Below, piece after piece: positions 1-64,000 of a stretch of DNA of 64,000 nt. The stretch is from Myxococcota bacterium. GTDB lineage: Bacteria; Myxococcota_A; Polyangia; Polyangiales; Sandaracinaceae. Position numbers and translations under genes: made by a program. The stretch is taken from assembly GCA_036149055.1 (NCBI GenBank), contig JAYZQJ010000143.1, forward strand, positions 1 to 64,000. The letters are read 5' to 3'. The notes beneath the pieces are model-generated. The model was not told where the DNA came from and did not search any database. It saw nothing but the letters and a program-made list of their open reading frames with translations. The first letter of the stretch is position 1. Each line of letters starts with the position of its first letter.

Positions 1-33
1 CCCTCGATCCGAGTCGACATCTGGTCTGCATGA
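1..33 (+). CDS. C-terminal tail of a probable intron-encoded RT/maturase (partial)
   Basis: Frame 1 reads PSIRVDIWSA* and stops 16 nt before domain V, where an intron ORF would end. Only 10 codons are visible. Confidence 0.55.
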   Translation, partial: PSIRVDIWSA

Positions 34-124
34 GGCGAGCTCGGCGGAGGAGCCGGATGGTGGAAATCTCCTAGTCCGGATCTGGTGAGGGCCCCGCCTC
101 CGTGAGGGGGCGGGGCTACTCGAC
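1..124 (+). mobile_element. 3' end of a group II intron (end of domain IV, domain V, domain VI)
   Basis: 50-82 GAGCCGGATGGTGGAAATCTCCTAGTCCGGATC resembles domain V, with the AGC catalytic triad at 51-53. 87-124 GAGGGCCCCGCCTCC-GTGA-GGGGGCGGGGCT-A-CTCGAC forms a domain VI hairpin with a bulged A and ends in AC (AY). Confidence 0.9.
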
Positions 125-229
125 AGAAGGGGGCGGGCGAGGGCGTCCGGTACACGGACGCCCGCCGGCCCCAGCTGTCCGGCGCACCGCGAGGTGACCA
201 CCCCACCCATCTGTCGCGCCGCCCCGACC

Positions 230-260
230 CCTCTGCGTCTCTGCGCCTCTGCGAGAAATT
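230..260. repeat. Solo copy of the (CGCAGAGN)x3 repeat family, in reverse orientation
   Basis: CCTCTGCGTCTCTGCGCCTCTGCGAGAAATT, nearly identical to 39009-39039 and related to 46714-46743. Confidence 0.85.
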
Positions 261-328
261 AGACGTCCCTCGATCCCCGACACGGAGCCGCGCTGGCGCG
301 CTCGCTCGTCTCGCACTACCGCTGCGGG

Positions 329-1069
329 ATGAGCGAGCCGCTGCGCGTGCTGACCTGGAACACCGACGGGCTGAACACCACCCGCCTCGGCGCGCGCATG
401 GAGAAGATCTGCCTGGAGATCCTCATCGGCGGGGACCTCCGGGCCGCGCTCGAGGGCCGGCCGGTGCCGCCGCCTCCGCACGTCGTCGCGCTGCAAGAGG
501 TCGTGCACGTGGCCATGCGCGGCTACTTCGCCAAGCACCTCAGCGCGGCCGGCTTCGCCTTCTACCCGGAGGACCGCCCCGGCATCAGCGAGTACTGGGA
601 GCTCCTCGCGGTGCGGCCGCCGTGGAGGCTGGTGCACGCCGAGCGCCGGCCCTTCGACTTCAGCCCGCTCGGCCGCGCGCTCACCGAGATCACGATCGAG
701 GGCCCCGACGGCCGGACCCTCCGCGTCCTGACCGCGCACCTCGAGAGCCTCCGCAGCGGCCACCAGCCGCGCCTCTCGCAGGCGGCGGAGATCGACGAGG
801 CGATGCGCGGGCGCGACGCGATCTTTCTCGGTGACACCAACCTGCGCGACGCCGAGACCCGCGAGCTCGCGCTCGAGGCGCGCGACGCCTGGGCCGAGCT
901 CGGAGGGCCGAAGCGCGCCCGCGACACCTGGTGGCCCGAGGAGAGCGACCGCGGCTTCCGCTTCGACCGCGTCTGGCTGAGCGGCGCCCCGAAGCCCCTC
1001 TCGATGAAGACCCGCCGCCGCTCGAAGCTCAGCGACCACGCCGCGCTCGAGGCGACGATCCAGCTCTGA
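329..1069 (+). CDS. Endonuclease/exonuclease/phosphatase (EEP) family protein, TDP2-like
   Basis: Motifs TWNTDGL, ALQEV, TAHLES, GDTNLRD, RFDR and SDH in the order typical of EEP/TDP2. Confidence 0.8.
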   Translation: MSEPLRVLTWNTDGLNTTRLGARMEKICLEILIGGDLRAALEGRPVPPPPHVVALQEVVHVAMRGYFAKHLSAAGFAFYPEDRPGISEYWELLAVRPPWRLVHAERRPFDFSPLGRALTEITIEGPDGRTLRVLTAHLESLRSGHQPRLSQAAEIDEAMRGRDAIFLGDTNLRDAETRELALEARDAWAELGGPKRARDTWWPEESDRGFRFDRVWLSGAPKPLSMKTRRRSKLSDHAALEATIQL

Positions 1070-1073
1070 TCGA

Positions 1074-2162
1074 TCAGCGCTCGCGCAGGAAGAGGAAGGC
1101 CTCCTCCTTCGTCGCGATCAGCGCGCCCATCAGGTAGCCGAGCACGCCGTGCAGGTAGCCGATGAGCACGAAGCCGACGAAGGCGAGCGTCGCGCCGGTG
1201 GCGACCGGGGTGTCGATCCCGCCGATCACGATCGACACCAGCGCGCCCCCCGCCGCCAGCCCGATCCCGACCCAGACGAGCCCGCTCGCCGCGACCACCG
1301 CGAGGTACTCGAGCGGCGCCCGCACGACGCCGCGCACGACCGCGACCACGTCGAGGATGCGGGTCAGCTCCCCGCTGATGCCCTGCACCGCGAGCCCCAT
1401 CGGCCAGTACGCCCACGCGAGCGCGGTGAGGAGCCCGAGCGTCAGCGCCGGGAAGCGCGCGCGGGCCAGCGCGAACAGCAGCCCGGCGAAGAGCGCGAGC
1501 AGCCCGGAGGTGAAGAGGCCGCGGAAGATGAGCGTCGTGAACGGAGGCGGCGCGAAGGTCACGTCCGGCGCCTCTCCGTCCTCGCGCCCCGACGCCGCCT
1601 GGGCCAGCCGCCCGAAGATCTCGGTGAGCGCGCCGACGCCAGCCAGCCCGAGCGTCGCGCCCAGGAGCAGGCGGCTCAGCAGCCCCGGCAGCGAGACCAC
1701 GACGAAGCTCGCCGCGCCGAGCAGGCCGCACGCCAGCAGCAGCCACGCCCCCCGACCGAGCACCGGCGCGACCAGGGCCCACGGCGCCTCGCGCCAGAAC
1801 GAGGGCCGCGCGTCGAGCGACGGCTCCTCCGGCGACTCGACCGGCTCGGGAGGCGGCGGCTCGGTCGACGCGACCGGGCGAGGCGGCGTCGACGGCGCGC
1901 GCCCGTCCTCGACCACCGCCTTGGCCCCCAGGGCTCGCAGCTGCTCCGCCACCCAATCGGCGTCGGCGCGCGGCGCGCCCGCGTCCAGCGGGAACATCCC
2001 CTCGACCACCTGACGCTGCGCGTCCTCCAGCGGCAGCCGCAGCGCGTCCGCGACCCGCTCCGAGTCACGCACCGGGTCGCGGAACGCGCTCGCGCGCACC
2101 CTCCAGCTCGGCGTCTTCGGCGGCTCCGACGACGCCGGCTCGGGAAGCAGGTCCGACTCCAT
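1074..2162 (-). CDS. Membrane protein: small N-terminal domain, Pro-rich linker, multiple TM helices
   Basis: 362-aa ORF with GC3-biased codons and about 6-7 hydrophobic segments. Confidence 0.75.
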   Translation of the reverse strand: MESDLLPEPASSEPPKTPSWRVRASAFRDPVRDSERVADALRLPLEDAQRQVVEGMFPLDAGAPRADADWVAEQLRALGAKAVVEDGRAPSTPPRPVASTEPPPPEPVESPEEPSLDARPSFWREAPWALVAPVLGRGAWLLLACGLLGAASFVVVSLPGLLSRLLLGATLGLAGVGALTEIFGRLAQAASGREDGEAPDVTFAPPPFTTLIFRGLFTSGLLALFAGLLFALARARFPALTLGLLTALAWAYWPMGLAVQGISGELTRILDVVAVVRGVVRAPLEYLAVVAASGLVWVGIGLAAGGALVSIVIGGIDTPVATGATLAFVGFVLIGYLHGVLGYLMGALIATKEEAFLFLRER

Positions 2163-2224
2163 CCGCCCACCCTGGTCGACCTCTTGCGTGCTGTCAACCG
2201 GGGTTGAGGTGGTCTCGCGCGATA

Positions 2225-2734
2225 CTACGACACGGGCGCCTCGCAGGCGTCGGCGTCGCAGGACGCGCCGGCCCGACCGAGCAGCGCGCCGAGGCGGAGC
2301 CCCAGCTCGAGGTCGTCCTCCGGGCCGAAGCTCTGGTGCGCCAGCCGCCCGTCCCGATCGACGATCACCGTGCTCGGCGTGCCGCGCAGATCCCAGGCGC
2401 GCATCGTCCGGGGGCGCGCCATGCCCTCGTCGTGCGCGTCCACGCCGACGGGGAAGGGCACGCGCAGCTCCGAGAGGAACGCCTCCAGGCTGCGCTCACC
2501 CATCGCCTCGTGGTGCTCGAACACGGTGTGCAGCCCGACCACCAGCGCGTCCTCCGGGTCGAGCTCCTTCGCGAGCCGCATCGCCTGAGGCAGCCCCCGA
2601 TAGATGCAGCCCGGGCACAGCATCTGGAACGCGTGCACGACCACCACCTTGCCTCTCAGCCCGGGCAGCGCGCCGGGGTCGCCCCCGAGCCAGCGCGTCA
2701 CGTCCCAGCCGGGGACCCGCTCGCCGACCCGCAT
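2225..2734 (-). CDS. Redoxin/TlpA-like thioredoxin-fold protein
   Basis: GKVVVVHAFQMLCPGC (CxxC) and GTPSTVIVDRDG. The ATG at 2734 overlaps the protoglobin stop. Confidence 0.88.
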   Translation of the reverse strand: MRVGERVPGWDVTRWLGGDPGALPGLRGKVVVVHAFQMLCPGCIYRGLPQAMRLAKELDPEDALVVGLHTVFEHHEAMGERSLEAFLSELRVPFPVGVDAHDEGMARPRTMRAWDLRGTPSTVIVDRDGRLAHQSFGPEDDLELGLRLGALLGRAGASCDADACEAPVS

Positions 2735-3273
2735 CAGAAGTCCTCCGCGCGCACGTACGGCTGGGTCCACAGGGTGATCGTGAGCAGCAGCGCCTTCAGC
2801 CAGGCCTGGTGCATCGCGTCCACCGCCGCCGGGTCCGACTCGCCCTTCTCGAGGAACGGCTTCAGCGTCGCGAAGATCGGATACACGAGCGGGATCATGT
2901 CGACGAAGCGGATGTGCTCGGCCGCGTCCACGCCGTCGGTCCGGTTCTTCTTCACCCGGTGGTGTCGGCGGCCGATCTCCGCCTGATGGTCGAGCCACGC
3001 CTGGTCGTAGCGCGCGGCGGTGGTGTCACGGATCCACTGCGCGAACCGCACCCGGACCGCCGCGAGGTAGCCCGCGTCGGGCGGCCCGCCCGGCCTCGAG
3101 AACGACGCGACCAGGTGCGGCTGCGAGGCGACGAAGCCGTACCAGACGTCCAGGATGTCCTCGATCTGCGGGGCCAGGATCTCGCCGGCGCGCCGCAGCG
3201 CCGCCTCGTCGTCGGGGCCGAACAGCGCGGTCCGCTTCATGCGCTCCAGGTCGGTCATCGGGGTGCTCTCCAT
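2734..3273 (-). CDS. Protoglobin
   Basis: Segments DILDVWYGFVASQPHL, RFAQWIRDT, YDQAWLDHQAEIGRRHHR, KNRTDGV and MHQAWLKA are typical of single-domain protoglobins. An AGGAG RBS lies upstream. Confidence 0.88.
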   Translation of the reverse strand: MESTPMTDLERMKRTALFGPDDEAALRRAGEILAPQIEDILDVWYGFVASQPHLVASFSRPGGPPDAGYLAAVRVRFAQWIRDTTAARYDQAWLDHQAEIGRRHHRVKKNRTDGVDAAEHIRFVDMIPLVYPIFATLKPFLEKGESDPAAVDAMHQAWLKALLLTITLWTQPYVRAEDF

Positions 3274-3288
3274 CTGCCTCTCCTTTTG

Positions 3289-3301
3289 TTTGGACTGCTA
3301 A
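3289..3301. promoter_or_regulatory. Degenerate second copy of the putative MarR operator, upstream of protoglobin
   Basis: TTTGGACTGCTAA matches the palindrome at 3980-3992 at 10 of 13 positions. Confidence 0.5.
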
Positions 3302-3346
3302 CTATTGTGCCCGCAGGTTCACGCGGACGCTCGAGCGCGGGCCGGC

Positions 3347-3976
3347 TCAGCCGACCACGCGAAGGAACCGCCGCGCGATCTCCTCGGCGACGCCCGGGGG
3401 CGCGGGGACCTGATCCGGGCAGCTCACCTGGAGGTCCGCGTCGCGCAGCGGGGCGTCGACGAAGGCGCAGTGATGGGGGGCCGCCGCGTCGTCGTGCGCG
3501 AACGGGCGGAAGTGCGAGCACCCGGCGCAGGTGCGCGCGTCGAGATCTCCGCGGAGCTGGAGGCGGCGAATGATCTTCACGAGGACGCGCAGGAGCACCG
3601 CCTTCTCCTCGTCGTCGAGCGCGTCCACCACCGCCGCCACCGCGTCGGGCCAGCGCGACACCGCCGACGCCTCCCGCCGGCCCCGCGGGGTGAGCGAGAG
3701 CGCGAGGGCCCGCGCGTCGTCGGCCGCCTTGTGCTTGCGGACGAGGCCCTTGTCGATGAGCGTCGTGACCGCCTTGCTCGCGGTGGCCGGCCGGATCCCG
3801 AGCGCCCGGGCCACGTCACCGAGGCGCGGCGGCTCCGGCGCCGAGGCGACCAGCGCGAGGATCTGCCCCTGGGTCGGGGTGAGCCCGCGCGGACCGGCCT
3901 CCGCCCAGGCGTCCCGCCGGAGCACCCGGCTCAGCTGCACGAGCCCATCCGCGATCTTCGCCGCTACCGCGCTCAT
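3347..3976 (-). CDS. MarR-family regulator with a C-terminal Cys cluster
   Basis: GLTPTQGQIL...ATASKAVTTLIDKGLV...DARALALSLTPRG winged HTH, then a CAGCSHF...HHC...SCPD tail. Confidence 0.9.
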   Translation of the reverse strand: MSAVAAKIADGLVQLSRVLRRDAWAEAGPRGLTPTQGQILALVASAPEPPRLGDVARALGIRPATASKAVTTLIDKGLVRKHKAADDARALALSLTPRGRREASAVSRWPDAVAAVVDALDDEEKAVLLRVLVKIIRRLQLRGDLDARTCAGCSHFRPFAHDDAAAPHHCAFVDAPLRDADLQVSCPDQVPAPPGVAEEIARRFLRVVG

Positions 3977-3979
3977 CGT

Positions 3980-3992
3980 TTAGCAATGCTAA
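3980..3992. promoter_or_regulatory. Putative MarR operator (palindrome)
   Basis: TTAGCA-A-TGCTAA is a perfect AT-rich inverted repeat 3 nt upstream of the marR start. Confidence 0.65.
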
Positions 3993-4057
3993 GTTTGTTC
4001 GCCTCGGCGCGCAAGCCCCCACTGTTCCGGCTGGTGGCCGTGTGATGAGATGGGCCC

Positions 4058-5674
4058 ATGCGTCGCGCCCTCGGCCTCCTCTCGCTCCTGCTCCCCTCGG
4101 TCGCCTTCGCCACCCCCGGCCCGGACAGCGTGGTGGTCATCGCCAACGCGGACATCCCCGAGAGCGTGGCCCTGGCCGAGCGCTACGCGCGCGAGCGCAG
4201 CGTCCCGCCCAACCAGGTGTGCGCGCTCTCGCTCCCCGACGCCGACACCATCGACCTCGCCGACTACGAGGCGCGGCTGCTCACGCCGCTGCGCGCCTGC
4301 CTCGACGACGGCGGCGCGCGGGATCGGATCGAGGCGGCGCTCCTGGTCCGCGGCGTGCCGCTCCGGGTGCGTATCCCGGTCGGCGACGCGCAGCAGATCG
4401 TGAGCACCGCGGCGGCGCTGATGCTCTGGGACAGCGCGCGGGACGACGGGACCCCGGTGCTCGGCCAGGCGCCCGGCCGGGACGCGGACTGCGGCGGCCG
4501 CAGCTGCCTCGCCGCCACCTGGCCCAACGTCTACCGGGGCGGCCTCGCCTTCGAGCCCGGGTTCGAGCAGGCGTCCGGCGGCGTCGTCTGGCGGCCGATC
4601 CTCGTGACCCTGCTGCACGCCCGGAGCTACGCCGACGCCGAGCGCCTCATCGACAGCGCGCTCGACGCCGAGGCGATGGCCCCGCCGACCGGCGAGATGC
4701 TCTTCATGGAGGGCCGCGACCCGGCGCGCGGCGCGCTCGACGTCCAGTACGACCGGGTCATCGCGGAGCTCGAGACCCGCGGCTTCACCGCCGCCCGGGT
4801 CCCCTTCGACGCCGACCTCACCGGGCGCACCCTCGCCGCCTTCTTCACCGGCACCGCCACGCTGGGCGAGACCATCGAGGGCAACACCTACCTGCCGGGC
4901 AGCCTGGTCGACAACCTCACCAGCTTCGGCGCGGCGCCGCGGAACTTCGAGGAGACCGGCGAGAGCCAGGTCTCGATCGCGCGCTGGGTCGAGCGGGGCG
5001 CGGCGGGCGTGCACGGCACCGTCGCGGAGCCGCTCAACAACTGCTTCCCGAGCCGCGACCTCCTGCTCGCCTACGTCGACGGGGCCACCCTCGCCGAGTC
5101 CTTCCACTCGCGGTTGCCCTTCGCCTACTGGCGCAACGTGGTCCTCGGCGACCCGATGGCGGCCCCCTACGCCCAGCGCCCGGTCGTGACCGTCGAGGGC
5201 GTGACCGACGGCGAGTCCCTCGAGGGCGCGGCCGCGATCACCGTGACCGCCACCGATCCCGCTGGCCGCGGCGTCGCCTGGATCGCGCTCTACCTCGACG
5301 GCGTCGAGCTCGCGCGCGCCGACGGCGACCGCCTCGAGCACTGCCTCGTCGCGCCCGCCGGCGCCGGCCAGCAGCTCCTCGCCGTCGCCCGCGCCGCCCC
5401 GGACGACACCCTCGCCCGCCCCTACCAGCCCAAAGGCTGGCGCGCCCTCACCCTCGACTCCGGCGGCGCCGCCACCGAGTGCGCCGCCCCCGACGCCGGC
5501 CCCCCGCTCGACGCCGCCACCCCGCCCGACGCCTCCGTCCCTCCCGACGGCGGACCCACCCCCTCCGAAGCCGGCTGCGGCTGCCGCGCCGCGGGCCGCC
5601 CCTCCGGCTCCTGGCTCGCGCTCCTCGTCCTCGCCGCGCTCTGCGCCCGGAGACGCCGCGCCCGCGCCTCCTGA
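4058..5674 (+). CDS. TIGR03790-like exported protein with Ig-like domain and MYXO-CTERM
   Basis: Signal peptide; VVVIANAD..ESVALAERYA, DNLTSFG, GTVAEP and GDP motifs; ends GCGC + hydrophobic helix + RRRR. Confidence 0.75.
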   Translation: MRRALGLLSLLLPSVAFATPGPDSVVVIANADIPESVALAERYARERSVPPNQVCALSLPDADTIDLADYEARLLTPLRACLDDGGARDRIEAALLVRGVPLRVRIPVGDAQQIVSTAAALMLWDSARDDGTPVLGQAPGRDADCGGRSCLAATWPNVYRGGLAFEPGFEQASGGVVWRPILVTLLHARSYADAERLIDSALDAEAMAPPTGEMLFMEGRDPARGALDVQYDRVIAELETRGFTAARVPFDADLTGRTLAAFFTGTATLGETIEGNTYLPGSLVDNLTSFGAAPRNFEETGESQVSIARWVERGAAGVHGTVAEPLNNCFPSRDLLLAYVDGATLAESFHSRLPFAYWRNVVLGDPMAAPYAQRPVVTVEGVTDGESLEGAAAITVTATDPAGRGVAWIALYLDGVELARADGDRLEHCLVAPAGAGQQLLAVARAAPDDTLARPYQPKGWRALTLDSGGAATECAAPDAGPPLDAATPPDASVPPDGGPTPSEAGCGCRAAGRPSGSWLALLVLAALCARRRRARAS

Positions 5675-5692
5675 CTATCGAGACGAGCCATC

Positions 5693-5974
5693 ATGACGCG
5701 GAATGACGAGGACTCGCCCACCATTCGCTGTCGGATCCACGGAGCGAGGCGGGCGTCGGTGGTCTGCGGTCACATGGTCGGCTGCACGGAGCCGGTCGGC
5801 TTCGTCGAGAACAGCTCGGACCCGGATGATCTCCAGGGGTGGTGCCGACAGTGCGAAGCCGTCTTCCTGAAGGAAGGCGGGATGACGGAGACCTTCCTGA
5901 CCTTCAACCGGATGAGCGTGGTGTGCGCCGAGTGCTACGCGACGTTGAAAGCCCGACACTCATCGATGGACTGA
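5693..5974 (+). CDS. Small Cys/His-rich hypothetical protein, possibly Zn-binding
   Basis: 93 aa with CxxH, CxH, WCxxC and CxxC. Confidence 0.7.
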   Translation: MTRNDEDSPTIRCRIHGARRASVVCGHMVGCTEPVGFVENSSDPDDLQGWCRQCEAVFLKEGGMTETFLTFNRMSVVCAECYATLKARHSSMD

Positions 5975-5979
5975 ACCTC

Positions 5980-6636
5980 ATGATGGAGAGGTCCAGAGTC
6001 CAAAAATCCGTGGACATCCAGGCCATCGACCACGCCCTCGGGCGTCGCGGCTCGCAGCCGAGACCGCTGGAAGCGGGCCTTCGTCCCGACGAACGCAGAC
6101 AGCTCCTCGGTGACGCGCTCTGCTTCCCCGATCGTGAGCTCCCCACGGGCGAGTTGGCCGAATGGGCTGTCGCCCTTCTCGGCCTGGAGAAGGACGTGAC
6201 GGTCAGGGCAGCAGTCGCCGCTCTGGAACGAGCAACGGCGATGGCACCAGTCGGGTCGCCCGACATCGACTTCGTGAGAAGGGTGATCGACGCGATCCAT
6301 GCATGGCTCGACAGCCCGAGAGACATCGCGGACCTCCGCCGCCTCGGGGAGCTCTGGTGGACCCTCGTGAGACACCCGCCGGACGCCGCGCGCACGCCGC
6401 TCGGGGACGCAGCCTGCATGGCTTGGTGGGTGGCGGGCTACGATCCCGAGGGATGGGGAGATCCGCCCGAGGACGCGGCACAGCTCGAGATCTGGCTGAG
6501 TGAAGCGGCGGACAATCGGGGCGGGATCGTCGACGTGTTCAGCCTCGTGCAGCAGGCCGTAGCAGCCGAGGAGCACGGCACGTTGGTCGAGAGCGTGCGC
6601 GCAGTGGTGTCTGCTTGGCGCGCCGAGTCGGACTGA
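5980..6636 (+). CDS. Hypothetical helical protein, possibly immunity-like
   Basis: ATG 5 nt after the upstream stop. Codon usage is less GC3-biased than in flanking genes. No family recognised with confidence. Confidence 0.6.
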   Translation: MMERSRVQKSVDIQAIDHALGRRGSQPRPLEAGLRPDERRQLLGDALCFPDRELPTGELAEWAVALLGLEKDVTVRAAVAALERATAMAPVGSPDIDFVRRVIDAIHAWLDSPRDIADLRRLGELWWTLVRHPPDAARTPLGDAACMAWWVAGYDPEGWGDPPEDAAQLEIWLSEAADNRGGIVDVFSLVQQAVAAEEHGTLVESVRAVVSAWRAESD

Positions 6637-6727
6637 CCGCGTGGCTTCTGGGGACCCCTGCGACGCGCCTTGCCGAGAGACGAGGAGACGGAACGACAAA
6701 CGCCCGCCTTCCCGCAGCCGTCGTCGC

Positions 6728-6762
6728 GTGGAGCTGAGGGGATCGAACCCCTGACCTCATGA
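6728..6762 (-). pseudogene. 3' fragment of tRNA-Ala (att-like remnant)
   Basis: The minus strand reads TCATGAGGTCAGGGGTTCGATCCCCTCAGCTCCAC: variable loop, T arm and 3' acceptor strand of tRNA-Ala, with one C missing from the T stem. There is no D arm or anticodon loop. Confidence 0.75.
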
Positions 6763-6914
6763 CGGCCGCTCGAGTGATGCGGGCTACGAACGCCATCGGT
6801 CATGGTCGAGTGGCCTTCGGGCCAGTCGAGGGCTGAGAGCTCGTCGGCGACGAAGGCGCGGTGCCGCAGGCCGAGTAGCCGAGCAGTCTTCCCGGGAGTA
6901 CGGTGGAAGCTCGC

Positions 6915-7382
6915 ATGCAAAGAATCATGACGCTCGGACTGCTCGCGCTGCTCTCGTCGTGCGCCGCCACCCACGAGGCGGGGGCAGACGGAGGAGTGGA
7001 GGTCGTCACCTCGACTCTGGAGTTCGCCTGTTCGAGTGAGTCGCACCTCGTCCACCTCCAGGTCGCGGCCCGCCCCGTAGACGGAGAAGGGTGTCTCCTC
7101 ATGCAAGTCAGTCTTCGACCTGAGGAGCGCAACGAGGTCTCGGCAGAGCAGCTGGTAGGGAGCTCGGTGTTCTCGCCGGCCAGCTGTGCCGAGGCGCGTG
7201 GGGAAGACCCTGGTGCGCTTACCCGGATGGAGTCGGGCGAGGGCGTCCTGCGTTTCACCTACGGCCCGGTCATCGGCCTGCCGCGAGACCTCGCCGCCGA
7301 CATCACATTCGTCGCGGAAGATGGCCGGTGGTTCCGAGTCTCGGGCGAGATCGCGAGAGCTGGCGGGGACCTGTGCCCCTAG
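6915..7382 (+). CDS. Hypothetical lipoprotein
   Basis: Lipobox LLSSC followed by AATHE. Confidence 0.65.
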   Translation: MQRIMTLGLLALLSSCAATHEAGADGGVEVVTSTLEFACSSESHLVHLQVAARPVDGEGCLLMQVSLRPEERNEVSAEQLVGSSVFSPASCAEARGEDPGALTRMESGEGVLRFTYGPVIGLPRDLAADITFVAEDGRWFRVSGEIARAGGDLCP

Positions 7383-7537
7383 CGCTGGGGCGCCCCGTCG
7401 TCCGAGCCTCGAGCGCTCCATCCCGGAGACGACACGACCTCCACATTCTGGCGGAGTACCGCGTCGCCGCGCTGAAGTCTTCTACTCACCACCGGACACG
7501 GCAACGTGGGGCGCCCACGGCACACGGCCGTCCCAGA

Positions 7538-8023
7538 CTACGGTAGGCATGTGGACATCCCGAGCACTCGGACGTCGAGCGACTCGCGGCCGCCGTCCTC
7601 GAGCTCGAGGGCGAGGTGCGCTTCCAGGTCCCAGCGGTCTCCGGGGACCCGCCACACCGTGATCGCGCCCTCCGCTCGAGTCACGGCGGCCCCGCTCGTG
7701 GCGTACTCTCCCTCACGGAGCCGGTCGCACGCGAGACCAAGACGAGACGCCGCGACGAGCCCGTAGCCCGGAGACACCTCCACGTCCCCATCCACCGTCC
7801 AGCGCTCACCCTCGACGACGGCGACGCTGATGGCGAGGCAGGACGCTGGGTCCGCCGCCGGGGCCGTCACGGTCAGGAGGGTCGTGTCCCCGAACGAGAC
7901 GCAGCCCGCTCCCTCGCCCACGGGGCCGCCGGCGTCCGTAGGATTGCGCTCGTGCGAGGCCGCGCAGCCGGAGAGCAGGAGGGCGATCGCGCCGACGGCG
8001 GGCGCCAAGTAGGAGTTCTTCAT
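7538..8023 (-). CDS. Hypothetical lipoprotein, probable paralogue of 6915-7382
   Basis: Lipobox LLSGC followed by AASHE; similar length and Cys spacing. Confidence 0.7.
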   Translation of the reverse strand: MKNSYLAPAVGAIALLLSGCAASHERNPTDAGGPVGEGAGCVSFGDTTLLTVTAPAADPASCLAISVAVVEGERWTVDGDVEVSPGYGLVAASRLGLACDRLREGEYATSGAAVTRAEGAITVWRVPGDRWDLEAHLALELEDGGRESLDVRVLGMSTCLP

Positions 8024-8145
8024 CACACCAACCCGTTCTCATGCATCGTCACCGCCCTCGTCCCCTGCTGCAATGGGCAGGGGACGGACGCGCGGAGGCC
8101 CCGCCCGAGCACGCTCGGACGGGGCCTCTCTGGTCCTAGCGGAGA

Positions 8146-8937
8146 TCAGGCCTCGGGGGCCGGCGGGTCGAGCTCGGGCATGGGCTCGTCGAGATCGACG
8201 ACGGGCTCCTCCGGCTCGGTGGGCTCGGGCTCGCTCACGTCGCGGGCGCGGCGGCTCCGGGCGCGCTGCGCGTCGATCGGGGCCATCGCGGTGAGGAAGC
8301 GCTGGCGGCTCTCGGGGTCGTCGCGGTCGAGCTCGCCCACCATCAGGCGGCCGTACTCGGCGATGGCGAAGGACAGCTCGCCGAGCGCCTTGCGCAGGGC
8401 GGTGGTGTCCTGGGGCTCGGGGGCGTTGTCGTTCAGGCCGAGCGCGGTGCCGAAGGCCTCGTGCGCGGAGCGGATGAAGGGGAGGAAACCGACGCCGGCG
8501 ATGGCCTCGATCTCGGGCAGGAGGTTGCGCTCCTCGATGCGCTTGAGCGCGAGGTCGCTGCCGACCCACTGGTCGGGGTACGTGAAGCGGAGGAACTCAC
8601 CGTCGGCCGGGAAGACCTGGCTGAGGAGGGCCTCCGCGCGGTTGGCGCCGTCGGTGCCGAGCAGGCGGGCGTGCGACTTCAAGCAGTCGCGGAGGGCCAG
8701 CCAGCCGGTGTCGAGCATGACGTCGAGGCGGCGGATGTTGCTGGGGGAGGCGGTGGCGCGGCGGTCGATGCTGAGCCGGACCACCTCGGCGAGCTCCCGG
8801 ACCATGGCGAGCGCGGCGCGGAGCCGCGCCCCCAGGTCGGCCGGGGCCGCGTCCAGGAGGGCGCGGGCCACGAAGAGCGCGCGCATGGCGCTCAGCCGGG
8901 CGGGGGTGACGTACGGGGCGATGTCGATGGTCTGCAT
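8146..8937 (-). CDS. Hypothetical alpha-helical protein with an acidic Pro-rich tail
   Basis: 263-aa ORF with strong GC3 bias and an AGGAG RBS upstream. Confidence 0.8.
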   Translation of the reverse strand: MQTIDIAPYVTPARLSAMRALFVARALLDAAPADLGARLRAALAMVRELAEVVRLSIDRRATASPSNIRRLDVMLDTGWLALRDCLKSHARLLGTDGANRAEALLSQVFPADGEFLRFTYPDQWVGSDLALKRIEERNLLPEIEAIAGVGFLPFIRSAHEAFGTALGLNDNAPEPQDTTALRKALGELSFAIAEYGRLMVGELDRDDPESRQRFLTAMAPIDAQRARSRRARDVSEPEPTEPEEPVVDLDEPMPELDPPAPEA

Positions 8938-9347
8938 GGACGCTCCTGTGGCGACGGCGCCAGCTCGACCCTTCGCCGAGGTGTTCCACCGCGCTCGCGT
9001 CGCTTCATCGAGGCTTCGCCGACGAAGTTTCCGCGGCCGCGCAGAAAAATCGCTCTCGGGAGCCTTCGAAACGCGCCCGCCTCTGCAGAACGGTACTTTT
9101 CTTCCTGAAATCGAGGGCGCTCACGGAGATCGAGACACGCTCTCGACTGGCGTGGAGGCGCGCCCGGAAAACGTCGTGAGTTTGACATTTTGTCAGTTTT
9201 TCCGTCGCAGTTGAGAAGCCCTATCGATCTCCGGGCGCCCGCACGCGCAGAACGCCGTGGGTAACGATCTCCGGGCGCGCCCCTGCTCCAGACGTTGTCG
9301 AGAGCGTTTTTTCATGGCGCGCTCGTGCAGAACGCTGACGGAAGACC

Positions 9348-10094
9348 TCACCACTGCAGGCGCGCGGAGAGGGTGATCTGGGTGCTGTCCGGGAGACGGG
9401 GCTCGGCGCGGGTGGTCGCCGCGTGTCGCGCCTCGAGCATCGGGCCCATCGAGCCGCCCTCCACCGCGAAGGCGAGGCCGAGCCGGAGGGCGGCCTCGAG
9501 GCGCAGTCGCTCGCCGACGAAGCCGGTGCCGTAGCGGAGGTGGCCGAGGCCCTCCCACTCGGCGATGAGGCGCACGTCTCCGAGCGTCAGGCCGGCGCCG
9601 AAGCGGGCGCCGAGGGTGGGGCCGACGTTCAGGTGCGGGTCGGTCTGGCCGCCGAACGCGGCGTGCAGGCTGCCGCCGGCGAGCAGCTCCACCCAGATCG
9701 GCGCGTCCGGCGGGGTGAGCTGGACCATCGCCAGCCAGAGCGCGTCCACCTCGAAGTCGACCCCGGTGCACGCGGCGCGGGAGTGGGTCCGCCCTTCGAG
9801 GCCGAGCCACGGCGCCGCGCCGAGGTACGCGCCGGCGTTCGAGACGAAGAGCACGCTGTGCGGCGCGCTCTGGTAGCCCATGCCCAGCTGCCAGCCGCCC
9901 GCGCCCGGGCGGGATCGCGCGTCGGGCTGCAGCAAGGTCGGCGCGGCCAGGGCGCCCGCGGCGAGCGAGCCGAACACCAGCCCGATTCCGAGCGGGGCCT
10001 CGTGCCGTCCGCCGCACTCGGTCTCCGGCTGGAGCTGCGCGTGCGCGGGGGCGGCGAGGCCGAGGAGGGCGACGATGGAGAGGAGGCGAAGCAT
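9348..10094 (-). CDS. Secreted or outer-membrane beta-barrel-like hypothetical protein
   Basis: Signal peptide ending AHA-Q, amphipathic beta-strand pattern, C-terminal W. Confidence 0.65.
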   Translation of the reverse strand: MLRLLSIVALLGLAAPAHAQLQPETECGGRHEAPLGIGLVFGSLAAGALAAPTLLQPDARSRPGAGGWQLGMGYQSAPHSVLFVSNAGAYLGAAPWLGLEGRTHSRAACTGVDFEVDALWLAMVQLTPPDAPIWVELLAGGSLHAAFGGQTDPHLNVGPTLGARFGAGLTLGDVRLIAEWEGLGHLRYGTGFVGERLRLEAALRLGLAFAVEGGSMGPMLEARHAATTRAEPRLPDSTQITLSARLQW

Positions 10095-10350
10095 CGCCCC
10101 GCGCCTCTTCAGCCTCCGTGCCAGCAGCCCCCGCCGCCGCGCGTCGACCCGGGTGAGCGCTCCGCTTCACGGGGCGTGCAGCGAGCGCCGCGCGACATCG
10201 ATGTCACGCGGGGTGCGAGGCCATCGGGGAGATCGATGAAATGAATAGGATCGTCCCCGTCGGCGCGTGCCCGCGGTGATCGAGGGAGGGCGGCGTGACG
10301 GGAGGGCACGTCAGACGGAGCTTCTCGGGCACGGGGGGTGGGCAGGGCGT

Positions 10351-12075
10351 TCAGTCTCCGCAACCGGTCTCCCCCGTCTCCTCCACGCAGAGACAGCCGC
10401 CGCAGCCGTCGGCGATCATGCGCCAGGCGCCGTCGCAGCACTGGTAGCTCGCCGAGCAGGCGGTGTGGGCGTAGCGGCCGCCGAAGCTGTGGACGCAGCT
10501 GGCGCCCGCGGGGGGCGGGGGATCGGTGGGCGGGTCGCCGACCTCGATCTCGACGGTGCGGCCGAGGCTCTCGAGGCCCGCGCGATCGATGGCGCTGATC
10601 GCCCAGCGGCCGCGCCAGAGGGTGAAGGTCGCCGTCGCCGCCGGGACCAGGCGCTCGAGCTGCCAGGCGCCGTCCTGCTCGCGGTAAGCGGCGAAGTGGC
10701 GGAGGTCGTCCGGGCCGGTGACGGTCACGTCGGCGCCGTCGACGGTCACGAGGGGCGTGGGCACCGCGCCGGTCGCGTCGACCAGGGCCGGGGTGGCGGT
10801 CGGCCGGGCGTAGAATTCGTCGGCGAGCATCGAGGCGAAGCCCAGGCGGTCCTCGTCGAGCGGCTCGATGTGGTAATGAATGTTGCCCGCCGCGTCGGGC
10901 TCCGCCTGGGTGAGCGAGACCTGGGTGCGCAGCTCCTCGACGCTCCACTCCGCCGCGCTGCCGAGCTGCGCGGTGTAGTTGCCGATGAAGAGGGTGCGCC
11001 CGTGCTCGGCCGCCCGGTCGGCCCACCACGCGAGCAGGCGATCGTAGGCCTGGCCGCTGCGGGTGGTCGGCCAGTAGAGCTGCGGCGCGACGTAGTCGAG
11101 CCAGCCCTCCTGCATCCAGCGCATCGGGTCGGCGAAGAGCGCGTCGTAGGGATCGAGCCCCCGGATGCCCTCCGGCATGCCCGGCCGGTAGATGCCGAAC
11201 GGCGAAATGCCGAAGCGCACGTCGGGGCGCAGGCTCTCGACCAGCTCGTGCACCGCGCGCACCATCCGGTGCACGTTCTCCCGCCGCCAGTCGTCCCGCT
11301 CGAGCGCGCCGCCGCCCGAGCGGTAGGCGGCGTAGGTGGCGTCGTCGTCGAAGCTCCAGCCCGACTCGGGGTAGGGGTAGAAGTAGTCGTCGAAGTGGAT
11401 CCCGTCGACGTCGTAGCGCTCGAGCACGTCGCGGATCACCGTCAGGGTGTGGGCGAGCCCCTCGTCGCTGCCGGGGTCGATCCAGTGGTAGTTGCCGTAG
11501 CGGCGCACCATGCCCGGGCGCGCGTTCACCACGTGGCCCGCCGAGGCGACCGAGGTGTCGCTGGTGGTCAGCGCCCGGTAGGGGTTGAGCCAGGCGTGCA
11601 GCTCCAGCCCGCGCGCGTGGGCCGCCTCGATGGCGAAGGCGAGCGGGTCGTAGCCGGGGTCGGCGCCCTGGGTGCCGGTGAGGAAGCGGCTCCAGGGCTC
11701 GTGCGGCGAGTCGTAGAAGGCGTCCGACTCGGCGCGGATCTGGAGGAAGATGGCGTTGAGCCCCGACGCCCGCGCGGCGTCGAAGAGCCCCTCGAGCTCG
11801 GCGCGCTGGGCGGCGGCGCTCAGCCCGGTCCGGCTCGGCCAGTTGATGTTCCAGACGGTGGCGATCCAGGCGCCGCGGAGCTCGCGCGGGTGCCCGACGA
11901 CCGCGGTGTCGGCGGGCGGCGGCTGCGCGTCCGGTCCGGCGTCCGGGGCGCTCGCGTCGCGACCCGCGTCGGCGACCGGGCTCGCGTCGCGGTCGGGCGT
12001 TCCGGCGTCGGGCGCCGCAGGCTCACCGCAGCCCAGGAGCGCCGCGACGAACAACCAGGGGAGGGCTCTCGGCAC
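10351..12075 (-). CDS. GHL10/DUF187 (YddW-like) glycoside hydrolase lipoprotein
   Basis: RELRGAWIATVWNINWPS, HAWLNPYRA, YDVDGIHFDDYFYPY, FGISPFG and DYVAPQLYW. Lipobox LLGC follows a GTG at 12075. Cys-rich C-terminal domain. Confidence 0.9.
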   Translation of the reverse strand: MPRALPWLFVAALLGCGEPAAPDAGTPDRDASPVADAGRDASAPDAGPDAQPPPADTAVVGHPRELRGAWIATVWNINWPSRTGLSAAAQRAELEGLFDAARASGLNAIFLQIRAESDAFYDSPHEPWSRFLTGTQGADPGYDPLAFAIEAAHARGLELHAWLNPYRALTTSDTSVASAGHVVNARPGMVRRYGNYHWIDPGSDEGLAHTLTVIRDVLERYDVDGIHFDDYFYPYPESGWSFDDDATYAAYRSGGGALERDDWRRENVHRMVRAVHELVESLRPDVRFGISPFGIYRPGMPEGIRGLDPYDALFADPMRWMQEGWLDYVAPQLYWPTTRSGQAYDRLLAWWADRAAEHGRTLFIGNYTAQLGSAAEWSVEELRTQVSLTQAEPDAAGNIHYHIEPLDEDRLGFASMLADEFYARPTATPALVDATGAVPTPLVTVDGADVTVTGPDDLRHFAAYREQDGAWQLERLVPAATATFTLWRGRWAISAIDRAGLESLGRTVEIEVGDPPTDPPPPAGASCVHSFGGRYAHTACSASYQCCDGAWRMIADGCGGCLCVEETGETGCGD

Positions 12076-12313
12076 CGGCCGACGATAGCCCAACTGGGGG
12101 CGGCCGTCTGGATCGGTGCCGGATCGCGCAGCTTCGTGCCGATGCGCGCTTAGTTGTGCCACGTGAGAAAGCTCACGTAAAGCCCCGTTTCCGGCTTTAG
12201 CGACGCGCTCCCGTTGAGCGGGGGGCCGGCGCCGGTCTTGTAGGGACAAGCCCTCCAGGTGGCACACCTACGAGGGACTTGAGGTATTCCGCCGTTCTCC
12301 GATCATCGCATTC

Positions 12314-15300
12314 ATGTTGGAATTGCCCTCGCTTCGCTCAGGCCTGTCAGCCGCTGTCCTGCTCCTCTCGACCACACTGGCGGCGCCCCTGGCCGCCCAG
12401 GACATGGACGGCGACGGCGTCCCCGACAGCCGGGACGTCTGCCCCACCACCAGCATGGGCCTGATGGTCGACGGCGCGGGCTGCGACGCGTTCTGCGAGG
12501 TCGTCGACGACACGACCGACGTCTACCTCCGCTCCCGGCTGCTCGAGGTCGGGACCGCGGCCGGCGCCTCGTTCGGCTCCTCGGGCAGCCCGCCGGCCGG
12601 CTGGCACCCGCGGTCGTCGACCACCGGCGGCACCCAGCTCGGCTTCGTCGCCGACCCGGACCGCACCGACTGGATGATGTACCACGGCGACTTCTTCGTG
12701 CCGGGCACCCCCGAAGAGGGCTTCGGGATGTCCATCGCCGGCGTGAACTACTTCAACAGCACGCTGCGGGGCGCCAACGGCATCCCCGGCTCGTTCACCG
12801 GGACGCGCGTCGAGTGTCGGCCCCTGGTCTGCGGGCAGCGCGGCGGCGGCGCGGTGTTCTGGTCGGGCACCCGGGCCGGCGTGGACGTGGACCACACCTA
12901 CTCGGTGCTCAACGAGGGCCTCTTCATCCTCGTGGAGGTCACGCTCACCAACAACAACCTCCTGCCCGCCACGGTGACCTACTTCCGGAACGTCGACCCG
13001 GACAACATGCAGACGATCACGGGCAGCTTCGACACGACCAACACGATCGTCAGCCAGGGCGACGGCACCGCGAGCTCGGTCGCGCACGTCTCCGCCACCA
13101 CCACCGGCCCCGACTCCTACCTCGCGCTCATCTCGAACGACCCCGACGCGCGCGTCAGCACCGGCGGCTTCACCAACCGCGACGGCGACGACATCTGGGA
13201 CTGCACCGGGCCCGGCTTCCTCTGCACCCCCGGCGCCAGCCGCACCGACGACGAGGCGATCAGCCTCGCGGTGCGCAAGACCATCGCGCCCGGCGACTCG
13301 GTCACCTTCTTCTACGCCTACACCCTCGACGCGGTCGAGGTCGCGACCGCCGCCGCCTGCACCACCCCCGCGGTCTGCGGCGACTCGGTCGTCGAGGGCA
13401 CCGAGAGCTGCGACGACGGCAACACCATGCCCGGCGACGGCTGCGACGCGACCTGCGCGATCGAGCCCGGCTACGACTGCATGGGCGCGCCCTCGATGTG
13501 CGCCCCGATCTGCGGCGACGGCATGGTCCTCATGGGCGAGGGCTGCGACGACGGCAACACGATGGCCGGCGACGGCTGCAGCCCCGGCTGCACGGTGGAG
13601 CCCGGCTACGCCTGCATGGGCATGCCCTCGAGCTGCTCGGAGGTCTGCGGCGACGGCGTGGTCACCGCGGGCGAGGCCTGCGACGACGGCAACGTGATCC
13701 CCGGAGACGGCTGCGGCATGGGCTGCACCGTGGAGCCGGGCTACGCCTGCATGGGCTCGCCCTCGAGCTGCTCGGAGGTCTGCGGCGACGGCGTGGTCAC
13801 CGCGGGCGAGGGCTGCGACGACGGGAACGCGATGGCCGGTGACGGCTGCAGCGCCGCCTGCGCGGTCGAGCCGGGCTTCGTCTGCACCGGCGCGCCCTCG
13901 AGCTGCGCGCGCTGCTTCGACAGCATGAGCGGCATGGGCACCGACCTCGGCTGCACCATGGGCGCGCCCTACTGCGTGGGCAGCGGCACGAGCGCCTTCT
14001 GCGCCGCCTGCGAGGACGACACCAGCGGCGGCACCGACCTCGGCTGCACCGCGGCCGCGCCGGTCTGCGACACCTCGGGCGCGCCGATGCACGTCTGCGT
14101 GAGCTGCGAGGACACCGCGAGCGGCGCCGGCGTGGACAACGGCTGCTCGGCCGCCACCCCGGTCTGCGGCGCGACGATGGGCGGCGCGCCCGCCTGCTTC
14201 GAGTGCGCGATCGACGACCACTGCGGCGTCGGCACCGTCTGTGACCCGAGCGGCTCCTGCGTGCCCGGCTGCACCGACGACGCCGACTGCGCGGCGACCC
14301 CGGCCACCCCGGTCTGCGACGTCTCCACCCGCATGTGCGCCGAGTGCCTCACCGCGGCCGAGTGCCGGGGGACCGAGGTCTGCGGGCCGATGAACACCTG
14401 CCAGTCGAGCGACACCGACGGCGACCTCGTGCCCGACGCGGACGACGACGACGACGACAACGACGGCATCCCGGACGCGGAGGAGATCGACCCGGCGCTC
14501 CTCGGGGACAGCGACGACGACGGCATCCTCGACTACGAGGACGCGTCGATCGTGAGCTGCACCGACGCGGGCGGCGACGGCGTCTGCGACGAGCTGCCGA
14601 TGAACATCGACTTCGACGGCGACGGGGTGGCGAACCACCTCGACCTCGACGCCGACGGAGACGGGATCGCGGATCTCGTCGAGGGCGGCGGCGTGGACGC
14701 CGACGGCGACGGACGGGCGGACGCCTTCGTCGACGCGGACGGCGACGGCCTGCACGACCCCTACTTCGCGGCCCCGCTCCCCCTGCCGAGCTCGGACGGC
14801 GACGCGAGCCCCGACTTCCTCGACCGCGACGCGGACGGCGACGGGCTCACCGACACCTTCGAGGCGGGCGGCACCGACGCGGACGGCGACGGGGTGCCCG
14901 ACGGCGCGACCGACTCGGACGGCGACGGCCTCGCCGACTCGCTCACCGGCGGCGGCGCGCTGCCCACCCCGGACACCGACGGGGACATGACCCCCGACTA
15001 CCAGGACCCCGACGCGGACGGCGACGGCATCCCCGACGCGATCGAGGGCACCGACGCGGACGGCGACGGCGCGGCGGACATCACCCCGGTCTCCGTCGAC
15101 ACCGACGGCGACGGCCTCGACGACGCCTTCGACCCCGGCTGCGCGGCGGCCGGCGACTGTGGCGGCGTGATCGGCATGAGGGCCACCACCCCGAACCGCG
15201 ACGGTGACGGCCCGGCCGACTGGCGCGACGTCGACAGCGACGGCGACGGGATCACCGACGGCGTCGAGTGCCCGATGCCGGCGCGCTGCGCCGACTCCGA

Positions 15301-16804
15301 CATGGACGGCACCCCCGACTACCTCTCGACCGACGCGGACGGCGACGGCATCGAGGACGCGATCGAGGGCCACGACGCCGACTTCGACGGCGTCGCCGAC
15401 GTGACCCCGAGCGGCGTCGACACCGACGGCGACGGCCTCGACGACGCGTTCGACGCGGACTGCGCGGACGCGGCGGCCTGCGGCGGCGTGATCGGCGTGG
15501 TCGCGCCGGTGCCCGACCTCGACACCGACGGCCGGCCCAACTTCCAGGATCCGGACGACGACGGCGACGGAATGGACACCGCCACCGAGCGTCAGGACGC
15601 GATGGACTACACCGGCCCGGCCGCCGACCCGACCGACGTCGACGAGGACGGCCTGCCGAACTGGTACGACGACAACTCCGACGGCGACATCGCGAGCGAC
15701 CGCACCGAGAGCGGCGGTGACCGCGACGAGGACGACAACGGGATCCTGGACTACCTCGACCCCGACTTCGCCCCGGCCGACACCGACATGGACGGCGTCA
15801 TCGACACCGTCGAGTGCCCGCCCCCGGCCCGGCCCGACGCCGGTGACTGCCCGGACAGCGACGGCGACGGCATGCCCGACTACGACGACACCGACGACGA
15901 CGGCGACGGCATCCCCACCGCCGACGAGGAGACGGGCGGGCCCGACTCCGACGGTGACGGCGTCCCGAACCGCCTCGACCTCGACTCCGACGACGACGGC
16001 ATCGCCGACAGCGTCGAGGGCGGCGGGGACACCGACGGCGACGGCCGCGCCGACGCCTACGACCTCGACGCGGACGGCGACGGGCTGCTCGACGTCATCG
16101 AGGGCGGCGGCGCCAGCTTCGACGCGGACGGCGACGGTCGCGTCGACGACGGGACCGACGCGGACATGAACGGCTTCGCCGACGTGGTCGACGGCGGCGC
16201 GGGCGGCATGACGCTGCCGGTGCCGGACACCGACGGCGACGGCGCCCCGGACTTCCAGGACACCGACTCGGACGGCGACGGCGCGCCCGACGCGACCGAG
16301 GCGCACGACCAGAACGGCGACGGCCAGCCCGACGTCACCCCGAGCGGGACCGACGCCAACGGCGACGGCCTCGACGACGCGTACGACCCGACGATGGGCG
16401 GCACCGCGGCGACCCAGCCCGACACCGACGGCGACGGCACCCCGGACGTGCGGGACGTCGACGACGACGGCGACGGAATTCACACCCGCTTCGAGGGGCC
16501 GCCCACGCAGGACACCGACGAGGACGGCACCCCGGACTACCTCGACCCCGACGACGACGGCGACGACGTCCCGACGGCCGAGGAGAACGGCGACCCGAAC
16601 GGCGACGGCGACCCGAGCGACGCGCAGGACGGCGACGGCGACGGCATCCCGGACTACCTCGACCCCGTGGACGACGGCACGCCGACCGGCGGCGGCGTCT
16701 CCGGCGGCGCGCTGTGCGCGGCCACCCCGGGTCGCGGCGACCTCCCCCTGGTCCTCCTCCTCGCCGCGGCGATGGTGGGCCTCCTCGCGAGGCGTCGCCG
16801 CTAG
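12314..16804 (+). CDS. Large cell-surface adhesin-like protein (Cys-rich repeats, TSP3-like Asp-rich repeats, MYXO-CTERM), TraA-like architecture
   Basis: Signal peptide; unique N-terminal domain; 4x CGD..CDDGN..GDGC repeats; C-x-x-C repeats; many DxDGDG motifs; VSGGALCA + TM + RRRR. Confidence 0.85.
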   Translation: MLELPSLRSGLSAAVLLLSTTLAAPLAAQDMDGDGVPDSRDVCPTTSMGLMVDGAGCDAFCEVVDDTTDVYLRSRLLEVGTAAGASFGSSGSPPAGWHPRSSTTGGTQLGFVADPDRTDWMMYHGDFFVPGTPEEGFGMSIAGVNYFNSTLRGANGIPGSFTGTRVECRPLVCGQRGGGAVFWSGTRAGVDVDHTYSVLNEGLFILVEVTLTNNNLLPATVTYFRNVDPDNMQTITGSFDTTNTIVSQGDGTASSVAHVSATTTGPDSYLALISNDPDARVSTGGFTNRDGDDIWDCTGPGFLCTPGASRTDDEAISLAVRKTIAPGDSVTFFYAYTLDAVEVATAAACTTPAVCGDSVVEGTESCDDGNTMPGDGCDATCAIEPGYDCMGAPSMCAPICGDGMVLMGEGCDDGNTMAGDGCSPGCTVEPGYACMGMPSSCSEVCGDGVVTAGEACDDGNVIPGDGCGMGCTVEPGYACMGSPSSCSEVCGDGVVTAGEGCDDGNAMAGDGCSAACAVEPGFVCTGAPSSCARCFDSMSGMGTDLGCTMGAPYCVGSGTSAFCAACEDDTSGGTDLGCTAAAPVCDTSGAPMHVCVSCEDTASGAGVDNGCSAATPVCGATMGGAPACFECAIDDHCGVGTVCDPSGSCVPGCTDDADCAATPATPVCDVSTRMCAECLTAAECRGTEVCGPMNTCQSSDTDGDLVPDADDDDDDNDGIPDAEEIDPALLGDSDDDGILDYEDASIVSCTDAGGDGVCDELPMNIDFDGDGVANHLDLDADGDGIADLVEGGGVDADGDGRADAFVDADGDGLHDPYFAAPLPLPSSDGDASPDFLDRDADGDGLTDTFEAGGTDADGDGVPDGATDSDGDGLADSLTGGGALPTPDTDGDMTPDYQDPDADGDGIPDAIEGTDADGDGAADITPVSVDTDGDGLDDAFDPGCAAAGDCGGVIGMRATTPNRDGDGPADWRDVDSDGDGITDGVECPMPARCADSDMDGTPDYLSTDADGDGIEDAIEGHDADFDGVADVTPSGVDTDGDGLDDAFDADCADAAACGGVIGVVAPVPDLDTDGRPNFQDPDDDGDGMDTATERQDAMDYTGPAADPTDVDEDGLPNWYDDNSDGDIASDRTESGGDRDEDDNGILDYLDPDFAPADTDMDGVIDTVECPPPARPDAGDCPDSDGDGMPDYDDTDDDGDGIPTADEETGGPDSDGDGVPNRLDLDSDDDGIADSVEGGGDTDGDGRADAYDLDADGDGLLDVIEGGGASFDADGDGRVDDGTDADMNGFADVVDGGAGGMTLPVPDTDGDGAPDFQDTDSDGDGAPDATEAHDQNGDGQPDVTPSGTDANGDGLDDAYDPTMGGTAATQPDTDGDGTPDVRDVDDDGDGIHTRFEGPPTQDTDEDGTPDYLDPDDDGDDVPTAEENGDPNGDGDPSDAQDGDGDGIPDYLDPVDDGTPTGGGVSGGALCAATPGRGDLPLVLLLAAAMVGLLARRRR

Positions 16805-16849
16805 GCCGCGCCCCCCTCATCGACTCGAGAAGACCAGAGGACTCTCCCG

Positions 16850-18700
16850 ATGAATACGCTTCGTACGGTTACTTTCCTTGCGCTGCTCGTGACGCTCGTC
16901 GCTCCGCAGGCGGCGAGCGCGCAGTCCGGCACCCTCAACCGCTTCCGCCCGTCCGAGACGACGGAGGACGACTTCCACCTCAGCCGGCCCGGTGACTTCG
17001 GCCACGTCCGGCTCAGCGCGCAGCTGCACGTGGACTACGGGCTCAACCCGCTGGTCTGGGAGTCGATGCGCGGCAGCAGCGACTCCGAGGCCTTCTCGCT
17101 CGTGGAGCACCAGCTCACCGGCACCCTCGGGCTCGGCTTCGGGCTCTTCGACCGCCTGGTGATCTACGCCGGGCTGCCGATCACGCTCGTGATGGACGGC
17201 GAGACCGGCGCGGAGGCCATGATGACCGGCGTGCCGCTCGCGGACGGCGCCGGGCTCGGCGACGCCTACCTGGGCGCGCGGGTCCGGCTCTTCGGCGACG
17301 ACGACGACGTCGGCACGCTCGGCGCGCAGGTCACCGCGACGTTCCCGACCTCGATCGACGGCAACTACCGCGGCGAGCCCTTCCTGACGGCCCACCCCGA
17401 GCTGCTCGGGGAGCTCCGCCCGGTCGACGGCCTGCGCATCGTGCTCAACGTCGGCGCGCTGCTGCGCGAGGAGACGAGCGCGACCACCAACCTCCAGTTC
17501 CGCCACGAGCTCACCTACGGCCTCGGCCTGGGCTACGCGGTCTGGCGGGACGAGGCGGCGCCCCGCACCCACCTCGACCTCACCGCGCAGATCTACGGCG
17601 CGTCGGCCTTCGCCCTCTTCGGCGAGCGCGACGGCACCGCCCTCGAGGCGACCGCGGGCGCGAAGTTCTTCCACGAGAGCGGCGTCGTGGCGGGCCTCGC
17701 GGCCGGCCCCGGCCTCGCGCGCGGCTTCGGCAGCCCGGACCTCCGGGTGATCGCCACCGTCGGCTGGGCGATGCCCGAGCCGGAGGACGCGGTCGACGGC
17801 GACCGCGACGGCGACGGAATCCGCGACTCGGTCGACGAGTGCGACGACCAGCCCGAGGACGTCGACGGCTTCCAGGACGAGGACGGCTGCCCCGACGCGG
17901 ACAACGACGGCGACGGCATCCTCGACGAGGCGGACCAGTGCCCGATGGAGCCGGAGACGGTCAACCAGGTCGACGACGCGGACGGCTGCCCCGACGAGGT
18001 CGGTGACCGCGACGGCGACGGCATCGACGACACCGCCGACCAGTGCCCCGACGATCCGGAGGACGCGGACGGGCACGAGGACGAGGACGGCTGCCCCGAC
18101 CCCGACAACGACGACGACGGCGTGCTCGACGGCGTGGACGAGTGCGTCAACGAGCCGGGCGTGGTCGAGAACCGCGGCTGCCCGGACACCGACCGCGACG
18201 GCGACACGGTGGTCGACCGCCGCGACAACTGCCCCGACGAGCCCGGCACGGTCGAGAACCAGGGCTGCGCCGAGCGCCAGCAGGTGGTCATCGAGGAGGG
18301 GCGGCTCGAGATCCTCGACCACGTCTACTTCCGCACCAACCGCGCGGCCATCCAGCGCCGGAGCTACGCGCTCCTGCTCAACGTGGCCCGCGTCATCAAC
18401 GCCCACCCCGAGATCACCATGATCCACGTGGAGGGTCACACCGACAGCCGCGGCCGCCGCGAGCGCAACATGGAGCTCAGCCAGCAGCGCGCCGAGGCGG
18501 TGGTGGAGTTCCTGGTCGAGCGCGGCGACGTGGACCCGAGCCGCCTCGAGGCGCACGGCTACGGCCCGGACCGCCCGGTGGTCGAGAACGCGAGCTCGCG
18601 CGCGGAGCACGCCCAGAACCGCCGCGTCGAGTTCAACATCCCCGGCAGCGACATCGAGCGTCGCGACAGCGGCCCGGGCGCCGACACGATCGACCGCTGA
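16850..18700 (+). CDS. OmpA-family outer-membrane protein with N-terminal beta-barrel and TSP3 repeats, TraB-like architecture
   Basis: Signal peptide, barrel-like region, DRDGDG..DGCPD repeats, VEGHTD, LSQQRAEAV and NRRVEF. Confidence 0.92.
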   Translation: MNTLRTVTFLALLVTLVAPQAASAQSGTLNRFRPSETTEDDFHLSRPGDFGHVRLSAQLHVDYGLNPLVWESMRGSSDSEAFSLVEHQLTGTLGLGFGLFDRLVIYAGLPITLVMDGETGAEAMMTGVPLADGAGLGDAYLGARVRLFGDDDDVGTLGAQVTATFPTSIDGNYRGEPFLTAHPELLGELRPVDGLRIVLNVGALLREETSATTNLQFRHELTYGLGLGYAVWRDEAAPRTHLDLTAQIYGASAFALFGERDGTALEATAGAKFFHESGVVAGLAAGPGLARGFGSPDLRVIATVGWAMPEPEDAVDGDRDGDGIRDSVDECDDQPEDVDGFQDEDGCPDADNDGDGILDEADQCPMEPETVNQVDDADGCPDEVGDRDGDGIDDTADQCPDDPEDADGHEDEDGCPDPDNDDDGVLDGVDECVNEPGVVENRGCPDTDRDGDTVVDRRDNCPDEPGTVENQGCAERQQVVIEEGRLEILDHVYFRTNRAAIQRRSYALLLNVARVINAHPEITMIHVEGHTDSRGRRERNMELSQQRAEAVVEFLVERGDVDPSRLEAHGYGPDRPVVENASSRAEHAQNRRVEFNIPGSDIERRDSGPGADTIDR

Positions 18701-19525
18701 TCAGGGCTCGTCGGTCGGATCCCAGGCCAGGTGGAGGCCCGCCTCGAGCGCATCGAGGCGGGCCATCTGCGTTTCGGAGAGGGTGAAGTCGAAGACCGAC
18801 GCGTTCTCGTCGATGCGCCGCTGGTTCACCGACTTGGGCAGCGCCACGAAGCCGCGCTGGAGCGACCACCGGAGCAGCACCTGCGCCGGGGTGCGGGAGA
18901 CCTCGTCGGCGACCGCTCGCACCGTGCGATCGTCGAGCTTCTTCGCCTTGGTCAGCGGGCTGTAGGCCTCGACCACGATCCCGTTCGCGCGGCACCAGTC
19001 GACCGCGTCGCGCTGCTGACAGAAGGGGTGCAGCTCGATCTGGTTCACCGCCGGCATCACCTCGCAGCTCTCGGCCAGCTCCTCGAGGTGACGCACCATG
19101 AAGTTGCTGACCCCGATCGCCTTGGCGAGGCCGTCGGCGAGGATCGTCTCCATCGCGCGCCAGGTCTCGCGCCGCTCCGCCTTCGGCGGCCAGTGGATCA
19201 GGTAGAGGTCGACGAAGTCGAGGCCGAGCGCCTCGAGGCTCTCGTGGCAGGCGGCGAGCGTCGCGTCGTAGCCGTGGTGCCGGTTCCAGAGCTTGGTGGT
19301 GACGAAGAGCTCGCCCCGGGGCACGCCGCTCGCCTGGATCCCGATCCCGACGTCGGCCTCGTTCCGGTAGACGTGCGCGGTGTCGATGTGTCGGTAGCCG
19401 CGCTCGAGCGCCCAGATCACCGCGTCCTGGGTCTCGCGGCCCTTCGCGGCGCGGTAGACGCCGAGGCCGAGGCGGGGGATCGGCCGGCCGTGGGGCAGGT
19501 CGACGGTGGTCTGCAGATCGGTCAC
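18701..19525 (-). CDS. Aldo/keto reductase (DkgA/YvgN-like)
   Basis: GYRHIDTAHVY, LFVTTKLW, DLYLIHWP, IGVSNF, NQIELHP and LPKS. GTG start at 19525. Confidence 0.95.
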   Translation of the reverse strand: MTDLQTTVDLPHGRPIPRLGLGVYRAAKGRETQDAVIWALERGYRHIDTAHVYRNEADVGIGIQASGVPRGELFVTTKLWNRHHGYDATLAACHESLEALGLDFVDLYLIHWPPKAERRETWRAMETILADGLAKAIGVSNFMVRHLEELAESCEVMPAVNQIELHPFCQQRDAVDWCRANGIVVEAYSPLTKAKKLDDRTVRAVADEVSRTPAQVLLRWSLQRGFVALPKSVNQRRIDENASVFDFTLSETQMARLDALEAGLHLAWDPTDEP

Positions 19526-19555
19526 CGGCGCAATGTAGCGGTAGACTGCCCGGGC

Positions 19556-20311
19556 ATGTGGCGCGCGCTCGCGATCCTGACCTTGCTGACCGGCTGCTCG
19601 ATGGAGGGCCCGGCGGAGAAGGCCGAGGCCCTGAGCCTCGCCCGGCAGGCCGCGCGCGCCGGCGATCACGCCGAGGCGGCCCGGGCGTACCGGCGCGTGA
19701 CCGAGGTGGACGCGGGCTCCGTCGAGGCCTGGTCGGGCCTCGCGCGGGCCGAGCTGCGGAGCGGCGTCGACGCCCGGGAGAGCGCGCGTCGCCTGCTCGA
19801 CCTCGACGACTCGGTGGACGCCCTCGAGCTGCTCGGCCACGCGCTGCTGCGCGCCGGGGACGCGGAGGGCGCCGCGGCCCGCCTCGAGCGCGCCTACGCC
19901 CGCGACCCTCGGCGTCACCGCCTCTGCTTCCCGCTCGCCCGGGCGCTCGAGCGCGCCGGCCGCGGGACCCCGCTCCACTACCAGCGCTGCGCCGACCGCG
20001 GCGCGCTCGAGGCGGCCTCGCTCCTGGCGGCCACCCGGCTCAGCCTCGACGGCCTCGGGGACGATCCGGTGCCGCACCGCGTCTCGATGACCGTCGACCG
20101 CGTCCGCCCCGACCTCGACCGCGCCCAGGCGGCCGCCCACACCGCCGCCGAGCGCAGCGCCGTCGCCGCCCTCCGCGCCCGGGTCGAGCGCCTCCTCCGC
20201 CGCGCCGGCGGCTACGTCTCCCTCGAGGACGTCCGCGCCCAGGCCGCAGCCCTCGAGGCCGACGCTCCGTCCTGCGCGCCTACCGGACCGCGCACACCGT
20301 CCGGACCGTGA
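19556..20311 (+). CDS. TPR-like lipoprotein
   Basis: MWRALAILTLLTGC lipobox and Ala-rich TPR-like helices. Confidence 0.7.
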   Translation: MWRALAILTLLTGCSMEGPAEKAEALSLARQAARAGDHAEAARAYRRVTEVDAGSVEAWSGLARAELRSGVDARESARRLLDLDDSVDALELLGHALLRAGDAEGAAARLERAYARDPRRHRLCFPLARALERAGRGTPLHYQRCADRGALEAASLLAATRLSLDGLGDDPVPHRVSMTVDRVRPDLDRAQAAAHTAAERSAVAALRARVERLLRRAGGYVSLEDVRAQAAALEADAPSCAPTGPRTPSGP

Positions 20312-21311
20312 CCTCGCCGAGCGTCGCGGTCCGGACCCGATCGGTCCGCCGGTAGGCGTCGAGCGTCTCCGTCCAGCCGGCCTCCTCCATCTTGCGCCGC
20401 CAGAGGGCCCGCGCCTCGGCCGACGGGGCCCAGACGTAGACGCGCTTCAGGCCCGCGGGGAACGGGATGATCTCGTGCAGGATCGCGTGCCGCCGGAAGT
20501 CGAGTGAGCGGCCATCGAGCAGGACCTCGTCGCCGAAGGTGAACAGCGTGGACCCGGGCTCCGTGATCGGCGCGCAGCGAGCGCGGAGGGTCGACGGGAG
20601 GCTCGAGCCGCTCTCCAAGCCGCCGCGGTCACTTTGGAGCGACCGCGCCGCGGAGACGTCGCGCGCGTGGTCGCGGGTCCAGGCGAACGCCGTCGCGCCC
20701 ACCGCGAACACCAGCCCCGCCAGGACCAGCGCGGGCGGGCCGAGCCGCTCGCCGCGTCGGATCCGTGAGGCCATCAGGACCGCGCCCGAGACGAGGCCGA
20801 CGACGCAGACCCCCCATGACCAGAGGACGCGCTGCTCTTGGATCCTCGCGACGACCTCGAGCGGCGCGATCTCTCCCCAGTACGCGCTGGTCAGCAGCTC
20901 CACCCAACCTGCGTTCGCGACCCCGACTACCGCCGCGAGCGCCGCCGCCGTGAGCGCCAGGCCCCGATGGCGAGGCCACGCGCGCCCGAGCCCGATGAGC
21001 GCCGCCGGCAGCGCCAGCGTGAGCAACGGCAGCAGCAGCAGCTGCTGCGGCTCCTCGAGCAGCCACACGACCGAGCTCCGGTCGACCAGGACCTGCAGCG
21101 AGCGCTGCCGATCACGCCCCAGGCTCCAGAGGAGCGGGATCACCGAGCCCGCGGTCAGCGTCGCCGCGACCGCCGCCGCCCGTCGCCGCCCCGCCCGCGT
21201 CGCGCACGCGAACCCCGCGGCCATCAGCGCCGCCGCCGCGACCGCCACCCAGGCCCAGTCCCCCGCGCTCGCGTACCCGAAGTGCCAGGCGATCCGGTCC
21301 AGCTCCCTCAC
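20280..21311 (-). CDS. Hypothetical multi-TM membrane protein (paralogue 1)
   Basis: About 6 TM segments. Shares the C-terminal motif TATLGxVxVxxxCAxR and RCxPxxxPG with 21532-22605. Confidence 0.75.
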   Translation of the reverse strand: MRELDRIAWHFGYASAGDWAWVAVAAAALMAAGFACATRAGRRRAAAVAATLTAGSVIPLLWSLGRDRQRSLQVLVDRSSVVWLLEEPQQLLLLPLLTLALPAALIGLGRAWPRHRGLALTAAALAAVVGVANAGWVELLTSAYWGEIAPLEVVARIQEQRVLWSWGVCVVGLVSGAVLMASRIRRGERLGPPALVLAGLVFAVGATAFAWTRDHARDVSAARSLQSDRGGLESGSSLPSTLRARCAPITEPGSTLFTFGDEVLLDGRSLDFRRHAILHEIIPFPAGLKRVYVWAPSAEARALWRRKMEEAGWTETLDAYRRTDRVRTATLGEVTVRTVCAVR

Positions 21312-21424
21312 GGCAGCCCCGCACGGATCACGAAGGCCACGTACCCCAGCCAGTCCAGCGCCGCGAGCGCCCCCAGCGTCACCCCACCCACGAAGAGCCC
21401 GATCGTCAGCGTATCTCGCGCCAT
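21308..21424 (-). CDS. Small 38-aa hydrophobic peptide (not in the ORF track)
   Basis: MARDTLTIGLFVGGVTLGALAALDWLGYVAFVIRAGLP*. Its stop overlaps the GTG of the next gene (GTGA). Confidence 0.6.
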   Translation of the reverse strand: MARDTLTIGLFVGGVTLGALAALDWLGYVAFVIRAGLP

Positions 21425-21466
21425 GCGCGACGGACCGCGCCGGGCTCGAGAAGTTCCGAGGGGGGG

Positions 21467-21496
21467 GGGACGGAGTGAACTTGTGAACTTACGTAG
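21467..21496 (+). repeat. GGGACGGAGT-N14-ACGTAG repeat, copy A
   Basis: GGGACGGAGTGAACTTGTGAACTTACGTAG; 28/30 identical to the reverse complement of 22694-22723. Confidence 0.85.
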
Positions 21497-21531
21497 GCAT
21501 TCGGCCTATCCGCGCCCGCCGCCAACCGCCG

Positions 21532-22605
21532 TCAGCGAAGCGATGCGCAGGGCCGCTCCACCCGCACCGGCCCGAGCGTCGCGGTCTGGACGTGCTCGAC
21601 CCTCGCGTACAGCCGCGCGGAGTCGGTCCAGCCAACGCGAGCGGCCGCGGCCAGCCATCGCTCCGCGCCCTCGCGCTTGGCCACGACGTGGAGCACGGCG
21701 ACGAAGGGCCCCCGGGGATGCCGCACCGCCCAGTGGAGCGCCATCCTGTGGAGGCGCTCCTCGGGCGCGCGCTCGTCCCGCACCCTCACGTCGTCGAGGC
21801 TCACGCCGCCGTCCGCGTGCAGCTCGAGGAGACTCCCGGGCTGCACCGGTTCGCAGCGCGTGTCGAGCGCCGGAGGAGGCAGGCGGAGCGCCAGCGGAGG
21901 GCGCAGGCTGAGGAGGCTCACCCCCGAGCGCGCGTCGGCGGCGTGCCCGCGCGTGGCCGCGAAGAGCGACGCGCCCGCGACGAACACCAGCGCGGCGAGC
22001 GGCAGAGATCCTCGCCGCGGCCCGACGAGCAGCCCGGCGCCGAACGCAGCGAGCCCCGCGATGACGACCAGGAGGCGCGCGTCGTCGAGCTCGGCGACGA
22101 ACATGCTCGCGTGGGCCGCCCGCTCGGGCGCGGCGCGCGCGTGGTGCCAGGCGAGCTGCTCGAGCGCGCCACCGTACGCGCCCGCGGCCACGACCCAGGG
22201 AACCGCCGCCAGCAGCCCCCAGCGCGTCCGGCGAAGAGTCCGGGCGACGGCGAGCGCGCAGACCGGGATCGCGAGCGCGAGCAGCGGGACGAGGAGCGCC
22301 TCCTCGAGCCTCTCGAGGTCGAAACGATGCACCTCGCCGAGCGGCCGACGCAGCTCATCGAGGAACGCGGCGCGCCGCGCCGCCATGCGGAGACCCAGCG
22401 CGACGGTGATGCCGAGCGTGAGCAGGCACGGCGCCCCCACCCCGAGCACGCGCGCCCGCCGGCTCCTCGCCCGCGCCGCCACGTGCGCGAACCCGGCCCC
22501 GAAGAGGCAGAGCCCCATCGCGATCACGAAGAGCCACGCCTCGGCCCCGGCGATCCTGGCCAGCGACAGCAGCCGCTCGAGCTCCCAGAACGTGCGCCAC
22601 GCCAC
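21532..22605 (-). CDS. Hypothetical multi-TM membrane protein (paralogue 2)
   Basis: Same architecture and C-terminal motif as 20280-21311. Confidence 0.75.
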   Translation of the reverse strand: MAWRTFWELERLLSLARIAGAEAWLFVIAMGLCLFGAGFAHVAARARSRRARVLGVGAPCLLTLGITVALGLRMAARRAAFLDELRRPLGEVHRFDLERLEEALLVPLLALAIPVCALAVARTLRRTRWGLLAAVPWVVAAGAYGGALEQLAWHHARAAPERAAHASMFVAELDDARLLVVIAGLAAFGAGLLVGPRRGSLPLAALVFVAGASLFAATRGHAADARSGVSLLSLRPPLALRLPPPALDTRCEPVQPGSLLELHADGGVSLDDVRVRDERAPEERLHRMALHWAVRHPRGPFVAVLHVVAKREGAERWLAAAARVGWTDSARLYARVEHVQTATLGPVRVERPCASLR

Positions 22606-22654
22606 GCGCGCACCGACCGACGACCGCGCGAGAAGTTCCCAGAATCAGGACGCT

Positions 22655-22723
22655 GGGACGGAGTTTCCTCGTTGCCTCACGTAGGTCTTCTGACTACGTG
22701 AGTTAACAAGTTCACTCCGTCCC
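22655..22723. repeat. Inverted pair (copies B and C) of the GGGACGGAGT repeat, REPIN-like hairpin
   Basis: GGGACGGAGT...CTCACGTAG, a 9-nt loop, then CTACGTGAG...ACTCCGTCCC. Confidence 0.85.
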
Positions 22724-22744
22724 CTCTTCTCTATTCTGGGACGT

Positions 22745-25018
22745 CTACTCGACGGTGGCGCAGGAGACGTCGCGGAGGATGGCGAAGTTGTTGCCCTCCC
22801 AGCACTCCTCCTCGAGGCCCTCGGGGTCGACCTCGACGAAGAGGTCGACGGCCTCCTCGGGGAGGGTGCCGGTGCAGGTGACCTCGGTGCACATCCCGAC
22901 GGTCAGGGCGACCGGGACGGGGGTGCGGCAGAGCTCGGGGCCGTCGGGCGCGCCGAGGCGGAAGGCGATCTCGGTGCCGGCGGCGAGCGGGAGGGTGCCA
23001 CGGTTGCAGATCTGGGCCGGCAGGGTCGCGAGCCGCTCGCCTTCGCAGAGCACCCGCAGCGGGCCCGCCTCGCTGGCCGCGGTGAGGTCGGCGAGGCCGC
23101 GCGCGTCGAGCTCGCCCTGCACGTTCTGACGGAAGTTGTTCAGCGCCGGGTCGCGCCAGTTCGGGGCCACCGCGCTCGAGCGCGGGATGGCGCCGTCGTC
23201 GCCGACGTGGGTGACGGCGTAGGCGTGCTGGTTCCACACCGGGCGCGACGCGGCCCAGCGATCGAGCTCGTCGCGCAGCACGACGATGCCGTGGTTCGTC
23301 TCGAAGGTCGTGGTCGCGCGCAGCGGGTCGGTGGCGGGGCAGCCGAGGGTGCCCGCGTAGTCGTTCACCGCGCTGACGATCTCGGAGTGGAAGTCGCCGT
23401 CGACGTCGACGATGACCGGGTTCTCGTAGGTCGTGCCGCTCGAGCGCGCGGCGCTGTAGCGGACCGTTCCGTCGGCGCCGTCGTAGATGCGCAGGAAGCA
23501 CTCGTCCGCGTAGACCGCCTCCGCCGCGCCGTCGGCGTCGAAGTCGAACACGCTGGACCCGGTCAGGCTCGAGCTCGCGTCCTGGCTCGGCTGCGTCCAG
23601 AGCACGCCGTCGGTGCGGCCGCTCCCGCAGGTCCCGGTCGCGCCCGTCGCCTGACAGTCGAGGTCGAAGACCACGTAGGACGAGCCGCCGGCCGAGGCGA
23701 GCTCGCGCCTCCCGTCGCCGTCGAAGTCGGCGATGGTGGGGGCGCCGCCGTTGCCGCCGCCGGGGATGGACACGGGGCCGAACACCCGCGCGCCGTCGAT
23801 CGTCTGCACGCGCGCCTGGCCGCTGCTGACCACGACCACCTCGGGGAAGTCCATGCCGCCCAGCGCGGCCACCGGGAAGTCGCCGAGGTCGGCCACCGCG
23901 ACGAGGCCGGGCACGGGGCCGGCGGCGAAGTACGGCTCCGCCACCCAGTCGCGCCCGACGTACTCCCAGATCCCGTCGCCGCCGACCAGCTCGACCCGCC
24001 CGTCCTCGTCGACGTCGGCCAGCACCGGCACCTGGCCCTGGCTGTAGGGGCGGTAGCCGATCGACTCGGTGATCACGCAGCCGTCGGGGCCGTAGACCAC
24101 CGCGCCCAGCACGAGCTCGGGCACGCCGTCGTCGTCGAGGTCGTGGATGGACGGGCCGCCCCACTCGTCCGGGCCGCCGAGGTTGTCGGGGGTGCGCCCG
24201 CCCGCGCCGTCGCAGCGGCCCGAGGTCCAGAGGCGCCGCCAGCCCGAGCCGTCGTCGCCGAACGCCTTGAGGCCGCCGTCGTGGCCCTGGGCGACGATCT
24301 CGGGCCGGCCGTCCCCGTCGAGATCGCCGACCGCCACCGACGCCGGGCCCATCGTCGCGTCCGCGGGGTCGGGGAAGCTGAGCTGCTGCGCGCAGTCGCT
24401 GCCGCTGATCACCCGGAGCACGCCGGGCTGCCGGTAGGAGCCGACGGTCGGGAACGAGGTGAAGGCGATCGACGGCGAGAGCGTGGTCGGGTCGCCGTCC
24501 AGGTCGAGGTCGACCACCACCGGGGTGGCCATCACCTGGATCTCGTTCGGGCGCGGGTCGCCGTCCGGCGGGCCGGTCCAGCGGCACTGCACCGCCGGGG
24601 TGATCGCCTCGATGTCGATGAAGCGCTCGCAGGCGTCGTCGTTCACCCGGTCCGCCGGCACGCCGTAGGGGATGCAGCGGCCCTCGTCGCAGTAGCTGTC
24701 GCCCCAGCAGTCGTCGTTGCCGTCGCAGGGGCCGAGGTCCGAGACGCAGGCGTCGAAGCGGCAGATCTCGCCTTCGCTGCAGCAGCTCCGCCCGCACACC
24801 TCCTCGCCGGCCGGGCACAGCCCCGCGTCGGGGGTCGGCACCTCTCCGTCCGTCTGCGCGTCCGGGGTCGGGCCCGCGTCGCTCAGCGGCACGCACAGCC
24901 CGTCCGCGCAGCGCTGCCCTTCGGCGCAGTCGCCGTCGCTGGCGCAGGTGTCCATCGGGTCGCCGCTGCAGTCGCAGCCGAGGAGAAAGAGGACCGCCAG
25001 GCAAGCTCGGAAGCGCAT
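22745..25018 (-). CDS. FG-GAP/VCBS-repeat lipoprotein with Cys-rich N-terminus and CARDB-like C-terminus
   Basis: Lipobox LLGC, repeated DxDxDG..E motifs, GSSVFDFDADG, WNQHAY and EECWEGNN. Confidence 0.85.
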   Translation of the reverse strand: MRFRACLAVLFLLGCDCSGDPMDTCASDGDCAEGQRCADGLCVPLSDAGPTPDAQTDGEVPTPDAGLCPAGEEVCGRSCCSEGEICRFDACVSDLGPCDGNDDCWGDSYCDEGRCIPYGVPADRVNDDACERFIDIEAITPAVQCRWTGPPDGDPRPNEIQVMATPVVVDLDLDGDPTTLSPSIAFTSFPTVGSYRQPGVLRVISGSDCAQQLSFPDPADATMGPASVAVGDLDGDGRPEIVAQGHDGGLKAFGDDGSGWRRLWTSGRCDGAGGRTPDNLGGPDEWGGPSIHDLDDDGVPELVLGAVVYGPDGCVITESIGYRPYSQGQVPVLADVDEDGRVELVGGDGIWEYVGRDWVAEPYFAAGPVPGLVAVADLGDFPVAALGGMDFPEVVVVSSGQARVQTIDGARVFGPVSIPGGGNGGAPTIADFDGDGRRELASAGGSSYVVFDLDCQATGATGTCGSGRTDGVLWTQPSQDASSSLTGSSVFDFDADGAAEAVYADECFLRIYDGADGTVRYSAARSSGTTYENPVIVDVDGDFHSEIVSAVNDYAGTLGCPATDPLRATTTFETNHGIVVLRDELDRWAASRPVWNQHAYAVTHVGDDGAIPRSSAVAPNWRDPALNNFRQNVQGELDARGLADLTAASEAGPLRVLCEGERLATLPAQICNRGTLPLAAGTEIAFRLGAPDGPELCRTPVPVALTVGMCTEVTCTGTLPEEAVDLFVEVDPEGLEEECWEGNNFAILRDVSCATVE

Positions 25019-25063
25019 GTCGCCAGCTTACCGGAGGGCGGGTCGGTTTTTTTTCGGATCGGC

Positions 25064-25090
25064 TGTCGATTCTCGGTCGGCCCGTTCGAC
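25064..25090 (+). promoter_or_regulatory. Putative ECF42-type promoter
   Basis: TGTCGA-N17-CGAC upstream of the VOC/DGPF/ECF42 operon; matches the ECF42 consensus as I recall it (TGTCGA / CGWC). Confidence 0.75.
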
Positions 25091-25133
25091 CAGGGGGTGA
25101 GAGCCGAAGAGGCGCAACCTGGGAGAACGACAA

Positions 25134-25880
25134 ATGTCCTACGATTACGGTAAGTTCAACTGGTTCGAGCTGGTCACCACCGACGTGGAGCGCGCCGTCG
25201 CGTTCTACCCCGAGACCCTGCCCTGGAAGGCGAAGGACGCCGAGATGCCGGGCTTCCCCTACACCCTGCTGATGCACGGGGAGACCAGCGTCGGCGGGCT
25301 CACCGCGCCCCAGCAGGAGGGCACGCCGAGCCACTGGCTCAGCTACGTCTCGGTGGAGGACGTCGACGCCACCGCGAAGAAGGTCGCGGCGCACGGCGGG
25401 AAGGTGCTCGCCGACGCGTTCGAGGTCCCGTCGGTCGGGCGCATGCAGCCGGTGATGGACCCGGAGGGCGCGCCCTTCGTGCTCTTCCACGCCGCCGAGG
25501 GTGAGCCGCCCGCGACCGAGGGCGCCGGCAGCTGGCACTGGAACGAGCGGTGGGCGAAGGACCCGGAGAAGCTCGCCGGCTTCTACGCGCAGGTCCTCGG
25601 CTACTCGCACGACGTGATGGAGATGCCGAACGGCCCGTACTTCATCTTCAAGAACGGCGAGAAGATGCGCGGCGGCATGATGAAGGCGCCCTCGGACGAG
25701 ATGCCGTCGGTGTGGCTCCAGTACGTCACCGTCGACGACGCCGACGCCACCCTCGCCCGCGCCGAGCGCAACGGGGCCACGCCGCTCGGCGAGCCCATGA
25801 CCGTCCCGGGCGTGGGCCGCTTCGCGATGTTCGCCGATCCCACCGGCGCCGTGCTCGGCGTCATCACGCCCGACGCCTGA
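25134..25880 (+). CDS. VOC/glyoxalase family protein with two domains
   Basis: FNWFELVTTD..AFY, HWLSYVSVEDVDA and GRFAMFADPTGA. Confidence 0.93.
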   Translation: MSYDYGKFNWFELVTTDVERAVAFYPETLPWKAKDAEMPGFPYTLLMHGETSVGGLTAPQQEGTPSHWLSYVSVEDVDATAKKVAAHGGKVLADAFEVPSVGRMQPVMDPEGAPFVLFHAAEGEPPATEGAGSWHWNERWAKDPEKLAGFYAQVLGYSHDVMEMPNGPYFIFKNGEKMRGGMMKAPSDEMPSVWLQYVTVDDADATLARAERNGATPLGEPMTVPGVGRFAMFADPTGAVLGVITPDA

Positions 25881-25910
25881 ATCGGGTATCCTTCGAGCCA
25901 AGGGGAAGAC

Positions 25911-26261
25911 ATGCAATACCTGTTGTTGATCTACGAAGACGAGAACGTCGCCAAGGACATGACGCCCGAGGAGATGAACGCGCTCGTCGCCGAGTACGGC
26001 GCGTTCACCGAGGGCATCGTGAAGTCGGGGCACTACAAGGGCGGTGAGGCGCTCACCCCGGTGGACACCGCGACCACCGTGCGGGTGCGCGAGGGCAAGA
26101 CGGTGAAGACCGACGGGCCCTTCGCCGAGACCCGCGAGCAGCTCGGGGGCTACTACCTGGTCGAGGCGCCCGACCTCGACGAGGCGTGCCGCATCGCGGC
26201 CAAGATCCCGGCGGCCCGCACCGGCTCCATCGAGGTCCGACCCATCCAGAAGTGGGACTGA
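25911..26261 (+). CDS. YciI/DGPF-family protein
   Basis: TDGPFAETREQLGGYY and GSIEVRP. Confidence 0.95.
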   Translation: MQYLLLIYEDENVAKDMTPEEMNALVAEYGAFTEGIVKSGHYKGGEALTPVDTATTVRVREGKTVKTDGPFAETREQLGGYYLVEAPDLDEACRIAAKIPAARTGSIEVRPIQKWD

Positions 26262-27517
26262 CCGAAGCCCGCGCGGCGGTCGACCGGCTCTATCGTGAAG
26301 AGCACGGCCGGATCGTCGCGCCGCTCATCCGCCTCCTCGGCGACTTCGATCGCGCCGAGGAGGTGGTCCAGGAGGCCTTCGAGGCGGCGCTGACCCAGTG
26401 GCCGTCCGAGGGCCTCCCGGACGAGCCGCGCGCGTGGGTGCTCCGCGCGGCGCGGAACAAGGCGATCGATCGCATCCGGCGCGGCCGCACGTTCCGGGAC
26501 AAGCAGGCCGAGCTGAAGGCGGTGGCCGACGTCGAGCAGGCGTTCGCGCCGTCGGCCGAGGAGCTGCTCGAGGCCGGGCCGCGGGACGACATGCTGCGGC
26601 TCGTCTTCACCTGCTGTCACCCGGCGTTCGGTGCAGACGCGCAGATCGCGCTGACGCTGCGCACCATCTGCGGCCTCACCACGCCGGAGATCGCGCGGGC
26701 GTTCCTGGTCGACGAGAAGGCGATGGCCCAGCGGCTGGTGCGCGCCAAGAAGAAGATCCGCGCGGCCGGCATCCCCTACCGCGTGCCCGCGCCCGAGGAT
26801 CTCCCGGATCGCATCGACGCGGCGCTCGCGACGCTCTACCTCGTGTTCAACGAGGGCTACGCCGCCACCGCCGGCGACGCGCTCGTGCGCCAGGATCTCT
26901 GCCGCGAGGCGATCCGGCTGGCGGAGCTGGTGAGCGCGCTCCTGCCGAACGAGCCCGGGCCGAAGGGGCTGCTCGCGCTGATGCTGCTCCACGACGCGCG
27001 CCGTCACGCCCGGGTCGACGCGGAGGGTGATCTGGTGCTGCTCGAGGCGCAGGACCGGGCGCGCTGGGACCACGAACAGATCGCGCGGGCGCTGCCGCTC
27101 GTCGACGCCGCGCTCCGGGAGCGGCCGCCGAGGGGCTACGCGATCCAGGCCGCGATCGCCGCGCTCCACGCCCAGGCGCCGCGGCCCGAGGACACCGACT
27201 GGCGTCAGATCGCGGGGCTGTATCACGTGCTGCTCCGGCTCGAGCCGTCGCCGGTGGTGGAGCTGAACCGCGCGGTGGCGATCGCGATGCACGGCGACGT
27301 GGAGGAGGGGCTGCGGCTGCTCGACGCGCTCGCCGCGCGCGGCACCCTCGCCCGCTATCACCTGCTGCCGGCCGCCCGCGGCGACCTGCTGCGGCGGCTC
27401 GGGCGCACGGGTCAGGCCCGCGCCGCCTACGAAGAGGCGCTCTCGCTGGTGAGCAACGACGTCGAGCGGCGGTTTTTGGAGCGACGGCTCGAGGCGCTTC
27501 AGCGCGCGCAGACCTGA
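26252..27517 (+). CDS. ECF42-type RNA polymerase sigma factor with TPR-like C-terminal extension
   Basis: AEEVVQEAF, ARNKAIDRIRR, LVFTCCHPA, EIARAFL, LYLVFNEGY and VVELNRAVA; adjacent to a DGPF gene. Start is approximate. Confidence 0.92.
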   Translation: MGLTEARAAVDRLYREEHGRIVAPLIRLLGDFDRAEEVVQEAFEAALTQWPSEGLPDEPRAWVLRAARNKAIDRIRRGRTFRDKQAELKAVADVEQAFAPSAEELLEAGPRDDMLRLVFTCCHPAFGADAQIALTLRTICGLTTPEIARAFLVDEKAMAQRLVRAKKKIRAAGIPYRVPAPEDLPDRIDAALATLYLVFNEGYAATAGDALVRQDLCREAIRLAELVSALLPNEPGPKGLLALMLLHDARRHARVDAEGDLVLLEAQDRARWDHEQIARALPLVDAALRERPPRGYAIQAAIAALHAQAPRPEDTDWRQIAGLYHVLLRLEPSPVVELNRAVAIAMHGDVEEGLRLLDALAARGTLARYHLLPAARGDLLRRLGRTGQARAAYEEALSLVSNDVERRFLERRLEALQRAQT

Positions 27518-28731
27518 CGGAACACGGTGATCCGCGCCGAGCCGCTCGCGCTGTGGCCCACGATCACGTCGCCCTGCCCGTCGGCGTCGACGTCCGCGAG
27601 GGCCAGCGCGGTCGGCTCGCCGACGGTCAGGCTCGCGCGGGTCGAGAGGCCGCCGTCCTCGGCATTCCAGAGCTCCACCCAGCCGCGATCCTGGCTCGCC
27701 GCCGCGAGCTCGAGCTCCGGATCCGGATCGACGTTCCCGAGCCGCAGCGCCACGAACGGGCGCGCGGCGGCCGACGCGATCTCCACCCACCCGGTGGCGT
27801 CGTAGCCGAACACCCGCAGGGACGATCCGTCGGAGACGACGATCTCGTCGCCCGAGCGCTCCGGGAAGAGATCGCCGACCTCGACCGCGGTGATGACGGG
27901 CGCGTCGACCACCAGCCCCGGTTGCAGCGTCGGCTCGTCGGTCGGGTCGAACACGTGCACCAGGACCCCGACGCCCACCCCGACGAGGGCGACGAAGCGA
28001 CGGCCGTCGGGGTAGCGACCGAACCCCGCCGAGTCGCCGATCGGCGGGAACGTGCGGGTGCTCGTGAGCGAGCGATCGGGGGCGGTGTACGCCAGGTTGC
28101 CCTCTCCGGCGATCACCACCTCGGGCAGCCCGGCCCCGTCGAGCTCGCCCGCGAAGGCCACGCGAGGGCGTGCGAGGCCGCCGAAGGTCGCGTTGGGGGA
28201 CGCGGACCAGCGCATCGTCGAGACGTTGCCCCGGAGGTACTGGATCCGGTCCATCGCCGGGTCGGGGGAGAGGACGTCCAGGGTGCCGTCTCCGTCCCAG
28301 TCGACGAGGGTCGAGACGGTGTTCGGCACCGTGCCCGCCAACGCCTCCGCCGCCTCGGCGCTCAGCCCGCTGCGGTCGCACCCCGTCACGTCGACCCGGA
28401 GGAACGCCACGCCGGGGCCGCTGCTCCCGCGGAGGCTGGCGACGATGTCGCCGTAGCCGTCGCCGTTCAGGTCCTCGACCTGCACCGCGCTCACGCCTTC
28501 GCCGCCGACCACGAAGGGGTTGCTCTGCCACCCGGCGCCCCGGCAGCCGCAGACCCCGGCGTCGGCCGGGCCGGCGTCTCCCGCGTCGGGCTCCTCGCCG
28601 GCGTCGACGGCCGCGTCCACCGCGCCGTCCCGCGGCGGCAGCCCACCGTCGGGCGCGCCCCGCCGGAGCCGGTCGAGGTCCAGCGAGCACGAGGCGCTCA
28701 ACGCGCAGAGCGTGAGCACGAGCGCCCTCAT
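27499..28731 (-). CDS. FG-GAP/VCBS-repeat lipoprotein
   Basis: Signal ending SASC; DLNGDGYGD, DWDGDGTLD and DVDADGQGD motifs. Confidence 0.8.
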   Translation of the reverse strand: MRALVLTLCALSASCSLDLDRLRRGAPDGGLPPRDGAVDAAVDAGEEPDAGDAGPADAGVCGCRGAGWQSNPFVVGGEGVSAVQVEDLNGDGYGDIVASLRGSSGPGVAFLRVDVTGCDRSGLSAEAAEALAGTVPNTVSTLVDWDGDGTLDVLSPDPAMDRIQYLRGNVSTMRWSASPNATFGGLARPRVAFAGELDGAGLPEVVIAGEGNLAYTAPDRSLTSTRTFPPIGDSAGFGRYPDGRRFVALVGVGVGVLVHVFDPTDEPTLQPGLVVDAPVITAVEVGDLFPERSGDEIVVSDGSSLRVFGYDATGWVEIASAAARPFVALRLGNVDPDPELELAAASQDRGWVELWNAEDGGLSTRASLTVGEPTALALADVDADGQGDVIVGHSASGSARITVFRQVCAR

Positions 28732-29429
28732 CGGAACCGCCCCTCGAGCGCGATCGAGCCGGGCCCGACGGAGACGCTCACCGACTCGGTCGGCGCGTCC
28801 CGCGGGGCCTCGACCACGAAGAGCACCACCGTCGCCGCGGCGAGCGCGCCGGTCACGATCCACATCGCGGTGGTGGCGTCGATCCGCGCCTGGACGTCCG
28901 ACGCCGCGAGCTCGCCCTCGGTGCAGCCGCGCGCGTAGCAGCTCGCCTCGAGCTCCGCGTAGGCGTCGTTCGCGAGCGCCCAGGAGAGGCCGATCGCGCC
29001 CGCCGAGGCCGCGGTCGCGCCCAGGCCCACCCAGGACCAGAGCCAGCCGCCCTCGCGCGCCGGCGCGCTCGGATCGGGCGCCGCTTCGGCCGCGCGCGCC
29101 TCGATCAGCTGGAGCCGTCGCCGCGCCTCGGGGGCGGAGCGATCGCCGGGGAGCGCCTCCACGAACGCGCGGTAGGCCTCGGCCGCCTCGTCGTCGCGCC
29201 CCAGCCGCTCGGCGGCGGAGCCGATGTTGAAGAGGAGCAGAGCTCGCCCGCTCAGCGCGTAGGCGCGGCGGAAGTGCGCGAGCGCCTCCTCGTAGGCGTT
29301 GGCAGAGAACGCGTCTCGCCCGGCCTCGAACTCCGCCCGCGCCTCGGCGTCGTCGGACGTCTGCGCGCTCGCGATGGAGGGAGCCAGCAGCAGCGCGACC
29401 AGGAGCCAAGTCACACGAAAGCTCGGCAT
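28728..29429 (-). CDS. Exported TPR protein
   Basis: Signal peptide ending ASA-Q; AEFEAG..FRRAYAL..LLFNIG TPR; C-terminal hydrophobic segments. Confidence 0.82.
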   Translation of the reverse strand: MPSFRVTWLLVALLLAPSIASAQTSDDAEARAEFEAGRDAFSANAYEEALAHFRRAYALSGRALLLFNIGSAAERLGRDDEAAEAYRAFVEALPGDRSAPEARRRLQLIEARAAEAAPDPSAPAREGGWLWSWVGLGATAASAGAIGLSWALANDAYAELEASCYARGCTEGELAASDVQARIDATTAMWIVTGALAAATVVLFVVEAPRDAPTESVSVSVGPGSIALEGRFR

Positions 29430-29443
29430 GGGTCCCGAGGATA

Positions 29444-30424
29444 CTATCGGTCGAGGAGCGCGCGCACCGCGGCGATGGCCGCCCGATCGCGCTCGGCCCA
29501 GTCGCCGCGGATCACGACGTAGGGGCGCCCGCGCGCCTCGAGCGCGTCCCGGCAGCGCGCGAAGAACGCCCGGCGATCCTCTGGCCGGTAGCGGTGCACG
29601 TCGTCGACCCAGGGCACGTCCACGTCGCAGAGGAGCGTCAGGTCGTAGGCGGCGCGATCCGCCTCCTCGCAGATCCAGGCCGGGCAGTCGTCGAAGAGCG
29701 TCTCGGACCAGATCCGGGTGGTGAGCAGATCGCTGTCGCAGAAGAGGACCCGGTTCGCGCGCCGGGCGAGCGCCTGCTCCGAGGCGCGCTGCCCCCTCGC
29801 GATGCGCGGGATGTCCTCGTAGGCGAGCGCGCCCTCCTGCTCGGCGATGAGGAGCTGCGCGTACTCGGGCACCGCGACCGTGTCGAACGCCTCGGCCAGG
29901 GTGCGAGCGAGGGTGCTCTTGCCGGTGGACTCGGGGCCGAACAAGCACACGCGCTGGACGAAGTACGGACGCACGCACTCGGGGAGGAAGCGCCAGTGGC
30001 CGAGGGGATCCTCCCGGACCGCGGTGCCGCTGACCGGGAGCACCGATCGCGCGCGGTCCACCGGCACGAAGGAGGCGCCCAGCACCTGGGCGAGGCGGTG
30101 GCCGTAGCTCTCCGACGCGAAGACGTGGTCGAGCGGCCCCTCGGGCAGCACCCGGCGCAGCGCCGCCTCCCAGATCGCCCAGAACTCCGGGTGCTCGCTC
30201 GGGTCCTGCGGCAGCACCTCGTCGAGGTGCACGACGTGGCAGTCGGGGAAGAGCTCCCGCATCCAGCCGTAGCGGAGGGCGCCGTCGATCGGCTCGTGCG
30301 GCATCGTGCCCACGACCACGGTGAGCCGGTCCACGTAGCGGCGCGCGAACTCGACCAGGTAGACGTGCCCGAGGTGCGGCGGCATGAACTTGCCGAGCAC
30401 CATGCCCGTGGTCGGTCGCGTCAT
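29444..30424 (-). CDS. nadR: NadR-like bifunctional protein (HxGH nucleotidyltransferase plus P-loop kinase), no HTH
   Basis: VLGKFMPPHLGH, VFASESYG, VSGTAVR, GPESTGKST, VPEYA, FCDSD and PWVDD. The ATG overlaps the NRPS stop. Confidence 0.88.
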   Translation of the reverse strand: MTRPTTGMVLGKFMPPHLGHVYLVEFARRYVDRLTVVVGTMPHEPIDGALRYGWMRELFPDCHVVHLDEVLPQDPSEHPEFWAIWEAALRRVLPEGPLDHVFASESYGHRLAQVLGASFVPVDRARSVLPVSGTAVREDPLGHWRFLPECVRPYFVQRVCLFGPESTGKSTLARTLAEAFDTVAVPEYAQLLIAEQEGALAYEDIPRIARGQRASEQALARRANRVLFCDSDLLTTRIWSETLFDDCPAWICEEADRAAYDLTLLCDVDVPWVDDVHRYRPEDRRAFFARCRDALEARGRPYVVIRGDWAERDRAAIAAVRALLDR

Positions 30425-33102
30425 GAGGCCTCGAGCATACGCCGGACGTAGCGGCGGAGGAGCGCCGGATCGGGCGAGGGCGCGACGATCCCGGCGGCCT
30501 CGGCCCGGCGGCGATCGAAGCGTGCGCCGGTGGCCTGAAAGAGATCCATCGCGCGGCGCTCGTCGCGCTCGCCCAGCGCCCGCGAGAGGGCCAGCCGGGT
30601 GGGGGCGTCGATCCGATCGGTCCGCGCGATCGCCTCGCGCGGCGCCGGCTCGAGGCGCACGCCCTCGGCGCGCATCGCCTCGACGAGGGCCGCCAGCGAC
30701 GTCGGCCGCGCGGCGCAGAGGTGAAAGGTCTCGAGCGCGCGATCGGTCCGGGCGCGCAGGACGAGCGTCGCCATCGCCTCGGCCGCGTGGTCGACCGGGG
30801 TGACGTCGAAGCCGAGCGCCGGGGCCGCGTCCTCGGGGTAGACGCCGAGCCGCGCGAGCCCGCGCACGAGCATGCTCAGCCAGTCGTGCGCTGGCGCCGC
30901 GGCGGTGGCGCGATCTCCGGTGAGCAGCCCGAGCCGATGCAGGGTGATCGGGATCGCGCCCTCGGCGCGCCGCACCAGGAGCTCGGCCGCGACCTTGGAC
31001 TGCGCGTAGCCCCCGTACACCTCGCGGGTCGCGGAGAGATCGCCGTCTTCGCGCGCCGGCCGCTCGGCGCGATCGGTCGAGACGAAGACCGACAGGGTGG
31101 AGGCGAGGTGGAACGACGCGCCGGCCTCGAGCGCGAGCCGGAGGGCCTCCGCCGTCCCGTCGAGGTTGGTGGCCCGCAGCGCGGCGAAGGAGCGGGCGAG
31201 GCTCACGGTCGCCGCGCAGTGCACGACCACGTCCACCGCGTCGGTCAGCGCGGCCCAGGTCTCCGGGGCGAGCCCGAGCCCGGGCAGGGACACGTCGCCG
31301 CGGACCACGTCGGGGAGATCGGTGTCGCGCCGCACCAGGCTCACCACCCGGAGCCCGCGCGCGCGGAGCGCGTCGTGGAGGCGGCGCCCGAGGAAGCCGG
31401 TCGCGCCGGTGAGGAGCGCGACGCGGGGAGGGCGCGCGGGGCGGGGCGCGCGCGCGAGGGCGGCCTCGAGCGCGGCCGACGGCCGGGCGACCGCGCGCAG
31501 GGCGGCGAGCGTCATCGTCGACGTCTCCTCCGCGTCGAGCGCCCGGGCGAGGCCGGCCACCGTGGGGTGCGCTTCGACGAGCTCGGGCCCTACGGCGAGC
31601 CCGGCCGCGGCCGCGCGGGCGACCAGATCGACGAGCGCGAACGAGTCGCCGCCCCGCGCGAAGAAGTCGTCGTCGCGCGCCACCGGGACGCCGAGCGCGC
31701 CCTCGAACATCGCCGCCAGCTGCGCCTCGAGCGGCGTCTCGAGCTCGTCTCCGCGGGCCGTGGTGATCGGCGCGTCGGCCAGGGCGGCGAGGTCGACCTT
31801 GCCGGTGGCGCCTCGCGGCAGGGCGTCGACGCGCTCGAGCCACGCCGGGACCATCCAGCCCGGCAGGCGCTCGGCCAGGTGAGCGCGCAGCGCGTCGGCG
31901 GACGCCTCGCCTTCGAAGAACCCGACCAGAGCGTCCCGGGCGCCGAGCCGGCGCTTCTGCACCGCGGCCGCCCGCACCTCGGGGTGCTCCGTCAGCGCGG
32001 CCTCGATCTCCTCGGGCGCCACCAGCCGACCCCGCAGCTTGAGCTGTCGATCGATCCGCCCGAGGAAGACGTACTCGCCGTCTGGCAGGCGCTCGACGCG
32101 ATCGCCGGTGCGGTAGACGCGGGCGCCCTCGAGCGAGGTGAAGCGCTCGTGCGGCCCGTCCCCGAGGTAGCCGCGCGCGACCTGCGGGCCGCCGATCCAG
32201 AGCTCGCCTTCGACGAGGTGATAGTCGACGCCGGGGAGCGGGCGACCGATGCGCGCGCCGTGCGGACGGTCCGGATCGCAGACCCCGAGGCTCGTGCAGA
32301 CGGTGGCCTCGGTAGGGCCGTACACGTTGACGAGGCGCACGCGCGCGGCCCAGCGGCGCACGGCGTCCTCGGCGCAGACCTCGCCGCCGATGACCACCGC
32401 GCGGAGCGACGCCGGGGCGCGGTCGGGGTCGAGGTGAGGCAGCAGCGAGGGAGGCAGATCCACGTGTGTGATCGCGTGGCGGTGGAGCGCCGAGAGCACC
32501 GCCTCGGGCGTCCGGGCGCGCGAGACGAAGAGCGTCGCCCCGGCGGTGAGCGCGGTGAAGACGTCCGAGACCGAGGCGTCGAAGCTCGGCGACAGCACCC
32601 AGAGCGCGCGATCTCCCGGCCGCAGGTCGAACGCCTCCACCTGCGCCGCGAGCATCGAGGGCAGCCCCGCGTGCGTCACCACCACCCCCTTCGGCGCGCC
32701 CGACGAGCCCGAGGTGAAGATCACATACGCCTCGCGGATGGAGTCTTCTCGTCCGATCCCCTGCGTTGGGAAACAAAGAAACTCCGTCCCCGTGTCCGTG
32801 ATCCGGGGGCGGGCGAGGGCGCGCATGGCGGCGCGGCGCTTCTCGGGGAGCCCCGGGTCGAGGGGCATCCAGGCGGCGCCGCAGCGCCAGGCGGCGATCG
32901 CAGAGGTGATCCAGTCGATCGACTTGTCGAGCGCGAGGGCGACGCGCTCGCCCGGGCCGGCCCCGGCCTCGCGGAGCTGCGTCGCCCGCTCGCCGGTCGC
33001 GGCCCAGAGCGCGGCGTAGGTGAGCGCCCGGTCTCCGTCCACGACCGCGAGGGCGTCGGGGCGCGCGGCCGCCTGGGCCTCGATGCGGGCGAGCACGCTC
33101 AT
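30421..33102 (-). CDS. NRPS-like enzyme: adenylation, thiolation and terminal reductase domains (A-T-R)
   Basis: A domain: AYVIFTSGSSGAPKG, FDAS, NVYGPTE, YRTGD, GRIDRQLKLRG, TGKVD. T domain: DFFARGGDS. R domain: LLTGATGFLG, GYAQSK. Confidence 0.93.
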   Translation of the reverse strand: MSVLARIEAQAAARPDALAVVDGDRALTYAALWAATGERATQLREAGAGPGERVALALDKSIDWITSAIAAWRCGAAWMPLDPGLPEKRRAAMRALARPRITDTGTEFLCFPTQGIGREDSIREAYVIFTSGSSGAPKGVVVTHAGLPSMLAAQVEAFDLRPGDRALWVLSPSFDASVSDVFTALTAGATLFVSRARTPEAVLSALHRHAITHVDLPPSLLPHLDPDRAPASLRAVVIGGEVCAEDAVRRWAARVRLVNVYGPTEATVCTSLGVCDPDRPHGARIGRPLPGVDYHLVEGELWIGGPQVARGYLGDGPHERFTSLEGARVYRTGDRVERLPDGEYVFLGRIDRQLKLRGRLVAPEEIEAALTEHPEVRAAAVQKRRLGARDALVGFFEGEASADALRAHLAERLPGWMVPAWLERVDALPRGATGKVDLAALADAPITTARGDELETPLEAQLAAMFEGALGVPVARDDDFFARGGDSFALVDLVARAAAAGLAVGPELVEAHPTVAGLARALDAEETSTMTLAALRAVARPSAALEAALARAPRPARPPRVALLTGATGFLGRRLHDALRARGLRVVSLVRRDTDLPDVVRGDVSLPGLGLAPETWAALTDAVDVVVHCAATVSLARSFAALRATNLDGTAEALRLALEAGASFHLASTLSVFVSTDRAERPAREDGDLSATREVYGGYAQSKVAAELLVRRAEGAIPITLHRLGLLTGDRATAAAPAHDWLSMLVRGLARLGVYPEDAAPALGFDVTPVDHAAEAMATLVLRARTDRALETFHLCAARPTSLAALVEAMRAEGVRLEPAPREAIARTDRIDAPTRLALSRALGERDERRAMDLFQATGARFDRRRAEAAGIVAPSPDPALLRRYVRRMLEAS
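32736..32791 (-). repeat. Intragenic in-frame copy (D) of the GGGACGGAGT repeat, with a degenerate second arm
   Basis: The minus strand reads GGGACGGAGTTTCTTTGTTTCCCAACGCAG...AGAAGACTCCATCC, an AT-rich patch within the GC-rich NRPS gene. Confidence 0.7.
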
Positions 33103-33929
33103 GGGGTGCGCACGTAGTCGACGAGCGCGGAGCCGCGCGAGCGGTTGTCCACGTTGGGGGCGCCGCGGCCGGCCGCGTGGTCGTCGAGCCAGACCACCCG
33201 GAAGTCGAGGCTGTAGCGGGTGGTCCCGCGGCTCTGCGGCCGGGTCGCGTGGAACTGCGCGCCGCTGAAGCGGAGGTTGTCGCCGCGGCGACACGCGAAG
33301 CCGACCGCGGGGCCCGGATCCGGGTCGCCGATCACCCCGGGGTAGCGCGCCTTCAGGCCGTGGTCGCGGTGCTGCCAGCCGATCTTGAGGTCCCAGCCCT
33401 CGCGCACCCAGTCGCCGTACTCGAAGATCTCGGACTCGTTCGGCACCGCCGCCGCGAAGCGCTCCGGGTAGAAGACGAAGGTCTCCTCCTCCGGCAGGTC
33501 GTGGAGCGGGATCCACCAGGTGATCACCGCCTGCGAGTGCGCGTACCAGGTGTCGCGATGCGCCAGGTAGACCGCCTTGGCCCGCGGGTTCTCGTGCCCC
33601 CGGTGCGACACGACCCGCAGCCGGATCGGATCGAAGGCGGCGCGCGCCGGATCCACCCCGCACGCCGCGATCACCTCCCGGACGATCTCGTGCCAGCGCG
33701 GTTCGAGGAACAGCGTCCGGCGCACCCGGCCGATCCGCGCGAAGAGCGTCTCCGGGGAGAGCGCCTCGTGCGCCCTCCGCACGTCGTCCACTCCGAGCTC
33801 CGAGGCGAGCAGCGCCTCCGCCTCGGCGGCCGCGCGGCGCGAGGCCTCGGTGGGCTCGGTCAGGAGCACCGCGCCGTCGTAGAGCGCGGCCCGCGCCGCG
33901 TCCCAGCCGGGATCCTCGCGCCGGATCAC
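33099..33929 (-). CDS. Putative Fe(II)/2-oxoglutarate-type (PhyH-like) oxygenase
   Basis: HRDTWY (HxD), WWIPLHD, a distal H in QFHAT, and RYSLDFR. The GTG overlaps the upstream stop. Confidence 0.7.
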   Translation of the reverse strand: MIRREDPGWDAARAALYDGAVLLTEPTEASRRAAAEAEALLASELGVDDVRRAHEALSPETLFARIGRVRRTLFLEPRWHEIVREVIAACGVDPARAAFDPIRLRVVSHRGHENPRAKAVYLAHRDTWYAHSQAVITWWIPLHDLPEEETFVFYPERFAAAVPNESEIFEYGDWVREGWDLKIGWQHRDHGLKARYPGVIGDPDPGPAVGFACRRGDNLRFSGAQFHATRPQSRGTTRYSLDFRVVWLDDHAAGRGAPNVDNRSRGSALVDYVRTP

Positions 33930-34672
33930 GCCGGCCTCCGCGCGAGCGCGATGCACCGCGGGCTGTCCACGCCGAGCGGCTCGCCGTCGGTGCTGCCGAG
34001 CAGCGTGACCTCCTCGAAGCCGGCCTCGCGCAGCAGCTTCACGATCGTGTGCGGCATCAGCAGCCGCACCGCGCTCTCGTGCCGCACCCGCTCGCCGTCG
34101 GGCAGGAAGTAGGTCCACGTCTTGCGCATCATGCCGGCGCCGAGGTCGAGCCGGGTCTCGCGCACCAGGGTCACCTCGCCCCGTGGCGTCTCGCGTCTCG
34201 TGACGACCCCGGGCTGGAAGCCGCGGAGCACCCCGGGCAGGTTCATCGTGTCGAGCGCGAAGCGGCCGCCCGGGCGCAGGCTCTCGAAGGCCCGCTCGAG
34301 CATGCGCGCGCTGTCGACGTCGTCGGCGGAGTAGCCGAAGCTCGTCCACCAGTTGAACGCCGCGTCGCAGGGCGGATCGGCGACGAAGGCCCGCGCGTCC
34401 CCCGCGTGGAGCGCGACCTCGAGGCCGGCCTCGCGCGCCCGGGCCCGCCCGCGCTCGACGTAGGCCGCCGCCTGATCGACCCCGACGATGTCGCAGCCCC
34501 GCGCGGCGAGCGGGATCGCCAGGCTGCCGACGCCGCAGCACTGGTCGAACACCCGCGCCCCGGCCTCGAGGTCGAGGTGCGCCATCAGGAACCCCACCTC
34601 GCGCGCGTCGTCCTCGCGCTCGAGGAGCACGTCCGCGAGCAGCTCGTCGTAGAGGCCTTCCCACCAGCTCAT
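33926..34672 (-). CDS. Class I SAM-dependent methyltransferase
   Basis: VFDQCCGVG, VGVD, GDAR, WTSFGY and LRPGGRF. Confidence 0.92.
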   Translation of the reverse strand: MSWWEGLYDELLADVLLEREDDAREVGFLMAHLDLEAGARVFDQCCGVGSLAIPLAARGCDIVGVDQAAAYVERGRARAREAGLEVALHAGDARAFVADPPCDAAFNWWTSFGYSADDVDSARMLERAFESLRPGGRFALDTMNLPGVLRGFQPGVVTRRETPRGEVTLVRETRLDLGAGMMRKTWTYFLPDGERVRHESAVRLLMPHTIVKLLREAGFEEVTLLGSTDGEPLGVDSPRCIALARRPA

Positions 34673-36483
34673 CGTGCGTCTCCCAACCCGAAGCGGCGCT
34701 GCAGGAGCGTCGCGGTCAGCGCCAGCATCAGCGCCGGCTCGTGGGCCGCGCGCTCCGAGGTCGGCCGCGCCGCCTGCGCCTCGAGGGCCGCGCGCACGCG
34801 ACCGCGGTCGAGGAACGACGGCAGCGCGTCCCACATCGCCTCGTCTTCGATCAGCGGCGGCGCGAGGAACGGGTGCTTGCGGCGCGTCACCACCTCCTCG
34901 GGGAGCCGCCCGCGCATCACCGCCCGCAGCGCGTGCTTCTCGACGCCGTCGCGGATCTTGTCCTCGAGCGGGAGCCGGAGCGCGACCTCGAACACGCGAT
35001 GATCCAGAAACGGCGTGCGCCCCTCGATCGACGCCGCCATCTCGGTCCCGTCCCCCAGCGTGCGCAGGATGTAGCCGGCGAGCGCGAGCTGGGTCCACGT
35101 CCAGGCGGCGCGCTCCGGCGGCGCGTCCGTGGGCTCACCCGCGTCGAGCTCCTCCGCCAGCCCGGCCCAGGTCTCGCCCGGCTCGATCGGGAGCTCCGGC
35201 GACAGCAGCGCGCGGAAGCGCCCGGCCAGCAGCGCCTTCGCCTCCAGCCAGCTCGGGACGAAGCCCAGCGCGGCGCGCAGCTCCGGCAGCGCGGGCGCCG
35301 GCGCGTCCGGCATCATCACGCCCCGGTAGCGCGCGCTCTCTCGCTCGTGCCGCGCGCTCGCCTCCGCGTCCCCGGCCAGCGCGTCGCGCACCAAGTGGGG
35401 GTAGCCGAGCAGCGCCTCGTCGGCGCCCTCTCCGGTGAGCACTGCCTTCGCGCCCGCCTCCCGGATCGCGCGGGCGAGCAGCAGCTTCGCCGGGAGCTGC
35501 CCGTTGATCGCGAGCCCCTCCGAGAACCACACGGCGTCCGGCAGCGCCTCGCGCATGGCCTCCGGGCGCGCGTCCACCACCGTGTGCGTCGCCCCCAGCC
35601 GCTCGGCCACCGCCCGGGCGTGCGCCGACTCGTCCCAGCCCTCGCCGTCGAAGCGCACGCCGAAGGTGCGCGGCGCCTCGCCCCCCGCGAGCGCGACCAC
35701 CGACGAGGAGTCGAGCCCCCCGCTCAGCGCGAACGCGACCGGCACCGTCGCCCGCGCGCGCAGCCGCGCGGCCTCGGTCAGGGCCTCCGCGAGCTCCTCC
35801 GGCGTGCTCGGGGCGCGGTCGCGATCCCGCGGGTCCCAGTAGCGCCGCAGCGTCACGCGCTCGCCCTCCACCAGCAGCAGGTGCGCCGGCGGCACCGCGC
35901 GCACCCCGTGGAACATCGTGCGCGACGGGGGCAAGTACTGATGCGTCGCCACGTGCGCGAGCGACCGGGCGTCCCAGCGCGCCGGCACGCCCATCGCGAA
36001 CAGCGCCTTGGCCTCCGACGCGACGAGCACCCGCCCCTCGTGCCGGGCCCACACCAGCGGCTTCACCCCGAAGCGATCCCGCGCCGCGACCAGCCGGCGC
36101 CGTCCGGCGTCCCAGAGCGCCATCGCCAGCTCACCCCGCAGCCGCTCGACGAACGCGTCGCCGTGGACGCGGTAGAGGTGCAGCGCCAGCTCCGAGTCGC
36201 TCGAGGTCCGGAAGCGGTGTCCGCGCGCCTCCAGCCCCGCGCGCGCCTCCTCGTGGCCGTAGAGCTCTCCGTTCACGCTCACCGCGAGGTCGCCGTCCAC
36301 GATCGGCTGGGCCGCGTCGTCGCCGCCCACGATCGCGAGCCGCGCGTGCGCCAGCCCCGCGCCGCCCGCCGGGTCGAGCCAGACCGCGTCGCCGTCGGGA
36401 CCCCGGTGACGCAGCGCCGCGACGCCGGCGCGCAGCCGCCGCGCGTCGAGGCCCGGGCCGACCACCGCGACCACCCCGCACAT
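34669..36483 (-). CDS. asnB: Asparagine synthetase B-like glutamine-dependent amidotransferase
   Basis: N-terminal MCG, HRGPD, NGELY, RDRFGVKPL, LSGGLDSS, LTGEGADE and EGRTPFLD. Confidence 0.93.
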   Translation of the reverse strand: MCGVVAVVGPGLDARRLRAGVAALRHRGPDGDAVWLDPAGGAGLAHARLAIVGGDDAAQPIVDGDLAVSVNGELYGHEEARAGLEARGHRFRTSSDSELALHLYRVHGDAFVERLRGELAMALWDAGRRRLVAARDRFGVKPLVWARHEGRVLVASEAKALFAMGVPARWDARSLAHVATHQYLPPSRTMFHGVRAVPPAHLLLVEGERVTLRRYWDPRDRDRAPSTPEELAEALTEAARLRARATVPVAFALSGGLDSSSVVALAGGEAPRTFGVRFDGEGWDESAHARAVAERLGATHTVVDARPEAMREALPDAVWFSEGLAINGQLPAKLLLARAIREAGAKAVLTGEGADEALLGYPHLVRDALAGDAEASARHERESARYRGVMMPDAPAPALPELRAALGFVPSWLEAKALLAGRFRALLSPELPIEPGETWAGLAEELDAGEPTDAPPERAAWTWTQLALAGYILRTLGDGTEMAASIEGRTPFLDHRVFEVALRLPLEDKIRDGVEKHALRAVMRGRLPEEVVTRRKHPFLAPPLIEDEAMWDALPSFLDRGRVRAALEAQAARPTSERAAHEPALMLALTATLLQRRFGLGDAR

Positions 36484-37364
36484 CAGCCCGCGCCCTCCAG
36501 CGCCCGCGCCCAGATCTCCTCGGCCGCGCTCGCCGGGGTCAGGAACGTCTTCACGTCCTCGCGAGAGCCGAACGCGCGGTCGTACTCGGCGAGCGGCAGC
36601 ACCGGCCCGAGCAGGTCGTCGACCAGCGACGGACGCTCCTCGAGCCGCGCGATCGCGTCGTCCATCGGCGCGTAGCGTGCCGTCGCGATCCGGATCTCCC
36701 GCTGCACCGCCGCCGCGACGTCGAACGGCACCGGCGCGTACGGGCGGCTCTTCAACACCAGCGTGCCTCCCGGCCGGAGCGCCGCGATCGCGCGCGTCAG
36801 CGTCTCGGCGGTGGCCCGGGTCTCGATCACGAAGTCGAGGTCCGCGTCCCCCTCGTCGAGCGCCCCGACGTCCGAGAAGCCGGCCTGCGCGAGCACCCGC
36901 CGGGTCAGGGTCGCGATCCGCCCGCCGCCGAGGATCCGGCCGCGCCCGTTCGCCGGCAGCCCGATCCCGAGCACCGCCATCGACGCGGCCATCGGCTCCG
37001 CGTACGCGGCGTGCCGCATCGAGAGCCCTCGGGCCCGATGCAGCGCGCGGCCGGGCACGACGAGCTCCTCCGCGAACGCGCCGTCGCGATCGACCCCGAG
37101 GAACACGTCGCGCTCGAGGGCCGGCATCACGCAGACCGCCTCGCCCGGCGACCACGCCTCCGCCCGGCTCTCCCGGACCACGCCGCAGACCTCGTGCCCG
37201 AGCACCCGCGGCTCGTCGACCGGGATGCGACCCTCGGCGACGTACACGTCGGTGCGGCAGACCCCGACGCACACGACCTCGAGCCGGACGTCGCCCGCGC
37301 CCACCGTCGGCCGCGCGCCCTCGCCCAGCCGCACCCCGCCCCGCTCGCGCCGCAGTCCACGCAT
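36483..37364 (-). CDS. Zn-dependent MDR (alcohol dehydrogenase-like) protein
   Basis: GVCRTD, LGHE, GAFAE and YAEP. The four-Cys structural Zn loop is absent. Confidence 0.85.
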   Translation of the reverse strand: MRGLRRERGGVRLGEGARPTVGAGDVRLEVVCVGVCRTDVYVAEGRIPVDEPRVLGHEVCGVVRESRAEAWSPGEAVCVMPALERDVFLGVDRDGAFAEELVVPGRALHRARGLSMRHAAYAEPMAASMAVLGIGLPANGRGRILGGGRIATLTRRVLAQAGFSDVGALDEGDADLDFVIETRATAETLTRAIAALRPGGTLVLKSRPYAPVPFDVAAAVQREIRIATARYAPMDDAIARLEERPSLVDDLLGPVLPLAEYDRAFGSREDVKTFLTPASAAEEIWARALEGAG

Positions 37365-37444
37365 GGCCCTCACTTTAGTGTCTGGGCGACACAAATCAAT
37401 CCCCGACTTGCGTCTCGCGCCGGGGGCCCCACGCCCCCGAGCAC

Positions 37445-38254
37445 ATGCCGCGCTACCACGGTCACCAGCTCCATGTCTCCGTCGCCGGCCCCGAAGACGG
37501 ACCGGTCGCGGTCTTCATCCATTCCTCCGGCCTGAGCGGGCGGCAGTGGAACCGGTACGCCGAGGCGTTCGTGGCCGCGGGCTACCGGGTCCTGGTCCCC
37601 GACCTCATCGGGCAGGGCGAGTCCGAGCCCTGGCGCGCCGAGATGCCGTTCCACTTCCACGCCGACCTCCGCGCCATGGAGGAGCTCGTGTCGGAGGTGG
37701 CTGGCCCGGTGACCCTCGTCGGCCACTCCTACGGCGGCCTGCTGAGCCTCCAGCTCGCGGCGGCGCTACCCCCCGATCGCCTGCGCGCGCTCGTGGTCTA
37801 CGAGCCGGTCACCTGGGGCGTGCTCCACGCGGAGGACGAGCGCGCGCTCGCGAGCTTCCGCGAGGACGGCTTCTTCGACGACGCGCTCGGCGGCACCGAG
37901 GAGTGGACGCGGCGCTTCGTCGACTACTGGAGCGGCGAGGGCGCCTACGACGCGCTGCACGAGGCGGCCCGCGCGCAGATGAACCGGAGCGCGCGCAAGA
38001 CGTTCGAGGAGGTCCGCAGCCTCTGCTACGACTGGACCCCGGCGCGTCACTACGAGGGCATCGTCTGCCCCACCCTCGTGATGCACGGCACCCGCTCTCC
38101 CGCGGAGGCGCAGCGCATCTGCGCCCTCGTCGCCGCCGCCCTGCCCGCCGCGACCCTCCGCCCGATCGAAGGCGCCGGTCACCTCGGCGCCGTCCAGCTG
38201 GCCTCCACCCTCGCCCCTCTCGTCCTCGAGTGGGCGCAGCAGACAGACCTGTGA
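37445..38254 (+). CDS. Alpha/beta hydrolase, divergent from the operon
   Basis: PDLIGQGES, GHSYG nucleophile elbow and GAGH. Confidence 0.92.
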   Translation: MPRYHGHQLHVSVAGPEDGPVAVFIHSSGLSGRQWNRYAEAFVAAGYRVLVPDLIGQGESEPWRAEMPFHFHADLRAMEELVSEVAGPVTLVGHSYGGLLSLQLAAALPPDRLRALVVYEPVTWGVLHAEDERALASFREDGFFDDALGGTEEWTRRFVDYWSGEGAYDALHEAARAQMNRSARKTFEEVRSLCYDWTPARHYEGIVCPTLVMHGTRSPAEAQRICALVAAALPAATLRPIEGAGHLGAVQLASTLAPLVLEWAQQTDL

Positions 38255-38276
38255 GAAGCCTCCAGGCTTCGAGTGG

Positions 38277-39201
38277 CTCTCGCGAAGCCGCCAAGCCGCA
38301 AAGGGAGGTGCGGGCGGCGGGGTCGTGACTCGCCGGGTCGGGGCTGACTGCGGCGGTCTCGTCGACAGCTTTTTTCTCTCGCAGAGGCGCAGAGTCGCAG
38401 AGGGGCGGCGGGGTGGCGGCTCGCCGGGTCGGGGTGGGCGGGGACGGGTTTGGCGACAGCCTTTTTGTCTCACGCAAAGGCGCAAAGACGCAAAGAGCGA
38501 GCGGGGCGGCGAGATGGTGGTTCGCCGGGGCTCGGCGGGTCGTCGCGGTCTCGCCGACAGCTTTTTGTTTCTCGCAGAGGCGCAGAGTCGCAGAGGGGCG
38601 GCGGGGTGGCGGCTCGCCGGGTCGGGGTGGGCTGGCACGGCTTTGGCGACAGCTTTTTTTGTCTCACGCAAAGACGCAAAGACGCAAAGAGCGAGCGGGG
38701 CGGCGAGATGGTGGTCCGCCGGGGCTCGGTGGGTCGTCGCGGTCTCGTCGACTGCTTTTTGTCTCTCGCAGAGGCGCAGAGTCGCAGAGGGGCGGCGGGG
38801 TGGCGGCTCGCCGGGTCGGGGCGGGCTGGCACGGCTTCGGCGACAGTTTTTTGTCTCACGCAGAGGCGCAGAGTCGCAGAGGGGCGGCGGGATGGCGGCT
38901 CGCCTGCCAGTACCCAGCCGCCGGGCGCGGTGGCGTTCCAGGTGGCTGGCGGCGGTCACGTCACGACCCGGCACGACCTGGCCACCTCCCATCCCGCGGC
39001 CCCCAACGCCTCTGCGCCTCTGCGTCTCTGCGAGAAATTAATTGTCTCCCAGTCGTCAACGATCGGAGGAGCGGCACAATCGTGCCGGCGGTGTGGGCGC
39101 TGGCCGTCGGGGACCCGGCGGCCGGGCGCCACGGCGTGCCAGGCGGCTGGGAGCGCTGAGGCGCTCAGCGGGGACTTGGCGGCTTTGCGCCTTGGCGAGA
39201 G
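38277..39201. repeat. Intergenic array of triple-octamer repeats (CGCAGAGN)x3 / (CGCAAAGN)x3
   Basis: Forward motifs start at 38380, 38473, 38573, 38667, 38767 and 38859 (A-B-A-B-A-A, 193-194 bp dimer period). A reverse copy lies at 39009-39039, and CGCCAAG-type variants at about 38281 and 39175-39201. Confidence 0.92.
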
Positions 39202-39203
39202 CC

Positions 39204-39273
39204 CTTCGTCGAAGCGTCTCCGACGAAGACGAAGCGGAGCGGCTCAGCCTTCGTCGAAGCGTCTCCGACGAAG
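39204..39273. repeat. Two identical 25-bp palindromes CTTCGTCG-AAGCGTCTC-CGACGAAG
   Basis: Copies at 39204-39228 and 39249-39273; a related copy at 9003-9027. Confidence 0.85.
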
Positions 39274-39275
39274 GG

Positions 39276-39644
39276 TCAGCGGCACTCGGAGCCGGCGTCC
39301 TTGGTGATCAGGGGGCGCAGGGTCTCGAGGTGGGCCATCCAGCGCTCGCGGATGGCCTCGGAGACGCCGTGCTCGCGGAGGGTGTCGTCGAGGATCTTCT
39401 TCCGCCGCTCGAAGTGGCCGCCCATGATGCGGTGCGGCGCGTGGGCCTTGTCGAGGGGGCGGCCGCCGTAGGTCACCGGGCCTCCGAGGTGCTCGGCGGC
39501 GTGTTGCAGCTCCATCTCCTTGATGCGCTCGCGGCTCGCGCTGCGGAAGAAGAAGCCGATCATCAGGTCGTCGAACATGCGGTCGACGAACGCGTCGATG
39601 ACCGCGCGCAGCCGCTCCTCGCCGATCTCGTCGTAGTCCGACAC
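39276..39644 (-). CDS. Group 1 truncated hemoglobin
   Basis: VIDAFVDRMFDDLMIGFFF, LGGPVTYGGRPLDKAH and GHF. GTG start at 39644. Confidence 0.88.
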   Translation of the reverse strand: MSDYDEIGEERLRAVIDAFVDRMFDDLMIGFFFRSASRERIKEMELQHAAEHLGGPVTYGGRPLDKAHAPHRIMGGHFERRKKILDDTLREHGVSEAIRERWMAHLETLRPLITKDAGSECR

Positions 39645-39723
39645 GCCCGGAACGTAGGACGGGCCCTCCGTGGGGCAAACCCCCTTTGTGGAGGGGCGCG
39701 GGGATCCGGTAGGGTGCCTGGCC

Positions 39724-40524
39724 GTGAGTCGTCGCACCCCGATGTTCGGGCTCAGCGCCCTCTGCGCCGTCGCCGCCCTCGCCGGGCCGGTCCGCGCGGA
39801 CCAGGCGGAGCAGACCGAGACCGAGGCGCTCCCGGTGGTGGAGCTCGCCGGGCGAGTGCCCGAGCGCTGGCTGACCGACGCCACCGACGACTTCCCGCTC
39901 ACCCCCGCCCGGTGGCGCCGTCGCATGCCCCCCGAGTGCCGGACCCGCGGCGGCTACCGCGATCACTGCCAGGGCCCGCGCCTGGTCCCCGAGCCCCACG
40001 GCGCGGCCGCCGAGCGGGCGCGTCGGCTCGCCCTCGGGCAGCGCGCCACCGCGCTCGTGGTCATGCACCAGCGGCCGTTCGACGAGTGGATGCAGGCGGT
40101 CGAGTCGCTCGACGCCGACGGCTCGCTCACCTTCCCGGTGCCGGTGGGCCGGCTCGGCCGCGGCTTCGGCCGCACCCGCACCGGATCGCTGCGCCACCGC
40201 CGACACTTCGGGGTCGACATCGGCGCGGACGAGGGCAGCGAGATCGTCGCCTCGCGCGACGGGCTCGTCATGTACAGCGACAACGAGCTGACCGGCTACG
40301 GCAACGTCGTCATCCTCCTCCACCGTGAGGGCTTCTCCACCTTCTACGCCCACTGCCGCCGCATCCACGTCTTCGCCGGCCAGTGGGTCCGCCGGGGCCA
40401 GCCCATCGCCGAGGTCGGCATGACCGGCTTCGCCCGGGCGCCCCACCTCCACTTCGAGTGGCGTCAGCGCGGCTGGCCCCGCGACCCGACGTCGCGCTTC
40501 CGTTCCCGAATCACGGGCGAGTGA
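39724..40524 (+). CDS. M23 family metallopeptidase
   Basis: HFGVDI, GYGN, YAH and PHLHFE. Signal-like N-terminus; start is approximate. Confidence 0.92.
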   Translation: MSRRTPMFGLSALCAVAALAGPVRADQAEQTETEALPVVELAGRVPERWLTDATDDFPLTPARWRRRMPPECRTRGGYRDHCQGPRLVPEPHGAAAERARRLALGQRATALVVMHQRPFDEWMQAVESLDADGSLTFPVPVGRLGRGFGRTRTGSLRHRRHFGVDIGADEGSEIVASRDGLVMYSDNELTGYGNVVILLHREGFSTFYAHCRRIHVFAGQWVRRGQPIAEVGMTGFARAPHLHFEWRQRGWPRDPTSRFRSRITGE

Positions 40525-40534
40525 AGGTGCTACC

Positions 40535-41617
40535 GTGCCCCGCGTGACCGAAGGCCTGCCTCTGACCGTGGGTCCCTACGAGCCGGTCGCCGAGCTCGCG
40601 ATCGGCGGCATGGCGCGGGTGCTCGTCGCCAAGCAGACCGGGCTCGCCGGCTTCGAGCGCCAGGTGGCGCTGAAGCTCATGCGCCCGGAGCTGGCCGACG
40701 ACGACGACTACGCGACCATGTTCCTCGACGAGGCGCGCATCGCCTCGCGCATCCAGCACCCGAACGTCGTCACCATCCTCGACGTCGGCCGCGACGACCG
40801 CACCCAGATCCTCTACATGGCGATGGAGCTGGTGCTCGGCGCGACGGTGTCGCAGATGCTGCGGCTCCGGCGTCCGATCCCCACGAACGTGGTGCTGGAG
40901 CTCATCGCGCAGTCCGCCGACGGGCTCGACGCCGCCCACCGCGCGACCACCGCGAGCGGCGCCCCGCTCGAGCTGGTGCACCGCGACGTGTCGCCGGCGA
41001 ACCTGCTGGTCGGCTTCGACGGCGTGGTGCGGGTGTCGGACTTCGGCATCGCCCGCGCGGCCGAGCGCATGACCAAGACCACCGCCGGCCAGTTCAAGGG
41101 CAAGCTCGAGTACTGCGCCCCGGAGCAGGCCCTCGGTCACGCGGTCGACCGCCGCACCGATCTCTTCGGCCTCGGCATCGTCGCCTGGGAGCTCTTCGCC
41201 GGGGACCGGCTCTTCGCGGGCCCGACCCCGTTCAAGACGCTCGACGCGGTGCTGCACCTCGAGATCCCGCCCGTCACCCGCATGCGCGAGGGCATCCCGG
41301 AGGAGGCGGCGAAGATGATCCACGCGCTCCTCCAGCGCGACGTCTCCAGCCGCCCGAGCCGCGCCGCGAAGGTGGCGGAGGTGCTCCGCCGGGCGGCCGC
41401 GAGCGCGGGCCTCGAGCCGCCCCACCAGGCGCTCCGGGACTGGGCGCGGCGGGCGGCGAGCGAGATGGCGCTGCGCCTCGCCGGGCTGCCGACCGACGAC
41501 ATGGACACCCTCGACGAGGCGCTCGACGAGGAGCGCCAGACCCTGGTCTCCGAGCCGCCTCCGGGCATGAGCGACGAGCCCGAGACGAGGGTCGGCCGAC
41601 GCCAGACCAAGGGTTGA
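40535..41617 (+). CDS. Hanks-type Ser/Thr protein kinase (cytoplasmic)
   Basis: GGMA, VALK, HRDVSPAN, DFGIA, APEQ and DLFGLG. Confidence 0.95.
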   Translation: MPRVTEGLPLTVGPYEPVAELAIGGMARVLVAKQTGLAGFERQVALKLMRPELADDDDYATMFLDEARIASRIQHPNVVTILDVGRDDRTQILYMAMELVLGATVSQMLRLRRPIPTNVVLELIAQSADGLDAAHRATTASGAPLELVHRDVSPANLLVGFDGVVRVSDFGIARAAERMTKTTAGQFKGKLEYCAPEQALGHAVDRRTDLFGLGIVAWELFAGDRLFAGPTPFKTLDAVLHLEIPPVTRMREGIPEEAAKMIHALLQRDVSSRPSRAAKVAEVLRRAAASAGLEPPHQALRDWARRAASEMALRLAGLPTDDMDTLDEALDEERQTLVSEPPPGMSDEPETRVGRRQTKG

Positions 41618-41801
41618 GCGGCGCGCCGGGTCCGAGCGGGGTGGGGATCTCCAGGGCCGCCGCCGCGTACCAAGACGGAGCGGGAAACATTTTCCCGTCT
41701 CGCCCGTCAGAAGCGGGCGGGGGCATGGGAGGCGCGATCAATCAGTCGGTCACGATCCGGCGGCACGTGGGCACGTTCTCGGTGGAGAACGTGAGGCGCC
41801 C

Positions 41802-44294
41802 ATGAACGACGAGACCCGGAGCGACGGACTGCCGGCCTCCCTCACCCGCGAGATCGCGCGGGCGCGGGCGCGCCTCAACCGCCACGTGCTGCTCGACGCG
41901 ACGCTCTGTGGCCTCGCGGCCGGGCTCGCCGCCTTCGCCCCCGCCGCGCTCGCGCTCTCGATCGCGGGCCTGCCCCTCCACTGGGGCGCCGCGGCGATGG
42001 GCCTCGCCCTGGTGGGCGTCATGGCCTTCGAGCTCCGCCGCCGCTGGCACGACGACCTCGACGCGGCGATGGTGCTCGACCGGGTGCTCGACGCGAAGGA
42101 CCGCTTCGCGACCGCGCTGCAGCTCTCGGGCGCCGAGGAGGTGCCGAAGCTCCACCGCCTCCAGATTCGCTCGGCCGAGACCTTCCTCGCCGACGCGGGC
42201 GAGGTGCCGGCCCCGCCGCGCCCGCCCTTCCGCGTCGGACGCTACGCCGCGGCCGCGGTGATCGCGCTCGGCGTCTCCGTCCCCCTCGCGGTGGCCTGGC
42301 CGGAGCTGGTGGCCTGGCTCGGCGGTGACGACGCCGCGCTCGAGCCCGAGGACCCGCGCACGCCGGAGGAGATCGCGGCCGCCGCCGAGGCCCTCCGCCA
42401 GCGCCTCGCCGAGAACCCCGACCGCCGGCTCGACGCAGAGATCAACGCGCTCGAGCACGAGCTCGCCGAGCAGCGCGCCCGGGCGATGGACCAGCGCGCC
42501 GACGCCATCCGGGAGGCGGCCGAGATCCTGGAGCGCGCCGCGGGCATCGATCCCGAGGCCGACGGAGGCGAGGGCGCCGAGCCGGGCGAAGAGCGGGCGA
42601 GCGCCGAAGATCGTCCGCTCCCCACCTCCGTGGACCAGGAGCCTCCCGAGACCGCGTCACGCCGGCTGATGGACGCCTGGGACGAGGCGCGCGAGGCGAT
42701 GGAGCGCTGGCGGGAGGCGGCGCGGCGGCCCGACGCCGATCCGTTCCAGACCGCGCAGCTCCAGCACGAGGCCCAGCGCCGTCAGATGGAGGCGCTCCAG
42801 CTCGCGCGCCAGGAGCGCAGCTGGGAGCAGGCCCAGACCGAGGAGCAGCGCGAGGCGCAGCGCCGCCAGCGAGAGCAGCGCGCGGCCGAGGCCCAGACCC
42901 CCGCCGACCGGATGAGCGAGTCGGTGGATCGGCTCGACCGCGCGCTCGCCGCCCTGCACCGCGACGACGACTCGCCCGACGTGCCTCCCCCGGCGGTGAG
43001 CGAGGCCCTGCGCGACGCCAACGAGCGCCTCGCCGAGCACACCCCCCGCACCGCCGAGCAGCTCGACCGCGCCGCCGGCGCCCGCGACCAGGGCGACGGC
43101 GAGCAGATGGATCGCGCCCTCGAGCAGGCCCGCGAGGCGCTCCGCCGCGAGGCCGGCCAGCAGGCGCAGCAGCTGAGCGACGCCCGCCGCCGCCTCGATC
43201 AGCTGCACGACGAGGTCGCCCGCCGCGCCGCCGAGCGCGCGGGGCAGCAGGGCAGCGGCGAGCAGCTCGCGCAGGCGGGGCAGCAGGGGCTGCAGGAGGG
43301 CCAGAACGGGCAGCAGGGTCAGAGCGGGCAGCAGGGGCAGAGCGGGCAGCAAGGGCAGAACGGGCAGCAAGGCCAGAACGGTCAGGGCCAGCAGGGCCAG
43401 GACGGGCAGCAGGGTCAGAATGGCCAGGGCCAGAACGGGCAGCAGGGTCAGCAGGGGCAGAACGGTCAGGGCCAGAACGGGCAGCAGGGTCAGGGGCAGA
43501 ACGGGCAGGGCCAGAACGGGCAGCAGGGTCAGGGACAAGGCCAGGGGCAGGGTCAGGGACAAGGCCAGGGCCAGGGCCAGGGCCAAGGCCAGGGGCAGGG
43601 GCAGGGCCAGGGTCAGGGACAAGGCCAGGGTCAGGGACAGGGTCAGGGACAGGGCCAGGGCCAGGGGCAGGGACAGGGCCAGGGTCAGGGTCAGGGTCAG
43701 GGACAAGGCCAAGGGCAGGGGCAAGGCGACGGGCAAGGGCACGGGCACGGGCAAGGGCACGGGAGCTCGTCGCAGACTTCGTCTGGCTCGGGGCAAGGAC
43801 GAGGTCAGGGGCAGGGGCAGGGGCAGACCGGGTGGGGGCAGCAGGGGAATGGGCAGGGCGGCGGTCAGGGACAGAACGGGCAGGGCGGCGGTCAGGGACA
43901 GGGAGGGCAGGCGCAGGGCGGTGAGTCCCAGCGCGGCAGCCAGTCCTGGGGCTCCGGGTCGGGCGGGGATCCGCTCGGGCAGGGCGCGGCCACCGGGGAC
44001 TCGAACCACGACGTGAACACCGACCCGGGCGCCGACCCGGGCCAGCAGGCGAGCACCAGCCAGGACGCCCAGGAGGGCGGCTTCATCCCCGGCGGCGGGC
44101 GGGGAGGCGGGCAGAGCTCGCAGCACATGGACGCGCTGCAAGGCGGGCGCGGCGGGCCGGGCTCCGGATCGCTCGCCGGCGGTGGGCAAGACGGCCCCCG
44201 CGTGGGCGGCGACAGCACGATCCCCGCCTCCCTTCGCGCCTACGTGCGGCGCTACCTCGAGACGATCCGCGGTGGACAGACCGACGGCAATTGA
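41802..44294 (+). CDS. Membrane-anchored coiled-coil protein with a long Gln/Gly tract (MoxR-operon accessory)
   Basis: N-terminal TM helices, DRFATA, coiled coil, (QG)n tract and C-terminal IPASLRAYVRRYL. Confidence 0.85.
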   Translation: MNDETRSDGLPASLTREIARARARLNRHVLLDATLCGLAAGLAAFAPAALALSIAGLPLHWGAAAMGLALVGVMAFELRRRWHDDLDAAMVLDRVLDAKDRFATALQLSGAEEVPKLHRLQIRSAETFLADAGEVPAPPRPPFRVGRYAAAAVIALGVSVPLAVAWPELVAWLGGDDAALEPEDPRTPEEIAAAAEALRQRLAENPDRRLDAEINALEHELAEQRARAMDQRADAIREAAEILERAAGIDPEADGGEGAEPGEERASAEDRPLPTSVDQEPPETASRRLMDAWDEAREAMERWREAARRPDADPFQTAQLQHEAQRRQMEALQLARQERSWEQAQTEEQREAQRRQREQRAAEAQTPADRMSESVDRLDRALAALHRDDDSPDVPPPAVSEALRDANERLAEHTPRTAEQLDRAAGARDQGDGEQMDRALEQAREALRREAGQQAQQLSDARRRLDQLHDEVARRAAERAGQQGSGEQLAQAGQQGLQEGQNGQQGQSGQQGQSGQQGQNGQQGQNGQGQQGQDGQQGQNGQGQNGQQGQQGQNGQGQNGQQGQGQNGQGQNGQQGQGQGQGQGQGQGQGQGQGQGQGQGQGQGQGQGQGQGQGQGQGQGQGQGQGQGQGQGQGQGQGQGQGDGQGHGHGQGHGSSSQTSSGSGQGRGQGQGQGQTGWGQQGNGQGGGQGQNGQGGGQGQGGQAQGGESQRGSQSWGSGSGGDPLGQGAATGDSNHDVNTDPGADPGQQASTSQDAQEGGFIPGGGRGGGQSSQHMDALQGGRGGPGSGSLAGGGQDGPRVGGDSTIPASLRAYVRRYLETIRGGQTDGN
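43300..43920 (+). repeat. Coding low-complexity tract (CAGGGN)n encoding QG/QNG repeats
   Basis: Long run of 6-bp CAGGGN/CAAGGN units with synonymous variation. Confidence 0.9.
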
Positions 44295-44304
44295 GAGAGA
44301 GACG

Positions 44305-45324
44305 ATGGGCGAAACGAATCAGGTACACGTGCTCAACCCGTTCGACAGCGTTCGCGCGCTCTGCCGCGACATGACGGCGGAGATCGGCAAGCGGGTGGTC
44401 GGCCAGCAGGACGCCATCGACTGCCTCACGGCGGGCTTGCTCCTCGGCGGCCACGTCCTCATGGAGGGCGTGCCCGGCGTCGGCAAGACGCTGCTGGCGC
44501 GCACCCTCGCGGACGTCGTGGACCTGAGCTTCGCCCGCGTGCAGTTCACGCCCGACCTCATGCCGGCCGACGTGCTCGGCACCCACATCGTCTCGGTCGG
44601 GTCCGACGGTCGGCCGACGATGACGCTCCAGCAGGGCCCGCTCTTCGGCAACGTCATCCTCGCCGACGAGATCAACCGCGCCTCGCCCAAGACGCAGTCC
44701 GCGCTCCTCGAGGCCATGCAGGAGAAGCAGATCTCCCTCGGCACGGAGACCTACCCGCTGCCGCGCCCGTTCTTCGTCGTCGCCACTCAGAACCCGATCG
44801 ACAACGAGGGCACCTACCCGCTCCCGGAGGCGCAGCTCGATCGTTTCCTGATGAAGCTGATGATCGGCTTCCCCTCCGAGGACGACGTGCTCGCGATCGT
44901 CGATCGCACCGCCGACGGGATCGACGCCACGGTCGGCAGCGTGGCCACGAGCGAGCAGCTGATCAGCGCCGGCAAGACCATCCGGCAGATGCCCACCGCC
45001 GAGACCATCAGCCGCTACGCGGTGCGCCTGGTGCTCGCGACCCACCCCGAGCACGAGTACGCGCCCGCCTGCGTGCGCCGCTACGTGCGGGCCGGCGCCT
45101 CACCCCGCGCGGCCCAGAGCCTCCTCGCGGTCGCGAAGTTCTTCGCCGTGCTCGACGGCCGGCTCAACGCGAGCGCCGACGACGTGCGCCGCGCCGCCTA
45201 CCCCTGCCTCCGCCACCGCATCCTCCTCAACTTCGACGCCATCGCCGACGACGCGACCACCGACACGCTGATCCGTCAGCTGCTGATGGATCTGGACGCC
45301 CCGAAGAACCCGAAGCGCAAGTAA
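44305..45324 (+). CDS. moxR: MoxR-family AAA+ ATPase
   Basis: EGVPGVGKT, RVQFTPDLMPAD, LADEINRA, ATQNP, LPEAQLDRF and GASPRA. Confidence 0.96.
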   Translation: MGETNQVHVLNPFDSVRALCRDMTAEIGKRVVGQQDAIDCLTAGLLLGGHVLMEGVPGVGKTLLARTLADVVDLSFARVQFTPDLMPADVLGTHIVSVGSDGRPTMTLQQGPLFGNVILADEINRASPKTQSALLEAMQEKQISLGTETYPLPRPFFVVATQNPIDNEGTYPLPEAQLDRFLMKLMIGFPSEDDVLAIVDRTADGIDATVGSVATSEQLISAGKTIRQMPTAETISRYAVRLVLATHPEHEYAPACVRRYVRAGASPRAAQSLLAVAKFFAVLDGRLNASADDVRRAAYPCLRHRILLNFDAIADDATTDTLIRQLLMDLDAPKNPKRK

Positions 45325-45325
45325 C

Positions 45326-46216
45326 GTGGCCATCCTCGATCGCACCGTCCGCCGCGTGCTCGATCGGATGCGCCTCGTCGTCCGTCCGAGCGCGACCGCC
45401 GCCCGCCAGGGAGGGCACCGCTCCCCCTTCAAGGCGAGCGGCGTCGAGTTCGCCGACCACCGCCCCTACGTCAGCGGCGACGACGTGCGGCACATCGACT
45501 GGAAGGCGTTCGCCCGGCACGGCCACCTCGTGCTCCGCCAGTTCGAGGAGGAGCGCGACGCCTTCGTGCACGTGCTCCTCGACGTCACCGGCTCGATGAG
45601 CCGCGGCGCCCCGCCGAAGATCGAGGTCGCCCGCATGCTCGCCGGCGCGTTCGTCTACGTCGGCATGCGTCAGTTCGACCGCGCCCGCGTCATCCCCTTC
45701 GCGGACGAGCTCGACGATCGCCCCCTCGCCATCCGCGGTCCGCAGGATCTGCCCCAGCTCGAGCGCTACCTCTCGGACAGCGAGGCCGCCGGCCCGACCT
45801 TCTTCGACGAGGCCATCCGTCAGCTCGCGGCCCGCGGCGTCCCGCGGGGCCTGGTGGTGGTCATCAGCGACTTCATGGCCCCCGACGGTTGGGAGGACGG
45901 CTTCCGCCGCCTCGGCGCGATGGGCCACGAGCTCCGCGTCATCCACGTGCGCTGCCAGGAGGACCTCGAGCCCGGCTGGCGCGGCGAGCTCGAGCTGCGC
46001 GACGCGGAGACCGACGAGCGCGTGCGCCTCCGCGTCAACGACGCGCTCTTGAAGCGCTACCAGGCCGAGGTGAAGAGGCACCTCGACGCGGTCCGCGAGA
46101 GCTGCCGCAAGACCGGCGGCTGGTTCCAGGACGTCGACGTCGCGATGCCCACCGACGCCGCCCTCCTCCGCGTCTTCGCCGCCCCCCGCCTCCGCTCCGC
46201 CGCAGGTGCCCGATGA
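45326..46216 (+). CDS. DUF58 (vWA-like) protein
   Basis: GVEFADHRPY..GDD.RHIDWK, LLDVTGSM and VISDF. Confidence 0.93.
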   Translation: MAILDRTVRRVLDRMRLVVRPSATAARQGGHRSPFKASGVEFADHRPYVSGDDVRHIDWKAFARHGHLVLRQFEEERDAFVHVLLDVTGSMSRGAPPKIEVARMLAGAFVYVGMRQFDRARVIPFADELDDRPLAIRGPQDLPQLERYLSDSEAAGPTFFDEAIRQLAARGVPRGLVVVISDFMAPDGWEDGFRRLGAMGHELRVIHVRCQEDLEPGWRGELELRDAETDERVRLRVNDALLKRYQAEVKRHLDAVRESCRKTGGWFQDVDVAMPTDAALLRVFAAPRLRSAAGAR

Positions 46217-46236
46217 CCTTCTTCGGGAAACACATC

Positions 46237-47043
46237 GGCTCGTTTGCGGAAGTCAATTTCACGCAAAGACGCAAAGACGCAAAGGTTGGCGGGATGGACG
46301 CTGCCGGCCGGATTCCTGGCTGCGACCACTCGCTCTCGAAGGTCGCGTGGTTTTCTCGCTATTTCTCGCAGAGTCGCAGAGGCGCAGAGGTGAGCGGGGT
46401 GGAAGCTCCGCGCTCGACGTCGCCACGCGTTGGCTCGTTTGCGGAAGCCATTTTCACGCAAAGACGCAAAGACGCAAAGGTTGGCGGGATGGACGCCGCC
46501 GGCCGGGTTCCCGGCAGCGACCACTCGCTCTCGAAGGTCGCGTGGTCTTGCGACTATCTCTCGCAGAGTCGCAGAGGCGCAGAGGTGGGCGGGGTGGGAG
46601 CTCCGCGCTCGACGTCGCCACGCGGCTCGTTTGCGGAAGTGCAGAAGCATCCGCAGACCCCGGCAATGAGGCACGACTCGGCACCCGGCGGCGAGCCGCC
46701 AGCCCGCGGCCATCTCTGCGCCTCTGCGCCTCTGCGTGAAATTCAGAAGCCCCCGCAGCGCTCCAGAACGACGCTCTCCGGAGCGGTTGCCCCCACGAGC
46801 GACCTTTGCGTCTTTGCGTCTTTGCGTGAAATTCAGAAGCCTCCGCAGCCCCCGACAACAAAAGGCGACTCGGTACCTGGCGGCGAGCCGCCACCCCGCG
46901 GCCACCTCTGCGCCTCTGCGCCTCTGCGTGAAATTCAGAAGCCTCCGCAGCCCCCGACAACAAATGACGACTCGGTACCCGGCGGCGAGTTGCCGTCCCG
47001 CGGCCTCACGACCCTCTTTGCGGCTTCGCGCCTTTGCGAGAGC
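46237..47043. repeat. Second array of the triple-octamer family, arranged as a large imperfect palindrome
   Basis: Forward motifs at 46262, 46367, 46457 and 46562 (195-bp dimer period). Reverse motifs at about 46714, 46804, 46906 and 47017. Confidence 0.92.
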
Positions 47044-47069
47044 CCATTCGCTCCCGAAGGAGCGCCGAA

Positions 47070-48842
47070 GTGACGTTCGCGGGCCTCGGATGGGGAGCGT
47101 TGGCGGGGCTGGCGGGAGCGGCGGCGCTCACGGTGCTCGCGCTGTACCTGTTGCGCAGGACGCCGAAGCCGCAGCTCGTCAGCAACGTCACGTTCTGGAT
47201 GCGGGCCGCGCAGTCGAGCCGGCCGCGGTTCCTCCGGGCGTCGCGGATCCCCTGGATCGCCTTCCTCGTCAGCCTGCTCGTCGCGCTCCTCTTCGTCACC
47301 GAGCTCGGCGACCCGAGGTTCGGCAAGGGCGTGCGGGGCACCACCGTGATCGTGCTCTCCGCCGGGCGGTCGATGGGAGCCGAGGACGCCGGGGAGCGGC
47401 GGATCGATCGCGCGGTGCGCGAGGTGCGGCAGTGGGTCGATCGCACCACCGCCGGAGGCCGAGTCGCGGTGGTGCGCGCCGGCATGCGGCCGGAGACGCT
47501 GCTCGCGCTGACCGAAGACAACGCCGACCTCGAGCGGGCGCTCGCCGGCTTCGAGCTCGACGACGGGCCGGCCGACCTCGAGGGCGGGCTGCTCCTCGCC
47601 GATCGCATCATCGAGGCGAGCGGCGACGCCGGGCAGATCCTGCTCGTCGCCGACCGCGACGCCGAGGCCGAGACGCGCAGCACCCGGGTGCTCGTGCCCG
47701 TCGGCGTGCCCGCCGACACCATCGCGATCGCCGACTTCACCGCGCGGCGCGACCCGCTCGCGGCCGGGGAGTTCGTCGCCGAGGTGCAGCTCCAGTCCTT
47801 CGCGTCGCGCGAGGCGAGCGCGCGGCTGCGCATCCTCGACGGCGAGGTCCCGCTCCTCGACCGGCGCATCACGCTCGCGGCCGGGGAGGGCGCGCGGCTG
47901 CTCGCCCAGGGCTTCAGCGCCGAACGGGCCGAGCTCACCGCGCGCCTCGAGGACATCGAGATCACCGCCAGCCACGACGCGCTCGCGGTCGATGACGTCG
48001 CCCACGCGGTCGTCGCGCCCCTGTCGCCGCTCCGGGTGCTCTTCGTCTCGCCGGGCAGCCTCTTCCTCGAGGCCGCGCTCGCGGTGCACCCCAACGCCCA
48101 GGTCGAGCAGATCCCGCCGGCCGGGCTCTCCGGGGCCGACCTCGCCGCGTACGACGTGCTCGTGCTCGACCGCACCGCCCTCCCCGAGGGCGTGGAGCAC
48201 GGCTCGGTGGTGCTCTTCGCGCCGCCGTCCGGTCAGCTCGGCGCGTCGGGCGAGGCCGAGGATCCGCGCATCACCGCGTTCCTCGCGAGCCACCCCGCGC
48301 TCCACGGCGTGCGCCTCGACGGGGTGAACGTGCGGCGGTCCCTCCGCTTCGCCACCGATCCCGGCGACCAGGTGCTGATCCGCTCCGGCGCCGATGCCCT
48401 CGCCGTGGCCCGCGAGGCGCGCGGCCGGCGCCTGATCGCCTACGGCCTCGACCTCGGGGCGACCGACCTCGTCGAGCGCGAGGCCTTCCCGCTGATGGTG
48501 CACGACAGCCTGCGGTGGGCGGCGTCCTCGCGCGACGAGATCCCGCTGCCGCGCCGCCTCGGCGAGCCGCTCTACGCGGAGACCACCGTGCTCGGGCCGG
48601 ACGGAGAGCCGGTGAGCGCGACCGAGCTCGCCGCGATCCGTCGGCAGGGCATCTACCACCACGGGGAGCGGGCCATCGCCTACAGCGGCACCGTGCACGC
48701 CCGCGAGCTGCCGGTCGGCGCGAGCGGGGGCCGCTTCCGGAACGTCGATCCCCTCCCGCCGCTCGCCGTCATCGTCGCGCTCGCGCTGCTCGGCCTGATG
48801 GTGCTCGAGTGGACCCTGCTCCACCGCGGGAGGCTCTCCTGA
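47070..48842 (+). CDS. BatA-like N-terminal double-TM protein with vWA-like domain
   Basis: LALYLLRR..VSNVTFW, SAGRSM, VVRAG, DDVAH, FPLMV and C-terminal LEW. A GAAGGAG RBS precedes the GTG. Confidence 0.85.
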   Translation: MTFAGLGWGALAGLAGAAALTVLALYLLRRTPKPQLVSNVTFWMRAAQSSRPRFLRASRIPWIAFLVSLLVALLFVTELGDPRFGKGVRGTTVIVLSAGRSMGAEDAGERRIDRAVREVRQWVDRTTAGGRVAVVRAGMRPETLLALTEDNADLERALAGFELDDGPADLEGGLLLADRIIEASGDAGQILLVADRDAEAETRSTRVLVPVGVPADTIAIADFTARRDPLAAGEFVAEVQLQSFASREASARLRILDGEVPLLDRRITLAAGEGARLLAQGFSAERAELTARLEDIEITASHDALAVDDVAHAVVAPLSPLRVLFVSPGSLFLEAALAVHPNAQVEQIPPAGLSGADLAAYDVLVLDRTALPEGVEHGSVVLFAPPSGQLGASGEAEDPRITAFLASHPALHGVRLDGVNVRRSLRFATDPGDQVLIRSGADALAVAREARGRRLIAYGLDLGATDLVEREAFPLMVHDSLRWAASSRDEIPLPRRLGEPLYAETTVLGPDGEPVSATELAAIRRQGIYHHGERAIAYSGTVHARELPVGASGGRFRNVDPLPPLAVIVALALLGLMVLEWTLLHRGRLS

Positions 48843-51376
48843 TGCCCGAGCTGACCATCGGCTGGCCGCTCGCGCTGTGGGGGCTCTGCGCCGCGCCGCT
48901 CCTGGTGCTGCTCGCGATCCGCAGCCGGTTCCCGATCGGGCCGCGGCGCCGCTGGATGGTCGTCGCCACCCGCGCGCTGACCGCGGCGCTGCTCGTGCTG
49001 GCCATGGCCGACCTCCGCCTCGGGCTGCCCACCGAGGAGCTCGCGGTCGCCACCGTCGTCGACGCCACGCCGAGCGTGACCGAGCCGGACCGGGAGCGGA
49101 TCCGTCAGCGGCTCGCCGAGGTCCGAGCCAGCCACGACGACGTCCGCTGGATCGAGGCCACCTCGCCCGGCGCGGTCCGCCCCTCCACCGACGTCTCGGT
49201 GGGCGTGGCGCTCCTGCCGCGCGACCGGGTGCGGCGCATGGTCGTCGCCACCGACGGGCGCGACCGCGGCGGAGAGCTCGGCGCGGCGATCGCGGCCGCG
49301 CACCGGGCCGGGGTCGAGGTCTCGATCGCGCCGATGGGCGACACGCCGCCGATGGACCTGGTCAGCGTCACCGGCCTCTCGGTGCCGCGCATGATCCGGG
49401 CCGGCGATCGCATCGACGTCGGCGTCGAGATGCACGCCGCGCGCGACGCCGACGTCAGCCTCACGATGGCCCTCGACGGCGTCGAGGTCGGCCGCACCGA
49501 GGCGGTCGCGCGGCGCGGGGAGTCGAGCGCCTCCATCGAGGTCGAGTTCCCCGAGGACGAGGGCGTGCACGAGCTGACCGTCGCGCTCTCCGCGGCCGGC
49601 GACGTGGTCGCCCAGAACGACGTGTGGCGCAGCCTGGTGCGCATCTCGCCGAAGCCGCGGGTGCGCATCCTCCATGATCCCGACAACGGCCCGCCGCTCC
49701 TCGCCCAGGTCTTCGAGGAGGGCGGCATGCGGGTGGACGTCACCCCGATCACCGCCGCGCCCCTCGCCGCCGACGAGCTCCAGGACGTGAACCTGGTGGT
49801 GGTCGACGAGGCGGACCCGGGCGACCTCACCGAGGTGCAGCAGCAGGTCCTGCGCGACTGGGTCGAGGGCGAAGGCGGCGGCCTCATCAGCGTGACCGGG
49901 ACCAACCCGGTGCGGCGCACCCCGCGCATCTTCCGCGAGATCGAGCCGATCACCATCCCGCCGGCGATCCCCGAGCCGCGGCCCCTCGAGCTGGTCCTCG
50001 TCATCGACCGCTCCTCGTCGATGAGCGGTATCAAGATGATGCAGGCGCGCAACGCCGCGATCGCCGCGGTGCGAGCCCTCCGACAGGACGCGCGCGCCGG
50101 CGTGGTCGCCTTCAGCGGCGGCGCCGATCGGGTGATGGCGCCGGTGGGCATGGACCAGCGCGACGACCTCGTGCAGTTCATCAGCGGCATCCACGCGTCG
50201 GGCGGCACCAACATCGCGGCCGCCCTCGGCGCGGCCAACGCGGTGATGAGCAACGACCCGCGGTACATCCACCACGTCATCCTGCTCTCCGACGGCGTGA
50301 GCGCGCCCGATCCCGCCCTCGCCGCCGCCACCGTGCTCGCCGGGCGCGGGGTCAGCATCTCGGCGATCACCATCGGGCCGCGCAACGACCTGATGGCCCG
50401 CATCGCCCAGATCGGCCGCGGCCGCTACCACGTCACCAACAGCGCCGGCTCGCTGCCCAGCCTGTTCGTGCGCGAGGCGCAGTACCGCCAGCCCCCGGCC
50501 CACCGCCGCAGCAGCTTCGCGCCCCGCGTCGTCACCCACCTCGCGATGCTCGAGGACGTCGACCTCGAGGCGGCGCCGCAGCTCGGCGGCCACGCGCTCG
50601 CCGGCCTCGAGCGAGGCGCGACCATGGTGCTCTCGACCCCCGACCGACGCCCGGTGCTCGCCCACTGGCACCGCGGGCTCGGGCAGGTGGCGACCTTCAC
50701 CAGCGCGACGAGCGGGGCGTGGGCGGATCGCTGGCGGGACTGGGACGGCTTCCGCGCGTTCTGGGTCGCGATGGCCGAAGGCATGCTGCGGACCCGCCCG
50801 GTCGACCCGCCGCAGATCCGGCTCGCGCCCCACCCGGTGCTCGAGGGCGTGCAGGTCGCGACGGTGCTCGCGCCCACGATCGAGAGCGAGCCGGTGCCCC
50901 TCGTGCGCCTCTTCCGCGCGCCGGGCGAGGGCGAGCCCCTCGAGCTCTACGAGCGCGGCCCCGGGGTGTGGCAGTCCGAGGTGCTCGCCGACGGCGGCTT
51001 CCTGCTCGACGCCCGCATGCCCGGCGACGAGCGGCCGACCGTCGCGGTGGGCCACGACCGCCCCTACGACCCGGAGCTCGCGCTCTTCGGCACCCACCGG
51101 GCGGAGCTCGAGCGGCTCGCCGCGGCCGGCGGCGGTCGAGTGCTCGAGGACCTGACGGCGGTGACCGAGGCGATCGAGGAGCAGGCGGTGATGCGCTCGC
51201 TGCGCACGCCGCTCCTCGCCGCGGCGCTGTTGATGTACCTGCTCGGCCTGCTCCTGCTGCGCTTGCCCGATCACTCGGTCGGGGCGACGGTGGTGCGGCC
51301 GGAGCGCAAGCGACGGCGGTGGGGGCGAGAGCGCAAGTCGATGCACCCGGACGAGCCGAAGAAGGAGGCCGCGTGA
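48842..51376 (+). CDS. vWA-domain membrane protein with a GATase-like domain
   Basis: LVIDRSSSM (MIDAS), GGTNI, ILLSDG, GRGRY and GLGQV..FTS..W. Confidence 0.88.
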   Translation: MPELTIGWPLALWGLCAAPLLVLLAIRSRFPIGPRRRWMVVATRALTAALLVLAMADLRLGLPTEELAVATVVDATPSVTEPDRERIRQRLAEVRASHDDVRWIEATSPGAVRPSTDVSVGVALLPRDRVRRMVVATDGRDRGGELGAAIAAAHRAGVEVSIAPMGDTPPMDLVSVTGLSVPRMIRAGDRIDVGVEMHAARDADVSLTMALDGVEVGRTEAVARRGESSASIEVEFPEDEGVHELTVALSAAGDVVAQNDVWRSLVRISPKPRVRILHDPDNGPPLLAQVFEEGGMRVDVTPITAAPLAADELQDVNLVVVDEADPGDLTEVQQQVLRDWVEGEGGGLISVTGTNPVRRTPRIFREIEPITIPPAIPEPRPLELVLVIDRSSSMSGIKMMQARNAAIAAVRALRQDARAGVVAFSGGADRVMAPVGMDQRDDLVQFISGIHASGGTNIAAALGAANAVMSNDPRYIHHVILLSDGVSAPDPALAAATVLAGRGVSISAITIGPRNDLMARIAQIGRGRYHVTNSAGSLPSLFVREAQYRQPPAHRRSSFAPRVVTHLAMLEDVDLEAAPQLGGHALAGLERGATMVLSTPDRRPVLAHWHRGLGQVATFTSATSGAWADRWRDWDGFRAFWVAMAEGMLRTRPVDPPQIRLAPHPVLEGVQVATVLAPTIESEPVPLVRLFRAPGEGEPLELYERGPGVWQSEVLADGGFLLDARMPGDERPTVAVGHDRPYDPELALFGTHRAELERLAAAGGGRVLEDLTAVTEAIEEQAVMRSLRTPLLAAALLMYLLGLLLLRLPDHSVGATVVRPERKRRRWGRERKSMHPDEPKKEAA

Positions 51377-52824
51377 GGCGCGTGGCGACGATGGCGATCC
51401 TGCTCGCGGCGTGCGGCGGGCCCGAGCCTCGCTACGGCGAGGCGACCCTCTCGGAGGCGGCGCCGCGCGTCGCCCTCACCGGCACGACGTTCGGCCAGGC
51501 GGCCGCGCTCGAGCTCGCCCCGGGCTGCCCCGGTTACCTCGACGTCGAGACCCCCGGGCACGTGATCGAGGTCGAAGGCGACGCCCCGTTCACCGTCCGG
51601 GTGCGCTCGGGCGACGGGCCGCTCGCGCTCGCGGTGGCGCGCGGGGACGAGGTCCGCTGCGACAGCGACGAGGGCGCGGGCCACGCGCCGACCCTCGCCT
51701 ACGAGGGGGCGGGCACCTACGCGGTCTACGTCGCCGCGCTCCGCGAGCCGGCGCCGCTCGCCTACGAGCTCGAGCTGTTCACCGACGGCGCGGGGGAGGG
51801 CCCGAGCGCGCCCGCGAGCGACATCCGCGACGTCAGCGTCACCATCACCAGTGATCCGCCGGGCGCCCAGGTGCGCGATCAGGGCGGTCAGGTCGTCGGC
51901 GTGACCCCGGCGATGTTCATGGTGAGCCTGCCGGCCGCCGAGGCGGGGCAGGAGCGCCGCTGGACCCTGTCGCTGCCCGACCACGAGGAGGTCACCGTCA
52001 CCGGCACCGTGACCGAGGGCGCGCTGGTCCTGCACGGGCAGCTCCCCGCGATCGGCCCGACGGTGGTCGACGTGAGCGCCTCCGAGTCACAGCCGATCCG
52101 CGACTACCAGAGCGCGGCGCTCGCGGTGGAGGTGGCCGAGGACTGCGCCATCACCGAGGCGGAGCTCGGCGTCGACGTGCGGCACAGCTTCATCGGCGAT
52201 CTCCGGGTCGTGCTGCGCACCCCATGGAGCGAGGACCTCGTGCTCCAGCGTCATCAGGGCGGCGGCCGGCGCAACCTCCGGCGCACCTGGGACCTCGACG
52301 ATCGGCAGCTCTCGGGCCTGCGCGGTCGGAGCACGCGCGGGCGCTGGACGATGATCGTGCACGACGACGCGGGCGCCGATCAGGGCAGCTTCGATCGCTT
52401 CGACGTGCACCTCGCCTGCGCGCCCGGGGGCGTCCGGGTCTCGCCGAGCGTCGAGCCGCCGGATCCCTCGCCGAGCCCGACGCCTTCGCCGAGCCCGACG
52501 CCGACCCCGTCGACCAGCCTGCCGGACCTCCCGCCGCGCACCGAGATCGTGCGGGTGATGAGCGGCCTCCGCCCGCGGGTGGAGCAGTGCGGTCGGCAGG
52601 GCGGCAACGTGCGGGTCCTCGCGACCGTCTCCGGCTCCACCGGGCGCGTGACCCGTACCACCGGGAGCGGCACCGCCTCGGCCCAGGAGCGCTCGTGCGT
52701 GCTCCGGGTGGTGCGCGGCGCCCGCTTCTCCCGCTTCCGGCGGAGCGAGCTCGACGTCGACTACACCTACGACCTCCCGAGGCGCGGCGCGCAGCAGGGG
52801 GACGTGCTCGACCCCTGGAACTAG
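51373..52824 (+). CDS. Lipoprotein with PEGA-like and proprotein-convertase P domains
   Basis: Lipobox LAAC, ITSDPPGA..GVTP and VRHSFIGDLRVVL..GRWTMIVHDDAGADQG. Confidence 0.8.
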   Translation: MRRVATMAILLAACGGPEPRYGEATLSEAAPRVALTGTTFGQAAALELAPGCPGYLDVETPGHVIEVEGDAPFTVRVRSGDGPLALAVARGDEVRCDSDEGAGHAPTLAYEGAGTYAVYVAALREPAPLAYELELFTDGAGEGPSAPASDIRDVSVTITSDPPGAQVRDQGGQVVGVTPAMFMVSLPAAEAGQERRWTLSLPDHEEVTVTGTVTEGALVLHGQLPAIGPTVVDVSASESQPIRDYQSAALAVEVAEDCAITEAELGVDVRHSFIGDLRVVLRTPWSEDLVLQRHQGGGRRNLRRTWDLDDRQLSGLRGRSTRGRWTMIVHDDAGADQGSFDRFDVHLACAPGGVRVSPSVEPPDPSPSPTPSPSPTPTPSTSLPDLPPRTEIVRVMSGLRPRVEQCGRQGGNVRVLATVSGSTGRVTRTTGSGTASAQERSCVLRVVRGARFSRFRRSELDVDYTYDLPRRGAQQGDVLDPWN

Positions 52825-52845
52825 TGCTGCGAGTATGCTCGGCGG

Positions 52846-53274
52846 GTGGCGCTCTCTCAGCTCATCTACGTCAGCCGGGCGACCCGCAAGCTGACCCTCC
52901 GCGACACCATGGCGATCCTGGACGCCGCCAAGCCCAACAACGAGGCGAACGGCGTCACCGGGCTGCTCGCCTACGGCGGCGGCCACTTCCTCCAGGTGCT
53001 CGAGGGGGAGGGGCGGCAGGTCACCGACACGTTCGCCCGCATCCTGCGGGACGCGCGCCACGAGGAGGCCCAGATCGTCGACTTCTCGATCATCCAGGCG
53101 CGCCGCTTCGACGACTGGTCGATGCACCTGATCAACCTCGACGACCCGGACCGCCCGAGCGACGCGCGCCGCCCGCAGCGCTACCGGGCCGACGCCTCCC
53201 ACCCCTTCTTCAGCACCGACCCCCAGGTCGCGTTCTGGATGCTCTACGACCTGAAGATCGCGGCGCTGACCTGA
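52846..53274 (+). CDS. BLUF-domain blue-light sensor (stand-alone)
   Basis: LIYVSRA, NNEANGVTGLL, FLQVLEG, DARH and RRFDDWSM; the conserved Y, Q, W and M are present. Confidence 0.95.
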   Translation: MALSQLIYVSRATRKLTLRDTMAILDAAKPNNEANGVTGLLAYGGGHFLQVLEGEGRQVTDTFARILRDARHEEAQIVDFSIIQARRFDDWSMHLINLDDPDRPSDARRPQRYRADASHPFFSTDPQVAFWMLYDLKIAALT

Positions 53275-53329
53275 GGCGATAAGGAGAGATCAGTGGAGCC
53301 GAGGCGACCGGCGCGGCCATGCTCTCCGC

Positions 53330-54397
53330 ATGCCCCGCCTCCTCCTCCTCGCGTGCTGTCTGATCGGCTGCGGCGCCCCGGAGGGCGGCGACGACGGCGG
53401 GCGGGCGGCCCCGGACGCCGCGGCCTTCGACGCCGCGACCCACGACGCCGCGACCCACGACGCCTCTTCGAACGGCGACGCCGAGGTCCCGGTCGCCGAC
53501 GCGGGTCCGCGCCCGGCCAGCTGCGACGACCCGGCCGCCGGGTGGCTCTTCTGCGAGGACTTCGAGGCGGGCGACGGCGACTGGGACGCGTGGTGGGCGG
53601 AGACCGACTTCATCCAGGCCCTCGGCGGTGACGACCGCGGTCGGATCACCCTCGATCCGGGCGCGCACGGCGGCTCCTGGGCCGCGTACCTGCCGGCGGC
53701 CGCCAGCTCGGGGCACCGCGGCGCGACCCTCGACTGGTGGGACTGCGCCGGGGAGCAGGCCAGCGGGTGCGCGCTCGAGAGCCACGACGAGCTCTACTTC
53801 CGCGCCTGGGTCCGCTTCGCCGACGACCACCGCTACGTGCATCACTTCCTGAGCGTCGGCGGGTCCCAGCCGGACGACTTCTGGTACGGGGGCACGGCGG
53901 GCTGCCTGCCGAACGGCGAGCTCGCGATGGGCACCACCGTCGACCACCGCGAGGGCAGCCACGAGTCGTTCTTCTACACCTACCACCCGGAGATGCGCTG
54001 CGACACGCGCTGCGACCGCTACGCCGACGTGGATCGCATCTGCGCCGAGTGCGCGGCCAAGGGCCTGCCCACCTGCGACGCGCAGCCGCAGTGCTGCTGG
54101 GGCAACCACTTCGCGCCCGAGCCGCCGGTGGCCTTGCCGGTCGGCCGGTGGTTCTGCCTCGAGATGACGATGCGCGCGAACACGCCGGGCGAGCACGACG
54201 GCGAGATGGCCTACTGGGTCGACGAGGCGCTCGCGCACCGCGAGACCGGGATGATGTGGCGGACCACCGACCGCCTCGCGCTCAACCGGGCGCGCCTCCA
54301 GCACTACATCACCGAGAGCGACGCCGACGGCCACTCGAACCGGGTCTGGTTCGACGACGTCGTGGTGAGCACCGAGCGGATCGGCTGCGGCCGATGA
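53330..54397 (+). CDS. Lipoprotein with a polysaccharide-lyase/ConA-like beta-sandwich
   Basis: LIGC, FCEDFE, ELYFRAW, GRWFCLE, DGEMAYWVD and VWFDDVVVSTERIGC. Confidence 0.7.
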   Translation: MPRLLLLACCLIGCGAPEGGDDGGRAAPDAAAFDAATHDAATHDASSNGDAEVPVADAGPRPASCDDPAAGWLFCEDFEAGDGDWDAWWAETDFIQALGGDDRGRITLDPGAHGGSWAAYLPAAASSGHRGATLDWWDCAGEQASGCALESHDELYFRAWVRFADDHRYVHHFLSVGGSQPDDFWYGGTAGCLPNGELAMGTTVDHREGSHESFFYTYHPEMRCDTRCDRYADVDRICAECAAKGLPTCDAQPQCCWGNHFAPEPPVALPVGRWFCLEMTMRANTPGEHDGEMAYWVDEALAHRETGMMWRTTDRLALNRARLQHYITESDADGHSNRVWFDDVVVSTERIGCGR

Positions 54398-54408
54398 GAA
54401 GGAGTGAG

Positions 54409-55329
54409 ATGGCGAGGCGTTGGATCTGGATCCCCCTGACCCTGCTGCTGGCCTGTGATCCGCCGCCGGCGGAGCCCGACGCGGCCACGCCGGACGCCTC
54501 GATCGCGGACGCCTCGAGCCCCGAGCCGGACGCGGGGGACCTCGACGCGGCGGTGACGGTGCCCGACGCCGGCCTCCCCGACGCGGGCCCGCCCTACGAG
54601 CCCTACTTCTTCGACGACTTCGAGAGCTACGCCGACGGCGAGAGCCTCGCCCGGAACCCCTTCGGCTCCGCGGGACGCACCACCGCGAGCGCCGAGCAGG
54701 CGGCGCGCGGGAGCCAGAGCGCGCGCATGGAGATCCGGCGCGGCGACGGCGGCGGCTTCGGGCGCTGGGGCGGCATCCTCCCGCTCCGCCCGCGCCTGGT
54801 GGCCGGCCAGGAGGTCTGGGTCCGCCTCGACGTCTACTGGCCGAGCAGCTTCGAGTTCTCGGCCACCCCGTGGATGAAGTTCATCCGCGTCCACACCCGC
54901 ACCGAGACCGGCGAGAACGGCGGCTACAACGACCTCTACGTCGACGAGGCCGACCAGCGGCGGAGCGTGCTGCGCACCATCAAGGAGGGGCACGACCGTT
55001 GGGAGGTCTACGGCGGCGACCCGATCCCCCGCGACACCTGGGAGCGCTACGAGATGTACCTCTTCCTCGACGACGCCTCGGTCGACGAGGGCGGCGAGGG
55101 GCGCGTCCGGATCTGGCGGGACGGGGAGCTGATCTTCGACCGCACCGACGTGCCGACCCTGCCGCCGAACGGTGACGCCGACTACGTCTACCTCTTCACC
55201 TACTGGAACAACGAGCGCCCGCCGGACAACCACTGCTACGTGGACGACCTCGTCATCGCCACCAGCGACAATCCCCCGCCCAACGTCGACCCGGCCGGGA
55301 ACGTCTACCTCGGCGACTGGACCCCGTGA
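54409..55329 (+). CDS. Lipoprotein with a related beta-sandwich domain
   Basis: LLAC, FFDDFES, EVWVR, WERYEMY, GRVRIWRDG and YVDDLVIA. AAGGAG RBS. Confidence 0.72.
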   Translation: MARRWIWIPLTLLLACDPPPAEPDAATPDASIADASSPEPDAGDLDAAVTVPDAGLPDAGPPYEPYFFDDFESYADGESLARNPFGSAGRTTASAEQAARGSQSARMEIRRGDGGGFGRWGGILPLRPRLVAGQEVWVRLDVYWPSSFEFSATPWMKFIRVHTRTETGENGGYNDLYVDEADQRRSVLRTIKEGHDRWEVYGGDPIPRDTWERYEMYLFLDDASVDEGGEGRVRIWRDGELIFDRTDVPTLPPNGDADYVYLFTYWNNERPPDNHCYVDDLVIATSDNPPPNVDPAGNVYLGDWTP

Positions 55330-55373
55330 GATCCTTGCGTCCGCCGGATTGGCCCTAGATACGGGTCGCTCCG

Positions 55374-57257
55374 GTGCGCCCGACCCCCTCACTCCTGCCG
55401 CTCCTCCGCGAGGCCTGCGACAGCCTCGCCGACGGCCTCATGTTGTTCGGCGCCATCCGCGACGAGGCGGGCCACATCGTGGACTTCGAGTGGCTCTACA
55501 CCAACCCGGCGGCGACGACGGTCGTCGGGCGCGACGACGCCGACCTCCGCGGCAAGCGCCTGCTCGTCGAGATGCCGGGCAACCGGGACAGCGGCCTGTT
55601 CGAGCGCTACGTGCGGGTGGTCGAGACCGGCGAGCCCGACCAGCACGAGTTCCACTACACGCACGAGGGCTTCGACGACTGGTTCACGAACCGCTCGACC
55701 AAGGTCGGCGACGGGTTCCTCGTCACCTTCCAGAACATCACCCGCCAGCGCACCCTGGAGCGCGAGCGAGACCAGCAGCGGCAGCTCCTGCACCGGCTCT
55801 TCATGCAGGCGCCGGTGGCCATCTCGGTGGTCCGACCTCCGGACTTCGTCTTCGAGCTGGCCAACCCGCGCTACGAGGAGATGGTCGGCCGCGCCGGGAT
55901 CACCGGCAAGACGCTCGCCGAGGCCTTCCCCGAGCTGCCCCCGGACGGACCCATATCCCAGGCCCTCGAAGGCGTGATCCGCGACCGGCAGGCGTTCTTC
56001 ACCCCAGAGCTCTACGTCCCGATCGACCGCGACGGGGACGGGGTGCCGGAGGACGCCTACTTCATGTTCACCCTCCAGCCCATGGTCGGGGACGGGGGCC
56101 AGGTCGAGGCGGTCCTGACGGTGGCGGTCGAGGTCACCGAGCGAAAGCTGGCCGAAGACGCGCTGCGCCGCGCCGACGCGAAGAAGGACGAGTTCCTCGC
56201 CGTCCTCGCCCACGAGCTCCGGAACCCGCTGGCCGTCGTCAAGAGCGCGCACGGCCTGCTGAAGGGCGCCGCGCACGTCGACCCCTCCGTGCACCGGGTC
56301 GAGGCGGTGCTCGAGCGGCAGCTCGCCCACATGAGCCGGCTCCTCGACGACCTGCTCGACGTCGGCCGGCTCTCGAGCGGCAAGCTCGTGCTCGAGCGCG
56401 GGGCGGTGGACTTCGTGCGGATCGTGAACGAGGTCATCGGCGATCACCGCGCGGCCTTCGTGGAGCGGGGGCTGACCTTCGAGGCCTGCCTGCCCGACGC
56501 GCCGCTCTGGATTCACGGCGACGCGGTCCGGCTCGCGCAGGTGGTCGACAACCTGGTGACCAACGCCCTCAAGTACACGCCGGCCCCCGGCCGGGTCGAC
56601 GTCAGCGTGCGCCGGGGCGAGGACGGGCTGACGCTCGAGGTCCGGGACACCGGCGTCGGCATCGAGCCCGAGCTCCGGCGGCGGATCTTCCAGCCCTTCG
56701 AGCAGGCGCCGCAGAACATCGCCCGATCGTCCGGCGGGCTGGGGCTCGGCCTCGCGCTCGCCGAGCGCATCGTGGGGCTGCACGGGGGCTCGCTCGAGGC
56801 CGAGAGCGAAGGGGAGGGGCGGGGCAGCGTCTTCACCTTGCGCCTCCCCATCGGCGAAGCCCCGGTCGCCGCTCCGCCGCCCGTTGCGTCGACGGAGCGA
56901 GAGTCGCCGCGGCGGTTCCTGGTGGTGGAGGACAACGAGGACGCGGCCGAGCTGGTCGTGATGCTCCTCCGCCGGCGCGGCCACCACGCCCACCACGTGG
57001 CGCGGGGTGGGGACGGAGTCGAGGCCGTCGAGCGGGACCGCTACGACGTCGTGATCTGCGACATCGGGCTGCCGGACATGGACGGCTACGAGGTCGCCCG
57101 CGCCCTCCGCGCGCTCCCGGGCGGCGACCGGCTCAAGCTCGTCGCGCTCTCCGGCTACGGCCAGGCAGACGATCGCCGCCGCTCGCGCGAGGCCGGCTTC
57201 GACGCCCACCTCCTCAAGCCCGCGAGCCTCGACGCCGTGCTCGAGGCGATCGCGTAG
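55374..57257 (+). CDS. Hybrid PAS-PAS histidine kinase with receiver domain
   Basis: AHELRNPL, NLVTNALKY, DTGVGI, GLGLGL and receiver motifs VVEDN, CDIGLP, KP. Confidence 0.95.
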   Translation: MRPTPSLLPLLREACDSLADGLMLFGAIRDEAGHIVDFEWLYTNPAATTVVGRDDADLRGKRLLVEMPGNRDSGLFERYVRVVETGEPDQHEFHYTHEGFDDWFTNRSTKVGDGFLVTFQNITRQRTLERERDQQRQLLHRLFMQAPVAISVVRPPDFVFELANPRYEEMVGRAGITGKTLAEAFPELPPDGPISQALEGVIRDRQAFFTPELYVPIDRDGDGVPEDAYFMFTLQPMVGDGGQVEAVLTVAVEVTERKLAEDALRRADAKKDEFLAVLAHELRNPLAVVKSAHGLLKGAAHVDPSVHRVEAVLERQLAHMSRLLDDLLDVGRLSSGKLVLERGAVDFVRIVNEVIGDHRAAFVERGLTFEACLPDAPLWIHGDAVRLAQVVDNLVTNALKYTPAPGRVDVSVRRGEDGLTLEVRDTGVGIEPELRRRIFQPFEQAPQNIARSSGGLGLGLALAERIVGLHGGSLEAESEGEGRGSVFTLRLPIGEAPVAAPPPVASTERESPRRFLVVEDNEDAAELVVMLLRRRGHHAHHVARGGDGVEAVERDRYDVVICDIGLPDMDGYEVARALRALPGGDRLKLVALSGYGQADDRRRSREAGFDAHLLKPASLDAVLEAIA

Positions 57258-57297
57258 CCGGCGCCCCGTTCGACGGGTAGAACGGTCTCCGACCTCG

Positions 57298-57882
57298 ATG
57301 AAGGAGACCTGGCGAAGTCTGGTTCGCGTCGTCGGCCTGCCCCTCGCCGGTCCGGTCCTGGCGTCGCTCCTCGTGCTCCAGGCCTGCGGCGCGCCGAGGC
57401 CGAGGCCCGCGACCGCGACGCACGACGAGGCGCTCGACCTCCTCGCCACGTGGCTCGCGGTGGCCGGCTTCGGCGACGGCGCGGTGGACTACAGCTATCG
57501 CGAGCTCACCGCGGACGACCCACCCCGCGTCGTCAGCACCCGCGACACGGCGACGGCGCTCCGGATCTGCGGTGACGCCACGCTCCGCGTCGTCGACGGG
57601 GGCTACGACGTCGAGCTGTCCGTGCAGGTGATTCGAGAAGACGGTCGCCTGGCCTGGGGGCAGCGTCGCTTGACATTCCGCGGGGCGGCTGGAGAGCTCG
57701 CGATCCGCACCGACGAGCTCCGGGTCGAGGGGGAGCGCCAGCTGCCGGAGGGCCCACGACCTCGCCCCTTCCACGGCGTCCACTGCGGCGGGGGCCTCGA
57801 GACCCGCGAGACCGACTGCGTCGTCCTGAGCTTCGACGACGAGCCGCCCCGACGACTCGCGTGGCCGTCCCCCCGGCGATGA
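57298..57882 (+). CDS. Hypothetical protein, possible lipoprotein
   Basis: 194-aa ORF with a hydrophobic N-terminus ending LQAC. Confidence 0.55.
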   Translation: MKETWRSLVRVVGLPLAGPVLASLLVLQACGAPRPRPATATHDEALDLLATWLAVAGFGDGAVDYSYRELTADDPPRVVSTRDTATALRICGDATLRVVDGGYDVELSVQVIREDGRLAWGQRRLTFRGAAGELAIRTDELRVEGERQLPEGPRPRPFHGVHCGGGLETRETDCVVLSFDDEPPRRLAWPSPRR

Positions 57883-57885
57883 GTT

Positions 57886-58596
57886 TCACGCCGCGCGCCG
57901 GACCGGCGGCCCCGGGCGACGGCCCGGATCGAGGCGCCCGCCAGCGCGCCGCCAGCCGACGGCGAGGAGCCAGGTCTCGGCGCGCTCGGCCGGCGACGCG
58001 CGGGAGGGCAGCATCGTCGGCGTCGTGTGTACCGCGCGCGTCCAGCCCTCGAAGAAGTAGCCGGAGCTGAGCGGGTCCACCCAGGCGGGGTCGGCGACGG
58101 CGACCCCGTGACGGCGGGCGTTCCCGAGCACGTAGGCGATCGCGTTCCGGACGCTCCGAGGCGTGGTGAGCGCGCGGCTGTGGTAGCGGTCGGCGAAGAC
58201 GCGACCCTTGCGCCCCATCACGCGGTTGACCATGCGTGCGATGCGCACGCTCAGCCCCTGCATGCCGCGCGCGAGGAGCTCCGCGTCCTCCGCCTCGACG
58301 AGGAGATGGAGGTGATTCCGCTGGATGGAGAAGTGCACGATGCGCACCCCGCCGCGAGCGTTCGCCTTCGCGATGATCTCCCAGAGCCGCGTCGAGAGGC
58401 GCCGGCCGCGCAGGCTCCAGATGCCGCGCATGACCTTCAGCGTGACCAGCACCGGGTGCCGCGCCGCGAAGCGCTCGCGGGTGGTGTGAGGGACGCCGGC
58501 TTTCTCCCCCTTGGGCTTGCGACCGGCGCCCTTCCGCGCGCCGCCGTGGGTGAACAGGCGAAGCGTGGCTTGCTCTGTCTTGCTTTTCCTGCGCAT
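57886..58596 (-). mobile_element. RAYT/IS200-like Y1 HUH transposase
   Basis: HPVLVTLK, HFSIQRNHLHLLVEA (HUH), GRVFADRYHS and AIAYVLGN (catalytic Tyr). Confidence 0.9.
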
Positions 58597-58679
58597 GCCC
58601 GCACGGACGCAGAGACCTCGGCGCGACTGACGCAAATCGCAAGAAAAGATGCGTCTCCGTGGGCTCTCGGCGCCGGCGC

Positions 58680-59360
58680 ATCTCTGCCGATTCATCTCGC
58701 TCCCCTGTTCGGTTCGGCAGAGATCCGCTCGCGGCCAGCGCGGCGAAGTCAGCGGACCGCGGCTCGATTCCGCAGAGAAACCGCGTCTTCGAGTGCGCCG
58801 CTCGGGGGCGCAGCGAGCCGTCGGGCTGGCGGCTCGATTCGGCAGAGATCCGCTGCCGCCGCCGATCGGACGGCCGCTCCCCTCGATTCGCCGGAGGTCC
58901 GCTCCCGGCCGGCGTCGAGGGCGGGGCCCGCGAGGGATCTCTGCCGATTCATGTCGCGTCCCGCGGACCTTCGGCAACGCCCCCCGTGCCGCGAAGCCAT
59001 CGCGGCTCGATTCGGCAGAGCTCCCGGCGCCGCGAAGCCATCGGGGCGGGGGCATGGACGAGGCCGGGCCCGAGTCGGGCGCGACCGCCGGGGCCGCGGC
59101 ATCTCTGCCGATTCATGCCGTGCTCCGCTCGATTCGGCACAGCTCGGGGGATTCCAGCGCCTCGACGGCGAGGGGCGTGGGGCTCGAGCTGTGCCGATTC
59201 ATGTCCTGGCTCGCACGGCTGCGCTCGGCGGTCTGCCGCGCCGTGCGGACGCGCTCCAGGCGATCCTGTCGCGACCTCCATCGAGGGCAGCTCGCGGGAC
59301 AGTAGGTCGAGGACCCGGCTTCCGAGCATGCTCAGCGGACCCGTTCGGCAGAGATCCGCG
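58680..59360. repeat. Array of about 11 inverted ATCTCTGCCGATTC / GATTCGGCAGAGAT motifs upstream of the RAYT
   Basis: One orientation at 58680, 58937, 59101 and 59188. The opposite orientation at 58711, 58766, 58836, 58885, 59009, 59131 and 59342. Confidence 0.85.
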
Positions 59361-59365
59361 CCCTC

Positions 59366-60928
59366 TCAGTCGAAGCGGCGGAACATCGGCTCGGCTTCGG
59401 GCTCGCTCGGGGTCGGTCGGCTGCGGCCGCGGCGGGGGAGGCGCTGGAGGCCGATCTGGAGGAGCTGGCTCATCTCGGGGCGGACCTCGCGCTCGAGCGG
59501 GCGGTAGCCGTCGCGCTCCAGGCGGAGGGTCCGGGGCTCTTCGCTGCGCGGCACGGTGAGCTCGGTGGGGGTCTCGCCCAGGACCTCACCGTCGAGCGAG
59601 ACGGTGGCTCCGGCGGGGGTGGTCTCGACCCGGAGCACGACCTCCTCGGGGGGCGCGACCGGAGGCTCGGGCGGCGGCGCCTCCACGGGCGCCGGCTCGG
59701 GCTCCGGCGCTGGAGTCGACGGCGCGGCGGCGCGGACGTCGTCCTCCGCGCCCTGGAGGGCGAGGAAGCCGAGGGTGCCGGCGAAGGCGAGCGCGAACAC
59801 GGCGACGCCGAAGGCGAGCCAGCCGCGTCGACGGTGGGGCGGCGGCAGCGGGCGGGTCGCCTTGGCGGGGCCCACCGTGGGCAGCTCGACGGCGACGTCG
59901 ACCTCGGCCGAGGGGACCCGCTCGATCGCGGTGCCGCGCTGCACGGACTCGAGCAGGCGCCGCTTCTCCTCGACCCGGGTGGCGAAGAGCAGGCGCATGA
60001 GGGCGGCGAGGTTCTCGCCCGGCAGGCTGTCGCCCGAGAGCTCGCGGGTGAGCAGCGCGAGGTCTCGCCTGAGATCGGCGGCGGTCGCGTAGCGGTCCTG
60101 CGGGTCGGCCGCGAGCGCGCGCAGGCAGATCTCCTCGAGCCGCTTCGGGTAGCCCTCGATCAGGCGGGTCGGCGGGGTGACGAGGCCCTCGCGCACCGCC
60201 CGGAGCGACTCCACCGCGCTGCCGCGCTTGAAGAGCCGGCGCCCGGTCGAGAGCTCGTAGAGGACGACGCCGAGCGCGAAGACGTCGCTGCGTCGGTCGA
60301 TCGGCAGACCCTCGGCCTGCTCCGGGGACATGTACTCGAACTTGCCCTTGAGCGTGCCGGCCTCGGTCTGGGAGATGCGGTCCTTCGCCTTGGCGATGCC
60401 GAAGTCGAGCACCTTCACCGAGCCGTCGTAGGTGATGAAGAGGTTCTGGGGCGAGACGTCCCGGTGCACGAGGCTCATGCTCTCGCCGTCCGCGTCCTTC
60501 AGCTCGTGGGCCGCGTGCAGGCCCGCGCACGCCTCGGCGACGATGTGGGCGCACAGCGCGAGCTCGATCGGGCGGCCGAGGGCGCTGGCCCGCCGCATCA
60601 CGCTCGCCGCGCTCTCGCCCTGGAGGTACTCCATCACCAGGTAGAGCTCGCCGCCCTCCTGCCCGAGCTCGTGCACCTGCACGACGTTCGGGTGGTGGAT
60701 CCGGGCGGCGATGCGCGCCTCGTCCAGGAACATGCTGACGAAGGTCGGAAGCTCCGCGTACTGCGCTAGGATGCGCTTGATCACCACGGCGCGCTCGAAC
60801 CCGCTCGGGCCGAGCACCCGGCCGAGGAGGATCTCGGCCATCCCCCCGGTTGCCAGGCGGGCCAGCACTTCGTACCGTCCGATCGCGCCTGCGGGGGCGG
60901 CGTCACTGCCCGGAGCCACTGCGTTCAC
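59366..60928 (-). CDS. Membrane Ser/Thr protein kinase with C-terminal PEGA domain
   Basis: GGMAE, HRDVSPQN, DFGIA, YMSPEQ, a TM helix and VETTPAGA..GETP. Confidence 0.95.
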   Translation of the reverse strand: MNAVAPGSDAAPAGAIGRYEVLARLATGGMAEILLGRVLGPSGFERAVVIKRILAQYAELPTFVSMFLDEARIAARIHHPNVVQVHELGQEGGELYLVMEYLQGESAASVMRRASALGRPIELALCAHIVAEACAGLHAAHELKDADGESMSLVHRDVSPQNLFITYDGSVKVLDFGIAKAKDRISQTEAGTLKGKFEYMSPEQAEGLPIDRRSDVFALGVVLYELSTGRRLFKRGSAVESLRAVREGLVTPPTRLIEGYPKRLEEICLRALAADPQDRYATAADLRRDLALLTRELSGDSLPGENLAALMRLLFATRVEEKRRLLESVQRGTAIERVPSAEVDVAVELPTVGPAKATRPLPPPHRRRGWLAFGVAVFALAFAGTLGFLALQGAEDDVRAAAPSTPAPEPEPAPVEAPPPEPPVAPPEEVVLRVETTPAGATVSLDGEVLGETPTELTVPRSEEPRTLRLERDGYRPLEREVRPEMSQLLQIGLQRLPRRGRSRPTPSEPEAEPMFRRFD

Positions 60929-60929
60929 G

Positions 60930-61718
60930 ATGTCTCTCTCGCGCCCCCTTCGACGCTATCACGCCCACCTCTGGCTCACCATCGGCGCCCTCGGCCTCTG
61001 CCTCTGGGCGTCGGCGGCGCGTGCCCAGGACGAGGCCCCCAGCCGAGAGGACATGCAGCGCTCGGCGAGCCTCTTCGCCGAAGCCGAGGTCGCCTACAAC
61101 GAGGGCGAGCTGCAGCGCGCGGTGGCCCTGCTCGAGGAGGCGCACGACCTCTACCCGGAGCCGGTGCTCCTCTACAACCTCGCGCGGGCCCACGAGGCGC
61201 TCGGCGCGCTCGAGGAGGCGCTCGAGAGCTACGAGGGCTACCTCGCGGCCTCGCCCGACACCCCGGACCGCGGCGCGATCCAGCGCCGGATCGACTCGCT
61301 CCGCGTCCAGATCGCCGAGGCGGAGGCGGCCCGGAACCGTCCGCCGCCGCCCGCTCCGCCGGCCCCGGCGGCCCCCCGCTCCGATCCCGCCTCGCCGTGG
61401 ATCCTCTCCTCCGCGATCGTCTCCGCCGCCGCGGTCGCGGCGCTCGGGGTCGGCGTGGCCCTGGCGGTGCTCTCCGAGGGCCAGCTCGCGGAGGCCGAGG
61501 CGGCGGTGAACCACCGCGACGCCTTCCCCGCCCTGGAGTCCGCTCAGGACCTCGCGCTCGGCGCGAACGTCCTCTTCGTCGCCGCCGGCACCCTGGCGGC
61601 CGCCGCCGCGACCGGCTGGGTCATCGCCGCGGTCGTCGGGGGTCAGGCCGAGGATCGGGGCGACGTGGCGCTCGGGATCGGCCCGGGATCGCTCTCCCTC
61701 CGTCTGCGTTGGCGCTGA
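60930..61718 (+). CDS. Exported TPR protein
   Basis: Signal ending ARA-Q, LLYNLARAHE TPR and C-terminal hydrophobic segments; similar to 28728-29429. Confidence 0.8.
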   Translation: MSLSRPLRRYHAHLWLTIGALGLCLWASAARAQDEAPSREDMQRSASLFAEAEVAYNEGELQRAVALLEEAHDLYPEPVLLYNLARAHEALGALEEALESYEGYLAASPDTPDRGAIQRRIDSLRVQIAEAEAARNRPPPPAPPAPAAPRSDPASPWILSSAIVSAAAVAALGVGVALAVLSEGQLAEAEAAVNHRDAFPALESAQDLALGANVLFVAAGTLAAAAATGWVIAAVVGGQAEDRGDVALGIGPGSLSLRLRWR

Positions 61719-61745
61719 GCCGGTCGCTTCGGATACGATCCCCCC

Positions 61746-64000
61746 ATGGCGCGGCGCAAAGGCCGGACGAGGGCGCTGCCTCTCGCGCATCGCCTCCCCA
61801 ACCCCTCCGACCCGTTCGTGGGCCGCGAGGACGAGACGCGCCGGCTCGCCCGGGCCCTCGAGGAGGTGCCGGTCAGCGTCGTCGTGGGGCCCGGCGGCAT
61901 CGGCAAGACCGCGCTCGCCACCGCCACGCTCCGCCAGGCCGCGCCGGATCGCTTCGCCCAGGGCCTCTACCTCGGCGTCCCGCCGGACGAGCCGGTCGAG
62001 CAGATCCGCGGCCGGCTGCTCCGCCTGCTCGCCGACGCCGAGGGCTCCGAGCTCGACGTCGAGGCGCTCCGGGGCGAGCCGGAGGCCTCGATCGCGGCCG
62101 CGATCGATCTCGCCGAGGCGTCCGCCCGGCTGGTCCTGCTCGACGACGTGCACCACACCGACGTCGAGGCGATCGGCGACCTGCTCACCCGGCTGTCGAC
62201 CTACGCCCGGCGCAGCCGCTGGATCGCGACCAGCCGCACGCGCCTCCCGGCCACCGGCCCCCGCGTCGTCGAGCTCGAGGGCATGCCCGAGCGCGACCTG
62301 CTCACCCTCGCCGAGGCGCTCGCGCCCGAGCGCTCGATGGACGAGGCGCGGCGCGCGGCGCGGTCGGCGACGGGCTCGCCCTGGCTGCTCCAGCAGTTCG
62401 TGGCGATGGGGGAGACGGCGCGGGAGGTGTCGCGGGAGCAGCTGCTGGCCGAGCTGCCGGCCCGCGCGGCCGCGTTCCTGGAGAGCCTCGCCGTGCTGCG
62501 CGCGCCGCTCCCGCTCGACCGGCTCGCCACCTTCGCGCCGATCCCGGACCCGCCGACCCTGGAGCGGCTCGCGCGCCGCGGGCTGGTGCAGTCGGCGGAG
62601 GGCGGGCTCCGCCTGCACGACGTGCTGCGCGGGCTGTTCGCCCAGGGCGACGACCCGCGGCGGGACGAGGCCCGGAGGCGCGCCGCCGAGGCGCTCGCGG
62701 GGAGTGAGCACGCGACCGACGTGCTCGAGGCGGCCCGGCTCTGGGCCGAGCTGTCCGAGAAGGAGGCGCTCCACGCGCTGCTCGAGCGCCGGGCTGAGCA
62801 GCTCCTGAGCGAGGGCCTCGCGCCGCGCCTCTGGACGATCCTGGCGCATCGACCGGAGCCGTCCCTGACCCACCTCAAGCTCCGGTGCGCCGCCGAGCTG
62901 GGCAACGCCACCGCGCTGTCCGCCGTCCAGGCGCCGGTCGAGCCGGACGCGGCGGCCCGCTTCGCCTGGGCGTCCACGCTCTACGCCCAGGGCGAGGTCT
63001 ACCGCGCGCGCGCCGAGGCGGAGGCGGCCCTCGCGCGCGGCGCGACCGGGCCGTGGGTCCACGGCGCGCACCGGCTCGTCGCCCGCTGTCACGCCCACGC
63101 GCTCGAGATCGACGAGGCGCGCGCCGCGCTCGGCCGCGCGACCGGGGGGGCGGGGCTCGAGGCCTACCTCGACGCGCTGGAGGGAGACCTGGAGGCGATC
63201 GAGCGGGCGCGCGACTCGGTCGACGCGGCCGACGCGCAGGAGGCCTGGCTGGATCTCTCGGCGGCCTACGAGGCGGCGGGCCGCGCCGACGCCGCCGACG
63301 AGCTGCTCGACCGCGTCCTCGCCACCCCGCGCGGCGGTCGGGCGGATCACTTCGTCGCCCGGCGGGCGCTGGTGCTCCGGGCGCGGCTGCGGCTCGAGGC
63401 GGGCGAGCTGATCGACGTGGCCGAGATCGTCGACACGGTGCGCCCCTTCTCGCGCGCGCCGTCGCTGCTCCGGGCGTTCGTGCTCGAGCTGGACGCGGCC
63501 CGCGCGATCGCCGAGGGCGAGCTCGAGGGGATCGACGCGCGCCTGGAGGCGGCCGCGCGGGAGGCGTTCCCGGTCGACGCCCGCTGTCACGCGCGGGTCA
63601 AGCGGCTCGCCTGGGAGCTCGCCCGGGAGCGCGCCCGGGAGGCGGCGGCGCCGTCCGGAGTGGGGCCCTCGCCGGAGGCGCGGGAGCTCGCCGCCCGGCG
63701 CGGAGAGGAGATCGACGGCGGCGTGCCGCGGGAGCGCGTGGTCGCCGGCGTGGCCGCGGCGGAGCGGGCGCTCGCGGCGGGGCAGGCCGGCGTCGCCCTC
63801 GAGCAGGTCGACGGCGCGGTGCGCGAGGCCACCGTCGCCGGGCAGCGCCTCCTCGCGGCCCGGGCGATGGCGCTCGCCTGTGACGCGGCCGCGCTCGCGG
63901 GGCTCTGGTCCGAGCTGCCCGAGCGCGCGGGCGCCCTGGCCGAGCTGGCCGAGTGGATGTCCTCCGAGCGCTGGCGCGCGCCCGCCGAGCTGATCCTCGG
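61746..64000 (+). CDS. STAND-like P-loop NTPase with helical/TPR region (partial; runs off the window)
   Basis: ATG at 61746; FVGRE, Walker A GPGGIGKT, Walker B LVLLDDVH, ATSR, GSPW and LHD. I saw no stop before the window end, which would explain its absence from the ORF track. Confidence 0.85.
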   Translation, partial: MARRKGRTRALPLAHRLPNPSDPFVGREDETRRLARALEEVPVSVVVGPGGIGKTALATATLRQAAPDRFAQGLYLGVPPDEPVEQIRGRLLRLLADAEGSELDVEALRGEPEASIAAAIDLAEASARLVLLDDVHHTDVEAIGDLLTRLSTYARRSRWIATSRTRLPATGPRVVELEGMPERDLLTLAEALAPERSMDEARRAARSATGSPWLLQQFVAMGETAREVSREQLLAELPARAAAFLESLAVLRAPLPLDRLATFAPIPDPPTLERLARRGLVQSAEGGLRLHDVLRGLFAQGDDPRRDEARRRAAEALAGSEHATDVLEAARLWAELSEKEALHALLERRAEQLLSEGLAPRLWTILAHRPEPSLTHLKLRCAAELGNATALSAVQAPVEPDAAARFAWASTLYAQGEVYRARAEAEAALARGATGPWVHGAHRLVARCHAHALEIDEARAALGRATGGAGLEAYLDALEGDLEAIERARDSVDAADAQEAWLDLSAAYEAAGRADAADELLDRVLATPRGGRADHFVARRALVLRARLRLEAGELIDVAEIVDTVRPFSRAPSLLRAFVLELDAARAIAEGELEGIDARLEAAAREAFPVDARCHARVKRLAWELARERAREAAAPSGVGPSPEARELAARRGEEIDGGVPRERVVAGVAAAERALAAGQAGVALEQVDGAVREATVAGQRLLAARAMALACDAAALAGLWSELPERAGALAELAEWMSSERWRAPAELIL

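Follow-up and report, generated by a model that had tools for sequence, protein, structure and literature searches.

We describe a six-gene operon ending in a nadR-like gene, and predict that its product is a carboxamide-bearing amino alcohol linked to ADP, which would be a non-glycosidic mimic of NAD kept in the cell, a reading to which we assign a probability of roughly 0.5. The operon lies in a window of 64,000 nucleotides, the whole stretch of DNA analysed, from a Myxococcota bacterium, and its six genes constitute one real, widespread and conserved unit.

Organization of the operon

Examination of the open reading frames and their junctions confirmed the six-gene NRPS-like operon of the sequence-only reading in its place, gene order and overlaps of 1 to 4 nt, as well as the hydrolase gene diverging from it. 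The six minus-strand frames run from MDR through AsnB, methyltransferase, oxygenase and A-T-R to the NadR-like gene (Table 1), with junctions TGATG, ATGA, GTGA, ATGA and ATGA, corresponding to overlaps of 1, 4, 4, 4 and 4 nt. The divergent hydrolase, which that reading had noted beside the operon, was rejected as a seventh gene, since it neighbors the cassette only in one near-identical locus (L093) out of 165. A sigma-70 promoter scan of the operon returned no site. In an RNA run, 0.18 of words matched, with short near-identical contigs on nadR, A-T-R, oxygenase, methyltransferase, asnB and the hydrolase; these possibly represent DNA and were left unused as expression evidence.

Table 1. Features of the operon and its upstream region (coordinates of the window).
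Feature	Position	Strand	Details
Zn-dependent medium-chain dehydrogenase (MDR), shortened Rossmann domain	37364-36483	-	293 aa; PF08240
AsnB-type glutamine amidotransferase / amide synthetase	36483-34669	-	604 aa; TIGR01536
Class I SAM methyltransferase, amine N-methyltransferase fold group	34672-33926	-	248 aa; PF13649
Predicted Fe(II)/2-oxoglutarate oxygenase, PhyH clade	33929-33099	-	276 aa; GTG start
NRPS-like A-T-R (adenylation, carrier, thioester reductase)	33102-30421	-	893 aa; PF00501, PF00550, PF07993
HTH-less NadR: N-terminal HxxH nucleotidyltransferase (NMNAT) and C-terminal P-loop kinase	30424-29444	-	326 aa; TIGR01526, PF13521
NrtR-type operator, 21-bp palindrome, GT-N7-AC core	37375..37395	.	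10 bp upstream of MDR start codon
Divergent alpha/beta hydrolase, bystander	37445..38254	+	start 80 bp from MDR start

Conservation, linkage and gene fusions

The sequence-only reading had proposed examining the co-occurrence of all six genes, and this was borne out in loci anchored on the oxygenase. Of 153 distinct loci, 50 contain the full set of six; among the 42 loci that reach 20 kb or more, 31 do. The cassette spans six gene orders and nine named phyla, and in every arrangement MDR is directly followed by AsnB. Because the same six genes recur in so many distinct loci, their linkage is far beyond chance.

The claim that NadR is coupled to the NRPS gene also held, with NadR or its kinase half fused directly after the reductase domain in several lineages. 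A-T-R and the whole of NadR share one stop-free frame in three of 165 loci (L025, L049 and L092). Among the matches listed, 120 A-T-R homologues, the NadR kinase domain immediately follows R in five proteins, and one further protein carries the whole of NadR. Furthermore, nine longer proteins checked among another 150 matches listed included four methyltransferase-oxygenase fusions and one oxygenase-A-T-R fusion. Given these fusions, NadR is likely to act on the product of the reductase. Together with the six gene orders, the fusions behind the reductase support the main branch of the sequence-only reading, in which a small amidated and methylated compound, here a predicted product, is phosphorylated and adenylylated by NadR.

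The distribution of the oxygenase is patchy (19 of 351 genomes of the phylum and 6 of 41 close relatives, a panel with one unpublished genome), and this spread, along with enzyme types typical of specialised metabolism, would suit a pathway in which the first five enzymes make a secreted antivitamin or antibiotic, with NadR conferring self-resistance or producing an inactive storage form. We consider such a pathway, which includes the self-resistance role entertained by the sequence-only reading, very unlikely: R is found fused to NadR or to the NadR kinase, no exporter or hydrolase recurs, and the operon has an NrtR-type operator and NAD-salvage neighbors. Since no transporter or exporter was found to recur among the cassette neighbors, the product would instead stay in the cell.

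Acetobacteraceae loci keep the methyltransferase, oxygenase, A/R and NadR genes and have neither MDR nor AsnB nearby, suggesting that amidation is not obligatory everywhere; in three such genomes the best AsnB matches are partial, at 35-36%. Phage carriage was rejected, as oxygenase relatives were absent from the viral contigs searched. A literature search, with most subscription journals outside its scope, found no description of the six-gene set, and the accessible part of PMC9503650 contains no such cassette.

Catalytic residues and substrate prediction of the upstream enzymes

All 80 aligned A-T-R sequences retain the carrier serine (S487), the reductase GxxGxxG motif and Y699/K703, together with A-domain residues D235, S239, D278, G301, C331 and K517. 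A profile search detected no condensation domain in the protein, which, having D235/K517, the carrier Ser and an SDR reductase with YxxxK, is classified by these sequence features as an NRPS-like reductase. The presence of D235 and K517 suggests an alpha-amino acid substrate, and conservation of the pocket residues in 80/80 sequences predicts a single substrate across cassette A domains. The pocket code, DASD[VIL]GV[VI]CK, shares 7-8 of its 10 positions with DAQDLGVVDK, the Glu/Gln code, and agrees with the Arg consensus (PMC12283262) at 7 of 10, having a smaller residue at 239. Neither of two cassette codes tried in a literature search was found, and one supplement file of PMC12283262 gave no match. 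The closest solved R domain is that of MxaA. The best NCBIfam match is MxcG, at 421.5 bits and hence below the cut-off of 2300; identity with the myxochelin enzyme MxcG was rejected on this score and on the absence of a condensation domain. A conversion of glycine betaine to CDP-choline was likewise rejected, because D235 is kept and because it would not account for AsnB, the oxygenase or control by NrtR.

The MDR motifs CRTD, GHE and E123 are conserved in the 69 aligned sequences, and, compared with PDB 4EJ6, the protein lacks about 34 residues beyond the GxGxxA motif. AsnB scores 367.6 bits against TIGR01536 (cut-off 267.1); Cys2, the N-terminal nucleophile, is present in 69 of 73 sequences, and SGGLDS and GEGADE are nearly invariant. 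The Cys nucleophile, the SGGxDS loop and the score above cut-off place it, as predicted from sequence, among AsnB-type class II amidotransferases.

The structure model of the methyltransferase (pLDDT 94.7) matches best the fold of YunM (Z 28.3, rmsd 2.5, 238 aligned), with further matches to CypM, CgnL, CcbJ, NmbA, PsmD and GSMT. The best folds are amine N- and indole C-methyltransferases, and MccD ranks 20th (Z 19.5 versus 28.3 for the top match); the fold comparison lends no support to transfer of an aminocarboxypropyl group by this enzyme.

For the oxygenase, H124, D126, H227, R238 and S240 are invariant in 150 aligned sequences, and the best fold match is PtlH (Z 15.2, rmsd 3.6, 226 aligned). 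The HxD...H triad, the RxS motif and the modelled double-stranded beta-helix fold predict an Fe(II)/2OG enzyme of the PhyH clade, with a triad that is not of the halogenase type, since the Asp is kept. Searching PDB sequences with a profile of the oxygenase returned no match, and a protein atlas search returned only PhyH-like or unnamed clusters. Profile searches found no PLP family among the six proteins.

Relationship of the cassette NadR to salvage enzymes

The sequence-only reading had described a NadR lacking both an HTH domain and a pnuC neighbor, and both points stand: the match to the E. coli-type model begins at model position 64, and PnuC (PF04973) was not found even in the whole 96%-complete genome. 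The protein is predicted to be of the HTH-less type, composed of an HxxH nucleotidyltransferase and a P-loop kinase, with K12, H17, H20, W82, W85, K169 and D230 present in 89/89 sequences and with PDB relatives 8X7F, 1LW7, 9X6F and 6GYE. All of its catalytic residues are common to salvage enzymes. It also keeps a Trp aligned to W90 of Bas30_86, a residue that stabilises NMN (PMC13464706). Against TIGR01526 it scores 289.1 bits (cut-off 341.15), and the cut-off does not separate cassette from pnuC-linked NadRs, because the pnuC-linked relative L259 also falls below it, at 273.2.

Cassette NadRs and 10-12 PnuC-linked or unassigned NadRs form one clade at 55-60% identity (support 100/98, and 99 in a second tree). 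A clearly separate clade of cassette NadRs is neither shown nor rejected by the sequence phylogeny, as a cassette-only clade appears in 0% of bootstrap trees although it survives the AU test (p 0.40). One refutation named by the sequence-only reading combined loss of synteny with grouping among salvage NadRs; nadR proved syntenic with the other five genes across six gene orders, and the enzyme does group with PnuC-linked salvage NadRs. Given this shared clade, its substrate may simply be nicotinamide riboside. The kinase lid, in contrast, differs from that of the PnuC-linked sisters, with V277, Y279 and L280 in 76, 83 and 73 of 90 sequences, respectively.

A search with one PnuC query found no PnuC in the 165 cassette-anchored loci. 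Among 29 NadR-anchored loci of one phylum (1.5-kb flanks), 14 have pnuC, 9 the cassette and 6 neither; the corresponding counts in a second phylum are 20, 1 and 3 of 24, and no locus in either phylum has both. This mutual exclusion, the grouping of NadR with PnuC-linked enzymes and the operons that the cassette shares in some loci with nadM-nadV, pncB-pncA and prs are consistent with the five upstream enzymes replacing PnuC, that is, making or regenerating true nicotinamide riboside or NMN in a new way, from which NadR would form ordinary NAD+ when ADP-ribose signals NAD loss. We judge this explanation unlikely. The cassette has no recurrent ribosyltransferase or nucleoside phosphorylase, an alpha-amino acid substrate is suggested by residues D235 and K517, the kinase-on-R fusions suit an alcohol made by the reductase, and the kinase lid is cassette-specific. 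NadA, moreover, is present in 4/4 cassette-bearing relatives and 5/5 other cassette genomes. It was not found in the window's own 96%-complete genome, which keeps nadC, nadD and glutamine-dependent nadE; in view of these three genes, and of nadA in other carriers, the cassette was rejected as a replacement for de novo or core NAD synthesis.

An NrtR-type operator and NAD-related neighbors

The GT-N7-AC core of the operator upstream of MDR is as described for NrtR, and binding of other NrtR proteins to DNA is weakened by ADP-ribose (PMC2330246). The operator was absent from the sequence-only reading. Only three WGTGT-N7-ACACW sites occur in the 9.9-Mb genome; the window's operator is one, and another directly precedes pncB-nrtR (G000:C248; PF17767, PF00293, PF21906), in which nrtR combines a Nudix domain with a winged helix. 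A matching site (motif A, derived partly from the window's own site) lies upstream of the leading gene in 11 of 70 homologous loci, which include non-independent kin, compared with a mean of 0.03 and a maximum of 1 in 60 shuffles. A second palindrome type (motif B, picked post hoc) precedes the first gene in six of the 70 loci and recurs in L245 and L246, which were not used for its definition. Operators of neither type were found before 495 internal gene starts, and a recognisable operator of either type is present in only 17/70 loci.

The genes nrtR, nadV, nadM, pncA/B, prs, draG or NADAR, markers picked post hoc, lie within 5 kb in 19 of 100 loci, with about 0.4 loci expected from the six such places in the window's own 9.9-Mb genome. 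Since homologous loci have NrtR-type operators or stand beside nrtR, nadV, nadM, pncAB, draG or NADAR, it is likely that the operon is repressed by NrtR and induced by ADP-ribose, a product of NAD cleavage.

The DraG-type ADP-ribosylglycohydrolases and NADAR proteins among these neighbors remove ADP-ribose adducts, and might also suggest repair or scavenging, with the A domain taking an amino acid that bears a damaged NAD fragment, such as a ribosylated amino acid from degraded ADP-ribosylated proteins, for recycling or neutralisation. The pocket, which resembles the Arg consensus and has a smaller side chain at position 239, would fit such a substrate, and NrtR control is compatible with a damage response. 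This role nonetheless appears quite improbable, because DraG (6/100 loci) and NADAR (3/100) are not core components, and because the outlay of SAM, glutamine, ATP, NADPH and 2-oxoglutarate by six enzymes looks more like biosynthesis than degradation.

Proposed pathway

For the ADP-linked amino alcohol that we favor, we infer the following order of steps. MDR and AsnB would complete a side-chain carboxamide, and the methyltransferase and oxygenase would add a methyl and a hydroxyl group. The A domain would then load a single alpha-amino acid whose polar side chain is long, comparable to Gln or larger, and the R domain, alone or with MDR, would free a primary alcohol as a stand-in for the ribose 5'-OH. 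Finally, the NadR kinase would phosphorylate this alcohol and the NMNAT domain would add AMP. The product would resemble NAD+ without its cleavable nicotinamide-ribose bond, and could serve in the cell to inhibit NADases and ADP-ribosyltransferases, such as rival toxins and phage enzymes, or to act as their decoy; alternatively, it could replace the cofactor in a form that resists cleavage.

More tentatively, and with some doubt, we suggest that many phyla answer NAD+ destruction with an amino-acid-derived, non-glycosidic NAD+ analogue in which a pyridinium or other carboxamide is joined to ADP via an amino-alcohol linker. A candidate linker, derived from an aminocarboxypropyl chain, would place four atoms between the ring nitrogen and the phosphate oxygen, like ribose. 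No enzyme for building a pyridine ring was found in the cassette. Being uncleavable by NADases and ADP-ribosyltransferases, the analogue would inhibit them or sustain redox metabolism, and would amount either to a chemical form of immunity to toxins and phage enzymes that target NAD or to a new natural cofactor.

Comparison with known systems

Among the closest known systems are pnuC-nadR salvage operons, including phage NARP3 (PMC13464706), and the HTH-less NadR of L. lactis (PMC7221760), which share the HTH-less NMNAT-kinase and its catalytic motifs; pnuC-linked NadRs are the nearest relatives of the cassette enzyme. The cassette differs from them in having no pnuC, a NadR coupled or fused to an NRPS-like reductase, an altered lid and five extra biosynthetic genes. 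With NrtR regulons (PMC2330246) it shares the 21-bp palindrome just before the first gene, nrtR and pncB behind a matching site, and the neighbors draG, nadV, nadM, pncAB and prs, which are regulon members in Table 1 of that work; operons with an NRPS-like enzyme, AsnB, an oxygenase or a methyltransferase are absent from that table. The cassette would thus be a biosynthetic member of the NrtR regulon.

MxcG (myxochelin), MxaA (myxalamid) and carboxylic acid reductases share the A-T-R arrangement, in which the carrier Ser and YxxxK are intact. Unlike these, the cassette has neither a condensation domain nor a partner NRPS/PKS, and a kinase and a nucleotidyltransferase come after its R domain.

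Altemicidin is built from beta-NAD, and its cluster type is marked by a PLP-dependent NAD/SAM annulation enzyme, whereas the cassette has no PLP enzyme. A kinase and NMNAT form the drug-derived tiazofurin and benzamide adenine dinucleotides, and these two reactions are also the final ones proposed for the cassette. These compounds and ADP-HPD are NAD-shaped, as the proposed product would be; its non-ADP half, unlike theirs, would come from an amino acid via A-T-R and be made by the cell on purpose.

NAD+ cleavage is a weapon common to bacterial toxins, antiphage systems and phages, and the known answers to it are to rebuild NAD from pieces (NARP1-3, salvage) or to strip ADP-ribose off its targets (DraG, NADAR). 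If our reading is correct, an ADP-ribose-induced NRPS-like reductase with a recruited salvage kinase/adenylyltransferase would provide a third answer, a new NAD-shaped molecule, and the route would be new even if the product were true nicotinamide riboside. A natural uncleavable NAD analogue would be relevant to NADase and PARP/ART inhibitors and to non-canonical redox cofactors, and all six enzymes are small and soluble.

Conservation and spread of the six-gene unit

Both the six open reading frames and the hydrolase divergent from them were recovered as the sequence-only reading had described them, including gene order and overlaps of 1-4 nt. Family scans assigned the proteins to the MDR dehydrogenase, AsnB, class I methyltransferase (MT), PhyH (a weak match), A-T-R and NadR families, and likewise agreed that the NadR carries no HTH. 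Catalytic residues are kept across homologues for all six proteins, so that none looks like a relic, and the oxygenase and NadR are each present in one copy in the window's own genome (9.9 Mb, 96% complete; window GC 74%).

Loci were anchored on the oxygenase, using the best 80 of 131 genome matches, the best 80 of 132 metagenome matches and five relatives (165 loci, or 153 once 12 duplicates were removed). The six genes occur together in 50 of these 153 loci, a count that includes the near-identical L093; among the 42 loci that reach 20 kb, 31 have the full set. Many loci without the complete set are short contigs. The linkage of the nadR-like gene to the other five that had been noted in the window thus recurs as synteny in 50 loci, from Myxococcota (19), Verrucomicrobiota (6), Actinomycetota (3), Planctomycetota (3), Pseudomonadota (2), and Acidobacteriota, Lentisphaerota, Cyanobacteriota and Bacillota (one each), with 13 lacking an assigned phylum. 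Six gene orders were found, the window's in 30 loci and MDR-AsnB-ATR-NadR-MT-oxygenase in 14, and the hydrolase does not accompany the six genes across the compared loci. A phylum survey of 351 genomes yielded the oxygenase in 19, the NadR-like gene in 35 and both in 15; the closest named A-T-R homologue among those listed (P0128) is from a Sandaracinaceae bacterium, which makes a Myxococcota host likely. We regard the operon as real, widespread and undescribed in the literature searched, and its mechanism as half-resolved.

Several Acetobacteraceae loci (L057, L061-L063, L070, L074) present a variant, nadM-nadV-A-R-nadR facing an MT-oxygenase pair. Here A and R are encoded in different frames, NadR sits on a long branch, and neither MDR nor AsnB lies nearby, an arrangement that counts against one fixed recipe. 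The MT-oxygenase pair occurs without the other four genes in L167 and L170 and is fused in P0291, P0330 and P0386, which suggests that it can operate as a separate module. Distant oxygenase relatives (29-35% identity; L012, L169, L239, L240) lie in what appear by eye to be nucleotide-sugar-like clusters with a methyltransferase, and TIGR04324 weakly matches 9 of 30 alignment members.

A predicted NrtR operator upstream of the operon

The palindrome TTAGTGTCTGGGCGACACAAA sits ten bases ahead of the MDR start. According to PMC2330246, NrtR sites are 21-bp palindromes built around a GT-N7-AC core, their motifs are lineage-specific, and NrtR binds them less tightly in the presence of its ligand, ADP-ribose. 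Three WGTGT-N7-ACACW sites are present in the own genome, two of them first located with the pattern taken from the window: the operator itself, a site overlapping the start of pncB, which is followed by nrtR, and a site preceding an operon (L283) that ends in an adenylosuccinate synthetase paralogue and may itself belong to this regulon as a further nucleotide-making operon.

Using a pattern derived from the other two genome sites and allowing up to two mismatches, we found a matching site in 11 of 70 homologous upstream regions (mean of 60 shuffles, 0.03), kin included, since L093 is near-identical to the window and L025 and L026 have one site in common. A second palindrome type is present in 6 of the 70 regions and was found again in two held-out loci, and no site precedes any of 495 internal gene starts. 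The remaining 53 regions carry no site, as is perhaps expected from the lineage specificity reported in PMC2330246. In L046, two sites lie ahead of a run of genes that leads from nrtR through pncB and pncA to the cassette and draG. More broadly, nrtR, nadV, nadM, pncA/B, prs, draG or NADAR, markers picked once the flanks had been seen, lie within 5 kb of the cassette in 19 of 100 loci, compared to about 0.4 expected from the six places where such genes lie in the own genome. Of 227 flanking ORFs picked, 99 were scanned and no small-molecule exporter was detected among them, nor did all-against-all clustering reveal a recurring exporter, apart from a generic ABC ATPase family. In this genome, NrtR probably represses the operon and would be released by ADP-ribose; NrtR-type control of the cassette is a newly found feature.

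Origin of NadR and its putative substrate

NadR keeps every catalytic motif and the Trp aligning with W90 of Bas30_86 (phage NARP3), which PMC13464706 ties to NMN binding; NadRs without HTH are ordinary salvage enzymes according to PMC7221760. In trees built on subsets (omitting six long-branch Acetobacteraceae rows, near-duplicates and several divergent rows), cassette NadRs form a clade with a group of PnuC-linked NadRs (100/98, 32 of 37 rows; 99 in the second tree, 57 of 80 rows), with other PnuC-linked NadRs falling outside. The separation from salvage NadR that the sequence-only reading implied was hence not seen, and a cassette-only clade was not recovered, but it is not rejected either (AU p 0.40). 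The differences between cassette and PnuC-linked NadRs cluster in the kinase lid, and nadR is never flanked by both cassette and pnuC among the compared loci. The absence of pnuC beside NadR was borne out and extends to the own genome. We read these data as a salvage NadR apparently recruited for an alcohol that resembles nicotinamide riboside (NR) but differs from it; true NR is the main rival explanation. The retention of nadA in the carriers examined, and of nadC, nadD and glutamine-dependent nadE in the own genome, indicates that the operon comes on top of normal NAD metabolism; NadA was not found in the own genome by profile or same-genus query, though nadC is present, perhaps reflecting an assembly gap.

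Fusions also bear on the NadR substrate. A whole NadR shares one stop-free frame with A-T-R in 3 of 165 loci (L025, L049, L092), with a junction Met in L025 only, and among the best 120 A-T-R homologues listed, five carry only the kinase domain of NadR at their C-terminus and one carries a whole NadR there. Nine longer proteins checked from at least 150 listed include four MT-oxygenase fusions and one oxygenase-A-T-R fusion. With the kinase directly behind the thioester reductase, we infer that, most simply, it phosphorylates the alcohol freed by the reductase; NadR is thus likely to work on the A-T-R product.

The A-domain pocket, of ten residues, reads D-A-S-D-[VIL]-G-V-[VI]-C-K. Six of these positions are the same in all 80 sequences aligned, and the best 120 further A-T-R homologues listed mostly share the code. 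Compared to the codes given in PMC12283262 (DAQDLGVVDK for Glu/Gln; an Arg consensus carrying D278 and E239), it departs chiefly in having a smaller residue, S239. This suggests a substrate whose side chain is long and polar, like that of Gln or bigger; an amide made by AsnB would fit this predicted pocket. The MT model (pLDDT 94.7) is nearest to the amine N-methyltransferases YunM, CypM, CgnL, CcbJ, NmbA and GSMT and to indole C-methyltransferases (PsmD); the oxygenase model (pLDDT 90.8) has a PhyH-clade fold best matching PtlH, and the R domain is nearest to MxaA. None of these matches identifies the substrate.

From the genes, residues, linkage, fusions and operator sequence observed directly, we propose that ADP-ribose would free NrtR from the operator, allowing expression of the operon; A-T-R would load an amino acid and its reductase free the alcohol, which NadR would convert into an ADP-amino-alcohol carboxamide, an NAD mimic retained in the cell. 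We give this overall reading about even odds (0.5). All six enzymes belong to known families; as the sequence-only reading suspected, the gene set has no description in the literature searched (outside MIBiG and most subscription journals), nor does any system there match an NRPS-like reductase feeding a kinase/adenylyltransferase within an NAD-damage regulon.

Additional features of the locus

The shortened MDR Rossmann segment is common to all 69 aligned sequences; the adenosine subsite may be partly missing, perhaps indicating an unusual cofactor. Relatives of the 194-bp repeat give 85 matches on 41 contigs of the own genome, resembling a dispersed intergenic family. In a same-genus genome (L008), a DUF6596 protein likewise lies beside the cassette.

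Coordinates of features in the window and of the L283 operon
Feature	Position	Strand	Remarks
Downstream genes	25134-27517		glyoxalase-like, YCII, DUF6596/TPR sigma-factor
MDR	36483-37364	minus	~34 Rossmann-domain residues missing after GxGxIA vs PDB 4EJ6
Predicted operator	37375-37395		
Alpha/beta hydrolase	37445-38254	plus	
Tandem repeat, just beyond hydrolase	38353-38878		~2.7 copies of 194-bp unit, 93% matches
Gly-Gln repeat ORF and following genes	41802-46216		830 aa, ~39 copies of 6-bp unit, no Pfam match; then MoxR-type AAA ATPase, DUF58
L283 operon	G000:C224:653-3834		Zn-finger/kinase-like and VWA-like ORFs (named by eye, no Pfam match), adenylosuccinate synthetase paralogue
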